Shown: positions 1 to 58,965, counted from the first letter of the stretch. The stretch is DNA of 58,965 bases from an uncultured Faecalibacterium sp. (GCA_964547515.1 CAZJOA010000001.1:1-58965), one strand, 5' to 3'. Numbers and translations are program-made. The notes: a model not told the origin generated them from the sequence alone.

Positions 1-37
1 CAGTAGACGGACACTTTACGGTTTATGTAAAAAGCAC

Positions 38-66
38 TTGACATATAGGCGAAAGAATGTTACTAT
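38..66 (+). promoter_or_regulatory. sigma70-type promoter of the cas operon
   Basis: TTGACA (38-43), 17-nt spacer, TACTAT (61-66). Lies about 70 nt upstream of the cas3 ATG (138), with a G-rich SD at 121-128. Confidence 0.5.
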
Positions 67-137
67 CAATCTGTCGATTGGATCGTTTTTCTGTCTTCTG
101 TTACGTTCTTCCAGTGTGAGAAGGGGGGGGGACACAC

Positions 138-2516
138 ATGCATCCCGCGCACATTGCTGCCGCTCCGCATCCCTCCCAACGTGTTCAAACGTGCACAGAG
201 CATGTCCGTTCCGTCGCCGCGCTGGCGAAGGAGCATCTGTCCGCCGTGGGATTGTCCGCCACGGGGGAGATCACCGGGCTTCTGCACGATCAGGGCAAGT
301 TCACCGCGGAGTTCAGCGCCTATCTGGAGAAGGTCAGCCGTGGGGAAAAGGTCGCGCGGGGCAGCGTGATCCATAGCTTTGCGGGCGTTCGGTATGTGCT
401 GGAGCGCTTCCATTCGGCGGATGCCCCTTCGCCCCTGGGCGCATTGGCGGCCGAGCTCATCGCCGTGGGCATCGGCAGCCATCACGGCTTGTTCGATTTG
501 TGGGATGAGCGTCATCAAAGCGGCTTCGGCCATCGGCTCAGTCATCAGCCGGAATATGACAGGCGTGCCATCGAGGCCTTTCATGATGAATGCGCTTCGG
601 CGGATGCACTCTCCGCGCTTTTTCGCCAGGCCGAGCAGGAGATCACCGCGTTTTACATGCAGAAAATGTACCCGTGGATCAAGTCCGGTGACGAGATGCT
701 CTTCGCGCTCGGTCTGCTGGCACGGCTGATTACGTCCGCCGTGGTGGATGCCGATCGCACGGATACCCGCTGCTTCATGGAGGATCAGCCGCTGCCCGTG
801 GATGCTCCACCCGCGTGGGATGCCTGCGCCGAACGCCTTCGCGCGTATGTCGATGCGTTCCCTGCAGCCACACCCATTCAGCAGGCGCGCCGGGTCTTCT
901 CCGACTGCTGCGCCGATGCAGCACAGCAAGCCCCCGGCCTGTACCGGCTCGACCTGCCCACCGGCGGCGGAAAGACGCTGGCCGCGCTGCGGTTTGCCGT
1001 CCTCCACGCGCGGAAGCATCACATGCGCCGCGTTTTTTATATTGCGCCGCTGCTGTCGATCATCGACCAGAACGCCGAATCCATCCGGGAGGCCGTCGGG
1101 GACAGCGTCGCCGTGCTGGAGCACCATTCCAACATCGTCCGGGAGGGCTTGTCCTCCGAAAAGCTGAAGGAGACCGAGCTCCTCCAGGAGAACTGGGATG
1201 CGCCGCTGATCGTCACGACCCTCGTCCGCCTGCTGGAGACGCTCTTCAGCGGCAAAATGTCCTCCGTCCGACGCTTCCATTGCCTTTGCGGCAGTGTCCT
1301 CATCATCGATGAGGTGCAGTCCCTGCCGCCCCGGCTGCTCTCGCTGTTCAATGGCGCGGTCAATTTCCTGACGAAATGCTGCGGCGCGACCGTCGTGCTT
1401 TGTTCCGCGACCCAGCCCGCCTTCGACAGCGTGCATGTCCGGCACCGGATGCAGCCCGGCACGCGGCTGGTCAGCGAGGCGCTTTGCGACCGATACGCAC
1501 CGATCTTCCGCAGGACGGTCATCACGGATGCGGGGTCATGCGATCCGGACGAGCTGTCCGCCCGGGCGCTGGACATCCTCCGCACGAGCGACAGCCTGCT
1601 GATCGTCTGCAACACAAAGCGCGAGGCAGGGGAGCTGTACCGCCGTTTTGCGGATGCACCCGGCATCCGGTGCTTCCACCTGTCCGCCGGGATGTGCATG
1701 GCGCACCGCAAGCAGGTGCTTACCGACCTGGAGGGCGCATTGAACGCCCATGAGAAGCTGATCTGCGTGTCCACCCAGCTCATCGAGGCCGGTGTGGACC
1801 TTTCCTTCGGCAGCGTCATCCGCCTGTCTGCGGGGCTGGACAATATCGTGCAGACCGCCGGACGCTGCAACCGGCACGGCGAACACGATACGCCTCAGCC
1901 GGTGTATATCTGTCAGCTGAAGGACGAAAGGCTGGGTTCGCTGCGGGAGATCCGTCAGGCGCAGGACGCGCTGAATGCGCTGCTGGCGGAATTCAAGCGC
2001 GACCCGTCCCGCTATGGGGACGATCTGGCCTCCGATGCCGCCGTCCGCGACTATTATACCGCGCTGTATCACCCCATGCCCGAGAATTATCAGGATACGC
2101 CCGTGCAGGGGCACACCCTGTGGGAATGGCTGTCCGCCAATCAGCAGTTCAAGCCTGACAAAACAGCATTGCCTGCCTATCATCTGGGTCAGGCCTTCCG
2201 CACAGCAGGGGATGCCTTCAAAGTCTTTGATGATGAAAGCGTCAGCCTGCTTGTTCCCCATGCGGACGGCGCGGACATCATCGCCCGTCTGGCGGATGAG
2301 GGCAGCCTGGCGGACATGCGCCGGACCCGCGTGCTGCTGGACAAGGCCAAGCCCTACACCGTGTCCGTCAGCGCAGCGCAGATCGAGCGCATGATGAGAA
2401 AGGGCATGCTCTGCACGCTGCTGGAGGGCAGCATCCACATCCTGAACGGGGAATATTACGACGACCAAACCGGCCTGAAGGAGGGGAACGATTTTTGCAG
2501 CACCCTAATATTGTAG
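138..2516 (+). CDS. cas3: Cas3 HD-nuclease/helicase (type I-C)
   Basis: 792 aa. N-terminal HD motifs (LLHDQGKF, GSHHGLFD), Walker A LPTGGGKT, DEAD-like IIDEVQ, SAT-like CSATQP. First gene of a cas3-cas5-cas8c-cas7-cas4-cas1-cas2 row. Confidence 0.95.
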   Translation: MHPAHIAAAPHPSQRVQTCTEHVRSVAALAKEHLSAVGLSATGEITGLLHDQGKFTAEFSAYLEKVSRGEKVARGSVIHSFAGVRYVLERFHSADAPSPLGALAAELIAVGIGSHHGLFDLWDERHQSGFGHRLSHQPEYDRRAIEAFHDECASADALSALFRQAEQEITAFYMQKMYPWIKSGDEMLFALGLLARLITSAVVDADRTDTRCFMEDQPLPVDAPPAWDACAERLRAYVDAFPAATPIQQARRVFSDCCADAAQQAPGLYRLDLPTGGGKTLAALRFAVLHARKHHMRRVFYIAPLLSIIDQNAESIREAVGDSVAVLEHHSNIVREGLSSEKLKETELLQENWDAPLIVTTLVRLLETLFSGKMSSVRRFHCLCGSVLIIDEVQSLPPRLLSLFNGAVNFLTKCCGATVVLCSATQPAFDSVHVRHRMQPGTRLVSEALCDRYAPIFRRTVITDAGSCDPDELSARALDILRTSDSLLIVCNTKREAGELYRRFADAPGIRCFHLSAGMCMAHRKQVLTDLEGALNAHEKLICVSTQLIEAGVDLSFGSVIRLSAGLDNIVQTAGRCNRHGEHDTPQPVYICQLKDERLGSLREIRQAQDALNALLAEFKRDPSRYGDDLASDAAVRDYYTALYHPMPENYQDTPVQGHTLWEWLSANQQFKPDKTALPAYHLGQAFRTAGDAFKVFDDESVSLLVPHADGADIIARLADEGSLADMRRTRVLLDKAKPYTVSVSAAQIERMMRKGMLCTLLEGSIHILNGEYYDDQTGLKEGNDFCSTLIL

Positions 2517-3220
2517 AATTCGAGGTGTACGGCCCGTATGCGCTCTTTTCCGACCCGCTGATGCGCGTCGGCGGCGAAAAGAACAGCTACCAGGTGCCCA
2601 CCTGCGAAGCCCTCAAGGGCGTGCTTTCCTCGGTCTACTGGAAGCCCACCTTCATCTGGTACATCGACGAGGTGCGCGTCATGAACCGCATTCAGACCGA
2701 GGTGAAGAGCATCCGCCCCATCAAATACAACGGGGGCAACGATCTGGCGTACTACACCTACCTGAAGGACTGCCGGTATCAGGTGCGGGCGCATTTCGAG
2801 TGGAACGAGAACCGCCCCGAGCTCGCCGCCGACCGCAACGAACACAAGCATTATCTCATCGCGCGGCGCATGATCGAGCGCGGCGGCCGCCGGGATGTGT
2901 TCCTGGGTGCAAGGGAATGTCAGGCGTATGTCGAGCCCTGCGTCTTCGGTGAGGGCGCGGGGTACTATGATGACCTGCCCGCGCTGGCCTTCGGGGTGAT
3001 GTACCACGGCATGACCTATGCGGACGAGGCCTATTCGGACGAAACGCGCGGCAAAATGACCGTCAACCTGTTCCGCCCCGTGATGGAGCAGGGCATCATC
3101 CGCTTCCCCCGGCCGGAGGAATGCCCGATGCACAAGCCCATCAAGGACATGAAGATGAAGGTCTTCGGCGCAGAACAGGCGAACTTCTCCGGCCTGGCGG
3201 AATACGGGGAGGTGACGTGA
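2495..3220 (+). CDS. cas5: Cas5c/Cas5d pre-crRNA endoribonuclease (type I-C)
   Basis: 241 aa. VEFEVYGPYALFSDP...GGEKNSYQVPT..ALKGVL.S.YWKP closely resembles the remembered B. halodurans Cas5d N-terminus. TTG start preceded by GAAGGAGGGG. Confidence 0.9.
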   Translation: MQHPNIVEFEVYGPYALFSDPLMRVGGEKNSYQVPTCEALKGVLSSVYWKPTFIWYIDEVRVMNRIQTEVKSIRPIKYNGGNDLAYYTYLKDCRYQVRAHFEWNENRPELAADRNEHKHYLIARRMIERGGRRDVFLGARECQAYVEPCVFGEGAGYYDDLPALAFGVMYHGMTYADEAYSDETRGKMTVNLFRPVMEQGIIRFPRPEECPMHKPIKDMKMKVFGAEQANFSGLAEYGEVT

Positions 3221-4980
3221 TGGGTCTGATGCAGAAGGCGCTGGAGACCTACGAGGCCATGGCGCGCCGTGCCGGTGTCTACGAGGAAGGCAAAGAACCC
3301 CTCGCGCCCGTCGGACACATCGTGACCAAGGCGAATATCGAGATCACCATCGATGTGGACGGATGCTTCGTGTCCGCGCGGATGGCGGACAAGGACAGGA
3401 AAATCATCATCCCAGTGACAGAAGAATCCTCCGGGAGAACGAGCAGCCCGGCGGCACATCCGCTTTGTGAACAGCTTGGATACCTGCTTGAGACAGATGT
3501 GTCAAAGCATTCTCTGTATGTGCAGGGATTGGAAAAATGGGTGCACTCTGATTACGGCCATCCCAAAGCCGCAGCGGTGCTTCAATACATCCTTCGCGGA
3601 ACACTACGGAAAGATTTGCAAAACGCAGGCGTTCCTGTGGATAAAGACAAGGACCTGGTCTGCTGGCGTGTCGTGGGCGGCGGTCTGGAAACCAGCTCCG
3701 CCGTGTGGGAGGACATCTCCCTGATGGCGGCGTACACCGCCTGGTATCTCTCCCAGCAGGAGGGCGAGAAGCAGCTTTGCATGCTGACCGGCGAGGACAC
3801 CTTCATCACCTGGCAGCATTTGAAGGGCGCGTTCGCCCTGAACGGCAATGCGAAGATCATCTCCGCCAACGATTCGGCGAATTTCACCTACCGCGGACGC
3901 TTCGCCGAGCCGGAGGAAGCCGCTTCCATGGGGTACACGGCCTCCCAGAAGGCACATAACGCCCTGAAGTGGCTCATCAGCACCCAGGCCGTCATCCAGG
4001 GGAATCGCGCGTTCGTCGCGTGGAATCCCCGGGGCAAGACGATCCCCAAACCGACATTGCCCCTGCTCCCCATGGCGGAGGACGCGCCGTCCCTGCCGAC
4101 CTACAGGAGCTACCGCGTCGATCTGCGCAAAAGGCTGGCCGGATACAGCGCTTCCCTGGCGGCTGACGATCAGGTCGTCATCGCCGCCTTTGACGCGGCC
4201 ACCGCGGGACGGCTGGCCATCACCTATTACAACGAGCTGCTGGGTTCGGATTTCCTGGAGCGCCTCGCCCATTGGGAGGAGGGCTGCTGCTGGGCGTATA
4301 ATTACCGCAGCATCTCCAGTCCGACCCTGGCCTCCATCATCGATTTTGCCTTCGGGACACCGCGCGGCACGCCGGAGACCGTCAAGGCGGACACATCCGT
4401 CGTCGCGGGGCATATGCAGCGTCTGCTCGCGTGCCGCATCGATCAGGCGGCCTTCCCGCTGGACATCCTGCGGGCACTCGTCACCCGTGCGGGCAACCTG
4501 CAAATATACGGCAATACAAACCGGCGGAAGCTGCTCTACATCGCCTGCGCCGTCATCCGGAAATATCACCTCGACCACACGAAGGAGGCGTTTGACTTGG
4601 CACTTGAACCCGAACGCAAGGATCGCAGCTATCAATGGGGTCGTCTGCTGGCCGTCATGGAGAAAATCGAACGCGACACCTATGACGAAACCGAAAAGCG
4701 CGAGACCAATGCGATCCGCATGCAGTCCGTTTTCGTGCAGCGTCCCGGCTATGCCGCCAAGCTCATCATGGATCAGCTCAAAACGGCGTATTACCCCCGG
4801 CTGACCGTCGGCGCGCGCGTGCATTATGACCGCCTGATCGGCGAGATCATGGAGCAGCTGTCCCGGTTCGATCCCGCCGAATACGGCAAACCCCTGACGG
4901 AAACCTATCTGCCCGGCTATTACCTGCAAAAGAATGCGTTCTACACCAAAAAGTCCGAGGAAGAAACGGAGGAAGAATGA
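3220..4980 (+). CDS. cas8c: Cas8c (Csd1) large subunit
   Basis: Start taken at the in-frame ATG 3220, which overlaps the cas5 stop (GTGATGG). About 586 aa, at the position between cas5c and cas7c that is diagnostic of subtype I-C. Confidence 0.85.
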   Translation: MGLMQKALETYEAMARRAGVYEEGKEPLAPVGHIVTKANIEITIDVDGCFVSARMADKDRKIIIPVTEESSGRTSSPAAHPLCEQLGYLLETDVSKHSLYVQGLEKWVHSDYGHPKAAAVLQYILRGTLRKDLQNAGVPVDKDKDLVCWRVVGGGLETSSAVWEDISLMAAYTAWYLSQQEGEKQLCMLTGEDTFITWQHLKGAFALNGNAKIISANDSANFTYRGRFAEPEEAASMGYTASQKAHNALKWLISTQAVIQGNRAFVAWNPRGKTIPKPTLPLLPMAEDAPSLPTYRSYRVDLRKRLAGYSASLAADDQVVIAAFDAATAGRLAITYYNELLGSDFLERLAHWEEGCCWAYNYRSISSPTLASIIDFAFGTPRGTPETVKADTSVVAGHMQRLLACRIDQAAFPLDILRALVTRAGNLQIYGNTNRRKLLYIACAVIRKYHLDHTKEAFDLALEPERKDRSYQWGRLLAVMEKIERDTYDETEKRETNAIRMQSVFVQRPGYAAKLIMDQLKTAYYPRLTVGARVHYDRLIGEIMEQLSRFDPAEYGKPLTETYLPGYYLQKNAFYTKKSEEETEEE

Positions 4981-5822
4981 CCATGATGCTTGACAGGAAG
5001 ATCGACTTTGTCGTGCTGATCTCCGTCGCCAACGCCAACCCCAACGGCGACCCCCTCAATGGCAACCGTCCCCGGACGGATTACAAGGGCTTCGGCGAGA
5101 TGTCCGACGTGTGCATCAAGCGCAAGCTCCGCAACCGCATGCAGGATATGGGGCATGCGATCTTCGTTCAGTCCGACGACCGCTGCGACGATGGCTGCAT
5201 CAGCCTGAAGGCGCGTGCCAATGCGCTGAAGACCATCAAGAATCAGGACGAATTCGCCCGGACGGCCTGCGAGCAATGGCTGGATGTCCGCACCTTCGGG
5301 CAGGTCTTCGCGTTCAATGATTTCGGGTGCAAGTCCGTGGGCGTGCGCGGGCCGGTGTCCATCCATCAGGCGGTCAGCATCGACCCGGTGGATGCGTACT
5401 CCATCCAGATCACCAAGAGCGTCAGCGGCGAACGCAAAAACGAGTCCGAACGCGGCAGCGACACCATGGGCACGAAGCATTTCGTGCGCTTCGGGCTGTA
5501 TGAGGTGAAGGGCTCGATCAATGTGCAGCTGGCGGAGAAGACCGGCTTCACGCAGGAGGACGCACAGGTGGTGAAGGAGGCGCTGCGGACGCTCTTTGTC
5601 AACGATGCCTCCGCCGCCCGTCCCGATGGCAGCATGGAGGTCGTCCGCGTCTTCTGGTGGCAGCATAGCTGCAAGGACGGACAGTATTCCTCCGCGAAGG
5701 TGCACCGTCTGGTGCAGGTGAAATGCAAGGCAGGCGTGGATGTCCCCGCCTCGGTCGACGATTACGACATTCTTCTGGATGAACTGCCCGGCCTTGCCTG
5801 CGAAGTGATCGAGGGGATGTAA
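4977..5822 (+). CDS. cas7: Cas7c (Csd2) backbone subunit
   Basis: 281 aa. The DFVVLISVANANPNGDPLNGNRPR motif is typical of Csd2/Cas7. ATGA overlap with cas8c. Confidence 0.9.
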   Translation: MTMMLDRKIDFVVLISVANANPNGDPLNGNRPRTDYKGFGEMSDVCIKRKLRNRMQDMGHAIFVQSDDRCDDGCISLKARANALKTIKNQDEFARTACEQWLDVRTFGQVFAFNDFGCKSVGVRGPVSIHQAVSIDPVDAYSIQITKSVSGERKNESERGSDTMGTKHFVRFGLYEVKGSINVQLAEKTGFTQEDAQVVKEALRTLFVNDASAARPDGSMEVVRVFWWQHSCKDGQYSSAKVHRLVQVKCKAGVDVPASVDDYDILLDELPGLACEVIEGM

Positions 5823-5823
5823 T

Positions 5824-6477
5824 ATGCCCCGCGAGCCGCTCCAGCTTTCCGGCTTGCAGCATTTTGCGTATTGTCCGCGGCAGTGGGCGCTGATCCACCT
5901 GGAACAGCAATGGCAGGAGAATGAACGCACGGCGGACGGGCAGGTCTTCCACAGTCGGGCGCATGATGCGTCTGCACGGGAAATGCGCGGCGATCTGCTG
6001 ATCCTGCGCGGCCTGCGCGTGTTCTCGGACACATTGGGGGTCAGCGGGTTCTGCGATGTGGTGGAATTCCGCCGGTCGGACGAGGGCGTCCCCCTGCGCG
6101 GCCATGAAGGGCGCTGGCAGCCCTATCCCGTGGAATACAAGCGGGGCGAACCCAAACCCGGCAATGCCGATCGTCTTCAGCTATGCGCACAGGCCATGTG
6201 CCTGGAGGAAATGCTGCTGTGTGACATCCCGGAGGGCAGCCTGTACTATGGGGAAACGCGACGGCGGGAGAATGTTCTGCTGGACGCAGCGCTGCGTGCG
6301 GAGGTCGTCACAGCGCTGGAGCAAATGCACCGATATGCGCGCGCCGGTCACACGCCGAAGGCCAAGCCGACGAAGGGCTGCAACGCCTGTTCCCTGCGGG
6401 ACATCTGTGTCCCCAAGCTCGTCCGGACATCCGACGTGGCCTCCTATATCCGGGACAGATTGGAGGAGGACGGATGA
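5824..6477 (+). CDS. cas4: Cas4 RecB-like exonuclease with C-terminal Fe-S cysteines
   Basis: 217 aa. LSGLQHFAYCPRQW at the N-terminus, and C..C..C (CNACSLRDIC) at the C-terminus. Confidence 0.9.
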   Translation: MPREPLQLSGLQHFAYCPRQWALIHLEQQWQENERTADGQVFHSRAHDASAREMRGDLLILRGLRVFSDTLGVSGFCDVVEFRRSDEGVPLRGHEGRWQPYPVEYKRGEPKPGNADRLQLCAQAMCLEEMLLCDIPEGSLYYGETRRRENVLLDAALRAEVVTALEQMHRYARAGHTPKAKPTKGCNACSLRDICVPKLVRTSDVASYIRDRLEEDG

Positions 6478-7505
6478 GAAAGCTGCTGAACACCCTCTAC
6501 ATCACCAGCGAAGACCTTTTCCTGTCCTGCAAGAACGAGAATGTTGTCGTCAGCCGAGGGGGCGAGGCGGTGTCCCGTTTTCCTCTGCTGAACCTGGAAG
6601 GCATCGTGACCTTCTCCCATGCCGGGGCGACCCCTGCGCTGATGGGCGAATGCGCCCAACGCGGCATCCAGCTGACGTTCATGACCCCGAACGGGCGCTT
6701 TCTGGCGCGGGTGAACGGTATGAGCCAGGGCAATGTGCTGCTGCGCCGGGAGCAATACCGCATCGCGGACAGCGAAGCGCACAGCTGCCGGATCGCGCGC
6801 AACATGATTACCGGGAAGGTCTTCAACAGCCGCTGGGTGCTGGAGCGCACCCTGCGCGACCATGCCCTGCGGGTCGATCAGGCGCGTGTGAGGGAAGCCT
6901 CCGAACGGTTGCAGCAAGCCCTCCCGCTGATCCGGCAAACGGAGGAACTCGACATCCTGCGTGGCCTGGAGGGCGAATCCGCCGTGCAGTACTTCAGCGT
7001 ATTCGGCGAACTGATCCTCAGCCAAAGGGCGGACTTCCCCTTTGACGGCCGCAATCGCCGTCCTCCGCAGGACAACGTGAACGCAATGCTGTCCTTCGCC
7101 TACACCCTGCTGGCCAACGATTGCGCCGCCGCACTGGAAACGAACGGTCTGGATGCCTATGTCGGATTCTTGCACCGGGATCGTCCGGGGCGGAAGTCCC
7201 TTGCGCTCGATCTGGAGGAAGAGCTGCGAGCGCCCTTCGCAGACCGGCTGGTGCTGACGCTCATCAACAACCGCATCATCCAGGACAAGCACTTCGAACG
7301 TCAGGAAAGCGGTACGACCCTGCTGAATGACGCGGGGCGCAGGCTCTTTCTGAAGCACTGGCAGGAGAAAAAGCGCGATGAGATCACCCATCCCTACCTG
7401 AAGGAGAAAATGCCCTGGGGGCTGATCCCCCATGTGCAGGCGCTGCTGCTGGCACGCCATATCCGCGGGGATCTGGATGACTATCCGCCCTTCCTCTGGA
7501 AATGA
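6474..7505 (+). CDS. cas1: Cas1 integrase
   Basis: 343 aa. LNTLYIT..., the length, and the position before cas2 all fit Cas1. Overlaps the cas4 stop. Confidence 0.95.
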   Translation: MRKLLNTLYITSEDLFLSCKNENVVVSRGGEAVSRFPLLNLEGIVTFSHAGATPALMGECAQRGIQLTFMTPNGRFLARVNGMSQGNVLLRREQYRIADSEAHSCRIARNMITGKVFNSRWVLERTLRDHALRVDQARVREASERLQQALPLIRQTEELDILRGLEGESAVQYFSVFGELILSQRADFPFDGRNRRPPQDNVNAMLSFAYTLLANDCAAALETNGLDAYVGFLHRDRPGRKSLALDLEEELRAPFADRLVLTLINNRIIQDKHFERQESGTTLLNDAGRRLFLKHWQEKKRDEITHPYLKEKMPWGLIPHVQALLLARHIRGDLDDYPPFLWK

Positions 7506-7519
7506 CACAAGGAGGACAC

Positions 7520-7810
7520 ATGCTGATCCTCATCACCTACGATGTCAACACCACCACCGCCGCCGGGAAACGACGGCTGCGGATGGTCGCCAAGAAATGC
7601 GTCGCCCATGGCACACGCGTGCAGAATTCCGTCTTCGAATGCGTCCTGGATAACGCGCAGTTCAAGCTGCTCCGCCATGAGCTGGAGCAGACCATCGACC
7701 CGACCTGCGACAGCCTGCGGTTCTACACGCTGGGGAACAATTACCAGGGCAAGGTGACGCACATCGGCGCAAAGGAGACCTACGAAATCGAAGGCGAACT
7801 GATCCTCTGA
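7520..7810 (+). CDS. cas2: Cas2
   Basis: MLILITYDV...NSVFEC is a typical Cas2 N-terminus. ATG 7520 is preceded by AAGGAGG (7509-7515). The ORF track offers an alternative start at 7502. Confidence 0.9.
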   Translation: MLILITYDVNTTTAAGKRRLRMVAKKCVAHGTRVQNSVFECVLDNAQFKLLRHELEQTIDPTCDSLRFYTLGNNYQGKVTHIGAKETYEIEGELIL

Positions 7811-7949
7811 GCCGTGCGAACCGCCAGTGCACACAAAACCCCCGTTCGGTTCGCACCGCCTTGCGCCGGAATAGCGGGCGACTGCGCCCCTGTTCCGCGC
7901 CATCGCCCCGTTCATGCCGGGGCAAAATCGGTACTTTTTGTCGAAAACC

Positions 7950-7983
7950 ACCAATGACGCATGCGCGTGCGTTGGTTGTTTTT
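7950..7983 (+). terminator. terminator-like hairpin in the CRISPR leader, directly before the first repeat
   Basis: ACCAATGACGCA...TGCGTTGGT imperfect stem followed by TGTTTTTG. Confidence 0.3.
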
Positions 7984-7986
7984 GCT

Positions 7987-8020
7987 GTCCCACCCCGCTT
8001 GGGGGATGGAGGATAGAAAG
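7987..8020 (+). CRISPR. leader-proximal type I-C repeat with canonical 5' half and degenerate 3' half (proposed attL hybrid)
   Basis: GTCCCACCCCGCTTGGGGGATGGAGGATAGAAAG, 176 nt after the cas2 stop. Nucleotides 7988-8004 are identical to 20219-20235. The 3' part (GGATAGAAAG) only resembles the I-C handle GGATTGAAAT. Confidence 0.6.
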
Positions 8021-8043
8021 CAAACGAAATTGACCTGAGGACG

Positions 8044-8082
8044 AAAAAACGCCGCAATCCCAACGGTTTCAAGGGATTGCGG
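8044..8082 (-). terminator. rho-independent terminator downstream of the integrase gene
   Basis: CCGCAATCCC (8052-8061) pairs with GGGATTGCGG (8073-8082). On the minus strand the stem is followed by a T-run (A-run 8044-8049 on plus). Confidence 0.6.
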
Positions 8083-8173
8083 TTCCTTTGTGTTATGGGC
8101 GAATGGCATTGATTTTCACCAAAAATGGGCTGGTATTTCGAATAATTGCGTTGTGTAGCTTACCGCGTAGCTG

Positions 8174-9307
8174 TCACGAATCTTTTGTTTTAGAGGCGGC
8201 CGCGATTTTGTTGACCGCCTCGATGGCCTTGTCGTTGTTGATGGTGATATAGTGTTTCGCAGTCGTTGCGTAGTTGCGATGGCGCAGGACGTTTGCGATG
8301 ACGGACGGAGACACGCCGAGAAGCTCAAGCTCAGTCGCGGTGGTATGGCGGGAGGAGTACGGCCGAATCTCAGGGCGGATGTGCAGACGTTCCTTCATTT
8401 CCGCGAAACGCCGATAAAACGTTTTCTTCTCTATTCCGAGGACAAGCCCGGCACGGCTGGTGGATGTAGCGCAAAGGTCAGCGAGGACGGGAACGACGGA
8501 ATCCGACAGGACGATGGGACGTTCGCGGCGCTCTTTGGTTTTCAGGCCGCAGCCGATGATGGTATGCGCGTCCCAGTCGATCATGGAAGGCTTGAGCAGG
8601 AACAGCTCACCAGGCATCATGCCGGTGTAGATCATCAGGAGACACGCCGAGGCGATGCGATCACCGTCCCCGTAGGCGCGCCACAGCGTTTCGATTTCTG
8701 ACGGCGACCACGGGACGGTTTCTGCGGCATTGTTTTCCGGCAGTTGCAACATGGGGACAGGGTTGACCTGGACAAAACCATCTGCAAAGGCACGCTTGAA
8801 AAGGTTGGACATCAGATTTTTTACGTCCTTCGCAGTGTCATATTTCAGGCCGGAAATAGCCTGCTCCATATCCTGCAGTGTGACGGCGTCAATCTGTTAA
8901 TCGCCGAATGCCGGATCAATCCGACGGACAAAAGCTGTTTTGTATGCCATCATCGTGCCCATTCCGGGCTTCTTCCCCGGAGCATCAACATACTGCTGGT
9001 AGAGTTCCGCGACAGTCGGGTCTTTTTTTGTTTGTCTTTCCTCTATTCCTGCGATCACTGCGGACAGATATTCCTGCGCGTCTTTCTTCGTGCGGAAGCC
9101 GGACTTCACCTTACGCTTTTGCGCGCCATCGATAAAGCCGACAGTGTACGCCGCGCACCACCCGGGCCTGTCTGGCCGCTTGTAGACGCTGCCAAGGCCA
9201 TTGCCGTTTTTGCGAGGAGCACGGGCGGGTGGCGTTTGGCTGATACCGCACCAGCAACAGAAAGAGGCCCCTTCAGGGAGGGGCTTTTTGCATTTACGGC
9301 AGTTCAC
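8174..9307 (-). pseudogene. tyrosine integrase interrupted by an in-frame TAA
   Basis: ORFs 8897-9307 and 8174-8869 are in the same frame. The first holds an N-terminal zinc ribbon (CRKC...CCWC) plus arm/SAM-like region. The second holds the catalytic domain (...SRHTTAT...LRHRNYATTAKHYI). They are separated by a single TAA (8897-8899). Confidence 0.85.
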
Positions 9308-9327
9308 ATTATCACCTCAATGATATA

Positions 9328-9777
9328 TCAATTCTTTCCAAGCAGAATGCGGCCAAGATACCCAGCCTGTTTCAGCCGGATCAGAACCACCTCGGGGTGA
9401 GTCAAATCCCACAAAAACCATGCAACCACCGCGACCAGGGCGACGGCCAGGATGATGATCCACCGCAGACGTTGCCGTGCGAGCTTTTTCAACATCGCGA
9501 CCTGCTCTTGGTGCTGGTGGAGGACGACAGCCAGCACCTCGCGGGAGATGCAATCAGACGGCGGAGCATCCGGGGCGGGTGCTTCGGGCGGTGGTGGCAC
9601 GGACGGCGTTAAAAATGCGAGGAGTTGCGAGACGGTCCCGGTCTGCGCGCCGTCTCCGCGCATGATGCGCGAGATGGTCGTTGTGGATACGCCGCTGCCG
9701 TCGGCGATCTCCTGGTATGTGAAGCCGGATTGATCTATCAACAACCTGACGTGATCAATATCGACATGCTCCGACAT
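9328..9777 (-). CDS. membrane-anchored HTH (XRE-like) regulator
   Basis: 149 aa. N-terminal HTH (FTYQEIADGSGVSTTTISRIMRG), Pro-rich linker, C-terminal TM helix (WIIILAVALVAVVAWFLW). Confidence 0.6.
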   Translation of the reverse strand: MSEHVDIDHVRLLIDQSGFTYQEIADGSGVSTTTISRIMRGDGAQTGTVSQLLAFLTPSVPPPPEAPAPDAPPSDCISREVLAVVLHQHQEQVAMLKKLARQRLRWIIILAVALVAVVAWFLWDLTHPEVVLIRLKQAGYLGRILLGKN

Positions 9778-10038
9778 GTTGCAACACTCCCCTCTAAAAT
9801 TGCAGGGTGATTTGGGGGGTCAAATCCCGATTTTGCTGGTTGCATATCCCGCCGGGATGCGCGACAATGGGATCACAACAAGGCAAGGGGGCGAGACGAT
9901 GCGGACAAGACCCAGGCCGCAGGATATCAAGATACACTACCCGTGGCCGCTAAATAATACAATTATATTACGACAAAAAATGGGGAACAGAAAAGCGAAC
10001 AAAGAGAAAAAACAACAAAGGAGGATAAAACGAGACTT

Positions 10039-10191
10039 ATGACAACAAAAAAGTATATCATGAAACTGGTGGAGGCAATCGAGGACGAGGAAGAACTGAA
10101 GCTGGTGCAGGAACTGGTGCAGGGCTTCGCAGCACGAAGCCTGAACAGGAAATACATGAAGGAACGAGCTGAGGCACAAGGGAAAGAATGA
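10039..10191 (+). CDS. small hypothetical protein (50 aa) in an AT-richer spacer
   Basis: Below the ORF-track size cutoff. ATG 10039 follows AGGAGG (10018-10023). Sequence is MTTKKYIMKLVEAIEDEEELKLVQELVQGF... A terminator follows. Confidence 0.3.
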   Translation: MTTKKYIMKLVEAIEDEEELKLVQELVQGFAARSLNRKYMKERAEAQGKE

Positions 10192-10194
10192 AAA

Positions 10195-10224
10195 AGGGCG
10201 CGGCCTTAATGGCTGCGCCTTTAT
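10195..10224. terminator. bidirectional terminator between the small ORF and hicB
   Basis: AGGGCGCGGCC-TTAAT-GGCTGCGCCT stem-loop, flanked by an A-run and a T-run. Confidence 0.5.
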
Positions 10225-10226
10225 TA

Positions 10227-10658
10227 TCATCGAAGGTTCGTATGGTTCTGAACGCCTAACTGACTCATCAGAGCGGACTGGAGCACCTGAGAGAAGTTGA
10301 CCTGCTTTTCCAACGCAAGGGCATTGAGCCAGGCAGGGAGTGAAACTGTGCGGGAAACGCTCTTGTTCTGCTGACCAAGGCGAACAGAGGGCATGAACAC
10401 GTCTACCAATGTGACAACCTCATTCGACGCATGGGGAATGGTCACGACGGCGGACGGCGCGGGAATGGTATCGCCATCCTCCTCCATACCGAAAAGGACA
10501 AGGCCAAGCAGCTCACGGGCGGACAGCATTGCATCCTCATCGGTGGTGCCGCTGGTAGCAACATCCAAGTCGGGGAACACAACGGCGATTTCTTCGCCTT
10601 CCTCATAGGTAAAAATGGCGGGGTAGACGTAACGATTGGGTTTCTTCATGCATGTCAC
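10227..10658 (-). CDS. hicB: HicB antitoxin
   Basis: 143 aa. YPAIFTYEEGEEIAVVFPDL... is a HicB-type N-domain, with an RHH-like C-terminus (VSLPAWLNALALEKQVNFSQVLQSAL). Sits immediately downstream of hicA. Confidence 0.85.
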   Translation of the reverse strand: MTCMKKPNRYVYPAIFTYEEGEEIAVVFPDLDVATSGTTDEDAMLSARELLGLVLFGMEEDGDTIPAPSAVVTIPHASNEVVTLVDVFMPSVRLGQQNKSVSRTVSLPAWLNALALEKQVNFSQVLQSALMSQLGVQNHTNLR

Positions 10659-10688
10659 ATCCTTTCAAGGCGTTAGGGGGTGCGGGGC

Positions 10689-10886
10689 TTAGCGAAAGCG
10701 AAGCCCCGACTGGCGCTCGATGCTGTCAAGCGTTTTACGAGGGATGTCCTTATCCGGGTGCTTGACTGTGACAGTCCCCGGCTTCGTCGGGTGCTTGAAC
10801 TGGTGATGACTTCCTGCTGTGCGGACAAGATACCACCCATCATCCTCAAGCAAGCGGAGAACCTCCCTTGAGGAATAGCTCCTCAT
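10689..10886 (-). CDS. hicA: HicA mRNA-interferase toxin
   Basis: 65 aa. SSREVLRLLEDDGWYLVRTAGSHHQFKHP..PG.VTVKHP is a classic HicA signature. Confidence 0.9.
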   Translation of the reverse strand: MRSYSSREVLRLLEDDGWYLVRTAGSHHQFKHPTKPGTVTVKHPDKDIPRKTLDSIERQSGLRFR

Positions 10887-10910
10887 TGGTATGCACCCCC
10901 TAACGAGTCA

Positions 10911-10939
10911 ATTATAACACATAGAATAATATGTGTCAA
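10911..10939 (-). promoter_or_regulatory. hicAB promoter with embedded palindromic operator
   Basis: On the minus strand: TTGACA (10934-10939), 17 nt, TATAAT (10911-10916). The inverted repeat ACACATA-N6-TATGTGT lies in the spacer. Confidence 0.55.
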
Positions 10940-10942
10940 CGC

Positions 10943-10966
10943 ACAAAAAGACCGCCGAAGCGGCCT
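10943..10966 (-). terminator. terminator of the cI-like repressor gene
   Basis: Minus strand: GGCCGC-TTCG-GCGGTC followed by TTTTTGTG. Confidence 0.6.
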
Positions 10967-10969
10967 TTT

Positions 10970-11314
10970 TTAGTCGTCCAGGATGCGCTGGACAAGATCG
11001 TTGATGTGCTGGAAGTCCTCGACGGTCAGGCGGGGCAGCAGCCGTTCCAGTGCGGCCTTCACGGCGGGCATGTCACGCAGCGCGATCTCCAGCGCAGGGA
11101 CAAGCCCTTCCTTGTATGGCACGCCCTCGCCCGTTTCCAGCCAGACCTCGTTGACGTTGAACTTCTGACAGATCAGCATGCGAATGGATTTGTCAGGGAC
11201 AACTGTGCCGGTTTCATAGGTAGTAATCATTTTCTGAGAAGCACCTATCATACTGCCGAATTCTGTCTGATTCAGTTTGAGGTCTTTTCTGATCTTTCGG
11301 ATACGGTTCTGCAT
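10970..11314 (-). CDS. XRE/cI-like HTH repressor
   Basis: 114 aa. IRKIRKDLKLNQTEFGSMIGASQKMITTYETG is an XRE-type HTH. Divergent from an early rightward promoter. Confidence 0.8.
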   Translation of the reverse strand: MQNRIRKIRKDLKLNQTEFGSMIGASQKMITTYETGTVVPDKSIRMLICQKFNVNEVWLETGEGVPYKEGLVPALEIALRDMPAVKAALERLLPRLTVEDFQHINDLVQRILDD

Positions 11315-11356
11315 TTTATCACCTCCTCACGAAGAGTATAGCACAAAAAGATTATT

Positions 11357-11427
11357 CCTGCAAGGATAAAATTATTTAAAAATTGTCTTGACAAGGATAA
11401 AATGACGTGTTATTATATCCTTGCAAG
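11357..11427 (+). promoter_or_regulatory. genetic-switch region: rightward promoter plus three operator copies
   Basis: TTGACA (11388-11393), 17 nt, TATTAT (11411-11416). GCAAGGATA occurs at 11360-11368, ACAAGGATA at 11391-11399, and inverted (TATCCTTGC) at 11417-11425. Confidence 0.55.
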
Positions 11428-11465
11428 CATAAAACACGACCGAAAGTTATCAGGGAGGTGAAGGC

Positions 11466-11690
11466 ATGGCGAGAACATATGCTGTCCAGATGCTTGAGCA
11501 ACTGGACAAGTGCATTCTCAGCCGGATCGGCGAGGAAGGGCGGCTAAATGTACTGAACGCGATCATGAAGGAAACGGGATGCGTTGGGGAGCTGCCGAAA
11601 ACGTGCCAGGAGACTGGAAAGCCGACAAGAGCTGCGGAGGAGTACTACAGGTGCTTCAAGCAGGTGCTGAAGATGGCGGGAGAAGCGTGA
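11466..11690 (+). CDS. hypothetical early protein (Cro position)
   Basis: 74 aa. GGGAGGTG RBS. First gene of the rightward transcript. No motif recognised. Confidence 0.5.
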   Translation: MARTYAVQMLEQLDKCILSRIGEEGRLNVLNAIMKETGCVGELPKTCQETGKPTRAAEEYYRCFKQVLKMAGEA

Positions 11691-11919
11691 AGCACTGGGC
11701 ATCGTCCGCCGAGTAGTCAAGGCCATTCAGCCGGAGGGTCACATAGGCACAGCAGCGGGAACAGGTGCTGCATCCGCTCATGTGTTCGCAGCCGTTGCAA
11801 GGAAGGAAGAAAGGTTTGCCGTCCTCCTGGATGAAGAACGGAGTGAAAACGGTGAAAGGCTTCCCGGAAGAAAAGGGGCAGAGAACAAGATTATGGGCGG
11901 TGCGGAGACGAGAATCCAT
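11656..11919 (-). CDS. hypothetical Cys-rich protein
   Basis: 87 aa. CNGCEHMSGCSTCSRCC cluster. AAAGGA RBS upstream. Coding status uncertain. Confidence 0.3.
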   Translation of the reverse strand: MDSRLRTAHNLVLCPFSSGKPFTVFTPFFIQEDGKPFFLPCNGCEHMSGCSTCSRCCAYVTLRLNGLDYSADDAQCFTLLPPSSAPA

Positions 11920-11960
11920 TAGAAATCATCCTTTCATTGTGTTATGAGGGAGGTGAGTCA

Positions 11961-12110
11961 GTGAAGCCAATGAGCCACTACGGCGGCTGCGACAGATGCG
12001 AGGATTGCCCCAAGTATCGAAAGTGCTACTTCCACAACCTTGCGTTTCATGTGGTGATGGGATTCGCGTGCGGCCTGATCGGCGCGCTGGTCACGATCAA
12101 ACTTGGCTGA
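11961..12110 (+). CDS. small Cys-rich protein with C-terminal TM helix (49 aa)
   Basis: GTG start after GAGGGAGGTG. CDRCEDCPKYRKC followed by VVMGFACGLIGALVTI. High third-position GC supports coding on the plus strand. Confidence 0.3.
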   Translation: MKPMSHYGGCDRCEDCPKYRKCYFHNLAFHVVMGFACGLIGALVTIKLG

Positions 12111-12377
12111 CCGGTAGGCAGCAAAGCCGTCCGGGGTGATGTGCTGGTCGGAGGATTTGCAATAGATCCAACCGGCATCGATGGCCTCACGCAGGAGGGT
12201 AGGCTATCCTGAGATGGCGGTAACATCCTCAACATGGAAGCGGCCGCTACGAGTCGCAAGGCCAACAACCTTGCTCATGAAGGCAAACATCTCATCATTC
12301 ACAGGGATCACCCTTTCAACATTTTCCTTATCATACCACGCCAACAAGGCGAACGGCAACCGAACGGAGGTGACAAC

Positions 12378-12521
12378 ATGTCCAACACTTGCAAAGACCA
12401 GGCAATGGAAAAGCTGGCCGAGCTGATCAGCAAGTGCCCGGAAGAAAAGAAGCGCGACGTGGAGCTCTTTATGATGGGCTACCTGACGGCACTGGAAAGC
12501 GCGACCAAGAAGCCCGCATAA
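12378..12521 (+). CDS. small hypothetical protein (47 aa)
   Basis: ATG 12378 after GGAGG (12366-12370). Sequence is MSNTCKDQAMEKLAELISKCPEEKKRDVELFMMGYL... Confidence 0.4.
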   Translation: MSNTCKDQAMEKLAELISKCPEEKKRDVELFMMGYLTALESATKKPA

Positions 12522-12557
12522 CCGACACGACCAACAGACAGAAAGGAATGGAACACG

Positions 12558-12782
12558 ATGAACAAGATCAAACTCCCCAACTACAGCAAGTCCCGTTCTG
12601 ACAACCCCGGCGTGATCCGTGTGAGCACGGGCATCTACGACCAGCTCAACGAGCTCTCCAAGATGACGCGCTGGCCGATCAAGACCCTTGCAGACAAGCT
12701 GCTGACCGAGGCCCTCAAGAACGTCGAGCTGGTCGAGTGCAAGCTGTACAACATGGAGATGAAGGAGGACGAGGACGAATGA
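12558..12782 (+). CDS. small putative DNA-binding protein (RHH-like)
   Basis: 74 aa. VIRVSTGIYDQLNELSKMTRWPIKTLADKLLTEAL fits a strand-helix-helix pattern. Acidic tail. Confidence 0.5.
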   Translation: MNKIKLPNYSKSRSDNPGVIRVSTGIYDQLNELSKMTRWPIKTLADKLLTEALKNVELVECKLYNMEMKEDEDE

Positions 12783-12985
12783 ACATGGTCGGAAGCAGCA
12801 GCAACCGCATCCACCGGCAGGGCAACAGCATCCCGGCAAACGAAACACGCTGGATCGTCCCGGTCAGGCCGTACACGCCCCCGAAGCACTCCATGGAGCG
12901 GTTTGAAAATGCCGTCCTGATGGGGGCTGGCGTTGCAGTCGTGATCTTCTCGTTCGCCGTGATGGTGATGGCTGAGATGATGTAA
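12779..12985 (+). CDS. small membrane protein
   Basis: ATGA overlap with the preceding stop. C-terminal TM helix (LMGAGVAVVIFSFAVMVMA). Confidence 0.4.
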   Translation: MNMVGSSSNRIHRQGNSIPANETRWIVPVRPYTPPKHSMERFENAVLMGAGVAVVIFSFAVMVMAEMM

Positions 12986-13199
12986 CGGGGCATCCGCCCC
13001 GCATGCGGCGACCAGGGACAGGCATCGTCTCCCCCGATGGCCTGACGGAGGTGCAACCCCTCCGCGCCGCACCACTGCTGCGCTGGCATGTGCGCAGCAG
13101 GTATCCTCCTTAGGGCTATAAGCCCGAGGCGATGGGGTCTAACCTCTTACCCCATGCCGCCCACCTGCGCGGTCTTATGCGTCAAAGGTGGGCTATCAC

Positions 13200-13270
13200 G
13201 CCGGATTAGCTCAATCGGCAGAGCCACCTCAATATGGAGGACGATACAGGTTCGACCCCTGTATCCGGCA
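13200..13270 (+). tRNA. tRNA-like gene with non-canonical anticodon arm (pseudo-tRNA or specialised tRNA-like RNA)
   Basis: Perfect 7-bp acceptor stem GCCGGAT/ATCCGGC. D arm GCTC-AATCGGCA-GAGC. T arm ACAGG-TTCGACC-CCTGT. The anticodon arm is only CCTC-AATATG-GAGG (4 bp, 6-nt loop), and the total length is 71 nt. Confidence 0.45.
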
Positions 13271-13331
13271 CAAAAAAATAGTCCGCCGGGGACACGACTT
13301 CCCGACGGACAGAAAGGAATGGATATAACAA

Positions 13332-13598
13332 ATGGATGATAACACGAAAAACAACTCCTGTCAAGCCCCTTCCATGGCTGACCTTGCAGGGATGCTTTGC
13401 GTCTTTCTTTGCCCGGCAGACGTTGCCGGTGTGCTGGGATGCACGCCCTACAGCATCAGCAAGGCTGCTGAGACCGAAGAAGGCCGTAAGGGTCTGGGTT
13501 TCCCGGTGATCCGCATCGGCACCAGGACAAAGATCCCGCGCATCCCCTTCCTGCGTTTCCTGGGCTGGGAAGGTCCTGTCGGCAAAATCGGAGCTTGA
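13332..13598 (+). CDS. excisionase-like / MerR-type HTH protein
   Basis: 88 aa. ...LGCTPYSISKAAE...FPVIRIGTRTKIPRIPFLRFLG resembles Xis-family winged HTH proteins. Confidence 0.5.
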   Translation: MDDNTKNNSCQAPSMADLAGMLCVFLCPADVAGVLGCTPYSISKAAETEEGRKGLGFPVIRIGTRTKIPRIPFLRFLGWEGPVGKIGA

Positions 13599-13612
13599 AA
13601 GGAGCAATCAAC

Positions 13613-14581
13613 ATGATCACCAAGGTATCCATCGCGGACATGGACAAGGCCGCATGGCTCGAAGAGCGCAAGAAGACCATCGGCGGCAGCGAGATCGGCG
13701 CGATTCTCGGCATGAACCCCTGGCAGAGCGCCTACAGCCTGTGGGCGGAGCGCACCGGCCGCATCCCCGCATTCGGCGGAAACCTCCAGACCGAATTCGG
13801 CACCTTCATGGAGGAATTCGTCGCTCAGCTTTTCGAGAAGCAGAGCGGCAAGCGCGTACAGCGAACCAACTTCATCTACCGCAACGACAAGTACCCCATC
13901 CTGCATTCGTCCCCTGACCGCCTGCTGGTCGGCGAGGACGCAGGGCTGGAAATCAAGACCACCAGCGCATACAACGCCCCCAAGTTCAAGGGTGAGGAAT
14001 TCCCGGGGCAGTATTACGCACAGGCCGTGCAGTACATGGCTGTCACGGAGCGCCGACAGTGGTACATCGCCGTGCTGATCGGAAACTCCGACTTCCGCAT
14101 CTACCATCTGCACCGCGATCCGGGCGTACCCAAGCCCGACTTCTGCATCACCTCCCTGCTGGTGGAGGACAGCGAGATCGAAGCCCTGTACAATGCCGCG
14201 CAGGACTTCATGCACTGCCTGGAGCTGGATGTTCCCCCGGCCATGGACGGCAGTGAGGCCACAGACGACGCGCTGAAGGAGGTTTTCGGTTTCTCCAACG
14301 GCGAGACCATCAAGCTTTACGGCCGCGACGGCATGGTGGAGCGCTGGCTCGACCTGAACAAGCAGATCAAGGCGCTGGAGGCAGAGCAGGAGACCATCAA
14401 GCACACGCTGTGCGCGGATCTGGGCGAGAACGAAGTCGGCACTGCCGGTGCGCACAAGGTCACCTGGAAGTTCAAAGCCGGGGCGAAGCGCTTTGACGCG
14501 AAGAAGGCCGTCAGCGAACACCCGGAGCTGGTCAGCTACTACACCGAAGGCAAGCCCACGCGAGTCTTCAGCATCAAATAA
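13613..14581 (+). CDS. YqaJ-like recombination exonuclease
   Basis: AWLEERKKTIGGSEIGAILGMNPWQSAYSLWAERTG is a YqaJ signature. ATG 13613 after AAAGGAG. Paired with recT. Confidence 0.85.
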   Translation: MITKVSIADMDKAAWLEERKKTIGGSEIGAILGMNPWQSAYSLWAERTGRIPAFGGNLQTEFGTFMEEFVAQLFEKQSGKRVQRTNFIYRNDKYPILHSSPDRLLVGEDAGLEIKTTSAYNAPKFKGEEFPGQYYAQAVQYMAVTERRQWYIAVLIGNSDFRIYHLHRDPGVPKPDFCITSLLVEDSEIEALYNAAQDFMHCLELDVPPAMDGSEATDDALKEVFGFSNGETIKLYGRDGMVERWLDLNKQIKALEAEQETIKHTLCADLGENEVGTAGAHKVTWKFKAGAKRFDAKKAVSEHPELVSYYTEGKPTRVFSIK

Positions 14582-14594
14582 GGAGGACGAAGAA

Positions 14595-15431
14595 ATGCCT
14601 ACCACCATCGCAAAGGCCGCGGAAAAGCGCACGGAAGCGCCCGTGACCACCGTCACGCAGCAGAAGAAGCCCGTCACCCTGCAGGACTACGTTCAGCGCA
14701 TGAGCGGCCAGATCAAGATGGCCCTGCCTGCGAACCTGACCCCGGAGCGCTTTCAGCGCATCGTGCTGACGGCCATTTCCAGCAACGCCAAGTTGCAGGA
14801 ATGCACACCCACGTCCTTCCTTGGCGCGATGATGACCGCCGCACAGCTCGGTATCGAACCCAACACGCCCCTGGGGCAGGGTTATCTGCTCCCCCGGCGC
14901 AACGGCAAGACCGGCCAGACAGAATGCCAGTTCCAGCTCGGCTACAAGGGCCTGATCGACCTTGCCTACCGCAGCGGCAACATCTCCAACATCGGCGCGT
15001 ACACCGTGTACGCCAACGACGATTTTCACGTCCAGTATGGCCTTGACCCGACCATCAACCACACCCCCTGTCTGAAGGCAGACCGCGGCGACCCCATCGC
15101 CTTCTACGCCTACTACAAGACCAAGGACGGCGGATTTGGTTTCGAGGTCATGGGGGTGGAGGAAGTCCGTGCTCACGCAAAGCGTTTCAGCGACGCAGTG
15201 AAGAAGGGCTGGTCCTCCCCCTGGGACACCAACTTTGAAGAGATGGCCAAGAAGACCGTGCTCAAGAAGGTTTTGAAGTACGCACCCATCTCCACCGAAG
15301 TCGGCGGGAAGGTTGCCATGGACGAGAGCGTGCACGACACCATCAGCGCGGACATGGTTAGTGAGCCGATCACCTACATCGTCGAGGAGACCGGCGAGAT
15401 CATCAATGACAACGGCGGTGAAAACGCATGA
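14595..15431 (+). CDS. recT: RecT single-strand annealing protein
   Basis: ATG 14595 after AGGAGG (14581). ...ERFQRIVLTAISSNAKLQECTPTSFLGAMMTAAQLGIEPN... is typical RecT. Confidence 0.9.
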   Translation: MPTTIAKAAEKRTEAPVTTVTQQKKPVTLQDYVQRMSGQIKMALPANLTPERFQRIVLTAISSNAKLQECTPTSFLGAMMTAAQLGIEPNTPLGQGYLLPRRNGKTGQTECQFQLGYKGLIDLAYRSGNISNIGAYTVYANDDFHVQYGLDPTINHTPCLKADRGDPIAFYAYYKTKDGGFGFEVMGVEEVRAHAKRFSDAVKKGWSSPWDTNFEEMAKKTVLKKVLKYAPISTEVGGKVAMDESVHDTISADMVSEPITYIVEETGEIINDNGGENA

Positions 15432-15922
15432 TCCTGCTGGAAGACACCCGCAATCAGGCTGGAAAGCACAAGAACATCAAAAAGCAGATCGAGGCCATGG
15501 GGCACAAGATCGCCCGGTCAAAGCTCTACGTCGGCGACTACCAGCTTGCCAACAACGGCAGCGTCTGCGTGGACACCAAGTCCGGCGTGCTGGAGCTGGC
15601 CATGGACATCTGCCGAGACCACAGGCGTTTTTCTGCAGAGTGCAAAAAGGCACAGGAGGCAGGAATCCGGCTCGTCATCCTGACCGAGGAGGCACTGCCT
15701 CCCGGCGGGCTGGCGGGCTGGAAGTCCCCCGTTTGGCACACCACCACCGACAGGCACAAAGCTGGAGAACCCATCAGCAAGGTCAGCCCGGAGACGCTTT
15801 TCAAGGCGATCCACACCATGTCCAGCAGGTACGGAGTCGAGTTTCACTTCTGCCACAAGGACGAAACCGGCAAGTGCCTGATGGACATCCTGACAGGAGG
15901 CGACAACCATGACGGTCCGTGA
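15428..15922 (+). CDS. ERCC4-type nuclease-like protein (possible junction resolvase)
   Basis: 164 aa. LYVGDYQL...VCVDTKSGVLELAMDI resembles the GDY...ERKS..D motif. Confidence 0.45.
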   Translation: MILLEDTRNQAGKHKNIKKQIEAMGHKIARSKLYVGDYQLANNGSVCVDTKSGVLELAMDICRDHRRFSAECKKAQEAGIRLVILTEEALPPGGLAGWKSPVWHTTTDRHKAGEPISKVSPETLFKAIHTMSSRYGVEFHFCHKDETGKCLMDILTGGDNHDGP

Positions 15923-16532
15923 CGCTGCACCGATCATCAAAAAGGCCGTGACGAGCCGTCAGGTCGTCGAGTTTTACGGTTTCCAGCCCAACAGGGCAGG
16001 GTACATCCGCTACCCATTCCACGGCGAAAAAACCGCGTCGCTGAAGGTGCACAAGTCCGGCTGGTACTGCTACGGTTGCCATCAGGGTGGAGACGCAGTC
16101 GAATTCATCCGCCTGTACGAGAACTGCAGCTTTTACACCGCTGTCCGCAAGGCTGACGAGTACTTTTCCCTTGGGCTGGTCAAGGCCGAGAAGATCACCC
16201 TGGACGGCATTTATGCCGCAAAGGAAGCGGAAAAGCGCAAGCGTGATGAGGAACGCGCCCTCAGCATTACAAAGACGGCCTTTCTGGCGCTTCTGGATCG
16301 TGACTGGCGGGATTGCTGGGCTTTTTACAAAGACGCTCACAGCACCCCGAAAGACGCGAGAAATGCAACCCAATGGTGGAACATGGCCATTGCAGAAGAC
16401 ACCATGAAGACCATCGACTACTTCGAGGGGCTGGTGGAGGAGGCCGGGAGCGTCAGCGAGGTCAACGAGCTGATGGCAAGGTACGACAGGGGGGTGCTCC
16501 GCGATGATGCCGGATTTGTCATCGGTGCATAA
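15909..16532 (+). CDS. CHC2 zinc-finger primase-like protein
   Basis: 207 aa. YPFHGEKTASLKVHKSGWYCYGCHQGGDAVEFI is a DnaG-type CHC2 zinc finger. Confidence 0.75.
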   Translation: MTVRDAAPIIKKAVTSRQVVEFYGFQPNRAGYIRYPFHGEKTASLKVHKSGWYCYGCHQGGDAVEFIRLYENCSFYTAVRKADEYFSLGLVKAEKITLDGIYAAKEAEKRKRDEERALSITKTAFLALLDRDWRDCWAFYKDAHSTPKDARNATQWWNMAIAEDTMKTIDYFEGLVEEAGSVSEVNELMARYDRGVLRDDAGFVIGA

Positions 16533-17745
16533 CAGCGCATCCATGCCGACGTACAAGCCGACCATTCAGACCTTCCTGAGCCTGCTGCAGGACACCTTCT
16601 CCGACAGCGTGCGCTTCAACGCGCTCACCGGCAAGGCTGAACAGCTTTCCGGCGGCAAGTGGGTCCCATGGAAGGATGCAGACGATTCAGCCGTGCGCCT
16701 CTACTTCCAGTCCACCTACGGACTGAGCCACCGCGCGAACCTGGACGACGCTTTCCGCGTTTTCCTCCGCACACGCACGGTGGATCCGCTGGTGGAGATG
16801 CTGGACAAGCTGGAATGGGACGGCGAATCCCGGATCACCAACTGCCTGCACCGCCTGACAGGATGCGAGGACACGCCCTACAGCAGGGAAGTCAGCCGGT
16901 TGGTTTTCGCTGGCGGCATTCACCGCGCTTACAATCCCGGATGCAAATTCGACGACGTGCCGGTGCTGGTAGGCCGTCAGGGCGGAGGCAAATCCTCGCT
17001 GGTCCGCACGCTGGCCATGCAGGACGAGTTCTTCAAGGAGGTCAAGACCTTTGAGGGGCGAGAGGGCATCGAGGCGCTTAACGGCGGCTGGATCATCGAG
17101 ATCCCCGAGATGCTGGCCACGGCGCGCGCCAAGGAAGTCGAGCTGGTCAAGGCTTACATTACCCGGCAGGTGGACTCAGCACGGGCAGCCTACGCCAAGT
17201 ACGTCGAGGACCTTCCGCGGCGATGCATCTTCATCGGCACAACCAACAGCCCCAACTTCCTGGCCGACAAGACCGGCAACAGACGCTTCTACCCCATCAT
17301 CTGCAAGCTCAGCGGATATGAGTTTTTTGACCACATCGAGGAGCACAAGGCATACGTCCGGCAGTGCTGGGCTGAGGCCAAGGTGCTTTATGAGCGCGGC
17401 GAACTCAAACCATACGCAAGCATGGATCTGCTGGCCGACATCCGCGAACAGCAGAAGAGCGCAGAGGAGGACGACCCCCGAGAAGGCCTGATCCGCGCAT
17501 ACTGCGAGCGGCTGCCGGTTGGCGCCAAGGTCAGCGTGCTGGAGCTTTGGGTGAGGGCACTGCGGCAGGACGCTTCCATCAGGATGCCGACGCGCAGCGA
17601 TTCGCGAGATATTGGCAACATCATGGTGGCGCTCCCCGGCTGGGAGAAGATGGGCAAGACTTTCAGGAGCCCCGATTTCGGTGTGCAGAAGGGCTTCATA
17701 AAGGTCTTCCAGGCGGTTGAAAGACCGCCCGACTGCCCGTTTTAA
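16504..17745 (+). CDS. VirE/VapE-family P-loop replication protein
   Basis: 413 aa. VLVGRQGGGKSS (Walker A), GGWIIEIPEM, RRCIFIGTTN..FLADKTGNRRFYPI. Confidence 0.8.
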   Translation: MMPDLSSVHNSASMPTYKPTIQTFLSLLQDTFSDSVRFNALTGKAEQLSGGKWVPWKDADDSAVRLYFQSTYGLSHRANLDDAFRVFLRTRTVDPLVEMLDKLEWDGESRITNCLHRLTGCEDTPYSREVSRLVFAGGIHRAYNPGCKFDDVPVLVGRQGGGKSSLVRTLAMQDEFFKEVKTFEGREGIEALNGGWIIEIPEMLATARAKEVELVKAYITRQVDSARAAYAKYVEDLPRRCIFIGTTNSPNFLADKTGNRRFYPIICKLSGYEFFDHIEEHKAYVRQCWAEAKVLYERGELKPYASMDLLADIREQQKSAEEDDPREGLIRAYCERLPVGAKVSVLELWVRALRQDASIRMPTRSDSRDIGNIMVALPGWEKMGKTFRSPDFGVQKGFIKVFQAVERPPDCPF

Positions 17746-17764
17746 GCGGAATTCTGCCGTTTTT

Positions 17765-17925
17765 GTAACCTAAGAGCGATTTGGCAAAAATTGGGGTTAC
17801 ACTCGAAAGCCGGTAAAATCAAGGGGTTTACCCTAATGTAACCTATTTTTAGATGTAACTATAAAAATATAAAATATAAATATATATATAGAGTGGGAAA
17901 GGGGGTCCGGAGCTTTACAAGTTAC
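17765..17925. repeat. putative replication origin: GTAAC(C/T) iterons flanking an AT-rich tract
   Basis: GTAACC at 17765 and 17838, GGTTAC at 17795, GTAACT at 17855, GTTAC at 17921. A nearly pure A/T tract lies at 17844-17891 within otherwise GC-rich DNA. Located directly 3' of the VirE gene. Confidence 0.45.
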
Positions 17926-17956
17926 GGCCCCGAGGACAGAAAGGAGGTGAAAAGGC

Positions 17957-18241
17957 ATGACCGATATGAACACGAACATGATGCGCGAGGTCTTCAAGCT
18001 GCTGAGCAAGTACGAGAATCCGCCTGTTGGCCTGGATGAAGCCTGGTGGGCAGGTCTGACGCGGGGCGCGGCGGAGATTTACAACAAGTACCCGTCGCCA
18101 CTGACGCGCGGCCTGCTCTACGGTCTCATTGACGGCCAGGAGGAGCGGTACAAGCTTGCCCTGAGGGTCGAGGCGGAACGTCAGCGCGTGGCAGGTGAGC
18201 AGATGCAGATGGACACGACCTACGGCGGCACGCTTTCCTGA
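17957..18241 (+). CDS. hypothetical protein
   Basis: 94 aa. AAGGAGGTG RBS. No motif recognised. Confidence 0.5.
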   Translation: MTDMNTNMMREVFKLLSKYENPPVGLDEAWWAGLTRGAAEIYNKYPSPLTRGLLYGLIDGQEERYKLALRVEAERQRVAGEQMQMDTTYGGTLS

Positions 18242-18463
18242 CGGTGTCGAGACTCGGATCAGATGCCATGTTGGCCATCCTCATTGCCCTGTGGGGGTCT
18301 GGGAAGGTGAATGGAAGGACACAAAAAACGCGAATGCCTCTAAAACGCTCAAAAAAGGCTTCAGGAGCGCTTGCAGATTCGGACGGAGAAATTCACGAGG
18401 ATGATGCTGGAACGGCTCAGAGGGCGGTTTTTGTGAGAAAGAGGGGCGTTCACGGCGAAAGGA

Positions 18464-18850
18464 ATGGATATAACAGTGAATAGGCAACAGAAAAGGGCGC
18501 AGGAACGCGCAGAAGCAAAGGCTGCGGCAAAGATCAAGGCATTCCGCAAGACCAGCCTGCTGGCGGAGGATGTTCGCCAGCGGGCATGGCAGGAAGGGTT
18601 CAAGGAAGGCGAACGATTCGCCACAAAGGCCTTCTACGCCGCGTCCTGCGTCGCACTGCACAGGCTTTACGGCTTCCACGCAGTCCGGCTGGAGCGCTTT
18701 CTGCTGGCGGTGGAGGATATTGTTCTCCACACGCTGACGACTGAGGAGGCCATGGAGGCGGCGCTGAAGGAGGGCGGGATCAAGATCAACCTGGTCGAGA
18801 CCTTCCCCGAGGACAGGATCGGGAAGGAGAAGGATGCATGTGGAAAATGA
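18464..18850 (+). CDS. hypothetical protein
   Basis: 128 aa. Lys/Ala-rich N-terminus. The start lies inside the 19-nt block repeated at 13312. Confidence 0.45.
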   Translation: MDITVNRQQKRAQERAEAKAAAKIKAFRKTSLLAEDVRQRAWQEGFKEGERFATKAFYAASCVALHRLYGFHAVRLERFLLAVEDIVLHTLTTEEAMEAALKEGGIKINLVETFPEDRIGKEKDACGK

Positions 18851-20160
18851 CCATAATGGGAAAGACACGGCGATCATTGCTGCATCTGTTGCCCTTGATG
18901 GAACGCAATACTATATGGGTGTTGTCGTTTCGCAGAACAGCGAAATGTCAAATATGTATGAAGTGCATGATGCGGTAGTCGTGGAAAAACAAAAAGAAGG
19001 TAACACCGCTCTTACAAAGACTCCTTCTGCTGGTGAATACCAGACAAGGAGAGGCGGTGACCTTCCTATAGCTATTATACTCTCTGACCTTGCAAATTAC
19101 AATAGGGAATTTGCGAAAACTGAGCGTCAATACGCCCGCCGCGACACGGAATACCTGAGTGCAGTGGAAGCGGGAGACACCGCAGAAGCTCAGCAGATGG
19201 TGGATGAAGCGGCGGAGCAGGCGTTCAGCAAGAGCAAGATCAGGGGCGCTGAGGGGAAGCTGTTGAAGGTGTACCATGGGACGAATGCAGAATTCACTGT
19301 GTTCGACACCAGCAAACAAGGCGGCGTGAATGGCACGGTGGAAGGATATGGAATTTACCTTTCCGATAATCAGGATGTGACGAAAAATTATGGCGAACGC
19401 CAGATCGAAGCCTTTGCCAACATCACAAACCCGGCGACAAGCTGGAAGAAAACAATCACACAGGCGAAACTTGTGAAGCTCATCAAGGCATCCTGCACGC
19501 AAGAAGCACAGCGCATGGTAGAAGATGGAGAATACGACAACGTTCGCGAAGCCATGCGTGATACATGGATCAGCAACTACACCGATACCTATAGCGTTTC
19601 GATGGAAACAGCGATTCGAGATACGGCAAGAAGTATCCTTGACGTGAACGACGATGATATGAGCATCGTGCAGGAAGTCATGGCCGGGATGGCGATCCGT
19701 GGGTATCAGAATGGCCGACAAGGCCGGGAAAGCCCTGGACAAGATGACAGAGCCGACCACACGCGATGTGAATACCATCAGCATCAGGGACTATCAGGAC
19801 AACCGAGGGAACACAACACCCGTCAGCCATCAGCCCCGCCATGACGGCGAACCACTCGACAAGGGGACCGTGACCAAGTGGGTGGACGCGATGTGGGACG
19901 ATGACGGAATCAAGGGCGAGAAGTACACCTGGCATCAGGCGCAGCAGTATGCGCTGAACATGGGCATCACCGGCGAGCAACGGAAGTTGGAGTTTTACTG
20001 GGCGATGAACGCCATATACAGCGACTATCACGCTGCCGGAAAAAAGTTCGGTGTGGACGTGCCTGAATTCTACGCGTGCCTGGCGAAGCTCTTTATTGAG
20101 GATGCAGACGCAGTAGACAACAAGGTGCAGGAGTACGTCGAGCACGTTGTGAAGCATTGA
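18834..20160 (+). pseudogene. ART-like (polyvalent-protein type) gene broken by a frameshift
   Basis: ORF 18834-19844 contains KVYHGTNAEFTVFD...GYGIYLSD. It then runs into low-complexity sequence where ORF 19699-20160 continues in another frame with a 146-nt overlap. The 5' 270 nt are visibly lower in GC. Confidence 0.5.
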
Positions 20161-20217
20161 TTGGGCAGCTTGCGCGTAGCTTACCTAAATCCAGCAAATG
20201 CAGTGAAATGCACATTA

Positions 20218-20250
20218 TTCCCACCCCGCTTGGGGTGGGTGGATTGAAAT
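20218..20250 (+). CRISPR. solitary canonical type I-C CRISPR repeat (proposed attR hybrid)
   Basis: TTCCCACCCCGCTTGGGGTGGGTGGATTGAAAT. Has an 8-bp stem CCCACCCC/GGGGTGGG, a GCTT loop and a GGATTGAAAT handle, as in known I-C repeats. No further repeat downstream. Confidence 0.7.
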
Positions 20251-20372
20251 GAGGGGACGACCGGCGAGGTAGATGCATGGGCAAAAGAGCACAGAGATGA
20301 TCCCCTGTTTACCGACTGTTACGCGAGCAAGTATGTGTTTTGCCACAAGTAGAAGTAAGGAGAATGACGAAA

Positions 20373-20804
20373 ATGGTTGAACCGATGGTGCTTACAATCA
20401 ATGGCCGTGAGTACATTCAGGCAGCTGACTGGTGCAATGCAGTCGGCATGTCCTGTAATGCGTTTTACCAGCGCGTCGCCCGTGATGCGATGCCGGACGC
20501 GATCAAGGTAGGCCGAATCTGGATGATGCCCAAGGACGCGGCGCTCCCTGACCTCCGCAAGCGTCACCGCCCGGCGGAGGTGGTGGAAACGGTCGAACAG
20601 CACGGAACGACCTATTACATCAAGCGGTACGGCAACGCCTCGTACAAGGTGGGGTACATCAACCGCAACACCGGCCGCGAGACGCATCTGCCCTTGACGG
20701 TGGACAGCGTGGAGGCGGCGGAGGAATACATCAAGACCATGGCAAGCGTCGACCCAATGCACGAGCTGCATGGACGAAAAAATGAAGGAGGATACAAAAA
20801 ATGA
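20373..20804 (+). CDS. MGE-type HTH (Xis/MerR-like) protein
   Basis: ...EYIQAADWCNAVGMSCNAFYQRVARDAMPDAIKVGRIWMMPKDA. ATG 20373 lies 10 nt after AAGGAG. The track start at 20340 is a TTG. Confidence 0.5.
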   Translation: MVEPMVLTINGREYIQAADWCNAVGMSCNAFYQRVARDAMPDAIKVGRIWMMPKDAALPDLRKRHRPAEVVETVEQHGTTYYIKRYGNASYKVGYINRNTGRETHLPLTVDSVEAAEEYIKTMASVDPMHELHGRKNEGGYKK

Positions 20805-20965
20805 AGATTACGGATGGCAACGCACCGTCGAAATCAGAATGGTGGTTTGGCAGGAGACGAACTGGAGTCCTGACATGTCTCAAGATATTCTCGAGGCCTG
20901 TGGGCTTAAGCGCGATGATAACGATGCGTATATCCTGCTCGACGTCCCACCTCGCCTGGGGGTGA

Positions 20966-22803
20966 AATGAAATCGCATACCGTCAGGCGGTCAGGGAGTC
21001 CCTGCGCAAGCGCAACATCAGCTATGAGGCACTGGTGCGCAATAAGCTGGAAACGGCCATCAGTTTCGGGCAGAAAATGACCCTCGGCGGCGCGGAGGCG
21101 GAAGTCATCGCCGATGCATCCGAATACATGCTGCAGAACACGGAATTCATTCGCAAAGCCCCCAAGAGCGTCAAAAACACCATTAAGTCCACCATCAAGG
21201 AATTCGCGCGCAAGGTGCGCGAGGTCTTCGCCACCCTCACCGGCGGACACAGGGAGAGCCTCGCCCTCCGCGAACTGAACAAAAACATGATCCAATACGT
21301 GGACGGCCTACAGCAAAAGTGGGACATCGCTGCGGAAGAGATGGTGAATGGGGAGCAGGGGGAGCAAAATCAGCAGGATGTGCAGCAGACCGTGCCGATG
21401 GAGGACGTGCAGTTCAGCCTGCGAAATTCTGATGGCAAATATGACTACAGCAAATCTTTTGCCGAACAAGTGGACGACTGGAAAAATGGCAATTTCCCGA
21501 CAGGGGATTCTTTGTTAGTAGGACGCACAAGCGAGCTGTATCGTAAAATCGGCTTGGGCGACCTGCCGATGACGATCAATCAAAAGCATGTGGATTACAT
21601 CGTCAACGGAACAAAGGATGCGGATCACTTCATGGGTGAAGCATGGCTGAAAAAGCTACCAAAGATGTTGGAGAATCCTGTTGCGATTATCAGTTCGGAA
21701 ACTGACGCGAAGAACAGTGTTGTCGTTATTCTGTCCGGGGATATAGAAGGCAAGCAAATAATAGCTCCTGTCTATGTGAATGGCACAAGTACAAGCAACA
21801 GTCTGCGAATCGACAGCAACAATATTGCGTCTGTTTTCGGCAAAGGGAATGCTGTAACAAAGCTGCTGGCAAATGCTTTGCAAAAAGAAAACGCCCCAAG
21901 GCAGGGCGTTGGGATATATTATTGGAAAAAGTCCGAGGCTCGTAGCCTGTTCAGTGGTGCCGGGCTCCAATTGCCCGGAAGCTCTGTGCAGGACGGCCTC
22001 ATCCATAGTATATTCGATGCAGGTTCTGATGTCAACAGCAAAATGTTTTCATCTCAAACGGAAACCAGGCAATTCAAGCGGTGGTTCGGTGACAGCGAAG
22101 TGACGGACGACAACGGCGAACCGCTGGTGGTGTATCACACAACGAACAGCACCTTCACATCCTTTGACCGGGAAAAGCTTGGAACAGGCGCGGACAGCAA
22201 CGCGGCAGACGGCTACCTGGCTGCGACGGCGCATGTGGGCTTCTGGTTCAATACAAAGCAGCTGAACAACAAGGGCATGGGGAAAAACGCAATGCCGGTG
22301 TACCTGTCGGTGCAGAAGATGTATGAAGCGGGGACGCTGGATGGCTTGGTGGAGGAAATCTGGGACGCATATCCGGGCGATTACGACACGGAAGATCCGT
22401 CCATCGAACAAGCAGCGGAGGCGGGAGAATACTACCGGGGATTGCTTGAAAGCCGTGGGTACGACGGAATTGCAGTGGACGACACCGAATTCGGCGGCAA
22501 GTCATACATCGTGTTTGAACCGGAGCAGATCAAGAGCGCAACGGACAACGTCGGCACGTTCGACCCGCAGAACCCTGATATTCGCTACGCACGCCGGGAC
22601 GACCTAAGCATGATGGACGTGCGCCAGATCGTGGGAAGCATGGAGATCACCAGCAGCATGAATGCCACAGAGAAGGACATGCTGACACGATACAAAGCGA
22701 AACTCCTTGTCGTGCAGGACATGCAGTCAGAGATCGAGCGGCAGAAGGCCATCATCGACGGCGATGAGGCATCCGACGATGAGAAGACCGCCGCAAAGGC
22801 ATG
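20966..22803 (+). pseudogene. 5'- and 3'-truncated polyvalent-protein fragment with second ART-like domain
   Basis: The frame is open from 20966 with no ATG. LPD-like part: PMTINQKHVDYIVNG...NPVAIISS. ART-like part: EPLVVYHTTNSTFTSFD...GFWF...PVYLSV...YIVFEPEQIKSATDN. Sense reading ends at about 22803, where the composition changes. Confidence 0.5.
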
Positions 22804-22805
22804 CA

Positions 22806-23151
22806 TGACAATTCTATCTGTGATTTCAAAACGGATTAGGGGACATACTTTATTCGCAAGATTGGTCAGCAATACCTTGGCTGACTGCGTTCCAAACGGA
22901 ACCGGCTGATTGTTTTCATCCACCGATTCCAGTATAATCCAATCATCATTTACATGAAAGTGATGTTCCGTACATTCACAAGCAACCGTACCTCCCTCTG
23001 TACAGGAATAGTTGGTCTGCACATAGCATCCAAACACCCTGGACAATCTCTCGCGAACTTCCTCACTGAGATGTTCTCCACCGGTCATAATGATGACCGG
23101 ATTCACATGCAGATTTCCGCTTTCCTGTTCATATGCCTTGTCACCCATCAT
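22806..23151 (-). pseudogene. fragment of an adenylate-forming enzyme (PaaK/F390-synthetase-like), low GC
   Basis: ...IIMTGGEHLSEEVRERLSRVFGCYVQTNYSCTEGG...PLIRFEITDRI matches only the central part of PaaK/CapK-type ligases. Both termini are missing. GC is visibly lower than in the flanks. Confidence 0.5.
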
Positions 23152-23175
23152 TGACGCCGGCAGAAAGATTTCTCA

Positions 23176-23204
23176 TTGCAACAGCCGCGCTTTTCTGCTA
23201 CAAT
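23176..23204 (+). promoter_or_regulatory. promoter of the HD-nucleotidase gene
   Basis: TTGCAA (23176-23181), 17 nt, TACAAT (23199-23204). Confidence 0.5.
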
Positions 23205-23241
23205 AGTCAGGCAAATGACGATTATCGGAGGCCTTATCCCC

Positions 23242-23829
23242 ATGAAGCACCATTTCTTTGCCTATGTCAGCCGTCTGCGTTACATCCGCCGGTGGGGGCT
23301 GATGCGTTCGCTGATGCCGGAGAACGACGCGGAGCATTCCCTGCAAGTGGCGATGATCGCCCATGCCATCGCCATTCTCGGCCGCGACCGCTATGGCCGC
23401 GATGTCAACCCCGAGCATGTGCTGGCGCTGGGCGTGTATCACGATGCATCGGAGGTCATCACGGGGGACATGCCCACCCCGGTGAAGTACCATTCCAGCG
23501 AGCTGCGCACGGCCTACAGGGACGTGGAGGCCATGGCGAACGACCGCCTGCTGGCGATGCTGCCGGATGATCTGCGTCCGGCGTTTTCGCCGTACCTGTC
23601 CAGCGGTACGGACTACGATCACCGCGTGGTGAAGGCGGCGGACAACATCAGCGCGTATGTGAAATGCCTGGAGGAAAAGCGTGCGGGCAATCGGGAATTC
23701 GACGCGGCCGGGGAATCCATCCGCGCGGGTCTGACGCGCCATGACCTGCCCGAGGTGCAGGATTTCATCCGCGAATTCCTCCCGTCCTTCGAATTGTCCC
23801 TGGACGAATTGAATCAGTCGGCTGACTGA
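23242..23829 (+). CDS. YfbR-like HD-domain 5'-deoxynucleotidase
   Basis: LRYIRRWGLMRSLMPENDAEHSLQVA...GVYHDASEVITGDMPTPVK is a YfbR-type HD signature. Confidence 0.85.
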   Translation: MKHHFFAYVSRLRYIRRWGLMRSLMPENDAEHSLQVAMIAHAIAILGRDRYGRDVNPEHVLALGVYHDASEVITGDMPTPVKYHSSELRTAYRDVEAMANDRLLAMLPDDLRPAFSPYLSSGTDYDHRVVKAADNISAYVKCLEEKRAGNREFDAAGESIRAGLTRHDLPEVQDFIREFLPSFELSLDELNQSAD

Positions 23830-23859
23830 CGGAAGAATGTAACAAATCCGGCGAAAAAC

Positions 23860-23888
23860 TTGCAATTTGCCCGATCAGCCGCTATAAT
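23860..23888 (+). promoter_or_regulatory. promoter of the LCP gene
   Basis: TTGCAA (23860-23865), 17 nt, TATAAT (23883-23888). Confidence 0.5.
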
Positions 23889-23923
23889 AAAAAGGTGAAA
23901 CCCAATGGGGGAGGATGACCTGT

Positions 23924-25069
23924 ATGAAGACGATGAAGAGAATGCTGGCACTGCTGCTGATGCTGTGCCTGCTGCTTTCGACGGCGGTGCTGGGGGAAGC
24001 GATGGAGGATGAGGACGAGGACTTCTTCTTCGACCCGAGCGGCGAGATCGAGGTGCGCGAGGCGGATACGGTTGACGCGGAGGACGATGTGTACATCCCC
24101 GAGGACGACGAGGCGCTGACCGCAGCCATCGAAATCCTGGATGCCGAGCTGGACACCAGCGTCGACCCGAACAAGCTGGATCTGAACGCCAACCTGCCCG
24201 ACAATGTGGTCAACATCCTGCTCATCGGCGTGGATGGCCGCACGGATAAGATCGAGACGGGCACGCTCCATGGCGATGTGCAGATCATCGTGTCCATCAA
24301 CAAGGAGGACGGGTCAATCAAGCTGACCAGCGTCATGCGTGACCTGTATGTGACCATCCCCGGCTACAAGAACAAGAACCGCATCAATGTGGCGTATGCC
24401 CGCGGCGGCGGACAGCTTGCCATGCGCACCATCAACAGCCTGCTGGAGCTGAACATCGAGCGGTATGTGGTCATCAACTTCTATGGTCTGGCGTCCATCA
24501 TCGACAGCCTGGGCGGCATCGACATCGAGCTGACCAAGAGCGAAGCCAGCGCCATCAACACCTATCTGAAGAAGAATCCGCCCGCGTATGACAATCAGGA
24601 AAAGGGCTATCGGCGGCAGCAGCTGGAGAAGAAGAACGGCACGCAGCACCTGGACGGCGTTCAGGCGGTGATGTATGCCCGTCTGCGCTCCATCGACAAT
24701 GACTTCAAGCGGACGGAGCGTCAGCGTCACCTGCTGGAGCTGCTGCTGGCGAAGGTGCTGGACGGCGGCATGGATCTGAACAAGCTGATGGGTCTGCTGG
24801 AGGTCTGCCTGCCCTATGCGGAGACGAATATGTCCGCGTGGGACATGGTCGACCTGGCCATGGGCGTGCTGTCCTCTGACATCCTCACGCGGCTGGAGAG
24901 CGGCGATTCCCTCCTGGAGCAGAACCGCATCCCCATGGACGAGACGTGGAAGTACCACACCACCGAGGGCGGTGCATCCGTGGTGGCCTTCCGCAACAAC
25001 ACCCGCCTGAAGGAGAACATCGAGGGCATCCACGAGTTCATCTACGGCGAATACATCCCCGCGAACTGA
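23924..25069 (+). CDS. LytR-CpsA-Psr (LCP) family cell-wall glycopolymer transferase
   Basis: Signal/TM helix and acidic linker, then NILLIGVDGR...VMRDLYV...RINVAYA...INFYGLASIIDSLGGIDIEL. Confidence 0.85.
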   Translation: MKTMKRMLALLLMLCLLLSTAVLGEAMEDEDEDFFFDPSGEIEVREADTVDAEDDVYIPEDDEALTAAIEILDAELDTSVDPNKLDLNANLPDNVVNILLIGVDGRTDKIETGTLHGDVQIIVSINKEDGSIKLTSVMRDLYVTIPGYKNKNRINVAYARGGGQLAMRTINSLLELNIERYVVINFYGLASIIDSLGGIDIELTKSEASAINTYLKKNPPAYDNQEKGYRRQQLEKKNGTQHLDGVQAVMYARLRSIDNDFKRTERQRHLLELLLAKVLDGGMDLNKLMGLLEVCLPYAETNMSAWDMVDLAMGVLSSDILTRLESGDSLLEQNRIPMDETWKYHTTEGGASVVAFRNNTRLKENIEGIHEFIYGEYIPAN

Positions 25070-25119
25070 TCCGGAACGCAAAAAACATCAGAAAGACAGC
25101 GGATCAGCCGCAAAAGCCC

Positions 25120-25148
25120 TTTACATCCCGCGAAAAAAGTGTTATACT
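25120..25148 (+). promoter_or_regulatory. pyr operon promoter
   Basis: TTTACA (25120-25125), 17 nt, TATACT (25143-25148). Confidence 0.5.
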
Positions 25149-25172
25149 AACCGCCGGAAATCAGCGCAAACC

Positions 25173-25203
25173 CTTTAACTCAGCACGAGAGGCTGAAAAG
25201 GCA
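25173..25203 (+). promoter_or_regulatory. PyrR-binding loop of the pyr leader
   Basis: CTTTAACTCAGCACGAGAGGCTGAAAAGGC resembles the PyrR binding-loop consensus (..CCAGAGAGGCU..AAGG). Confidence 0.6.
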
Positions 25204-25265
25204 CGCAGCGATCCGAGTGGAATATACGCCGGGGATGAGCGAAAAGCAAACCCCAGCGCTGTGTG

Positions 25266-25303
25266 CGCCTGCCAGCCCAGAAATGTGCGGTAGGCGTTTT
25301 TTT
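25266..25303 (+). terminator. attenuator terminator of the pyr leader
   Basis: CGCCTGC...GCGGTAGGCG stem followed by TTTTTTT, 47 nt upstream of pyrR. Confidence 0.65.
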
Positions 25304-25349
25304 CTGCACATACGGAAAGTGACGAGAAGCGTTCAAGGAGGCAACCACG

Positions 25350-25913
25350 ATGGCGAACTATGGAAGCGGGATTCCCAAGGCACAGCTGATGGCGGGCGAT
25401 GCCATGAACCGCGCCCTGACGCGCATGGCACATGAGATGATGGAGCAGCTGGATCTGAACAACACCGTTCTGGTGGGCATCCGCCGCCGGGGCGTTCCGC
25501 TGGCGCAGCGCCTGAGCGCGATCATCGAGAAATACGAGGATGTGAAGTGCCCGGTGGGTGAGGTGGACATCGCGATGTACCGCGACGACCGCGATCCGTC
25601 CGAGCTGAAGATCAAGGTGCAGGGACAGCAGCTGCCGGTGGACGTGACCGGGCGCACCGTCGTTCTGGTGGACGACGTGCTGCACACCGGACGCACCGTC
25701 CGCGCCGCGATGGATGCCATTCTCGACCAGGGACGTGCCGCACGCATCTGCCTGGCCGTGCTGATCGACCGCGGACATCGCGAGCTGCCCATCCGGGCGG
25801 ACTTCGTGGGCAAGAATGTCCCCACCTCCCAGAATGAGAGCATCGGCGTGATGATGCAGGAGATCGACGGGGGCGACGGCGTCGCCCTCTATGACGGTCT
25901 GCTCGTCCGCTGA
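25350..25913 (+). CDS. pyrR: PyrR attenuation protein / uracil phosphoribosyltransferase
   Basis: 187 aa. VLVGIRRRGVPLA...VVLVDDVLHTGRTVRAAMDAI (PRPP-binding motif). Confidence 0.95.
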   Translation: MANYGSGIPKAQLMAGDAMNRALTRMAHEMMEQLDLNNTVLVGIRRRGVPLAQRLSAIIEKYEDVKCPVGEVDIAMYRDDRDPSELKIKVQGQQLPVDVTGRTVVLVDDVLHTGRTVRAAMDAILDQGRAARICLAVLIDRGHRELPIRADFVGKNVPTSQNESIGVMMQEIDGGDGVALYDGLLVR

Positions 25914-26004
25914 ACGGAAACGTGACCCTGTTGTTCCCCGACCCTGGGGTCGGTGTGCATATGTAACCCGTTTACCATACGACTGAGGAAGGGAAGTCTT
26001 ACCA

Positions 26005-27348
26005 ATGAGCGAGAACCAGAAGCTTTCTCCTGCCAAGTTTGGCCTGCTGGGCTTCCAGCACATGTTCGCCATGTTCGGCGCGACGGTGCTGGTGCCTGCG
26101 CTGACCGCGACCTACGCGCCCCAGGCCGTGCCCGGTCTGTCCGTGAGCGCGACGCTGTTCTTTGCGGGTCTGGGCACGCTGCTGTTCCACCTGCTGACCA
26201 AGTGGAAGGTGCCGGCGTTCCTGGGATCGTCGTTTGCGTTCCTGGGCGGCTATGAGGCGGTGAAGGCACTGTCCGACGGATCGACCAACTGGATTCCCTA
26301 CGCGGGTCTGGGCGTTGCCTGTGCCGGCCTGCTGTATCTGCTGCTGGCGGCGCTGTTCAAGGCGTTCGGCAGCCATAAGGTCATGCGCTTCTTCCCGCCG
26401 GTGGTGACGGGACCTGTCATCATCTGCATCGGCATCACCCTGGCGAACAGCGCCATCAACAACTGCGCGAACAACTGGTGGATCGCGATGCTGGCGGTGG
26501 CGATTGTGGTGATCTTCAACATCTGGGGCAAGGGGATGTTCAAGATCATCCCGATCCTGCTGGGCGTTGTCGGCTCGTATGCGGTGGCGGCCATCTTCGG
26601 TCAGGTGGACTTCCAGCCCGTGGCGGACGCGAAGTGGATCGGCTTCCCCTTCACCTGGGAGGACACCGCGTTCTCCCTCTTCAGCAAGGGCGTGGACGTG
26701 TCCATGCTGGTGTCGGCGCTGATTACCATGGTGCCGATCGCCCTGGCGACCATGATGGAGCACATCGGCGACATCTGCGCGATTTCCTCCACGGTCGGCA
26801 AGAATTTCGTGGAAGACCCCGGCCTGCATCGCACGCTGATGGGTGACGGTCTGGCGACTGCGATGGCGGCGCTGTTCGGCGCGCCCGCGAACACCACCTA
26901 CGGCGAGAACACCGGCGTTCTGGCGCTGACCCGCGTGTACAACCCCAGCGTCGTCCGCATGGCCGCCGTCCTGGCGATCATCTTCTCCTTCTGCCCCAAG
27001 TTCGCCGCGCTCATCTCCTGCATGCCCGCTGCGACCATCGGCGGCGTGTCCATGATCCTCTACGGCATGATCTCCGCCGTGGGCGTGCGCAACATCGTTG
27101 AGAATCAGGTGGACTTCACCAAGTCCCGCAATGTCATCATCGCGGCGCTCATCATGTCCCTGGCGCTGGGCATCAACTTCTCCAACGACGGCGCGATCAT
27201 CTTCCAGGTGGGCGAGGCGACCATCCGCTTCTCCGGCCTGGCCGTGGCGTCCCTGGTGGGCATCGTGCTCAACGCGGTGCTGCCCGGCAATGACTACACC
27301 TTCGGCAAGAACGAGCAGGGCGATCAGGCGGTCAACTTCAAGGTCTGA
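26005..27348 (+). CDS. pyrP: uracil permease (NCS2 family)
   Basis: 447 aa, polytopic. LLGFQHMFAMFGATVLVP is an NCS2 signature. Located downstream of pyrR. Confidence 0.9.
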   Translation: MSENQKLSPAKFGLLGFQHMFAMFGATVLVPALTATYAPQAVPGLSVSATLFFAGLGTLLFHLLTKWKVPAFLGSSFAFLGGYEAVKALSDGSTNWIPYAGLGVACAGLLYLLLAALFKAFGSHKVMRFFPPVVTGPVIICIGITLANSAINNCANNWWIAMLAVAIVVIFNIWGKGMFKIIPILLGVVGSYAVAAIFGQVDFQPVADAKWIGFPFTWEDTAFSLFSKGVDVSMLVSALITMVPIALATMMEHIGDICAISSTVGKNFVEDPGLHRTLMGDGLATAMAALFGAPANTTYGENTGVLALTRVYNPSVVRMAAVLAIIFSFCPKFAALISCMPAATIGGVSMILYGMISAVGVRNIVENQVDFTKSRNVIIAALIMSLALGINFSNDGAIIFQVGEATIRFSGLAVASLVGIVLNAVLPGNDYTFGKNEQGDQAVNFKV

Positions 27349-27370
27349 TCGGCTGACTGCGGCTGACGTT

Positions 27371-27733
27371 TCATCGGCGGACTCCCTCGGGGGTCTGCCG
27401 ATTTTTGATGCGGACGACCCGCACCTCCTTGCCCATCGTCCGCGCCATGGACACGGACTGCGCCGTCCCCCGGGATTCCCCGTCCCATATGGCGAGCACA
27501 TAGTCCGCTCGGCTGATGATGTCCCGGTTGCGGCGCAGCGGTGCACCCTTCGCGTATCGGGCGTAGTCCGGCCGCAATTCGGTGTACGCCAGGCCATGCG
27601 CCAAGGCGTATTCGCGGGCGAGCGCATCCACCCCGCGAGCGCCGCCGGAGATGATCTCCGTCGTCCCGGGCGGGATGACTTCCTCCAGCGGGTAGTTTGT
27701 GATGCTGCGAGAACCAATGACGGCGACCCTCAT
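27371..27733 (-). CDS. SLOG/DUF2493-type (DprA/LOG-like Rossmann) protein
   Basis: 120 aa. MRVAVIGSR...IISGGARGVDALA...AIWDGESRGT. Confidence 0.6.
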   Translation of the reverse strand: MRVAVIGSRSITNYPLEEVIPPGTTEIISGGARGVDALAREYALAHGLAYTELRPDYARYAKGAPLRRNRDIISRADYVLAIWDGESRGTAQSVSMARTMGKEVRVVRIKNRQTPEGVRR

Positions 27734-27803
27734 GGCTGCACCTCCAAATAAAGTGGATATACCATATATCCATCATCCGCATTATACCATGCTTTGGACA
27801 TAA

Positions 27804-27826
27804 AATAAACATACTATATGTTTATT
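27804..27826. promoter_or_regulatory. perfect 10-bp inverted repeat (operator) upstream of the RHH gene
   Basis: AATAAACATA-cta-TATGTTTATT, 14 nt before the ATG at 27840, in a divergent AT-rich intergenic region. Confidence 0.5.
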
Positions 27827-27839
27827 GGAGGGCAGGAGC

Positions 27840-28043
27840 ATGGCGGTCAAGAGCGTTTCGATCCGCATTGAGGCGGAAATGCTGCGGAAGCTGTCCTATG
27901 TGGCGGACTATGAGGGGCGTTCGGTGAACAGCCATGTACTGGCGCTGATCCGCGAGAACATCCGGGCCTTCGAGCGCGAACACGGCCCTGCGGAGGATGC
28001 CATCACCCCGGACACCAATGTCAAACCCGGCAAAAAGGATTGA
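27840..28043 (+). CDS. CopG/Arc-type ribbon-helix-helix regulator
   Basis: MAVKSVSIRIEAEMLRKLSYVADYEGRSVNSHVLALIRENI fits a strand-helix-helix pattern. GGAGGGCAGGAG RBS. Confidence 0.6.
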   Translation: MAVKSVSIRIEAEMLRKLSYVADYEGRSVNSHVLALIRENIRAFEREHGPAEDAITPDTNVKPGKKD

Positions 28044-28044
28044 G

Positions 28045-28067
28045 CGGCAGTTTCCCTGCCGTTTTTT
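28045..28067 (+). terminator. terminator after the RHH gene
   Basis: CGGCAG-TTTCC-CTGCCG followed by TTTTTT. Confidence 0.6.
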
Positions 28068-28077
28068 CAATTTCCTA

Positions 28078-28106
28078 TTGACAAGGAGTGCGCAAGGGCA
28101 TATAAT
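28078..28106 (+). promoter_or_regulatory. consensus promoter of the metal ATPase gene
   Basis: TTGACA (28078-28083), 17 nt, TATAAT (28101-28106). Followed by ACAAATGAACAAATGCTCATATGTTTGT. Confidence 0.6.
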
Positions 28107-28154
28107 AACAAATGAACAAATGCTCATATGTTTGTGCGAAAGGTTGTGGCAATC

Positions 28155-30320
28155 ATGAAACGATCCTGGCCCATGGAGATCGACTGTCCGAATTGCGCCG
28201 CGAAGCTGGAGCGTGCGCTGGCGGAGCTGCCCGAGGTCACCCGTGTCAGCGTCAACTATGTGCAGAAGCGGCTGACGCTGGAGGCGGCGGACGAGGGCTT
28301 CGAGGCGGCGAAGGCGGCTGTCCTCGCGAAGGCGGCGGAGGTCGAGCCGGATGCCGTCATCCACATGGAGGACGCGCCCGCCCATGCTGCGCATGCCCAT
28401 CATGCGCACCATCCCCATGGGGAGGGCTGCGGCTGCGACCATCACCATGACCACGATCATGACCACGATCACGCGCACCATCACGACCACGCGGATGGCG
28501 GTCATGCCGGTTTGACGCTGCTGATCCGCGCGGCGCTGGCGGCGGTGCTGCTGGTGCTGTCGGGCGTGGCGAATGCCCCCGGGGTGGGGGTGGTCTGCTG
28601 CATTGTGGCGTACCTCATCGCGGGGTATGACGTGCTGCTGACGGCGCTGCGGAACATGCGCCGGGGCGAGGTGTTCGATGAGAACTTCCTGATGGCAGTG
28701 GCATCCCTGGGCGCGATGGCGGTGGGGGAGTCCGCCGAGGGCGTGATGGTCATGCTGCTGTATCAGCTGGGGGAATTCCTCCAGGACAGGGCGGTGGACA
28801 AGTCCCGCGAGAACATCGCCAGCCTGATGGATGTCCGCCCGGATCATGCCGATCTGCTGCGCGGGGACGCGACTGTCCGCGTGTCACCGGAGCAGGTGCA
28901 GGTCGGGGACTTCATCCTTGTCCGCCCGGGTGAGAAGATCCCGCTGGACGGCGTGGTGGCGGAGGGCGTGTCCACCGTGGACACCTCCGCGCTGACGGGC
29001 GAGAGCCTCCCGCGCGACGTTTCCGCCGGGGACGCGGTGCTGTCCGGCTGCGTCAACCTGACCGGCCTGATGAAGGTGCGCGTCACCGCCGCCTATGGTG
29101 AGTCCACCGTGGCGAAAATCCTGGCGCTGGTGGAGGAATCCGGCGAAAACAAGGCGAAGACCGAGCGCTTCATCACCCGTTTCAGCCGCTGGTACACCCC
29201 GGCGGTGTGTGCGGCGGCGGTGCTGATCGCCGTCATCCCGGGCATTGTCACCGGTCAGTGGCAGAGCTGGCTCTATACCGCGCTGACCTTCCTGGTCATA
29301 TCGTGTCCGTGTGCGCTGGTCATATCCGTTCCGCTGACATTCTTTTCCGGCATCGGCGGCGCATCGCGCAAGGGCATCCTGGTCAAGGGCGCGAATCATC
29401 TGGAGACCCTCGCCGGGCTGGACACCGTGGCCTTCGACAAGACCGGCACGCTGACAAAGGGCACGTTCGCCGTGTCCGCCGTCGTCCCGGTGGACATGGA
29501 TGCCGCGTCCCTGCTGGACATCGCCGCCCATGCGGAATTGCACAGCGCCCATCCCATCAGCAAGAGCCTGCGAGCGGCCTGCGAGGGCAAGCCGGACGCA
29601 AATCGCGTGTCGGAGGTGATCGAGGTCGCCGGACAGGGGCTTTCGGCCGTGGTGGACGGGAAGCGCGTGCTGTGCGGCAATGCGCGGCTCATGCGCGAAA
29701 ACGGCGTGGCGTATCCCGAGGTCGATGCAGTGGGCACCATCGTCCATGTGGCGGCTGACGGAAAGTACGCAGGCCATATCGTCATCAGCGACCTGGTGAA
29801 GGAGGGCGCTGCGTCCGCCGTGCAGGCACTCAAGGACGCGGGCGTCGGCGAACTGGTCATGCTGACGGGCGATAACGAAGCCGTTGCGGCGGACGTGTGC
29901 AACCGACTGGGACTGACGGAATACCGTGCGTCGCTGCTGCCGGAGGACAAGGTCGGCGCACTGGAGACCCTGCTGGGCAAGGACAAGCAGGTGGCCTTCG
30001 TGGGGGACGGCGTGAACGACGCGCCGGTGCTGCGTCGGGCGGATGTGGGTGTGGCCATGGGCGGCCTGGGTGCGGATGCCGCCATCGAGGCGGCGGACGT
30101 GGTGCTCATGGATGACGACGTGGGCAAGCTGTCCCTGGCCGTGAGCATCGCCCGGAAGACCCTGCGCATCGCCCACCAGAACATCGCCTTTGCATTGGCG
30201 GTGAAGGCGCTGGTGATGCTCCTGGGGGTGATCGGCTTTGCGAATATGTGGCTGGCCGTCTTCGCCGATGTGGGCGTGGCGATGCTGTGCATCCTCAATG
30301 CGCTGCGGGCGATGAAATAA
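28155..30320 (+). CDS. heavy-metal (Zn/Cd/Co-type) P1B-type ATPase
   Basis: HMA CxxC (CPNCAAKLE), His/Asp-rich stretch (HAAHAHHAHHPHGEGCGCDHHHDHDHDHDH), CPC (SCPCALV), DKTGTLT, GDGVNDAP. Confidence 0.9.
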   Translation: MKRSWPMEIDCPNCAAKLERALAELPEVTRVSVNYVQKRLTLEAADEGFEAAKAAVLAKAAEVEPDAVIHMEDAPAHAAHAHHAHHPHGEGCGCDHHHDHDHDHDHAHHHDHADGGHAGLTLLIRAALAAVLLVLSGVANAPGVGVVCCIVAYLIAGYDVLLTALRNMRRGEVFDENFLMAVASLGAMAVGESAEGVMVMLLYQLGEFLQDRAVDKSRENIASLMDVRPDHADLLRGDATVRVSPEQVQVGDFILVRPGEKIPLDGVVAEGVSTVDTSALTGESLPRDVSAGDAVLSGCVNLTGLMKVRVTAAYGESTVAKILALVEESGENKAKTERFITRFSRWYTPAVCAAAVLIAVIPGIVTGQWQSWLYTALTFLVISCPCALVISVPLTFFSGIGGASRKGILVKGANHLETLAGLDTVAFDKTGTLTKGTFAVSAVVPVDMDAASLLDIAAHAELHSAHPISKSLRAACEGKPDANRVSEVIEVAGQGLSAVVDGKRVLCGNARLMRENGVAYPEVDAVGTIVHVAADGKYAGHIVISDLVKEGAASAVQALKDAGVGELVMLTGDNEAVAADVCNRLGLTEYRASLLPEDKVGALETLLGKDKQVAFVGDGVNDAPVLRRADVGVAMGGLGADAAIEAADVVLMDDDVGKLSLAVSIARKTLRIAHQNIAFALAVKALVMLLGVIGFANMWLAVFADVGVAMLCILNALRAMK

Positions 30321-30328
30321 GACATACG

Positions 30329-30357
30329 GGGACTGTGCCGATGGTGCAGTCCCTTTT
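30329..30357. terminator. terminator between the convergent ATPase and lyase-like genes
   Basis: GGGACTG...CAGTCCC followed by TTTT. Confidence 0.55.
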
Positions 30358-30408
30358 GTGTGGAAAAAAGAGTGCCCCATCGGTATCGACCGACGGGGCT
30401 GTGCGGGT

Positions 30409-32586
30409 TCATCTGTGTGCAGGGGCGATGAGGACGGTCGCGTCCTCCTGCGGCATGCCGAAGACCAACGTCACCTGTGTGTCGCTGCCAGAAAAGGCGA
30501 TCTGCCGTGCCAGATCCAGCGGGACGCCGTTCACCGTGACCGTTCCGCCTGTCAGGGTGTAGCCGTCCGCCGTGGTGACCCGGATGGTGACCAGATCACC
30601 AAACGCCGCCGTGGTCTGTTCGCAGTGATGGGTGCAGCCTTCGCCCCGGATGACGATGGCGTGCGCCTGCGCCTTCTGGTCGAAGGGCGCTGCGTCCGCC
30701 GGGGTGTAGAGCAGGTCGACCCAGCCGATCCAGTCCTGCGCGTTCCCCTCGGGATACGCATTGGCACGCGCCATGCTCAGATACATGGTGTCCGGGTCGG
30801 TGTCCAGGTCGTCGCGCCCCCGATAATGACGGTAGTAGATGTAGGCGATGCCGGCCACATCGCCGGTGTTGCCGATGCTGTCATATTGGGGGTTGATGGC
30901 GGCGTAGAGCTCCTGCTTGCCGTCCTGTGCGAAGCTGCCCTCGTTGGTGTACAGGGGATACCAGGGAATTTCATACCCCAGATTGTATTTGTAGAAGAGG
31001 TTGCAGGCCTTCATGATGCGTTCGTCGAGGAAGTCCCACAGGAGGACGGCATCCTCCCCGGCGGACACCTCGCCCGTCACCGGATCGACCCGTGTGCCCT
31101 GCACCCAGGTCATCATCGCCAGGGTGGAGGTGGCCGCAATGTCGCAGAGGCTGTGTCCCATGTCCCGCCCCATTTCGGCGAATTGCAGCGTCGGCGGAAC
31201 GGCTTCGCCGGTCAGGGCGTTGTGCGTGTTGTACCGGAACAGCACGCTGATCGCCCCCGTTCGGTTGCGGTTGCAGCGGACATGGTCGCAGCCTTCACGC
31301 TGACAGACCTCGGGATTGGTCGTGCCGCGCAGGATGCCCCGCGTGTACAGCGCCGCATCATTCTGATAGATGCCCGCCGCCGTCTGCGCCAGAACACACA
31401 TCAGGTGCTGATTCATGAAATGCGTATAGCGATCCCATTTGGTGCGGCTGATGCGCAGGTAATGCTGCATATAGCCCTCGTAAGCCTCGCTCCAGAGGAG
31501 GGCATCGTCCTGTGTGGAGGAATAGCGGAGAATCTCCGCCGCCGCGCAGAGCTTGTAGGTCATCAGCGACCACTGGATCTGCTCATCGGCAACGCTCGCC
31601 AGAACGCTGATGCTCCCGAACTGCTCGATGATGTGCAGCGCGTTCATGCGATACTGCGCATTGCCGGTGATGAGGTAGAGCAGCGCCTGACTCAGGGCGG
31701 TGTCCGCGTCGCGGCGGATGGTGTTGTACAGCGTGTTGGTGCTCACCAGACCGCGCATCAGGGCATCGTTCTCCCTGCTGATGATGATCTCGGGATGCAG
31801 ACTGCCCTCGTTGGTCTCCAGCAGGGACTGATACACGCTGTACCATGGGTCTTCCTTGGCGCGAACCTTGGTCACCATGGTGTCCAGCATGGTCTGCTCG
31901 AAGAGCACGCCCGGATGCCGGAAGGCGATGCCGTCGGAAACGATGGTTTCGCTGCGGAGGACGGGGACATAGTCGGTCATGGGATCAACGGCGACCGGAG
32001 CATCGGGCGAGACCCAGGTGCTGGGGGCATCCGATCCGCCGAAGATACAGTAGGTGTAGGCCTCACTGCCCTCCCAGCCGCCGTTGTCGGCATAATCCTG
32101 AATCTGGTAATACCCGGCCAGCTCGATGACGAATTCATTCGTGCCGTGCTTGTCCATGTGGCGGCGCACCAGATCGGTGATGTCGATGCGGTCGTCCTGA
32201 TTCTTCACCCCATGCGCCGTTGCCGCCGTGTAGTATTCCGGCTTGACCGCGAAGCCACGCACCATGGCGGGCGTGCAGATGCGCAGGTAGATCAGGTCGT
32301 ATTCACGGTCAGCCCCGGGGGTGGATTCCCCCCAGGCGCGGCCATGATCGTTGCGCAGGTTGAGCGTCACGGAGGTGAAGCCGTCCTCCGGCGCGGTGAA
32401 GTAGAGGTAGGTCTGACGGCCGCGTCCGACGATGATCGAGCCGTCGATGTAGGTGCTGTCCTGATACATCCTGATCTGATCGGGTTTGAGAAGGGCTTCG
32501 GGGGGATCGGAGGCCGCAAGGGCGGCGGGAATGAGGCAGAGCATCAGGAGGATGGACACAAGGCGCGGGAGGAACAGATGCTTCAT
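30409..32586 (-). CDS. secreted polysaccharide-lyase-like protein (alginate-lyase/heparinase-type alpha-toroid fold suspected)
   Basis: Start at ATG 32586 after AAAGGAG. Signal peptide MKHLFLPRLVSILLMLCLIPAALAA. About 725 aa. The ...ALLYLITGNAQYRMNALHIIEQ... region resembles alginate-lyase-like domains. The fold call is tentative. Confidence 0.5.
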   Translation of the reverse strand: MKHLFLPRLVSILLMLCLIPAALAASDPPEALLKPDQIRMYQDSTYIDGSIIVGRGRQTYLYFTAPEDGFTSVTLNLRNDHGRAWGESTPGADREYDLIYLRICTPAMVRGFAVKPEYYTAATAHGVKNQDDRIDITDLVRRHMDKHGTNEFVIELAGYYQIQDYADNGGWEGSEAYTYCIFGGSDAPSTWVSPDAPVAVDPMTDYVPVLRSETIVSDGIAFRHPGVLFEQTMLDTMVTKVRAKEDPWYSVYQSLLETNEGSLHPEIIISRENDALMRGLVSTNTLYNTIRRDADTALSQALLYLITGNAQYRMNALHIIEQFGSISVLASVADEQIQWSLMTYKLCAAAEILRYSSTQDDALLWSEAYEGYMQHYLRISRTKWDRYTHFMNQHLMCVLAQTAAGIYQNDAALYTRGILRGTTNPEVCQREGCDHVRCNRNRTGAISVLFRYNTHNALTGEAVPPTLQFAEMGRDMGHSLCDIAATSTLAMMTWVQGTRVDPVTGEVSAGEDAVLLWDFLDERIMKACNLFYKYNLGYEIPWYPLYTNEGSFAQDGKQELYAAINPQYDSIGNTGDVAGIAYIYYRHYRGRDDLDTDPDTMYLSMARANAYPEGNAQDWIGWVDLLYTPADAAPFDQKAQAHAIVIRGEGCTHHCEQTTAAFGDLVTIRVTTADGYTLTGGTVTVNGVPLDLARQIAFSGSDTQVTLVFGMPQEDATVLIAPAHR

Positions 32587-32605
32587 CAGGGGCGGACTCC
32601 TTTCG

Positions 32606-34018
32606 TCAGCATTGGCGGATGTGGTGTGCGTGATCGAGGATGCGCACCTCGGCGGGCTGACCGCAGACGGTGACGTTCTCCAGCAGCACATCGCGGACGC
32701 ATGTTCCAGCGCTGTAGCCCGCGATGACCGATGCCACCGGCGGCATGCAGTCGCAGCGGACATTGCGCAGGGTGACGCGCTCGATGCCCCGGCCGGGCGC
32801 GGGATTGTAATCCGGGTTGCATTTCACCTGAATGTCCAGCAGCTTGCCGTGCTCGATGTGTTCGATGCGGATGTCCTCATAGAGGATGTCCCGCGCGAGG
32901 TTCCTGTCACCGACGTTGATGGCCAGGCAGCCCAGATACCCCGGCTGAGGCTCGTGGTGCTCCAGAATGTCCACATGGCGGAAGGTGATGCGCTCCAGCA
33001 CATTGCCGTCATGCTCGTAGTCGCCGTGCGTGCCGATGATGGTCGGGTGCGCCACGTCCGCCCAGAGGGTGCAGTTCTCCACGAGCACGTCCTGCGTGTC
33101 GCCATTGTATTCCCAGCGCCGCCCGTAAATGGCGATGCAGTCGTCCGATGTGCGCAGGAAGCACCCGTCCACATGCACCCTTCGGCAGCTCATCATGTCG
33201 ATGCCGTCGCTCCAGCCCTCGCAGGAGAAGCTGCGGATGCCACGGATGCAGATGTCCTCCGACCCGCCCAGATAAACCGTGTAATGCGCCGGGTTGATGA
33301 AGGTGATGCCCTCGATGCGGATTTGCTTTGCATGGCTGACGCGGATGCCGTTGATGCCGCTGTAGCGGTGGATGCCCTCCTGGAGGATGACGCCATGCCC
33401 GGTGATGCGCACGTCCGCAACGTTTTGCAACACGAATCCGCCCAGCACCACCGCGCCGGTCTCCAGATGAACATGGGTGTGGGATGGAACGGGGAAGAGG
33501 TATTCGTCGATGACGTGGAAGCCCGGTCCGAAGACGAGCGTGCGGCCGGCGGGCATGGCGGAGAGGCGTGTCAGGAGGCGTCGGGTCTCCGCCGTGCGGC
33601 AGCCGTGGGGACTGCCCTCCAGCCGCAGCGTGTTCTCTTGGGGGACGGGCATTGTCTCCCCGGCGAACAGGTGCAGGCAGTGGAAGCGTTCGCCGTTGAC
33701 CTCGATCATCAGGTCGGCGGGGCGCTTCAGGGTGAAGCGCAGCTCGTGCCCGTCGCAATCCGGGACGATCCCCCTGGACAGCGGGCGCACCACCGCGCCG
33801 TACACCCACGGCACATGCGGACGGATGCTGACCTCCACCGCGCCGGTGAAGTCGAAAATGGCGGCAGCGGCCTGGCGGACATCGTGCATGTCCACCCGGA
33901 CGGCATAGAGCGGCACGTCCGTCCAGTCCTGCGCACCGACGGAGCGCACGCGCAGGTCGAAGCTGCTGTCCCTGCGCACCGCGCCGGGAACGGGCATGAC
34001 GAGCAATTCGTTTTCCAT
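32606..34018 (-). CDS. parallel beta-helix glycoside hydrolase, GH28-like
   Basis: 470 aa. GWSDGIDM, RTSDDCIAIY and IIGTHG match the spacing of the GH28 catalytic motifs. No signal peptide. Confidence 0.65.
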   Translation of the reverse strand: MENELLVMPVPGAVRRDSSFDLRVRSVGAQDWTDVPLYAVRVDMHDVRQAAAAIFDFTGAVEVSIRPHVPWVYGAVVRPLSRGIVPDCDGHELRFTLKRPADLMIEVNGERFHCLHLFAGETMPVPQENTLRLEGSPHGCRTAETRRLLTRLSAMPAGRTLVFGPGFHVIDEYLFPVPSHTHVHLETGAVVLGGFVLQNVADVRITGHGVILQEGIHRYSGINGIRVSHAKQIRIEGITFINPAHYTVYLGGSEDICIRGIRSFSCEGWSDGIDMMSCRRVHVDGCFLRTSDDCIAIYGRRWEYNGDTQDVLVENCTLWADVAHPTIIGTHGDYEHDGNVLERITFRHVDILEHHEPQPGYLGCLAINVGDRNLARDILYEDIRIEHIEHGKLLDIQVKCNPDYNPAPGRGIERVTLRNVRCDCMPPVASVIAGYSAGTCVRDVLLENVTVCGQPAEVRILDHAHHIRQC

Positions 34019-34122
34019 AGGCAGATCCTCAAAAGCGTGATGTAGGTTTCCCCGGGCGGAACGTCCGGAATCGGGGAAGGGGGAATGCGTCCGTCACTGC
34101 GGCGCTGAGCATCGCGGCGCTA

Positions 34123-34152
34123 TTGACTTGTACGCATCAGGTTGGGTATAAT
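34123..34152 (+). promoter_or_regulatory. promoter of the ABC/glycan operon, with about 260-nt leader
   Basis: TTGACT (34123-34128), 18 nt, TATAAT (34147-34152). Confidence 0.45.
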
Positions 34153-34412
34153 ATAGCATATCGGCAAGAGCCGCGCAAGTGAAGAATCGCAAAATCGGGG
34201 GCGTGTGTGTGATTTTGACCATTGGGATGGGGGCAGATCGCGGGTTTGCGCGTGCGTATATATAAGCGGAAGCGATCTGGATTTCATGGGGTATCAGGGG
34301 GAGGATTGTGGAATATTGCACCTGAGGACGACGAAGAGTTTGTGATTTTGGGTTGCGGATCGGCCAGAATGTTGATAGACTGAAGTCACCAAATTGGAAG
34401 GAGGGTTCGTTC

Positions 34413-35648
34413 ATGACGAACACCAAACGTTTCCTTGCACTGCTCCTGACTGCGATCATGAGCATGACCATGTTCAGCTTTGCCGCCGCCGAGGGCGCGG
34501 ACATGCTGGGCAAAGAGACCCTGGAGAACCCCAATGTGACCATCGCTGCGTATTGGGAGATCACCGATCAGGTGATCCTGGACGCGATCTCCGCGTTCGA
34601 GACGAAGTACGGCGGCAAGGTCACGGTGAACGTCGTCGGCTGGAACAAGGGCGCGAATGCCATTCAGGAAGCCATGTCGACGGGCGATATGTTCGACCTG
34701 GTCTTCACGGAGGGCAATGCGCGCTTCCCGGGTGACGCGGTGGCCGAGCTGTATCAGCCCATCGACGAGTGGCTGGACTACTCCGCGTTCGACAAGGCCT
34801 CCCTGGATGCCTTCCTCTATAATGGCAGCCATTGGGTCTTCACCAACTACGCCATCACCTCTCCCTACCTGGTCATCTACAACGTGACCGCGTTTGAGGA
34901 GGAGGGCCTCGAGACCCCCACCGAGCTGTTCAACAAGGGCGAGTGGACGTATGCGAAGTTCCTGGAGTACATGGAGTATTTCACCCGCGACCTGGACGGC
35001 GACGGTGCGCTGGATCAGTGGGGCATCGGCCCGCGCTATAAGAATCAGAACTTCGGCTTTGCCAATGACGGCTATCCCGTCAAGGAGATCGAGGGCGGCA
35101 AGCTCGCCGTGACCATCGACAGCGAAGAGTGCATCCAGTGGTATGAGTTCCTGGCCGAGTTCCAGCGCATCAATGCGGTGGCGACCAGCGAAGTGAACCT
35201 GGCTGGCCGCGGTCACATCATGTACTCCGAGGCGGGCCCGTCCGCGGGTGTTCCCTCTGCGGATGAGACCACCGACGAGTTCGACTTCGTGCCCCTGCCC
35301 ACCTATGATGGCCGCCTGGCCACCACGCCCGTGTGGGACAACGGCTATGCCATGGTCAACGGTGCGCCCAACCCCGAAGGCGCGGGTGTGCTGATGGCCA
35401 TGATCGGCAAGGCCAAGATGGAAGCCTATGATGCCCAGCTCAAGGAGCAGTACACCGACGAGCAGGTCGAGCGCTACTACACCATCATGAGCAAGATCAT
35501 GCCCCAGCGCCGCAAGTACACCGGCGTTGACGTGGGTGCCGGCGAAGGCGATGCCCGCAATGGCGTGCCTGCGCAGACCATCGTGGAGACCTACAAGACC
35601 CAGTTGGAGGAGCAGGTCGCGACCTACAACGCCGCGCTGGAACAGTAA
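34413..35648 (+). CDS. ABC transporter solute-binding protein (sugar, family 1)
   Basis: ATG 34413 after GGAAGGAGGG. Signal peptide, about 411 aa. Composition is typical of CUT1 binding proteins. Confidence 0.8.
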   Translation: MTNTKRFLALLLTAIMSMTMFSFAAAEGADMLGKETLENPNVTIAAYWEITDQVILDAISAFETKYGGKVTVNVVGWNKGANAIQEAMSTGDMFDLVFTEGNARFPGDAVAELYQPIDEWLDYSAFDKASLDAFLYNGSHWVFTNYAITSPYLVIYNVTAFEEEGLETPTELFNKGEWTYAKFLEYMEYFTRDLDGDGALDQWGIGPRYKNQNFGFANDGYPVKEIEGGKLAVTIDSEECIQWYEFLAEFQRINAVATSEVNLAGRGHIMYSEAGPSAGVPSADETTDEFDFVPLPTYDGRLATTPVWDNGYAMVNGAPNPEGAGVLMAMIGKAKMEAYDAQLKEQYTDEQVERYYTIMSKIMPQRRKYTGVDVGAGEGDARNGVPAQTIVETYKTQLEEQVATYNAALEQ

Positions 35649-35779
35649 GAAACGATGAACTTGGCGGAGCCATGGTGGACAGCTGCGGCATCCACGGTGG
35701 CTCCGCCATTGCAAATGGGGGGGCGGACGCGTATCCGGTGCGTTCTCCCCGCAGACATTGAACAGGAAGAAGGAGCGTC

Positions 35780-38662
35780 ATGCGTGTGAAAAGACTGATC
35801 GCAATGCTGATGGCTATCCAGTTGTGCGTAACCCTGTGCCTGGCGGGCATGCTGCGATCCGTCCGTGCGGAGGACGCTTCGGAGGCGGCGGAGGACACTG
35901 CCGCCCTGCTGACGGACAGCGGCACGGATTCCTATGCGGATCACCTGGCGCGTTACGCCGCCTTCCGCGGTGCCAATGCGGATGCGTCGGTCTGCATCGT
36001 GTCCGCCGCTGCGTCCGCCACGAATCGCGGCGCGGATGCCGTCCTCGAGGACGACGGCACGCTGCGCTTCGACAAGGGACAGGCCTTCGCTGATTTCGCC
36101 GTCACCGTCGAAAAAAGCGGCTTCTACCGTATCGTGCTGGATTACGCCCAGACCGTGGAGACCAACAAGAGCATCACCTTCGGCCTGCTGATCGACGGCG
36201 CGTATCCCTTTGGCGAGGCGGCGGAGATCACCGTGCCCCGGGTCTTCGCCGACAGCGGCGACATCCGCTTGGACAGCGTGGGCAATGAGATCACCCCGAA
36301 GCAGTCGCCCGTGCTGACCCTTCAGTCCAGCGCGCTGAAGAACACCAATGGCTATTACGACAGCGACTACCTGTTCTATTTCGATGCCGGAGAGCATACC
36401 GTCAGCCTCATCGGCGGCGATGTGCAGTTCCGCATTGGTGCTCTTCGCCTGGTGGGCGAACGCGCCGATACCGCATACGCCGATTACCTCGCCGCCCATC
36501 CCGGTCAGGACACCACCGGCCTGATGGTGAAGGTGCAGGCCGAAAAGGCTTATCAGAAGTCCGATTCGGTGCTGTATGCCAATTACGACCGGGTCAATGC
36601 GGCGACGGAGGATCAGCATGGCGGACTGAACGACCCGAAGTACATCCGGATCAACACGATCGGGGGCAGCCTGTGGAAAACGCCGGGGCAGTGGATCAGC
36701 TGGCAGATCGAAGTGCCGGAGGACGGCTGCTACAATCTGGGGATGAAGTTCCGGCAGAATTATCTGGACGGCCTGTTCACCAGCCGCGACATCTACATCG
36801 ACGGCGAGATCCCCTTTGCGGAGCTGCAAGGGGTGAAGTTCGCCTACGATGATGAGTGGCAGACCGTCACCCTGTCGGACGAAAACGGCGAACCGCTCAG
36901 GCTCTTCCTGACGAAGGGGACGCACGAGATCCGCATGGAGGTCACCATGGGGGACTTCGCCGAGACATTGCGCACGCTCAGCGACTGCATCTTCGACGTG
37001 AACGACCTGTATCGGCGCATCATCATGATCACCTCCACCCGGCCGGATTCGTACACGGACTACTTCCTGACCGAGCGCATCCCGGATATGCTTGCGGTGA
37101 TGTCCCAGTGCCGGGACACGCTGACGGAGCAGATCGGGAGCATCGCGGCCATCGCGGGCGCGAAGGGCAGCAAGACATCGACCCTGGATACGCTGCGGGT
37201 GCAGCTGGAACTCTTCCTGTCCGACCCGGAGGAGATCCCCAAGCGGCTGTCCTCCTTCAAGGATAACATCTCCGCCGTGGGGTCGTGGCTGGTGGACATT
37301 CAGGCGCAGGCGCTCCAGCTGGATTACCTGTATGTGAAATCGCCGGATGTGCCAACGCCCAAGGCTGAGGCGGACTTCCTGACCAACGCGGGGTTCTCGT
37401 TCAGGCGCTTCCTGGCGTCCTTCGATGCCAGCGCGAGTGCGCTTTCTGCCACGGAGGACACGCAAGCGCCCCGTGTGAAGGTGTGGCTGTCCGGTTCGGG
37501 ACGCGATCAGGCGCAGGTGCTCAAGGATCTGATCGATGAGAGCTTCACGCCCGAGACGGGCATCGTCGTCGATCTGGAATTGGTGCAGGGGTCACTCATC
37601 GAGGCGACGCTGGCCGGGATGGGCCCGGATGTGGCATTGCTGGTGGGGGAGGATCAGCCGGTGAACTTCGCCATTCGCGGTGCACTTTGCGACCTGACCC
37701 AATTTGCGGATTTCGACGAGATCACCGGCCGCTTCCATGATGCGGCGCTGACGCCCTTCTGGTACAATGGCGGCTGCTATGCCCTGCCGGACACGCAGGT
37801 GTTCAACATGCTCTTCTACCGCACGGATGTGTTCGCCGATCTGGGCATCGAAGCCCCGGACACCTGGGAGGACTTCTATGCCCTGCTGCCCATCATCCAG
37901 CGCAGCAATCTGCAGATCACCGTGCAGGATCTGTTCGCGACGCTGTATTTCCAGCGCGGCGGCGCGTATTACAACGAAACGGGCACGCGCTCGCTCCTGG
38001 ACAGCGAAACGGCCATCGAGGCCATGACGGCCTACACCGACCTGTACACCACCTACGGCTTCGAGGTCAAGACGGACTTCTATTCGCGCTTCCGTTCGGG
38101 CGAACTGGTTATGTCCATCCAGCCATACAATGTGTATAATCAGCTGACGGTGGCCGCGCCGGAAATATCCGGGCTGTGGGAGATGCTGCCCATCCCGGGG
38201 ACGGTTCTGCCGGATGGGAGCATCAGCCGGGCGCAGAACACCGCCGTGACGGGCACGATCATGCTGGAAAGCGCCAGGGACAAGGACGCGGCGTGGGAAT
38301 TCATGAAATGGTGGAGCCGAGCGGATGTCAAGGCGAGCTACGGCATTTCCCTGGAGGGGCTGATGGGACCCAGTGCACGCTTCACCCCGGCGAACATCGA
38401 CACCATGGCGCTGCTGCCCTGGTCGAATGACGAGCTGGACGCGCTGATGGAAGCAATGGCGCTGTGCGTGGGCATTCCCCAGCTGCCCGGCAGCTATTAC
38501 ACAACGCGTGGGCTGACGAATGCGTTCCGCACCATCGTCTACAACGACAAGATGCCGCCGAGCGTCATGAAGCTGCAAACGCGCTACATTAATGAAGAGA
38601 TCACGCGCAAGCGAGAGGAATTCGGACTGACGACCTATGAGGAGGAGGCTGCAAATGAGTAA
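35780..38662 (+). CDS. giant (960 aa) extracellular protein: N-terminal CBM-like beta domains, helical linker, C-terminal solute-binding domain
   Basis: Signal peptide MRVKRLIAMLMAIQLCVTLCLAG. The last 400 aa or so resemble family-1 SBPs (VKVWLSGSG..., FWYNGGCYALPDTQ). Confidence 0.7.
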   Translation: MRVKRLIAMLMAIQLCVTLCLAGMLRSVRAEDASEAAEDTAALLTDSGTDSYADHLARYAAFRGANADASVCIVSAAASATNRGADAVLEDDGTLRFDKGQAFADFAVTVEKSGFYRIVLDYAQTVETNKSITFGLLIDGAYPFGEAAEITVPRVFADSGDIRLDSVGNEITPKQSPVLTLQSSALKNTNGYYDSDYLFYFDAGEHTVSLIGGDVQFRIGALRLVGERADTAYADYLAAHPGQDTTGLMVKVQAEKAYQKSDSVLYANYDRVNAATEDQHGGLNDPKYIRINTIGGSLWKTPGQWISWQIEVPEDGCYNLGMKFRQNYLDGLFTSRDIYIDGEIPFAELQGVKFAYDDEWQTVTLSDENGEPLRLFLTKGTHEIRMEVTMGDFAETLRTLSDCIFDVNDLYRRIIMITSTRPDSYTDYFLTERIPDMLAVMSQCRDTLTEQIGSIAAIAGAKGSKTSTLDTLRVQLELFLSDPEEIPKRLSSFKDNISAVGSWLVDIQAQALQLDYLYVKSPDVPTPKAEADFLTNAGFSFRRFLASFDASASALSATEDTQAPRVKVWLSGSGRDQAQVLKDLIDESFTPETGIVVDLELVQGSLIEATLAGMGPDVALLVGEDQPVNFAIRGALCDLTQFADFDEITGRFHDAALTPFWYNGGCYALPDTQVFNMLFYRTDVFADLGIEAPDTWEDFYALLPIIQRSNLQITVQDLFATLYFQRGGAYYNETGTRSLLDSETAIEAMTAYTDLYTTYGFEVKTDFYSRFRSGELVMSIQPYNVYNQLTVAAPEISGLWEMLPIPGTVLPDGSISRAQNTAVTGTIMLESARDKDAAWEFMKWWSRADVKASYGISLEGLMGPSARFTPANIDTMALLPWSNDELDALMEAMALCVGIPQLPGSYYTTRGLTNAFRTIVYNDKMPPSVMKLQTRYINEEITRKREEFGLTTYEEEAANE

Positions 38663-39614
38663 CACCTGGCTGGCAGCGGCAAAGCGTGTCGTGTGCCCAC
38701 CCCGGATCAAAAGCAACTACACTCTGGGTCAGCAGATCTGGCGCAGTCGGGAGAGCTACCTGCTGCTCCTGCCGTATTTCGTGCTGTTCACGCTGTTCAC
38801 GGTGATCCCCGTGGCGGCATCGCTGGTGCTTGGGTTCACCTACTTCAACATGCTCAACGTGCCGTCCTTCGTGGGGCTGGCGAACTACGAGGCGCTCTTC
38901 CTGAATGACGAGATCTTCCTGCTGGCGGTGAAGAACACGCTGATCTTCTCCTTCCTCACCGGGCCGGTCAGCTACCTGCTCTGCTTCGTGCTGGCCTGGT
39001 TCATCAACGACCTGCCGCGCTTTTTGCGCACCTTCATGACGCTGGTGTTCTATGCGCCGTCGCTGTCGGGGAATATGTACATGATCTGGCAGTTCATCTT
39101 CTCCGATGACCAATATGGTCTGGCGAATTCGTTCCTGATGACCTTCCTGAACATCGGCATCATCGACGAGCCGATCAAGTGGTTCACGGATGAATCCTGG
39201 GTGATGCTCTCGCTGATCGTCGTGCAGCTGTGGCTGAGCCTGGGTGCGGGCTTCCTGGCGTTCATCGCGGGGTTCAAGGTGGTGGACAAGACCATCTACG
39301 AGGCGGGTGCAGTGGACGGCATCAAGAACCGCTGGCAGGAGCTGTTCTACCTGACCATCCCGTCGATGAAGCACCAGATGCTCTTCGGCGCGGTGATGCA
39401 GATCTCCTCCTCCTTCGCCGTGGGCAATATCTCCATCCAGCTGGCGGGCTTCCCCAGCACGAACTACGCCGCGCATACCATCATGACGCACATCCACGAC
39501 TATGGCTCTGTCCGCTATGACATGGGCTATGCCTGTGCCATATCGACGGTGCTTCTGCTGGTGATGCTCCTGACGAACAAGGTCATCAGCAGTGTGCTGG
39601 TGGAAAAGGACTGA
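38655..39614 (+). CDS. ABC sugar permease (MalF-like)
   Basis: Polytopic. EAA loop YEAGAVDGIKNRWQELFYLTIP. Confidence 0.85.
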   Translation: MSNTWLAAAKRVVCPPRIKSNYTLGQQIWRSRESYLLLLPYFVLFTLFTVIPVAASLVLGFTYFNMLNVPSFVGLANYEALFLNDEIFLLAVKNTLIFSFLTGPVSYLLCFVLAWFINDLPRFLRTFMTLVFYAPSLSGNMYMIWQFIFSDDQYGLANSFLMTFLNIGIIDEPIKWFTDESWVMLSLIVVQLWLSLGAGFLAFIAGFKVVDKTIYEAGAVDGIKNRWQELFYLTIPSMKHQMLFGAVMQISSSFAVGNISIQLAGFPSTNYAAHTIMTHIHDYGSVRYDMGYACAISTVLLLVMLLTNKVISSVLVEKD

Positions 39615-39627
39615 GGAGGGAAGGGAC

Positions 39628-40551
39628 ATGACAACGAAACAGACTTCCCTCCGGGCGAACGCCGTGCGGCCGGAGGATGCCCCGCAGAAGAAGAAGCCCG
39701 TGGCGCAGACGCATCAGATCAACCGCTCGACGGGCGGGAATATCTGCGTGTTCCTGTGTCTGCTGGCGGTGGGGTCGTTCATGGCGCTGCCGATCGTCTA
39801 TTCGGTGGTGCAGGCCTTCAAGCCCATGGAGGAGATATTCATCTTCCCGCCGCGCTTCTTCGTCACCAATCCGACCATCAAGAACTTCAAGCTCATCGGT
39901 CAGCTGGCCGGCAGCCTCTGGGTACCCTTTGAGCGCTACCTGTTCAACAGCGTGTTCGTCAGCTTCGCGGGCACGCTGGGCAATGTGCTGATCTCATCCA
40001 TGGCGGCGTTCCCGCTGGCGAAGCACAATTTCCCCGGCAAGAACTTCCTGTTCAAGGTCGTCACGGTGTCCCTGCTGTTCTCCGGAGGCGTCATCGGCCT
40101 GGCGCAGTACATCGTCATGGCCAAGCTGAACCTCATCAACACCTATTGGGCGCTGATCCTGCCGACCATCGCGTCATCGATGGGACTGTTCCTGATGAAG
40201 CAGTTCATGGTGCAGATCAACGAGTCGCTGCTGGAGGCGGCGCGCATCGACGGCATGACGGAAACGCAGATCTTCTTCAGGATCATCATGCCGCTGGTGA
40301 AGCCGGCCTGGCTGACGCAGATCATCTTCGCGTTCCAGGGCGTGTGGAGCATGACGGGCGGCAACTTCATCTACAAGGAGGAGCTGAAGCTCTTCCCGAC
40401 GGCGCTGGCGCAGATCCAGTCCGGCGGCATCGCCCGTGCGGGTGTTTCCGCCGCCGCGGCGCTCATCATGCTGATCCCGCCGGTCATCATGTTCCTCATC
40501 ACGCAGAGCAGCATCATGGAGACCATGGCGCATGCGGGCATTAAGGAGTAA
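39628..40551 (+). CDS. ABC sugar permease (MalG-like)
   Basis: Polytopic. EAA loop LLEAARIDGMTETQIFFRIIMP. Confidence 0.85.
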   Translation: MTTKQTSLRANAVRPEDAPQKKKPVAQTHQINRSTGGNICVFLCLLAVGSFMALPIVYSVVQAFKPMEEIFIFPPRFFVTNPTIKNFKLIGQLAGSLWVPFERYLFNSVFVSFAGTLGNVLISSMAAFPLAKHNFPGKNFLFKVVTVSLLFSGGVIGLAQYIVMAKLNLINTYWALILPTIASSMGLFLMKQFMVQINESLLEAARIDGMTETQIFFRIIMPLVKPAWLTQIIFAFQGVWSMTGGNFIYKEELKLFPTALAQIQSGGIARAGVSAAAALIMLIPPVIMFLITQSSIMETMAHAGIKE

Positions 40552-40555
40552 AGCG

Positions 40556-42019
40556 ATGAAAAAGAAGCAATGGATCGCACTGATGCTGCTCATCGGCGTT
40601 CTCCTGGGCAATGTGAGCGCCATGGCGGACTACCGGTATGACGAGTTTGACGACACCATCCCGGCGCAGGCGGGCTTCACGGCGCGGACGACCCGGAATG
40701 GCCGACAGCTCGGCGTGGGTGCATTCAAGCAGCCCACCGACCTGTATGTGGATGACATCCGCCGTGAGATCTACGTCCTGGACGCGGGCAACAGCCGCAT
40801 CGTCATCCTGAATGACGGTTTTCAGGCCGTGCAGGTGGTGGAGGCGCTGCATCAGGGCGGGGAAGCGATGGATCTGACCGGCGCGACGGGCATCTTCGTG
40901 GATGCATCCGGCCTGATCTATGTGGCGGACGGCACGAATCAGCGTGTTCTGGTCGCCGATCGCACGGGCGAAGTCCAGCGCGTGGTGACGCGCCCCACCT
41001 CCGGCCTGCTGGCGGACAGCATCAACTACATCCCGCGCAATGTCATCATCGATGGCATCGGCATCATGTACATCATCTCGCAGAATTCGACGCAGGGGGC
41101 GTACATGCTGGACAAGCAGGGGAATTTCCTGGGCTTTTACGGGCGGAACGATGTGGCGGTGACGGCATCGGTGCTGTATCAGGCGATGCTGCGTGAGCTG
41201 GCGACGGAGAAGCAGCGCGCGGGCATGGCGAACTTCATCCCGGTGGAATTCGCCAATTTCGATGTGGACAGCGAGGGCTTCATCTACACCGTGACGGCCT
41301 ATGCGGATAATCGCCGCAATTTCGACATGATCCGCAAGCTCAATCCGCTGGGGGACAACATCCTCACCAACCTCTACCGTTCGTATGGCGACGATCCCCA
41401 GGCCAACGGGCAGTACACCACGTCCTACTGCGATGTGGTGGTGGACGGCGATGGCTTCATCTACGCGCTGGACGCGTATAACGGGCGCATCTTCCAGTAT
41501 GACAGCGAGGGCTTCCAGCTGTCGATCTTCGGCGGGAAGGGGAATCAGCAGGGGTGCTTCAACACGCCGGTGGCGATCGAATGCCTGGATGAGCGCATCC
41601 TGGTGCTGGACAAGGCGAAGGCGAACATCACCGTGTTTGAGGAGACGCGATTCGGCGGACTCCTCCGGGAGGGCATGGTCGCATACAACTCGGGCAGCCT
41701 GGAGGCCTCCATGCCGTATTTTGAAGAGCTGATCCGCATGGACGCGAACTTCTTCTTCGCCTATTATGTCCTGGCGGATGCCTATTATGAGCTGGGTGAA
41801 TACGCCCTGGCGGAGAAGTATGCCAAGCTGACACCCTATGCCGCCGAGGTGTACTCGCTGGCCAAGAAGGAATTGCGCAACGCCTGGCTGCGGGAGCATT
41901 TCGCGCTGATCTTCATCGCGGCGGTGGCAGCCGGACTCGCGCTGATGTTCATCAGCCGTGTGCGGGAGGAAATGCGCCGGGGCCCGCGCCCCATGACCGG
42001 AAAGGAGGCGGCACGATGA
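40556..42019 (+). CDS. extracytoplasmic NHL-repeat beta-propeller / TPR protein with C-terminal membrane anchor
   Basis: Signal peptide. Repeated ...IYVLDAGNSRIVIL..., ...IYVADGTNQRVLV..., ...IYALDAYNGRIFQY..., ...ILVLDKAKANITVF... TPR-like tail. TM helix FALIFIAAVAAGLALMFI. Confidence 0.65.
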   Translation: MKKKQWIALMLLIGVLLGNVSAMADYRYDEFDDTIPAQAGFTARTTRNGRQLGVGAFKQPTDLYVDDIRREIYVLDAGNSRIVILNDGFQAVQVVEALHQGGEAMDLTGATGIFVDASGLIYVADGTNQRVLVADRTGEVQRVVTRPTSGLLADSINYIPRNVIIDGIGIMYIISQNSTQGAYMLDKQGNFLGFYGRNDVAVTASVLYQAMLRELATEKQRAGMANFIPVEFANFDVDSEGFIYTVTAYADNRRNFDMIRKLNPLGDNILTNLYRSYGDDPQANGQYTTSYCDVVVDGDGFIYALDAYNGRIFQYDSEGFQLSIFGGKGNQQGCFNTPVAIECLDERILVLDKAKANITVFEETRFGGLLREGMVAYNSGSLEASMPYFEELIRMDANFFFAYYVLADAYYELGEYALAEKYAKLTPYAAEVYSLAKKELRNAWLREHFALIFIAAVAAGLALMFISRVREEMRRGPRPMTGKEAAR

Positions 42020-42654
42020 AGGTGCAGAACTATGCGTCCCTGAGCAAGACGGGCTATCTGTTCCACATCCTGCTCCATCCGGTGGATGGGTATCACGAGA
42101 TGAAGAACAACAGCAAGTTCTCCATGCTGATCGCGAATATCCTTCTGGGGCTGTGGGTGCTGCTGAGCATCCTGGACTGGGGGTACATCGATTACGACTT
42201 CCGGACGAATTATGCGGATGTCGAGCTGATCTTCATCCTGGGCACGACGGTGCTCCTCTTCGCGATGAGCGTGCTGAGCAACTGGGCCTTCTGCACGCTG
42301 CTGGACGGAAAGGGCCGGGCGAAGGAGATCTGGGTCGTGGGGGCGTATGCGCTCCTGCCGTACCTGATCTGCGGTTATCTGCGCGTGTGCCTGTCGTTCT
42401 TCATGGTCGTGGACGAGGCCGTCTTCCTGACCTATTTGCAGTCCGTCGCCGTCCTGTGGTCAGCGGCGCTGCTCATCATCGGGCTGGGGGCGCTGCATGA
42501 ATACGACCTGAAGAAGACCCTGGGCTCGATCCTGCTGACGATCCTGGGCGACCTCATCATCATCTTCCTGATGGTGCTGGTGTCGGGGCTGGTGACGCAG
42601 ATCATCAACTTTTTCCAGACCGTCATCAGCGAGATCTACTACCGCATTAATTAA
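42016..42654 (+). CDS. Yip1-domain integral membrane protein
   Basis: 212 aa, 5 predicted TM helices. The N-terminus HPVDGYHEMK is typical of bacterial Yip1-like proteins. Confidence 0.6.
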   Translation: MKVQNYASLSKTGYLFHILLHPVDGYHEMKNNSKFSMLIANILLGLWVLLSILDWGYIDYDFRTNYADVELIFILGTTVLLFAMSVLSNWAFCTLLDGKGRAKEIWVVGAYALLPYLICGYLRVCLSFFMVVDEAVFLTYLQSVAVLWSAALLIIGLGALHEYDLKKTLGSILLTILGDLIIIFLMVLVSGLVTQIINFFQTVISEIYYRIN

Positions 42655-42664
42655 AGGAGGGGGA

Positions 42665-44947
42665 ATGGCCATGAAAAAGCGGAATGCGATCATCGCCGCA
42701 TCGGCAGCCGTCCTCCTGACGGCGGCAGTGCTGCTGCTTCTGCCCCATCTGAACCGGCTGACGCCCTGGCCGATGGCGCTGGAAGCCCCGGTGCATCAGG
42801 TGACGGGCACGGCGGAGGAGATGCCCGCGTCGGGGAATGCGGATTATCCCATATTGGCGGCGGAGAACGAGGGGTATCGGCTGCTGTGCCGGGAGGACGG
42901 CAGGTTCTGCGTCGTCAGCAAGAGGAACGGCACGGTGTACGCCTCCAATCCGCTGGAGGAGGACAAGAAGGCCGTCGGCATCAACAAGACCAATCTGTCG
43001 AGTCAGCTTTACATCACCTATGCCAACGACGGCGGCAACACGCAGGTCAAGAATTCCACCGTGGAATGCGTCAATAAGGGGTGGCTGACCTACGCGCCGG
43101 TGGAGAATGGCATCCGGTACACCTATGATTTCCAGAAGGCCGGCATCCGCATCCCGGTGGAATACGTCCTGGAGGCGGACGGCCTGCGTGCAACGATCGT
43201 CGTGGATGAGATCGAGGAGGGGGCGAATGGCTACTACCTGACGGAGATCTCGTTCCTGCCGTACTTTGCCGCGGCGAAAAGCGGCGGCGAGGGGTACTTC
43301 CTCGTCCCGGACGGCTCCGGGGCGCTGATCCGCCACAACAACGAGAAGGCGACCTACGGCGCATACAAGCAGGCGGTGTACAGCCGCGATGCCGCGATGA
43401 TCGTGGAGAACCTGTCCGGACAGGAGGAAGCGGCACGGCTGCCGGTCTTCGGCATGAAGAACGGCGACAGCGGCTATCTGGCCGTCATCGGATCGGGGGA
43501 CGGCGTGGCCTATGTCAACGCCATGACCAGTGGCAGCGTGACGAGCTACAACAATGCGTATGCGTCATTCCGCTTCCGCCTGTACACGATGCTGAGCTAT
43601 GCGCGCAGCAATGATTCCCAGCAGATGCTCATGCTGGCGAGCACCAAGCCGGAAAAGCTGGACTACAGCGTGAAGTACCTCCTGCTGGAGAAGGAAGACC
43701 TGGACTATGTGGACATGGCCTGTGCATACCGTGAGCATCTGATCGCGGAGGAGGGGCTGACACCGCGCGTCCCGGAGGACTATGCGCCCTTCTATGTGGA
43801 GCTGCTGGGCGGCATCCGCAAGGATGCGGTGGTGCTGGGCGTGAAGGTGGAGCAGCTGCAAAGGCTGACGACCTTCGCGCAGGCGCAGGAATTGCTCGGC
43901 GTGCTTCAGGACGGCGGCGTGGAGCAGCTGCTTGTGCGCTACAGCGGCTGGCAGGAAGGCGGCAAGGAAGCCGTCCTCAATACCCATGTGAGCTTCGAGG
44001 ACAAGCTGGGCGGTGAGAAGGCCTATCAGGCGCTGGCGGAATATGCGCAGCAGAATGGCATCGAGCTGTTCATGGACTTCGATCTGCTCAACCTGTATGC
44101 AAGCGGCGGCGGTGTGTCCGCCTTCATGGACGCAACGCAGACCATCCAGCATACGCCGACCTACCTGTACACCTACGATTACAACACCCTGGCGAAGAAG
44201 GACAGCAGCCGCTGGCAACTGGTGACACCGCGGATGGCGGCATCGGCGCTGGAGGAGGTGCTCACCCGTCAGGAGAAGCTGCACGGCGCGAATCTGTCCC
44301 TGTCGACCCTGGGGGACACGCTGTATTCCGACTTTGCGGAGAAGTCCACGGGCATCGACCGCGCCAATGTGCGCATGCTCTGGGCGGAAATGCTGCGCCG
44401 GGCGGACGAAAGGTCCGCAAAGCTGCTGGTGGATGGCGGCAATGCCTACGCGCTGCCCCATGTCACCCATATTTACGATGCGCCCATGCGCTGCACCCTC
44501 TATGACATCGAGGATGAGGCCGTGCCGTTCTACCAGATCGTGCTGCATGGGTATGTGTCCTGCTCCACTGAGCCGCTGAACCTCTCCAGCGATCCGGAGG
44601 AGCTGGTGCTCAAGGCGCTGGAGACGGGCAGCAGCCTGAGCGCGTGCCTGATGTACGCGGAGAACCATGCGCTGGCGGACACGAGCCTGGAATACGTCTT
44701 CAGCGGGAATTACGAGACCTGGGTGACGCTGCTTTGCGAGGCGTATGAACGCACGAGCGCGGTGCTGCGGGAGGTGTCCGCCGCCACGATCGTGGATCAC
44801 GAATGCCTGGCGGAGGATGTGTACCGGACGACGTACAGCAATGGCCGCGTGGTCTGCGTCAACTACGGGAGCAAGGCCGTGACGGTGGGGGACTGCACCA
44901 TCCCGGCGAAGGACTTTGTCTGCATGAGCGGAAAGGAGGCGCAGTGA
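42665..44947 (+). CDS. large membrane-anchored extracytoplasmic protein of unknown function (DUF5696-like by recollection)
   Basis: 760 aa. N-terminal TM helix (AIIAASAAVLLTAAVLLLL). No catalytic motif recognised. Confidence 0.5.
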   Translation: MAMKKRNAIIAASAAVLLTAAVLLLLPHLNRLTPWPMALEAPVHQVTGTAEEMPASGNADYPILAAENEGYRLLCREDGRFCVVSKRNGTVYASNPLEEDKKAVGINKTNLSSQLYITYANDGGNTQVKNSTVECVNKGWLTYAPVENGIRYTYDFQKAGIRIPVEYVLEADGLRATIVVDEIEEGANGYYLTEISFLPYFAAAKSGGEGYFLVPDGSGALIRHNNEKATYGAYKQAVYSRDAAMIVENLSGQEEAARLPVFGMKNGDSGYLAVIGSGDGVAYVNAMTSGSVTSYNNAYASFRFRLYTMLSYARSNDSQQMLMLASTKPEKLDYSVKYLLLEKEDLDYVDMACAYREHLIAEEGLTPRVPEDYAPFYVELLGGIRKDAVVLGVKVEQLQRLTTFAQAQELLGVLQDGGVEQLLVRYSGWQEGGKEAVLNTHVSFEDKLGGEKAYQALAEYAQQNGIELFMDFDLLNLYASGGGVSAFMDATQTIQHTPTYLYTYDYNTLAKKDSSRWQLVTPRMAASALEEVLTRQEKLHGANLSLSTLGDTLYSDFAEKSTGIDRANVRMLWAEMLRRADERSAKLLVDGGNAYALPHVTHIYDAPMRCTLYDIEDEAVPFYQIVLHGYVSCSTEPLNLSSDPEELVLKALETGSSLSACLMYAENHALADTSLEYVFSGNYETWVTLLCEAYERTSAVLREVSAATIVDHECLAEDVYRTTYSNGRVVCVNYGSKAVTVGDCTIPAKDFVCMSGKEAQ

Positions 44948-44948
44948 T

Positions 44949-45863
44949 ATGCCCGCGCAAGCAAAACAGAAGCGCCGCGGCAAATGGAACAGGAGCCGCC
45001 GCCGCGAAGCCCTGCAGGGGCTGATGTTCATCCTGCCCTGGCTGATCGGCTTCATCTTCCTGTTCGGCCGACCCCTGTGCACCTCGCTGTACTACGCCTT
45101 CCAGAAGGTGACGTTCACGCCCAATGGCATCCAGACGACCTATATCGGCCTGGAGAACTTCGTCTACAAGTTCCGTGACGATGTGTGGTTCGTCTCCAAG
45201 AGCTTCGCACCGGGCGTTTCCCGATTCCTCTACGAAGTGCCCCTGGTGGTCATCTTCAGCCTGTTCATCGCCATCATCCTCAACCAGAATTTCCGCGGAC
45301 GCACCCTCGCCCGTGCGATGTTCTTCCTGCCGGTCATCATCGCCAGCGGCACGGTCATCATGATCCTGCGCGACCTGGGCGTGAGCACCAATATGGAGGA
45401 GGAGAACACCTACATTTTCAATTCCGGCGGACTGCAAGCCATGCTGACGGCGATGAGCTTCCCTGCGTCCATCGTGAATGTGTTCACGCAGGTGTCCAAC
45501 CGCATCTTTGACATTGTGTGGATGTCGGGCATCCAGATCATCCTGTACCTGTCGGGCTTGCAGAGCATCCCGGCATCGGAATACGAGGCGGCGCAGATCG
45601 AGGGCGCGACGGCCTGGGAGTGCTTCTGGAAGATCACCTGGGTGCGCATTTCTCCCACGATGCTGGTCGTGGTGGTCTATTCCATCATCGACTCCTTCAC
45701 CAATGTGTCCAACGAGATGATCCGGTTCATCAACGACGAATACAATGCCCTCAACTACGGCGGAAGCCTCGGCATGGGCTGGCTGTTCTGCTCCATCTCC
45801 TTTGTGGCACTGATCGTATCCTCCGCCATCATCTCCCGCTATGTGTTCTATGTCAACGACTGA
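44949..45863 (+). CDS. ABC sugar permease
   Basis: EAA loop YEAAQIEGATAWECFWKITWVRISP. Polytopic. Confidence 0.85.
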   Translation: MPAQAKQKRRGKWNRSRRREALQGLMFILPWLIGFIFLFGRPLCTSLYYAFQKVTFTPNGIQTTYIGLENFVYKFRDDVWFVSKSFAPGVSRFLYEVPLVVIFSLFIAIILNQNFRGRTLARAMFFLPVIIASGTVIMILRDLGVSTNMEEENTYIFNSGGLQAMLTAMSFPASIVNVFTQVSNRIFDIVWMSGIQIILYLSGLQSIPASEYEAAQIEGATAWECFWKITWVRISPTMLVVVVYSIIDSFTNVSNEMIRFINDEYNALNYGGSLGMGWLFCSISFVALIVSSAIISRYVFYVND

Positions 45864-45879
45864 GGAGGCAAGTGCAGCA

Positions 45880-46854
45880 ATGTTGAAAAAGAAAATCAGC
45901 AAAAAGCGTGCCATGCGTGCCGGACAGCTTGCGTGGTCGCTGGCGCGCGGCTTCCTGCTGTTCATCCTGAGCTTTGTCATCCTCTTTCCGCTGCTCAAGA
46001 CCCTTTCCCGGGCGTTCATGCCCTTTGAGCAGTATTTCGACCCCGGCGTGGTGTGGATTCCCAAGTCCCTGACGCTGCAAAACGTCAAGGCTGCCGCCGC
46101 CACCATGGGCTACGGCAGTGCGCTCCTCCACACCGGCACGCTCTGCCTGGGCTGTGCGCTGTTTCAGGTCGCCTCATCGGCCTGTGTCGGCTATGGCTTC
46201 GCACGCTTTCGCTTCCCGTGCAGGGGGCTGCTCTTCGGACTGGTGGTGCTGACCATCGTCGTCCCCACCAGCCTGATCTACATCCCGCTGATGATGCAGT
46301 ACCGCTTCTTCGACTGGTTCGGCATCAGCCATGTGCTGTCGTGGTTCACGGGCGAAATGAAGACCACCAATCTGCTGGGGAGCTACTGGACCTTCTTCCT
46401 GCCCAGCGCCCTGGGCGTGGGTGTGCGCAGCGGCCTGTTCATATACATCTTCCGCCAATTCTTCCGCAATGTGCCCAGGGAGCTGGAGGAAGCGGCGAAG
46501 ATCGATGGCTGCGGCCCGCTGACGACCTTCCTGCGGGTCATGCTGCCCAATGCGGGCAACTCGGCCATCACCGTTTTCCTGTTTTCCGTTGTCTGGCACT
46601 GGAATGAGACCATGATGTCCAATGCCTTCTTCCCCAAGCAGAAGACCATGGGCGTGCTGGTGTACAACCTGCACACCAGCATCGATGCGGCGGTGAATGC
46701 CGGCTACTACGAGGCGGTCGGCCGCAACTGGGCATCGGGCACGGGCATGCGCTACGGTGCGCTGATCCTGTTCCTGCTGCCGGTGCTTCTGCTCTACATC
46801 GTGGCGCAGCGCTACTTCATCGAGGGCGTGGAGTCCACGGGTATCAAAGGATAA
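45880..46854 (+). CDS. ABC sugar permease
   Basis: ATG 45880 after GAGGAGG. EAA loop LEEAAKIDGCGPLTTFLRVMLP. Confidence 0.85.
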   Translation: MLKKKISKKRAMRAGQLAWSLARGFLLFILSFVILFPLLKTLSRAFMPFEQYFDPGVVWIPKSLTLQNVKAAAATMGYGSALLHTGTLCLGCALFQVASSACVGYGFARFRFPCRGLLFGLVVLTIVVPTSLIYIPLMMQYRFFDWFGISHVLSWFTGEMKTTNLLGSYWTFFLPSALGVGVRSGLFIYIFRQFFRNVPRELEEAAKIDGCGPLTTFLRVMLPNAGNSAITVFLFSVVWHWNETMMSNAFFPKQKTMGVLVYNLHTSIDAAVNAGYYEAVGRNWASGTGMRYGALILFLLPVLLLYIVAQRYFIEGVESTGIKG

Positions 46855-46923
46855 TCCGCCAATTATCCCATCCGCGGGATGGATCGCGACCATTTCGCGG
46901 ATGGGCATGAACGAGGTGATGAG

Positions 46924-48327
46924 ATGGAGTTCATCATTCTGCTGACATCCCTCCTGGGGGATCTGGCGCTGGCCGGATTGGTGCTGCATCTGGCCGGGAA
47001 GCGAGGTGGGGAGGCAAAGGAAGCCGCGCCCGACGTCCCGCCGGTGCAGGAGACGCCTGCCGTGCCGCCGGAAGGCGACAGCCCCCGCAAGATCGGCGAG
47101 ATCGTCGATTTCGGCAAGGAGAAATACGTGCTCCTGCGCGGCCTGGTATCCGGCCGCGTGCAGGATGGGGAGCAGCTGCGGGAGGCATTGCGGGTGACGG
47201 GCCTGTTCGGCGGGGAGGACGGCTGCTGTGCGGCGATCGTCTTCCGCATCAAGCATGGCACGACCACCACCCTGGGACAGGTTCGCAAGGACGTCACGGC
47301 GTGGAATGCCCTGCTGACACAGTGTGTCGAACAGGTCATCGGCATCCACCTGCCCTGCGAGACCGTCTATGGCAGCAACGGCGAGGCCGTCGTGGTGGTC
47401 TTCGGCGCATTGGAGCCGCGTCAGACCCAGGAGATGCTCATCCAGGCCTGCCATCAGGTCATCGGGATGATGCAGACGCAGCATCACCTGATCTTCAGCT
47501 GCGGCATCGGCATGCATGGGGAGTCGCTGCTGGATCTGCCGTATTCGCTGACCAGTGCGCGTCTGGCGTGTGACTATCGCCTGTTTTTCGGCGAACAGAG
47601 CGTGACACGCTATCAGGACATCGAGTATCGCAACAGTGTGCCCTACCTCTATCCGGATGAGGAGGAGAACAATCTGCTGCGGTTCATGAAGCAGGCCAAT
47701 GGCATCCGTGCGGAGCAGGAGATCGCAGCGTTCTTCAAGGCCATTGAAATGACGAATGTGCGCAGTGTGGAGCTGTGCATCCACAACCTTGTGGTGGTCA
47801 TCTGCCGTTTCATCAAGATGACCGGCGAGATCGACAGCGAGCAGCTGGACTATTACTATGTCATTGAGCGCATCGAGCATCTGGAGACGATGTACGAGAA
47901 GATGCAGGAGATCAATGCGCTGGTGCAGACCTACATCAACCATGCGTCGCAGAAGCGCTTTGAGAAGAACGACGGCACCATCGAGGAGATCGTGCAGTTC
48001 ATGGAGCAGAGCTATCAGCAGCCCTCCTTCTCCATCCTGGATCTGGAGGAGCACATGCACTATTCGGGCAATCACATCCGCAACCTGTTCAAGGAGGCGT
48101 ATCAGTGCACGCCGATGGAGTATCTGCTCCAGCTGCGCATCCGCAAGGCGAAGGAGCTGCTGGCCACCACGGACATGAAGGCGGTCAGCATCGCCGAGCA
48201 GGTCGGGTATGAGAACGCGAAGTACTTCTACAGCCTGTTCAAGAAGCACACGGGCATGACGACCTACGAATACCGTGTCAGCGTGCAAAACGGATCAGTC
48301 CGGCCGGATACGGCAGAAGGGGAGTGA
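46924..48327 (+). CDS. AraC-family transcriptional regulator with N-terminal TM helix
   Basis: C-terminal AraC HTH pair (...IRNLFKEAYQCTPMEYLLQLRIRKAKELL...VSIAEQVGYENAKYFYSLFKKHTGMT). N-terminus MEFIILLTSLLGDLALAGLVLHL. Confidence 0.8.
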   Translation: MEFIILLTSLLGDLALAGLVLHLAGKRGGEAKEAAPDVPPVQETPAVPPEGDSPRKIGEIVDFGKEKYVLLRGLVSGRVQDGEQLREALRVTGLFGGEDGCCAAIVFRIKHGTTTTLGQVRKDVTAWNALLTQCVEQVIGIHLPCETVYGSNGEAVVVVFGALEPRQTQEMLIQACHQVIGMMQTQHHLIFSCGIGMHGESLLDLPYSLTSARLACDYRLFFGEQSVTRYQDIEYRNSVPYLYPDEEENNLLRFMKQANGIRAEQEIAAFFKAIEMTNVRSVELCIHNLVVVICRFIKMTGEIDSEQLDYYYVIERIEHLETMYEKMQEINALVQTYINHASQKRFEKNDGTIEEIVQFMEQSYQQPSFSILDLEEHMHYSGNHIRNLFKEAYQCTPMEYLLQLRIRKAKELLATTDMKAVSIAEQVGYENAKYFYSLFKKHTGMTTYEYRVSVQNGSVRPDTAEGE

Positions 48328-48332
48328 CAAGC

Positions 48333-49340
48333 ATGACAAACGCGAAGAAAAAGGGCGCATTCATCATCGACAGGCAGCACCTGGACTATGTGGAGGGGCA
48401 GTTCTACGAGATCTATTCCGACGAGGTGCTGACGAAGCTGTGTGACCTGCTGGACATCCGGGTGGAGCCGATCGATGTCAGCGAGCTGGAAAAGCACCGG
48501 GACACCCTGGCGGAGGTGGAATTTCTGTTCTCCTGGTGGGGCATGTCGCCCATCAGCGTGGCGGACATTAAGAAGTACCTGCCCCGGGTGCGGGTGCTGT
48601 TCTATGCGGGCGGACGGGTGGACTGGTTCGAAGCGCCGTTCCGCGCCTGCGGCATACAGATCGTATCTGCCATCAACGTGCATGCCATCCCCGTGGCGGA
48701 ATTCACCATCGCGGAGATCCTCCTGGCGAACAAGGGAGCCTTCCTCTGCCGCGAGACCCTCCGCACACAGGATTACGAGACCGCGCGCTATCATGCCTGT
48801 CAGTATGAGGGCAACCTGTACAGCCGTGTGGGTGTGCTGGGCGTGGGCAATGTGGGACGCAAGGTGATCGAGTATCTGCGGCCGTTCCAGGTGGAGGTGC
48901 TGGCCTGTGATCCGCGGCTGACACCGGCGCAGGCGCGTCAGCTGGGTGTGGAGCTGGTCTCCATGGAGGAGCTGTTCTCCAACTGCAATGTCGTGACCTG
49001 TCACCTGCAAAACAGCGTCGCTACGGAAAAGCTCATCACCTATGAGTATCTGTCCATGATGGGGGACTATACGACCTTCATCAACAACGGCGACGGACGG
49101 CACATCATCAATGAGGATCTGGCGCGGGTGCTGCGGGAGAAGCCGACGATGACGGCGCTGATCGACATCACTGACCCCCGCAAGGAAGACCCTGCCGGGC
49201 TGCTGAAGCTGCCCAATGTGTTCCGCACGCCGCTGATCGCCGGCAGCATGGGGAACGAGGTGTCCCGCATGGGCGAATATGTGTATGAGCAGTGCCGCAG
49301 GATGATCGAGGACGAGGCGAATGCGCCGATGGGCGGCTGA
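48333..49340 (+). CDS. D-isomer-specific 2-hydroxyacid dehydrogenase family protein
   Basis: NAD fold VGVLGVGNVGRKV. Architecture is typical of the D-2-hydroxyacid dehydrogenase family. Confidence 0.8.
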   Translation: MTNAKKKGAFIIDRQHLDYVEGQFYEIYSDEVLTKLCDLLDIRVEPIDVSELEKHRDTLAEVEFLFSWWGMSPISVADIKKYLPRVRVLFYAGGRVDWFEAPFRACGIQIVSAINVHAIPVAEFTIAEILLANKGAFLCRETLRTQDYETARYHACQYEGNLYSRVGVLGVGNVGRKVIEYLRPFQVEVLACDPRLTPAQARQLGVELVSMEELFSNCNVVTCHLQNSVATEKLITYEYLSMMGDYTTFINNGDGRHIINEDLARVLREKPTMTALIDITDPRKEDPAGLLKLPNVFRTPLIAGSMGNEVSRMGEYVYEQCRRMIEDEANAPMGG

Positions 49341-49359
49341 CGCATTGGAGGAAGGCAGT

Positions 49360-52300
49360 ATGGACAGGCATGCATGGGCGGTACGCATCGCGGACGAATG
49401 GACGCTGCACCGCACGGGCGCTTCGGTGATCTACACCTGCCCTGCCACGGCGAATGCGAAGGGCTTTTTTCCCTGCGGCTTTGTGCGGGAGAACGACAGC
49501 GCCGCCAATTTCGAATACTGGTATGGCCTTGTGCTGCGGGTGAAGGCGAATGCCCCTGCGGCGGACTTCACCGCGCGGATCACGGTGCATCCGGCGGAGG
49601 GCAAGGCGTACAGCGTGGATGTGACCGCGCCCGTGACGGACAGCGGCGCAGTGCTGGAGATCCCCTTTTCGGATTTCCCCTGCGAACAGGTGCGGGAGAC
49701 GGCCTGGCGCTTCGTGCAGGCGGTGGAGCTGACCTTTGACCAGGCGCAGTTCGCCGTTGAGGCGCTGGACGCGCGCCGCCGCCGTCTTGTGTGGCTGGAC
49801 ATCCCCGTTCGTGGCCTGCACGGCGAGCCCGGCGAGAGCGTGACCTATCAGGGGCGCGTGTGCAACTGCACCGATGCGCCGGTGACGGTGGCGCTGCGTC
49901 AGCAGATGGAGGGCTGGGAATCGCTGCAAGCGGTGCTGCGGGTCAACGGGGAGGACGCGCCGTCCGCCGTCCGCCTGAAGCCCTTTGGCGAAATGCCCCT
50001 GACCGTGACCGTCACCGTGCATGCGGACATGGTGGCGGGCGGTCATGAGGACACACGCGTGAAGGCGACGGCTTATTCCGGATCGCTGACCGGCGAGGAC
50101 ACCGTGACGCTCAAGACCCTGCGCACGCTGCCCCACCCGTATATCTACCACGACGCGGCGGGGTGGAGGGCCGTCCGGGAGAAGATCGATGCCCATCCCT
50201 GCTATCAGCCCGCCTATGCGCGTTATCTGGCCTCGGCGGAGGCCTGGGTCGTCGAGCCGCCGATGGAAGGCCGTCCCTTCTGCTACGAGACCAAGGTCGA
50301 GTACCCTATCATGGACACGGCCTATGCCTATGCCCTGACCGGCGAAAAGCGCTATGCGCAGAAGCTCGCGGACTTCTTCCGCCATTTCACCGATCCGGTG
50401 AACGGCTATCCTGCCCGGAAGCGCGGATGCAGCCAGAGCTATGTGCAGGAGGGGCACTTCTTCCAGCATCTGGCGATCCCCTACGACATCATCCACGATG
50501 CCGGTGTGCTGACCGATGCGGACAAGGCCGCCATCGAGGACACCTTCCGCCTGTATATGCGCATGCTGGGGGACGACGTGCGCTCCGGGCACATCTCCAA
50601 CTGGGTCATATCGGAAATGCAGGGTGCGGTCTATTGTGCCATGGCCATCCAGGATATGGATCTGATACAGCGGTTCGTCTTCGGCAACGGCGGACAGGTC
50701 GAGCAGTTCCGCCATGGCGTTTTCAACGACGGCTGGTGGTATGAATGCTCCGTGGGATACAACATCTGGGTGTCCTCCATGATGATCCACCTGGCGCATG
50801 CGCTGCTGCCCTTCGGGTATGATCTGGTGCACGCCCGCTTCCATGTGCCGTTCAACAAGCAGGTGAGCGCCCATCTGCTGGGCGAGCCGGTGGCGGTTTC
50901 CGCAGGCATGTACAATGAGAAATGGGGCGGCAACGAACGCATCAGCGTGGGCATCAAGGACATGTTCGACGCGCCCATCCGCTTCCTGAGCAGCCGGGGC
51001 GTGCTCTTCGGCATGTGCGATTCGGATGAGAAGCGCCTCAGCGGCGTGCATTGCGGCTCTACCTATGACCTGGCGTACACCTATTATCAGGATGCGGCGT
51101 ACATCCCGGTGATCCGGCGGATGGAGGCCGACCCGATCTTCGGTCATCCGGAATTCGACGCGGGCAAGCCCTTCCCCGAGGAGGAGTCAGCCGTTGGCGG
51201 CAATGCCTATGCGGACAATATCGGCATCGCCATGCTGCGCAGCAGCAAGCCGGGTCGGAAGCCCTCCGAGCAGATACAGGCCGTGCTGCGCTATGGCTCC
51301 CACGGCTTTGCCCATGGGCATTTCGACATCGGACAGCTCCTGAGCGTCATGCGTTATGGCCGCAGCTTCTACAATCCCGAAAGCTGCTGGTGGGGCTATC
51401 ACCATTTCCTGTACAAGTTCTACGTCCAGTGCTCCCTGACCAAGAACATGGTCGTTGTGGATGACAAGATGCAAGTCCCGGCGGATTCCCGGCGCATTCT
51501 GTTCCAGAGCGGCGAGAAGCTCCAGGCGGCGGGCATCGAGGTCACGACGCAGTGGGCTTATCCGCCCTATGGCGGCATGTGCTATCACGAGCGCGGCGAA
51601 AAGCAGGATGCGGACGGCCTCCGTCACCGCTTGCAGTACAACCGCTGCGACCTGCCCATCGCCGAGGGCGACGGTGCACCGCAGTATGCCACGCTCAGCG
51701 GCCATACCGAGCCGATCCGTCAGCGCCGTGTGATGGCCGTGCTGGATGACTGCATCGTGCTGTTCGACTATGTGCAGGGCGAAACGGAGCACATCTATGA
51801 CAGCCTGATGCAGATCCGGGGCTTCCGCGGCCTGGAGGGTGCACAGCCCGTCCGCCATACCGGGCAGATGAGCGAGAACATCCTATCCGACGCGCAGTTC
51901 ATCACCGATTGCACCTGGTATCGGGCGAACGGCACGACCGTGGCGCGATTCGTCAGCGAATTCGGTGCGACAGCGCCGCGCGGCGACCGCACGGGACACA
52001 ATGTCCCCGGCGAATTGCGGATGGACGTGCATACTGCCTGGCCGACGCAGACCGAGCAGATGGTGGGACGTGTGGCGACGGACTGCCAGGGGTATGCCGT
52101 GCCGATGGCCTTCCGGGTGACGGCGGACGGCGAGACCCTCCATGCGGACACGCTGAACGGGTGGATACTGGGTCGGCGTGGGTTCACGGTGGATGTGACG
52201 GGTCGCAATGAGCTCGTCCTGGGGCTGAAGCAGGGCTATCGCGAGGATGAGATCGGCCGGCCGATCGACACGCCCCAGGCGTGCTTCTGGGGGAGCGTGG

Positions 52301-52791
52301 TGCTGGAGAAGGCGGACGGTTCGCGGGTCGAGCTGGGTCGGCTGATGCAGGAGCAGCCCGGTTTCGCCGCGACGGAGAACATCGACCCCGGCTGCGGCAT
52401 CGGCAGGGACTACAAGGGCGGACGCGTCACCATCGTCGGGGAGGAATACCCCCATGCCATCCCGGCCAGCACCGTGGATCACGACCGGGAGGGCTGCATC
52501 ACCCTGGATCTGACGGGGCTGGATGTCGTGAACGTGCATGCCTGTGTGGGGGTGGATGCCTTCCCGGGCAGCGAGGATCAGTATCGCCGCACCTATGCCG
52601 TGCGGACACGGGGCAAATCGGCACGCTTCGTCACGGTGATCGAGCCCTACGAGACGGAAAATCAGGTGCTGCGGGTCAGTGCGGACAGCGCGGATCGAGT
52701 GACGATCACCCTGCGGGACGGCACGCGGCAGACGGTCGCCGTCAGCCACATGGAGGACGGCACGCCCGAGGTGACGCTGACGGAAGCATAA
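49360..52791 (+). CDS. cytoplasmic heparinase II/III-like protein with C-terminal NPCBM-like module
   Basis: About 1143 aa, no signal peptide. YGSHGFAHGHFDIGQLLSV (heparinase II/III C-domain motif). C-terminal ...GRDYKGGRVTIVGEEYPHAIPAS... resembles NPCBM. Confidence 0.65.
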   Translation: MDRHAWAVRIADEWTLHRTGASVIYTCPATANAKGFFPCGFVRENDSAANFEYWYGLVLRVKANAPAADFTARITVHPAEGKAYSVDVTAPVTDSGAVLEIPFSDFPCEQVRETAWRFVQAVELTFDQAQFAVEALDARRRRLVWLDIPVRGLHGEPGESVTYQGRVCNCTDAPVTVALRQQMEGWESLQAVLRVNGEDAPSAVRLKPFGEMPLTVTVTVHADMVAGGHEDTRVKATAYSGSLTGEDTVTLKTLRTLPHPYIYHDAAGWRAVREKIDAHPCYQPAYARYLASAEAWVVEPPMEGRPFCYETKVEYPIMDTAYAYALTGEKRYAQKLADFFRHFTDPVNGYPARKRGCSQSYVQEGHFFQHLAIPYDIIHDAGVLTDADKAAIEDTFRLYMRMLGDDVRSGHISNWVISEMQGAVYCAMAIQDMDLIQRFVFGNGGQVEQFRHGVFNDGWWYECSVGYNIWVSSMMIHLAHALLPFGYDLVHARFHVPFNKQVSAHLLGEPVAVSAGMYNEKWGGNERISVGIKDMFDAPIRFLSSRGVLFGMCDSDEKRLSGVHCGSTYDLAYTYYQDAAYIPVIRRMEADPIFGHPEFDAGKPFPEEESAVGGNAYADNIGIAMLRSSKPGRKPSEQIQAVLRYGSHGFAHGHFDIGQLLSVMRYGRSFYNPESCWWGYHHFLYKFYVQCSLTKNMVVVDDKMQVPADSRRILFQSGEKLQAAGIEVTTQWAYPPYGGMCYHERGEKQDADGLRHRLQYNRCDLPIAEGDGAPQYATLSGHTEPIRQRRVMAVLDDCIVLFDYVQGETEHIYDSLMQIRGFRGLEGAQPVRHTGQMSENILSDAQFITDCTWYRANGTTVARFVSEFGATAPRGDRTGHNVPGELRMDVHTAWPTQTEQMVGRVATDCQGYAVPMAFRVTADGETLHADTLNGWILGRRGFTVDVTGRNELVLGLKQGYREDEIGRPIDTPQACFWGSVVLEKADGSRVELGRLMQEQPGFAATENIDPGCGIGRDYKGGRVTIVGEEYPHAIPASTVDHDREGCITLDLTGLDVVNVHACVGVDAFPGSEDQYRRTYAVRTRGKSARFVTVIEPYETENQVLRVSADSADRVTITLRDGTRQTVAVSHMEDGTPEVTLTEA

Positions 52792-52813
52792 GCAAGAGGG
52801 GAGTGGAGGCACG

Positions 52814-55753
52814 ATGATCGTCCGGCAATGGGACATATCGGCGATCCGGCTGACCGGAACGCAGGGCTATCGGCATGAATGGCCGGATACCGAGGATCTG
52901 TTTCGCTTTGATGGCATCGGCCTGACGGTGCGGACGGCGGCAAGTCAGCCGATCCGCCTGCGGGTCACGCTGCATCCGCTGCAAAATGGCCGACCGGAGT
53001 TCATCCGTTCCGCCGTCGCGGAGGTGCTGCTGCCCCCCGGCGGCGGACAGGTCGAGCTGCCCTTCACGCTGTTCGACAGCTGCCGGATGGTGCGTGCCCA
53101 TCTGCGGTATCTGCATGCCATGACGCTGACGCTCCCGCCGGACGCACCGGATGCGGTGCTCACGGAGCTGGGCGCATACCGCCGGGGCGACCTGCTGGCC
53201 GATGCCGAAACGTCTTCCACATGCGTGGGGGCATGCGGCGAAACGCTGCGCTATCGTGTCCGCCTGCGCAATGGGCTGGAGCACCCGCGTCAGGTGATGC
53301 TCCATGCGGAGGCGTCCGGGCACGAGGTGCTGCAATGGTGCTTCCCGGAGACGGTGCTGCTGCCGTCCCGGGGCGAAACGGTGATCGAGCTGTCCGCCGT
53401 GATGACATCCGCTTTGCCGGCGGGCGGCTGCGAGACACGCGCGTTCACCGTCATGGCGGATGGCCGCGAGGCGACCCGGCTGACGCTCCATGCCGCGAGA
53501 CGGCAGCCGTCGCCCTTCCTGCTGCACACGGCGGACGGCTGGACGGCGCTGCGCCGGGTCATCGCGGCGGATGCGGGTGTCCGCGCTGAATTCGAGCGGG
53601 CGTATTGGCAGCCCGCCATGGCCTGGGTTGTGCCCGAACCCGCGACCCATCACCGCTTTGTGTACACCGCCAACAGCCACGAGCGTCTGCTGGAGACCGC
53701 CGTGGCCTGGAAGCTGACCGGTGCACCGGCGCTGCGGGAGAAGCTCGTTCAATGGTTGACGGGCTTTGCGGACGAAAAGTACGGCTACCTTGCCACAAGG
53801 TACTGCTATTTCGAGTTCCCCAAGACCCCCGACGAAGCCCCGGCGGACAGATACCTCGTCCACCACGCCAACAGCGGCGGATGGGTGCAGGAGGGCGAAT
53901 TCATGACCCGCCTGGCCGTCACCTATGACCTGCTGCGCGAGGAGAATTGCCTTCCGCCCCGGGTGCATCAGCGCCTGGAGGAATGCATGCGTGCGTATAT
54001 GGACTTCGCTGACTGGCGGCTGACGGACGGCGACGGCAACAATTTCCAGATCTGTGAGGCGAGCGCCGCGTTGCATTTCGCGCTGCTCCTCCAGGACGAA
54101 ATGTACATCCGGCGCTTTCTTTCCGGGACGAACGGGCTGTACGCGCTCATCGGCGCGGTGTTCAGCGATGACGGCAGCTATTTCGAGGGCGCGAGCGGCT
54201 ACATGAAGCTGGCTGCGGAGGTGCTGGGGCGCACGGCCATCGCCTGTGCGCATGGGGGACGGAATCTCAGGGATGCGGTCGTCCCGGCGGCATGTGAACG
54301 TCAGGTGATGCATGCGCCGTGGTCGTGCAGGGAGGCAGCGGGGGAGAAGCCCTTTCTGGGCATGCGCTTCGAGCGCTTTGCCCCGGTGGAGCGTCCCGTG
54401 CGCTGCCTGAAGGACTACTATGACTGCCTGCTCCGCCTGGTGGACGATGCCGGTGTGCTCTTCTCCGCCAACGACAGCAATGAGCAGAGCTTCTGCGGTG
54501 TTATGCAGCTGGCGTACCATCTCTATCACGACCCGGCGTACCTCCCCGTGGCGAAAAAGGCCGAACGCAATGATCTGCTGTACGGGCTGCACATGCTGCC
54601 CATGGGGCTGACGGAAAAGCCGCGCGGCCTCCATGTGAACACGGGGAATGGCTTTGCCGTCCTACGGGAACGCACGGCGGAGCATCCGGTGCAGACGGTG
54701 CTGAAGTTCGGCCAGCACGGCGGATACCACGGGCATTTCGACCGGCTGAGCCTGCTGAGCGTCATGCGGGACGGCACGACCTTCCACAACAACGAGTACG
54801 CCTGGTATGGCTATGGGTCGTTCCTGTTCAAGATGTGGGTGCAGACCTCCATGGCGCATAACATGGCGGTGGTGGACGACCGCATGCAGGAGCCGACCCC
54901 CTGCGAGGTGATCTGTCAGCAGGAGGGGGAGGATTTCTGTGCCGTCTGTGCGCAGACCGTCAGCCGCTGGAGCGATCCGCCCTATGGCGGACAGACCCCG
55001 TATCCGGTGCGATTCCCGGAGGAGAAATGTGCCCGGGAGGGACGCTGGATCCTCCCGCCCGATACGCCCCGTCCCCAGGGGGACATCGGCGAATACTCCG
55101 ACCCGGTGTTCCAGCGCCGTCTGGTGGTGCTGACGGAGGGCTGCTGCTTCGTGTGGGACTATCTGGAGGCCGAACAGGCGCATACCTTCGACTGTCTCTA
55201 TCATCCCATGGGGCGGCTGGAGGGTGATCTGCCGCCCATGCGGCTGCATACCGCGCGGCTGAACCGCGATCCCTTCGGCGCGGGGCAGTTCATCATGAAT
55301 TGCCATCACTACGCATTGCAGGAGGGCATCCGCCTGCATTTCGTCAACGGGCGCGGACGGGTCAACCCCAACGACATTGTGGATTTCGCCGCCCATGCGA
55401 CGCTGCATGCGGTGTATCCGCCCCGTCAGACGATGATCGTCGGGCGGTATCCCGAGCGTCAGGACACCTTCGCGGACGAGGCGGAATACCAGTCCGCGGA
55501 CATGCTCACCGGCGAAGGCAGGAAGACCGTGGTGCTCCGTCAGCATGGGAAGCGGGCACTGTTCATCACGGCGCTGGAGATCGGCCGTCAGCCGCCGGAC
55601 ATTGCAGAGGTGAAGGCGGTGAACGGGGAATGCATCCGCATCCGCCGCCGGGATGGGCGCGAACGGCTGATTTCGGTCAGCGGGATGACCGACCGCGACA
55701 AAAAGGACATCACTGTGCAGCTTGCTGCCGGGGAGGGAGATCAGGATGAATGA
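52814..55753 (+). CDS. cytoplasmic heparinase II/III-like protein (paralog)
   Basis: 979 aa, no signal peptide. FGQHGGYHGHFDRLSLLSV. Same domain order as the preceding gene. Confidence 0.65.
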   Translation: MIVRQWDISAIRLTGTQGYRHEWPDTEDLFRFDGIGLTVRTAASQPIRLRVTLHPLQNGRPEFIRSAVAEVLLPPGGGQVELPFTLFDSCRMVRAHLRYLHAMTLTLPPDAPDAVLTELGAYRRGDLLADAETSSTCVGACGETLRYRVRLRNGLEHPRQVMLHAEASGHEVLQWCFPETVLLPSRGETVIELSAVMTSALPAGGCETRAFTVMADGREATRLTLHAARRQPSPFLLHTADGWTALRRVIAADAGVRAEFERAYWQPAMAWVVPEPATHHRFVYTANSHERLLETAVAWKLTGAPALREKLVQWLTGFADEKYGYLATRYCYFEFPKTPDEAPADRYLVHHANSGGWVQEGEFMTRLAVTYDLLREENCLPPRVHQRLEECMRAYMDFADWRLTDGDGNNFQICEASAALHFALLLQDEMYIRRFLSGTNGLYALIGAVFSDDGSYFEGASGYMKLAAEVLGRTAIACAHGGRNLRDAVVPAACERQVMHAPWSCREAAGEKPFLGMRFERFAPVERPVRCLKDYYDCLLRLVDDAGVLFSANDSNEQSFCGVMQLAYHLYHDPAYLPVAKKAERNDLLYGLHMLPMGLTEKPRGLHVNTGNGFAVLRERTAEHPVQTVLKFGQHGGYHGHFDRLSLLSVMRDGTTFHNNEYAWYGYGSFLFKMWVQTSMAHNMAVVDDRMQEPTPCEVICQQEGEDFCAVCAQTVSRWSDPPYGGQTPYPVRFPEEKCAREGRWILPPDTPRPQGDIGEYSDPVFQRRLVVLTEGCCFVWDYLEAEQAHTFDCLYHPMGRLEGDLPPMRLHTARLNRDPFGAGQFIMNCHHYALQEGIRLHFVNGRGRVNPNDIVDFAAHATLHAVYPPRQTMIVGRYPERQDTFADEAEYQSADMLTGEGRKTVVLRQHGKRALFITALEIGRQPPDIAEVKAVNGECIRIRRRDGRERLISVSGMTDRDKKDITVQLAAGEGDQDE

Positions 55754-57821
55754 AATCTACAACGGCGTGTGGAAATGCACCTTCGGCATGCCGGAAGCGC
55801 ACACGCCGGTGTCCATGCGCGTGCATGCCCCCTGTGCGGAGGCGCTGGCGGCGCTGCCGGAAGCGGCATTGCCCTTCGACGCGGCGCAGATCGGCTTTTC
55901 CTGCGGACGGCGCGGCGTGACCATCACCCTGCCCATGGATTCCACCGAGGACATCTTCGGCTTCGGCCTGCAGATGCTCAGCGTGAACTACGCCGGCCGC
56001 AAGCGTCTGGTGAAGGTCAATTCCGATCCGAAGATGGACACCGGCGAGGGACATGCTCCCGTGCCGTTCTATGTGTCCAGCGCGGGGTACGCCGTGTTGG
56101 TGGATACCTACCGGTATGCGACCTTCCATATGGGCACGAATGCCCGGCGCGGCGCGTCCGCCCATGTGACGGCGGTGAATCAGCCCCATAAGGAGTTCAG
56201 CGAATCCGCCCTGTATGCCTTCAAGCGCGCCCGCGAACAGCGCCAGGTCATCATCGACATCCCGGCGGCACAGGGCGTGGAGGTGTATTTCTTCTCCGGC
56301 AATATCCGGGAAGCGGTGCAGCGGTATAACCTGTTTTCCGGCGGCGGATGCCTCCCGCCCATGTGGGGCTTGGGCATGTGGTATCGCATGTATGGCGGAT
56401 GCGACCAGGAGCGGTTCGTCGCCCTGGCAGAGCGCTTCCGCCGGGAGAGGATGCCCATCGACGTGCTGGGTGTCGAACCGGGCTGGCACAGCCATTCCTA
56501 TTCGTGCACCTACGAATGGAGCAGCCTCTTCCCCGAGCCCCAGCGGATGATCGACCGCATTCGGGACATGGGCTATCAGCTGAACCTATGGGAGCATGCC
56601 TTCGTCTATCCGGCCTCGCCGATCTATGAGAAGCTGCTGACCCATTCGGGGGACTACGAGGTGTGGAACGGCCTTGTGCCGGACATGGCGGACGCGGAAG
56701 CCCGGCGGGTCTTCTCCGACTGGCATGATGAGCATTTTGTCCAGAATGGCATTACAGGTTTCAAACTGGACGAGTGCGATAACTCCGACTACAACGCCTC
56801 CAACTGGTCGTTTCCGGATGCGAGCCGTTTCCCCTCCGGGATGGACGGGGAGCAGATGCACAATGCCATCGGCGTGCTGTATCAGCAGATGATGGAGACG
56901 ATGTTCCGCCGGCGGAATATCCGCACATACTCCCAGGTGCGTTCGTCGGGGGCATTGGCTGCACCGCTGCCCTTCGTGCTCTACAGCGACCTGTATGACC
57001 ATCGGGCGTTTATCCGCGCCATGGTGACGGCACCCTTTTCGGGCATGCTCTGGGCACCCGAGGTGCGTTCCTGCGCCAGCGGACGCGACCTCCTCCGCCG
57101 CGTCCAGACCGTGATCTTCTCCGTCCATGCGCTTTTGAACTGCTGGCGCATTCCCAATCCCCCGTGGTATCAGGTGGACGTGCAGGCGAATCTGGCCGGC
57201 ATCCCCATGGAGGACGCGGCGTACTATCAGGATGAATGCCGGAAGCTGTTCGAATTGCGCATGTCGCTGCTGCCCTATCTGTACAGCGCCTTTGCGGAGT
57301 ACCACAAGACCGGTGTGCCGCCCGTGCGTGCGGTGTGCATGGATGCGCCGCTGGATGAGAGCCTGCGCGGCATCGACGATCAGTTCATGTTCGGGCGAGA
57401 CCTGATGGTGTGTCCGCTGACGCTGGAGGACGGCACGGAGCGCAAGGTCATCCTGCCGGACGGGGTCTGGTATGACTTCTTCACCGGCGAACGCCATGCG
57501 GGCGGCCGGATGCTGAATGTCCATGCGGACTGGAACGAGATTCCGGTTTATGTCCGCGAGGGAGCGCTCGTCCCCCTGGCAAAGCCTGTCCAGCATGTGA
57601 CGGCGGACACCGTGTTCGACATCACCGTCCGTGCCTATGGCGCAAAGGAAGGCACATGCACGCTCTATGAGGATGATTTCGTCACCTGTGCGCATGAAAC
57701 GCAGGGAAGTCAGCCGATCGTCCTGCGTCGGACGGCGGATGGCACGCTGATGACCGATGGGATCGAGCACAGCAGAAAATACCGTATGGCCGATGGCCGT
57801 GCATCAACAAGGATGGAGTAA
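55746..57821 (+). CDS. GH31 alpha-glycosidase (alpha-xylosidase/glucosidase-like)
   Basis: 691 aa. PMWGLGMWY..., MPIDVLGVEPGW, GITGFKLDECD (nucleophile region). Confidence 0.8.
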   Translation: MNEIYNGVWKCTFGMPEAHTPVSMRVHAPCAEALAALPEAALPFDAAQIGFSCGRRGVTITLPMDSTEDIFGFGLQMLSVNYAGRKRLVKVNSDPKMDTGEGHAPVPFYVSSAGYAVLVDTYRYATFHMGTNARRGASAHVTAVNQPHKEFSESALYAFKRAREQRQVIIDIPAAQGVEVYFFSGNIREAVQRYNLFSGGGCLPPMWGLGMWYRMYGGCDQERFVALAERFRRERMPIDVLGVEPGWHSHSYSCTYEWSSLFPEPQRMIDRIRDMGYQLNLWEHAFVYPASPIYEKLLTHSGDYEVWNGLVPDMADAEARRVFSDWHDEHFVQNGITGFKLDECDNSDYNASNWSFPDASRFPSGMDGEQMHNAIGVLYQQMMETMFRRRNIRTYSQVRSSGALAAPLPFVLYSDLYDHRAFIRAMVTAPFSGMLWAPEVRSCASGRDLLRRVQTVIFSVHALLNCWRIPNPPWYQVDVQANLAGIPMEDAAYYQDECRKLFELRMSLLPYLYSAFAEYHKTGVPPVRAVCMDAPLDESLRGIDDQFMFGRDLMVCPLTLEDGTERKVILPDGVWYDFFTGERHAGGRMLNVHADWNEIPVYVREGALVPLAKPVQHVTADTVFDITVRAYGAKEGTCTLYEDDFVTCAHETQGSQPIVLRRTADGTLMTDGIEHSRKYRMADGRASTRME

Positions 57822-57825
57822 GACG

Positions 57826-58965
57826 ATGAACCGATGCTTGAAGGAAACGCTGGCCAAAGTGATGGAGAAGCTGTCCTGGGTGAGCGAAAGCGCGAAGGAC
57901 AAGATCCCGTATACCACCATCGACGGCGTGTATGATGACCGCGCAGCCATGGATATGACCCAGTGTGACATCGCGGACGGCATCAACTGGTGGTGCAATG
58001 GGTTCTGGGCGGGCATGATGTGGATGCTGTATGCCCGGACGCATGAGGAACGGTATGCGGACATCGCCCGGCTGACGGAAAGGAAGCTGGATGCCTGCTT
58101 TGCGCAGTTCTACGGGCTGCACCACGATGTGGGCTTCATGTGGATGCCCAGCGCGGTGAATGACTATCGCCTCACGGGCGATGCGGATGCGCGCCGTCGG
58201 GCGCTCCATGCGGCGAATCTCCTGGCCGGGCGCTTCAACCCGGTGGGACGCTTCATCCGCGCGTGGAATGATCTCCCCGATGGCAGCGACACCCGCGGGT
58301 GGGTCATCATCGACTGCATGCTGAACATCCCCCTGCTGTACTGGGCGAGCGAGGAAACGGGAGATCCGCGCTTTCGTCAGATGGCGATGGCGCATGCGGA
58401 CACGGTGCTGGAGCATTTCATCCGTGCGGACGGCTCGGTCCGGCATATCGTCGAATTCGACCCGGAAACGGGGGCATTCGTGCGGGATTACGGCGGACAG
58501 GGCTATGCGCTGGGTTCGTCCTGGACGCGCGGTCAGGGCTGGGGCTTGTATGGCTTCATGATGAGCTACCGTCACACGGGCAAGGCGGCCTATCTGGACG
58601 CGGCGGAAAGGATCGCGCGGTACTTCATCGCCCATATCCCTGCGGATGGGCTGATCCCGGTGGACTTCTGTCAGCCGCCCGAGCCGAATTGGTATGATGA
58701 CACGGCGGCGGCCATTGCGGCGTGCGGCCTGCTGGAATTGTCGCGGTCGGTGGCGGACGGCACGGCATACCGCGCGGCGGCGGAGAAGCTGCTCTGTGCG
58801 CTGAGCGGAAAGCACTGCGACTTCAGCCATGCCACGCAGAGCATCCTGCAAAGGTGCACCGGCGCATACCACAGCGCGGAGCATGAGTTCGCCATCATCT
58901 ACGGTGACTTCTTCTTCCTGGAGGCACTGCTGAAGCTGGCGGGGAACGACCATTTCATGTGGTAA
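57826..58965 (+). CDS. GH88 unsaturated glucuronyl hydrolase
   Basis: 379 aa. WWCNGFWAGMMW, HDVGFMW, WVIIDCMLNIPLLYWA, SWTRGQGWGLYGF are typical GH88 motifs. Confidence 0.85.
   Translation: MNRCLKETLAKVMEKLSWVSESAKDKIPYTTIDGVYDDRAAMDMTQCDIADGINWWCNGFWAGMMWMLYARTHEERYADIARLTERKLDACFAQFYGLHHDVGFMWMPSAVNDYRLTGDADARRRALHAANLLAGRFNPVGRFIRAWNDLPDGSDTRGWVIIDCMLNIPLLYWASEETGDPRFRQMAMAHADTVLEHFIRADGSVRHIVEFDPETGAFVRDYGGQGYALGSSWTRGQGWGLYGFMMSYRHTGKAAYLDAAERIARYFIAHIPADGLIPVDFCQPPEPNWYDDTAAAIAACGLLELSRSVADGTAYRAAAEKLLCALSGKHCDFSHATQSILQRCTGAYHSAEHEFAIIYGDFFFLEALLKLAGNDHFMW

Follow-up and report, generated by a model that had tools for sequence, protein, structure and literature searches.

A decayed prophage remnant in the leader-proximal repeat of a type I-C CRISPR-Cas locus from an uncultured Faecalibacterium

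Results

Organization of the locus

The window, a stretch of 58,965 nucleotides from an uncultured Faecalibacterium sp. (GCA_964547515.1 CAZJOA010000001.1:1-58965), carries a type I-C cas operon and a CRISPR leader, followed by a 12.2-kb element flanked by two repeat-like sites. The features are listed below by position and strand.

138..7810, +: complete type I-C cas operon (Pfam and NCBIfam matches above cut-off), with cas3 138-2516, cas5d 2495-3220, cas8c/csd1 3121-4980, cas7 4977-5822, cas4 5824-6477, cas1 6474-7505 and cas2 7502-7810
7811..7986, +: CRISPR leader, 176 nt, ending ...GTTGTTTTTGCT, near-identical in contigs L001-L014
7987..8020, +: attL, a hybrid junction of the repeat 5' half GTCCCACCCCGCTTGGGG and a phage-derived 3' half GATGGAGGATAGAAAG
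8021..8173, -: integrase-side phage arm; a terminator scan places the integrase terminator at 8050-8065
8174..9307, -: tyrosine integrase pseudogene (zinc ribbon, Arm-DNA-bind_4, Phage_integrase) with an in-frame TAA at 8897-8899
9328..11314, -: lysogeny module, with an HTH protein 9328-9777, HicB 10227-10658, HicA 10689-10886 (called from the Pfam annotation of the 100%-identical contig L294) and a CI-like HTH_19 repressor 10970-11314
13200..13271, +: tRNA-like gene carried by the phage, in which the anticodon loop is aberrant (Rfam tRNA, 44.3 bits; ARAGORN)
13595..17745, +: recombination/replication module, with YqaJ exonuclease, RecT, ERCC4-type nuclease, CHC2 primase zinc finger and VapE-like helicase/primase
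18835..19713, +: ART-PolyVal polyvalent-protein gene fragment (Pfam) between two deletion joints
19699..20217, +: N-terminally truncated DUF7841 gene (to 20160) and the DUF7841-side phage arm
20218..20250, +: attR, in which a first base and arm of phage origin are followed by the 17-nt core and then by the repeat 3' half of the chromosome, TGGGTGGATTGAAAT
20251..21205, +: 955-nt stretch outside the prophage, absent from empty-site relatives, with a function-unassigned ORF (20373-20804) and a degenerate repeat (20944-20973)
21035..22909, +: MuF_C and ART-PolyVal polyvalent-protein gene

The type I-C signature set is complete (Pfam: Cas_Csd1 351 bits, Cas_Cas5d 131 bits, Cas_Cas7 283 bits). Cas4, Cas1 and Cas2 matches also lie above the Pfam cut-off, cas3_HD and cas3_core matches were found, and the same operon is present in contigs L001 and L005-L008. 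The leader of L001-L014 falls within blastn alignments of 96.8-99.95% identity and is followed there by an intact repeat. This repeat has the features of type I-C: a length of 32-33 nt, a stable stem-loop (8-bp stem, -17.4 kcal/mol), a 3' ...GTGGATTGAAAT tail and repeat-spacer units after the leader, as in L002, which reads leader, R1, 36-nt spacer, R2. Its 3' 12 nt are those of the Bacillus halodurans I-C repeat, and the leader-repeat junction, ...GCT/GTC, is identical to that of the B. halodurans I-C substrate (PMC6519985). A search of Rfam returned no CRISPR-DR match for the repeat.

No repeat-spacer array is present anywhere in the window, and downstream of the element there are only one repeat and the degenerate copy at 20944-20973. 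At present the locus combines intact cas genes with zero spacers; the leader adjoins a defective hybrid repeat, and the sole good repeat lies 12.2 kb away without a leader. The preliminary description had supposed that the insertion uncouples the leader from the array, which no longer applies, as no array is left downstream.

Two hybrid sites share a 17-nt core

Site 1, GTCCCACCCCGCTTGGGGGATGGAGGATAGAAAG (7987-8020), starts 176 nt past the cas2 stop at 7810, and site 2, TTCCCACCCCGCTTGGGGTGGGTGGATTGAAAT, occupies 20218-20250. They share an identical core, TCCCACCCCGCTTGGGG, at 7988-8004 and 20219-20235. These positions, the core and the spacing from cas2 are all as first described. The hybrid sites flank phage DNA, and their outer halves, when joined, give the repeat; with ≤3 mismatches allowed, the window contains a single match to this rebuilt 33-mer, while 100 shuffles give an expectation of 0.

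Site 2 is a structurally complete I-C repeat, as had been proposed: its fold is the same as that of the canonical repeat (8-bp stem, -17.4 kcal/mol), and it keeps the 3' 12 nt shared with B. halodurans. At site 1 the hairpin is weakened (-11.9 versus -17.4 kcal/mol). The two copies do differ 3' of the core, as claimed, but the 3' half of site 1 does resemble that of the repeat, with 11/16 positions matching in a hand alignment with one gap. An independent contig assembled from other sequencing runs (Logan contig L294) spans the leader, attL and int and reproduces attL at 100% identity, and in L291 the phage half of attL is joined to a different I-C repeat. attR is known from this assembly alone. 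A degenerate third repeat copy, GTCCCACCTCGCCTGGGGGTGAAATGAAAT, which the preliminary description had missed, lies at 20944-20973; 26/30 of its positions match after a 3-nt deletion (hand alignment).

Empty sites in close relatives

Contigs from other samples contain the uninterrupted site. L004, whose Cas1 is 100% identical, ends in the leader followed by GTCCCACCCCGCTTGGGGTGGGTGGATTGAAAT, exactly the predicted 33-mer. The leader is likewise followed by an intact repeat in L002 and L003 (Cas1 100% identical) and in the L005 group (98%). To the right of attR, the window from 21206 onward matches the sequence directly behind the last repeat in relatives, and 21203-21205 reads TTC. The intervening 20251-21205 gave no matches in several homology and profile searches. 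Because it differs from the sequence after the repeat in empty-site contigs, the pre-insertion state can be only partly rebuilt. The arrays of every close relative of the locus contain 0-1 spacers.

The element is a decayed prophage remnant

Far from being intact, the element is a prophage remnant that has decayed and is non-autonomous. It retains the integrase, repressors, HicAB, RecET-type recombination genes and primase/VapE, whereas its 12.2 kb contain no genes for packaging, head, tail or lysis. Neither an anti-CRISPR protein nor an excisionase was identified there, and the xis-like gene of the preliminary description could not be confirmed. The overall identity of the element to two phage contigs, L040 and L041, is 87-91%. 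Positions 12297-18827 share 91% nucleotide identity with both contigs, and L040 has a tRNA-Thr at the place matching the tRNA-like gene. The integrase-side arm shares 91% identity with L040-L044, starting at 8030, and 95.8% with L291. Homology to L040 breaks off at 18827 and restarts at 19708; the deletion joints (~18827-18835 and 19708-19713) lie where packaging, head, tail and lysis genes would be expected. The ART-PolyVal fragment between them is 98.9% identical to L002 3205-4083. The truncated DUF7841 product shares 91% amino acid identity with the product of the attP-adjoining gene of L040-L044 and 83% with those of L045 and L047.

A tyrosine integrase is present, as proposed, but its gene is split by a single in-frame TAA (8897-8899) that also occurs in L294 and where relatives encode Lys. 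PF00589 matches 8174-8869 (52 bits) and PF14657 matches 8897-9307 (37 bits). A related integrase, P0121, is full length (377 aa). Although the element's integrase lacks an intact frame, R320, R342-H343 and Y353 are conserved; the usual Arg of the TGxR motif is missing family-wide, with GMMPGE invariant instead.

Intact relatives and further insertions into I-C repeats

In intact relatives, whose integrases are 77-95% identical, the arrangement is that of the circular form: int, att core, DUF7841. In L040 and L041, the att core lies ~190 nt on from int and is followed by DUF7841, holin, lysin and tail-like genes; the 44.6-kb contig L208 has the same int, att core, DUF7841 order. The attP of two 77% relatives, L045 and L047, equals the first 24 nt of the repeat and forms an intergenic, solitary repeat look-alike with the full 8-bp hairpin kept. 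The closest attP-form relatives, L040-L044 (integrase 95%), have a different core, CCCCGCCCGGGG, with different flanks, and this core matches the centre of the L291-type repeat. The circular junction of this exact phage type, predicted in the preliminary description, was searched for and not found.

The contigs revealed at least three more cases of insertion into type I-C repeats, so that other copies also border such repeats. L006 and L046, which overlap by 30 nt, contain the leader, 24 nt of repeat and a phage arm, and represent a 77% relative inserted in the same first repeat. In L291, the same phage arm and integrase (95.8% nucleotide identity) sit in a different I-C locus, within its second repeat. 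L060 (a 38% relative, Ca. Limiplasma) carries I-C cas genes, leader, R1, spacer, hybrid repeat and int. In addition, L048 reads int, then a hybrid first repeat, then 42 more repeats.

The wider integrase family usually targets tRNA-Ser(GCU)

Phage tyrosine integrases that target tRNA genes, with attB in the anticodon stem-loop region, are an established class. The wider family of the element's integrase usually targets tRNA-Ser(GCU): 59-65% identical relatives (L208-L210) and many 32-67% relatives are found there, tRNA-Ser(GCT) adjoins int in 27/80 genome loci as well as in L209 and L210, and in L208 the attP contains the 3' part of the tRNA. When the cores are aligned, they all coincide in a C-rich/loop/G-rich hairpin, which keeps one position with respect to the arms. 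The element in the window, like its nearest relatives, has its protein family and the distance of the hairpin core from the arms in common with these tRNA-targeting integrases, but there is no tRNA sequence at the ends of these elements, and their core hairpin is that of a CRISPR repeat.

Discussion

The preliminary description took the two sites for the attL and attR of an element whose attP mimics a repeat and which had entered the first repeat; the empty sites, the further I-C insertions and the int-core-DUF7841 order in relatives bear this out. We consider it probable (about 0.88) that a temperate phage inserted into the leader-proximal I-C repeat by tyrosine-integrase recombination and then decayed, and that several branches of its integrase family were retargeted from tRNA-Ser(GCU). 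In outline, a temperate phage of uncultured gut Clostridia would have carried its attP between int and the DUF7841 gene, with a core copying the repeat stem-loop, CCCACCCC-GCTT-GGGG. Site-specific recombination, presumably catalysed by the element's own integrase, with crossover probably within the 17-nt identity block, would have produced attL on the leader side (repeat 5' half and phage 3' half) and attR (phage 5' end and repeat 3' half). Later decay deleted ~30 kb that held the packaging, head, tail and lysis genes, and a nonsense codon arose in the integrase gene. Given this nonsense codon and the deletions, the insertion should be fixed unless a related integrase acts in trans. Adaptation and immunity at the locus have probably been lost.

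The default target of the integrase family is the anticodon stem-loop region of tRNA-Ser(GCU). Several branches would have moved from there to the I-C repeat hairpin, which has a similar shape, and in each of them the attP core matches the host repeat. The switch appears to have run from tRNA to repeat.

The joining of a repeat-like phage site to the array might instead reflect general homologous recombination, by host RecA or phage RecT/YqaJ, in which case the position within the repeat would reflect homology only. The element does encode RecT and YqaJ exonuclease, identity blocks of 17-24 nt could support RecT-type annealing, and phage-CRISPR recombination via spacers has been documented. 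Yet the repeat-like core lies exactly where the integrase family keeps its att core, ~190 nt past int, and by its position it is the counterpart of the tRNA-Ser anticodon-stem core in relatives; L291 and L060, moreover, show the same geometry with quite different repeat sequences. We regard this route as very improbable. Also highly improbable, and marginally more so, is that site 2 is not attR but a phage-borne solitary repeat unit (a Racr or mini-array remnant) within a larger element reaching to ~23.1 kb. Homology to intact phages stops at the site 2 core, every attP-form relative has DUF7841 as its final phage gene ahead of attP, site 2 has the chromosomal repeat as its 3' half and not the phage half of site 1 and L291, and 20251-23160 has no similarity to the phage contigs compared. 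These observations outweigh the low GC and GC3 that run on to ~23150, the polyvalent-protein gene to the right of site 2, the second, degenerate repeat 694 nt beyond it, and the precedent of repeat-mimicking phage solitary repeat units, type I-C included, as known inhibitors (PMC10651486).

A chimera of the metagenome assembly, with a phage contig joined to the CRISPR locus through repeat-like sequence, would be in keeping with the tendency of CRISPR repeats to break or misjoin assemblies, and many of the Logan contigs used here end within the repeat. However, the shared block is only 17 nt, shorter than the k-mers in common use; one contig that stems from other sequencing runs, L294, reads through leader, attL and int at 100% identity, and equivalent junctions occur in L291 and L006. 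An artefact of this kind is extremely improbable.

Until now, landing in CRISPR repeats had been shown only for one Streptococcus phage, at a type II-A repeat; the insertions into type I-C repeats described here add a variant of this strategy. The preliminary description, which knew of no described element family with a CRISPR repeat as attB, overlooked ΦAP1.1 of S. pyogenes, a temperate phage whose attP shares repeat sequence and for which the type II-A repeat is attB (Varble et al., bioRxiv 10.1101/2020.10.09.333658; Nat Microbiol 2021). ΦAP1.1 prefers the first repeat, in most of its natural lysogens erosion has left one repeat of the array, and its authors did not find prophage in S. pyogenes I-C loci (bioRxiv 10.1101/2020.10.09.333658). 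In both systems, integration splits a repeat into attL and attR. They differ in CRISPR type and extent of identity (type II-A with an 8-bp block; type I-C with 17-24 nt here) and in setting, since our element is a decayed remnant with a broken integrase in an uncultured high-GC Clostridia host. Compared with a phage collection, the P0121 integrase matched 16 Streptococcus phage records, all at <60% identity (22-25% among the matches listed), and no record named ΦAP1.1 was among the matches listed.

Racrs and solitary repeat units are likewise single, intergenic repeat look-alikes in phage genomes that match the host CRISPR subtype, and integration into arrays has been mentioned as a suggested role for solitary repeat units (Camara-Wilpert et al. 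2023; PMC10651486). The look-alike described here, known from sequence, differs in being a demonstrable recombination site, with hybrid junctions and empty sites. Possibly, attP may double as a Racr in the free phage. Tn7-like transposons of cyanobacteria also evolved to land in CRISPR arrays (PMC11837452), but these are transposons and not integrase-driven phages.

More tentatively, and with somewhat less than even confidence, we suggest that a whole temperate phage lineage of gut Clostridia (Oscillospirales and Christensenellales MAGs) switched target from the tRNA-Ser(GCU) stem-loop to the I-C repeat hairpin, and that successive rounds of integration, excision and deletion would wear arrays down to 0-1 spacers. 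If so, each phage of the switched lineage would keep an attP core matched to its host repeat, and the joint between repeat and TTC-protospacer in relatives would make spacer-protospacer recombination a second way in which arrays are lost. Such a lineage would represent a heritable, protein-free disarming of type I CRISPR immunity, possibly with a Racr-like role for attP in addition.

Two hybrid repeats at a type I-C locus

The window carries a full type I-C operon (Cas3, Cas5d, Cas8c/Csd1, Cas7, Cas4, Cas1 and Cas2). Site 1, the first of two hybrid repeats, lies 176 nt 3' of the cas2 stop, and site 2 lies 12.2 kb further on. The relevant features are:

7987-8020, site 1 (attL), GTCCCACCCCGCTTGGGG joined to GATGGAGGATAGAAAG
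8174-9307, minus strand, tyrosine integrase pseudogene
10227-10886, minus strand, HicA/HicB toxin-antitoxin pair
13200-13271, plus strand, tRNA-like gene
18835-19713, ART-PolyVal gene fragment
20218-20250, site 2 (attR), TTCCCACCCCGCTTGGGG joined to TGGGTGGATTGAAAT
20373-20804, ORF of 143 aa with a good RBS
20944-20973, degenerate repeat copy, GTCCCACCTCGCCTGGGGGTGAAATGAAAT

The two sites have the same 17-nt core, and both their positions and this core are as given in the preliminary description. The 33-mer rebuilt from their outer halves has one match in the window at ≤3 mismatches, versus 0 expected. Its 3'-terminal 12 nt also end the I-C repeat of B. halodurans (PMC6519985). The canonical repeat forms an 8-bp stem (-17.4 kcal/mol), a fold that is preserved in attR but weakened in attL (-11.9 kcal/mol). 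No CRISPR-DR family was matched in the Rfam search. Two points had escaped the preliminary description: the third, degenerate copy at 20944-20973, and the lack of a repeat-spacer array anywhere in the window.

Empty sites in close relatives

We searched public assemblies with Cas1. Many short assemblies, with contigs extending beyond cas2, contain an identical protein or a 98% relative. One contig with an identical Cas1 (L004) ends in the same leader followed by GTCCCACCCCGCTTGGGGTGGGTGGATTGAAAT, which is exactly the 33-mer predicted earlier when the left part of site 1 was combined with the right part of site 2. In another (L002, Cas1 100%), the leader is followed by a first repeat, R1 (loop GCTC), a 36-nt spacer and a second repeat, R2 (loop GCTT). 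The 98% Cas1 group (L005, L007-L010, L012-L014) has the leader and one repeat, with zero spacers. The empty site for which relatives were to be checked, a leader with an intact repeat and no phage, is thus present in L002, L004 and the 98% group. The order leader-repeat(-spacer-repeat) in these contigs shows that the repeat is a true I-C repeat belonging to an array.

A decayed prophage between the sites

The integrase gene adjoins attL and spans 377 codons, encoding zinc ribbon, Arm-DNA-bind_4 and Phage_integrase domains. Its reading frame contains one in-frame TAA where relatives carry Lys, which had gone unnoticed. Beyond it lie two HTH regulators, the HicAB pair, the tRNA-like gene, a YqaJ exonuclease, RecT, an ERCC4-type nuclease, a CHC2 primase finger, a VapE-like protein, two small conserved phage genes, the ART-PolyVal fragment and a truncated DUF7841 gene. 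The integrase beside the left copy, the repressors and the replication module described earlier are there; the integrase has a stop. A xis-like gene had also been listed, but no excisionase was recognised among the small ORFs.

Integrase homologues reveal the layout of the phage. The contigs encoding P0121 (a full-length integrase, the 95% relative) and P0123 (the 77% relative) are in unintegrated order: replication genes, HTH, int and then, about 190 nt on, the att core. Past the core, the opposite strand carries DUF7841, small genes, a holin, an endolysin and a very large tail-side protein. A 44.6-kb contig, L208 (integrase 65%), has the same layout. The attP of the 77% relatives L045 and L047 contains GTCCCACCCCGCTCGGGGTGGGTG, 24 nt identical to R1 of the window locus and including the full hairpin. 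The predicted attP of the window copy (CACATTATTCCCACCCCGCTTGGGGGATGGAGGATAGAAAGCAAACG) was not obtained, and attR had no independent assembly match.

Compared with the 95% relative L040, the element is 87-91% identical across 8030-9323, 12297-18827 and 19708-20249, and none of the late-region genes of L040 is present. Because the homology is there but the late region is missing, sequence comparison identifies the element as a prophage remnant that has lost roughly 30 kb. Its joints lie at about 18827-18835 and 19708-19713, with an 879-nt polyvalent-gene fragment between them. An independent Logan contig found in two samples (L294) is 100% identical to window 7970-12833, including the leader, attL and the TAA stop, so neither the left junction nor the integrase pseudogene is an assembly artefact of the window contig.

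The remnant has some further features of its own. The ART-PolyVal fragment is 98.9% identical to L002 3205-4083, in the middle of a chromosomal polyvalent gene 3' of the array; at the DNA level, the gene at 21035-22909 in the window shows no similarity to that stretch. The match suggests that phage and resident remnants have exchanged modules. The HicA/HicB pair could help to keep the remnant in place. The tRNA-like gene reaches 44 bits with the Rfam tRNA model, although ARAGORN could not assign its anticodon loop, and L040 has a tRNA-Thr(TGT) at the matching position. Integrases of this family have GMMPGE in place of the usual TGxRxxE, with the first catalytic arginine outside the usual motif. 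An Arg-to-Met change (YTGMMPGE) as a second integrase defect was ruled out, since GMMPGE is invariant in nine family members.

Close relatives of the element were sought in virus and plasmid collections. An IMG/VR scan with the core CCCACCCCGCTYGGGG gave 25 matches, which we read as unrelated chance matches since none had attP flanks. Integrase relatives in IMG/VR reached 36-42% identity at best, and the phage and plasmid collections held no close cultured relative of the element. Against deposited phages, integrase identity was ≤37%, and 22-25% to Streptococcus phages among the matches listed. The spacers of L002 and of three further loci described below (L291, L060 and L048) had zero matches in the phage DNA compared.

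Further insertions in I-C repeats

Other copies of such elements are also bounded by I-C repeats, as the hybrid repeats in L006/L046, L291 and L060 show. In the cas-operon contig L006 from sample SRR22923237, the leader is followed by a terminal GTCCCACCCCGCTCGGGGTGGGTG running into ACTCAG; the same 30 nt, reverse-complemented, close the integrase contig L046. These shared ends show that a 77% relative is inserted in the same first repeat. L291 is a different I-C locus, with a cas4-cas2 region of 69% nucleotide identity to that of the window and a Cas3 of 709 aa. Its order is leader, GTCTCTCCCCGCCCGGGGAGAGTGGATTGAAAT, a 37-nt spacer, a hybrid of GTCTCTCCCCGCCCGGGG and ATGGAGGATAGAAAGCAAACGG, and int. 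The stretch from the hybrid repeat through the arm to the integrase has 95.8% identity to window 7987-9302, so the same type of phage occupies a second, quite different I-C repeat.

More distant cases came from other genomes. A scan of species-representative genomes found L060, a Ca. Limiplasma MAG (integrase 38%) in which I-C cas3 to cas2, a leader, R1 and a 34-nt spacer are followed by the hybrid repeat GTCGTCCCTCACGGAGGGA joined to gtatgattt, and then int. In L048, a Bacillota MAG (integrase 44%), int is followed after ~150 nt by ggtctacTCCCCCGCGTGGGGACGTGGGTTGAAAT and then by 42 further I-C repeats; the orientation is inverted, and its reading as a repeat insertion is less certain.

Two contigs were considered as cas3-associated cases and rejected. 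L043 (1814-3468; compare L291 1134-3263) joins the L040-type arm of a phage with a 95% integrase to an I-C cas3 cut at about codon 492 of 709, with GGGA meeting ACGCCCGCCCGGGG. We do not regard it as a cas3-targeting sibling: the hairpin stops 6 nt short of the joint, the intact cas3 of L291 has no core there, and no canonical att event is apparent. The joint may reflect a deletion or illegitimate event, which may have removed the rest of the cas operon beside the prophage. In L088 (1780-1900, Ca. Limiplasma), 3 kb separate int from a cas3 fragment, but the att site is of the tRNA-Ser type. Several elements have accumulated here beside a decayed cas locus: the integrase is followed by the 3' half of tRNA-Ser(GCU), a second integrase-like ORF and the cas3 fragment.

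In L154, L163 and L174, 36%-identical integrases are followed after ~135 nt by a solitary I-E-like repeat, CTTTCCCCGCATTTGCGGGGGTGATCC (e.g. L154 11240-11268), with type I-E-like arrays 1-1.7 kb beyond it; the array repeat of L163 closely matches the solitary unit. The solitary copy may be an att site, a solitary repeat unit (SRU) or part of a phage-borne array.

Origin of the repeat specificity

Integrase relatives at 59-65% identity target tRNA-Ser(GCU): L209 and L210 are integrated beside it, and the attP of L208 carries its 3' part from the anticodon stem onward. Across the wider family, 27 of 80 genome loci and two metagenome loci have a tRNA-Ser(GCT) 110-320 nt after int. When att cores are aligned on their arms, a hairpin of C-rich stretch, loop and G-rich stretch falls at the same place in all, as CTCCC-N7-GGGAG in the tRNA and CCCC-N4-GGGG in the I-C repeat. 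The integrase would bind both arms of this hairpin-shaped core, and the I-C repeat would have been captured as a look-alike of the tRNA-Ser anticodon stem. We infer the direction of this switch, from tRNA to repeat, and the crossover point.

DNA to the right of attR

The 955 nt at 20251-21205 are missing from empty-site contigs, in which the last repeat is directly followed by the equivalent of window 21206 onward (GCGCGCAAGGTGCGCGAGG..., L002 2682 onward and L005 7828 onward), within a MuF_C/ART polyvalent-protein gene. Window 21203-21205 is TTC, the type I-C PAM, expected at that point by chance 1 time in 64. This arrangement suggests that in empty-site lineages a self-derived spacer may have recombined with its own protospacer, deleting the distal array; the protospacer would then lie 232 nt beyond the terminal repeat.

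The degenerate repeat lies 694 nt past attR and overlaps the end of a 66-aa ORF. Allowing for a 3-nt deletion, it agrees with the canonical repeat at 26 of 30 positions, and it may be the old terminal repeat. Between it and attR, the ORF at 20373-20804 occurs in no related contig and has no recognisable relatives in families, the IMG/VR protein scan (run for 20340-20804) or the phage and plasmid collections. The polyvalent protein has no relatives in the IMG/VR protein scan, 20251-23160 has no match in the phage and plasmid collections, and 17800-23300 compared with itself showed no internal duplication of DNA.

Discussion

We consider it very probable (roughly nine in ten) that an integrase inserted a prophage into the leader-proximal I-C repeat and that the prophage then decayed. 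The mechanism originally proposed, recombination of a repeat-mimicking attP with the first repeat, is supported by the hybrid sites, the empty sites and the relatives.

The strain has full-length cas genes and zero spacers. Its leader abuts a hybrid repeat with an altered 3' half, and its sole good repeat, attR, has no leader. Judged from its anatomy, the element would be unable to excise or propagate alone, because int carries a nonsense codon and the late genes are absent. Other public samples, one of them from the same run series, contain integrases with 95-96% identity to P0121 (L040-L044, L291), and these might act on it in trans.

The preliminary description knew of no element family with a CRISPR repeat as attB, but ΦAP1.1 already does this in type II-A: it integrates into S. 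pyogenes repeats via an 8-bp identity, favours the first repeat and neutralises downstream spacers (Varble et al., bioRxiv 10.1101/2020.10.09.333658). In the same study, cycles of integration and excision erase spacers in lysogens, and no prophage was reported in the I-C loci of S. pyogenes. All close relatives of our locus have tiny arrays of 0 or 1 spacer, which parallels ΦAP1.1 lysogens as a correlation only. A 2025 paper names ΦAP1.1 as the precedent for phage targeting of repeats, and Tn7-like array-targeting transposons, by contrast, insert in spacers, not repeats (PMC11837452). A 2026 review illustrates the disruption of immunity by prophage integration with ΦAP1.1. In the literature searched, ΦAP1.1 in S. 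pyogenes type II-A was the only case of phage integration into CRISPR repeats.

Our case extends this rare, known phenomenon, and its novelty is below what was first claimed. Unlike ΦAP1.1, it involves type I-C, long repeat mimicry instead of an 8-bp identity, several independent loci and a traceable tRNA-targeting ancestry; the integrase resembles those of deposited phages, including the Streptococcus phages listed, only distantly and belongs to a different family.

The phenomenon now reaches a class 1 system common in gut anaerobes and an unrelated integrase family, with a plausible origin from a similarly shaped tRNA target and an attP core that tracks the host repeat across I-C loci. Prophage and CRISPR annotation pipelines would mis-handle such loci, and the intact relatives are a source of candidate integrases with CRISPR-repeat specificity. 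A study of RNA anti-CRISPRs (Racrs) notes an earlier suggestion that phage SRUs enable integration into arrays (PMC10651486), and our findings suggest that some of them are attachment sites. Insertion of this kind would explain why some I-C loci keep intact cas genes with only one or two repeats.
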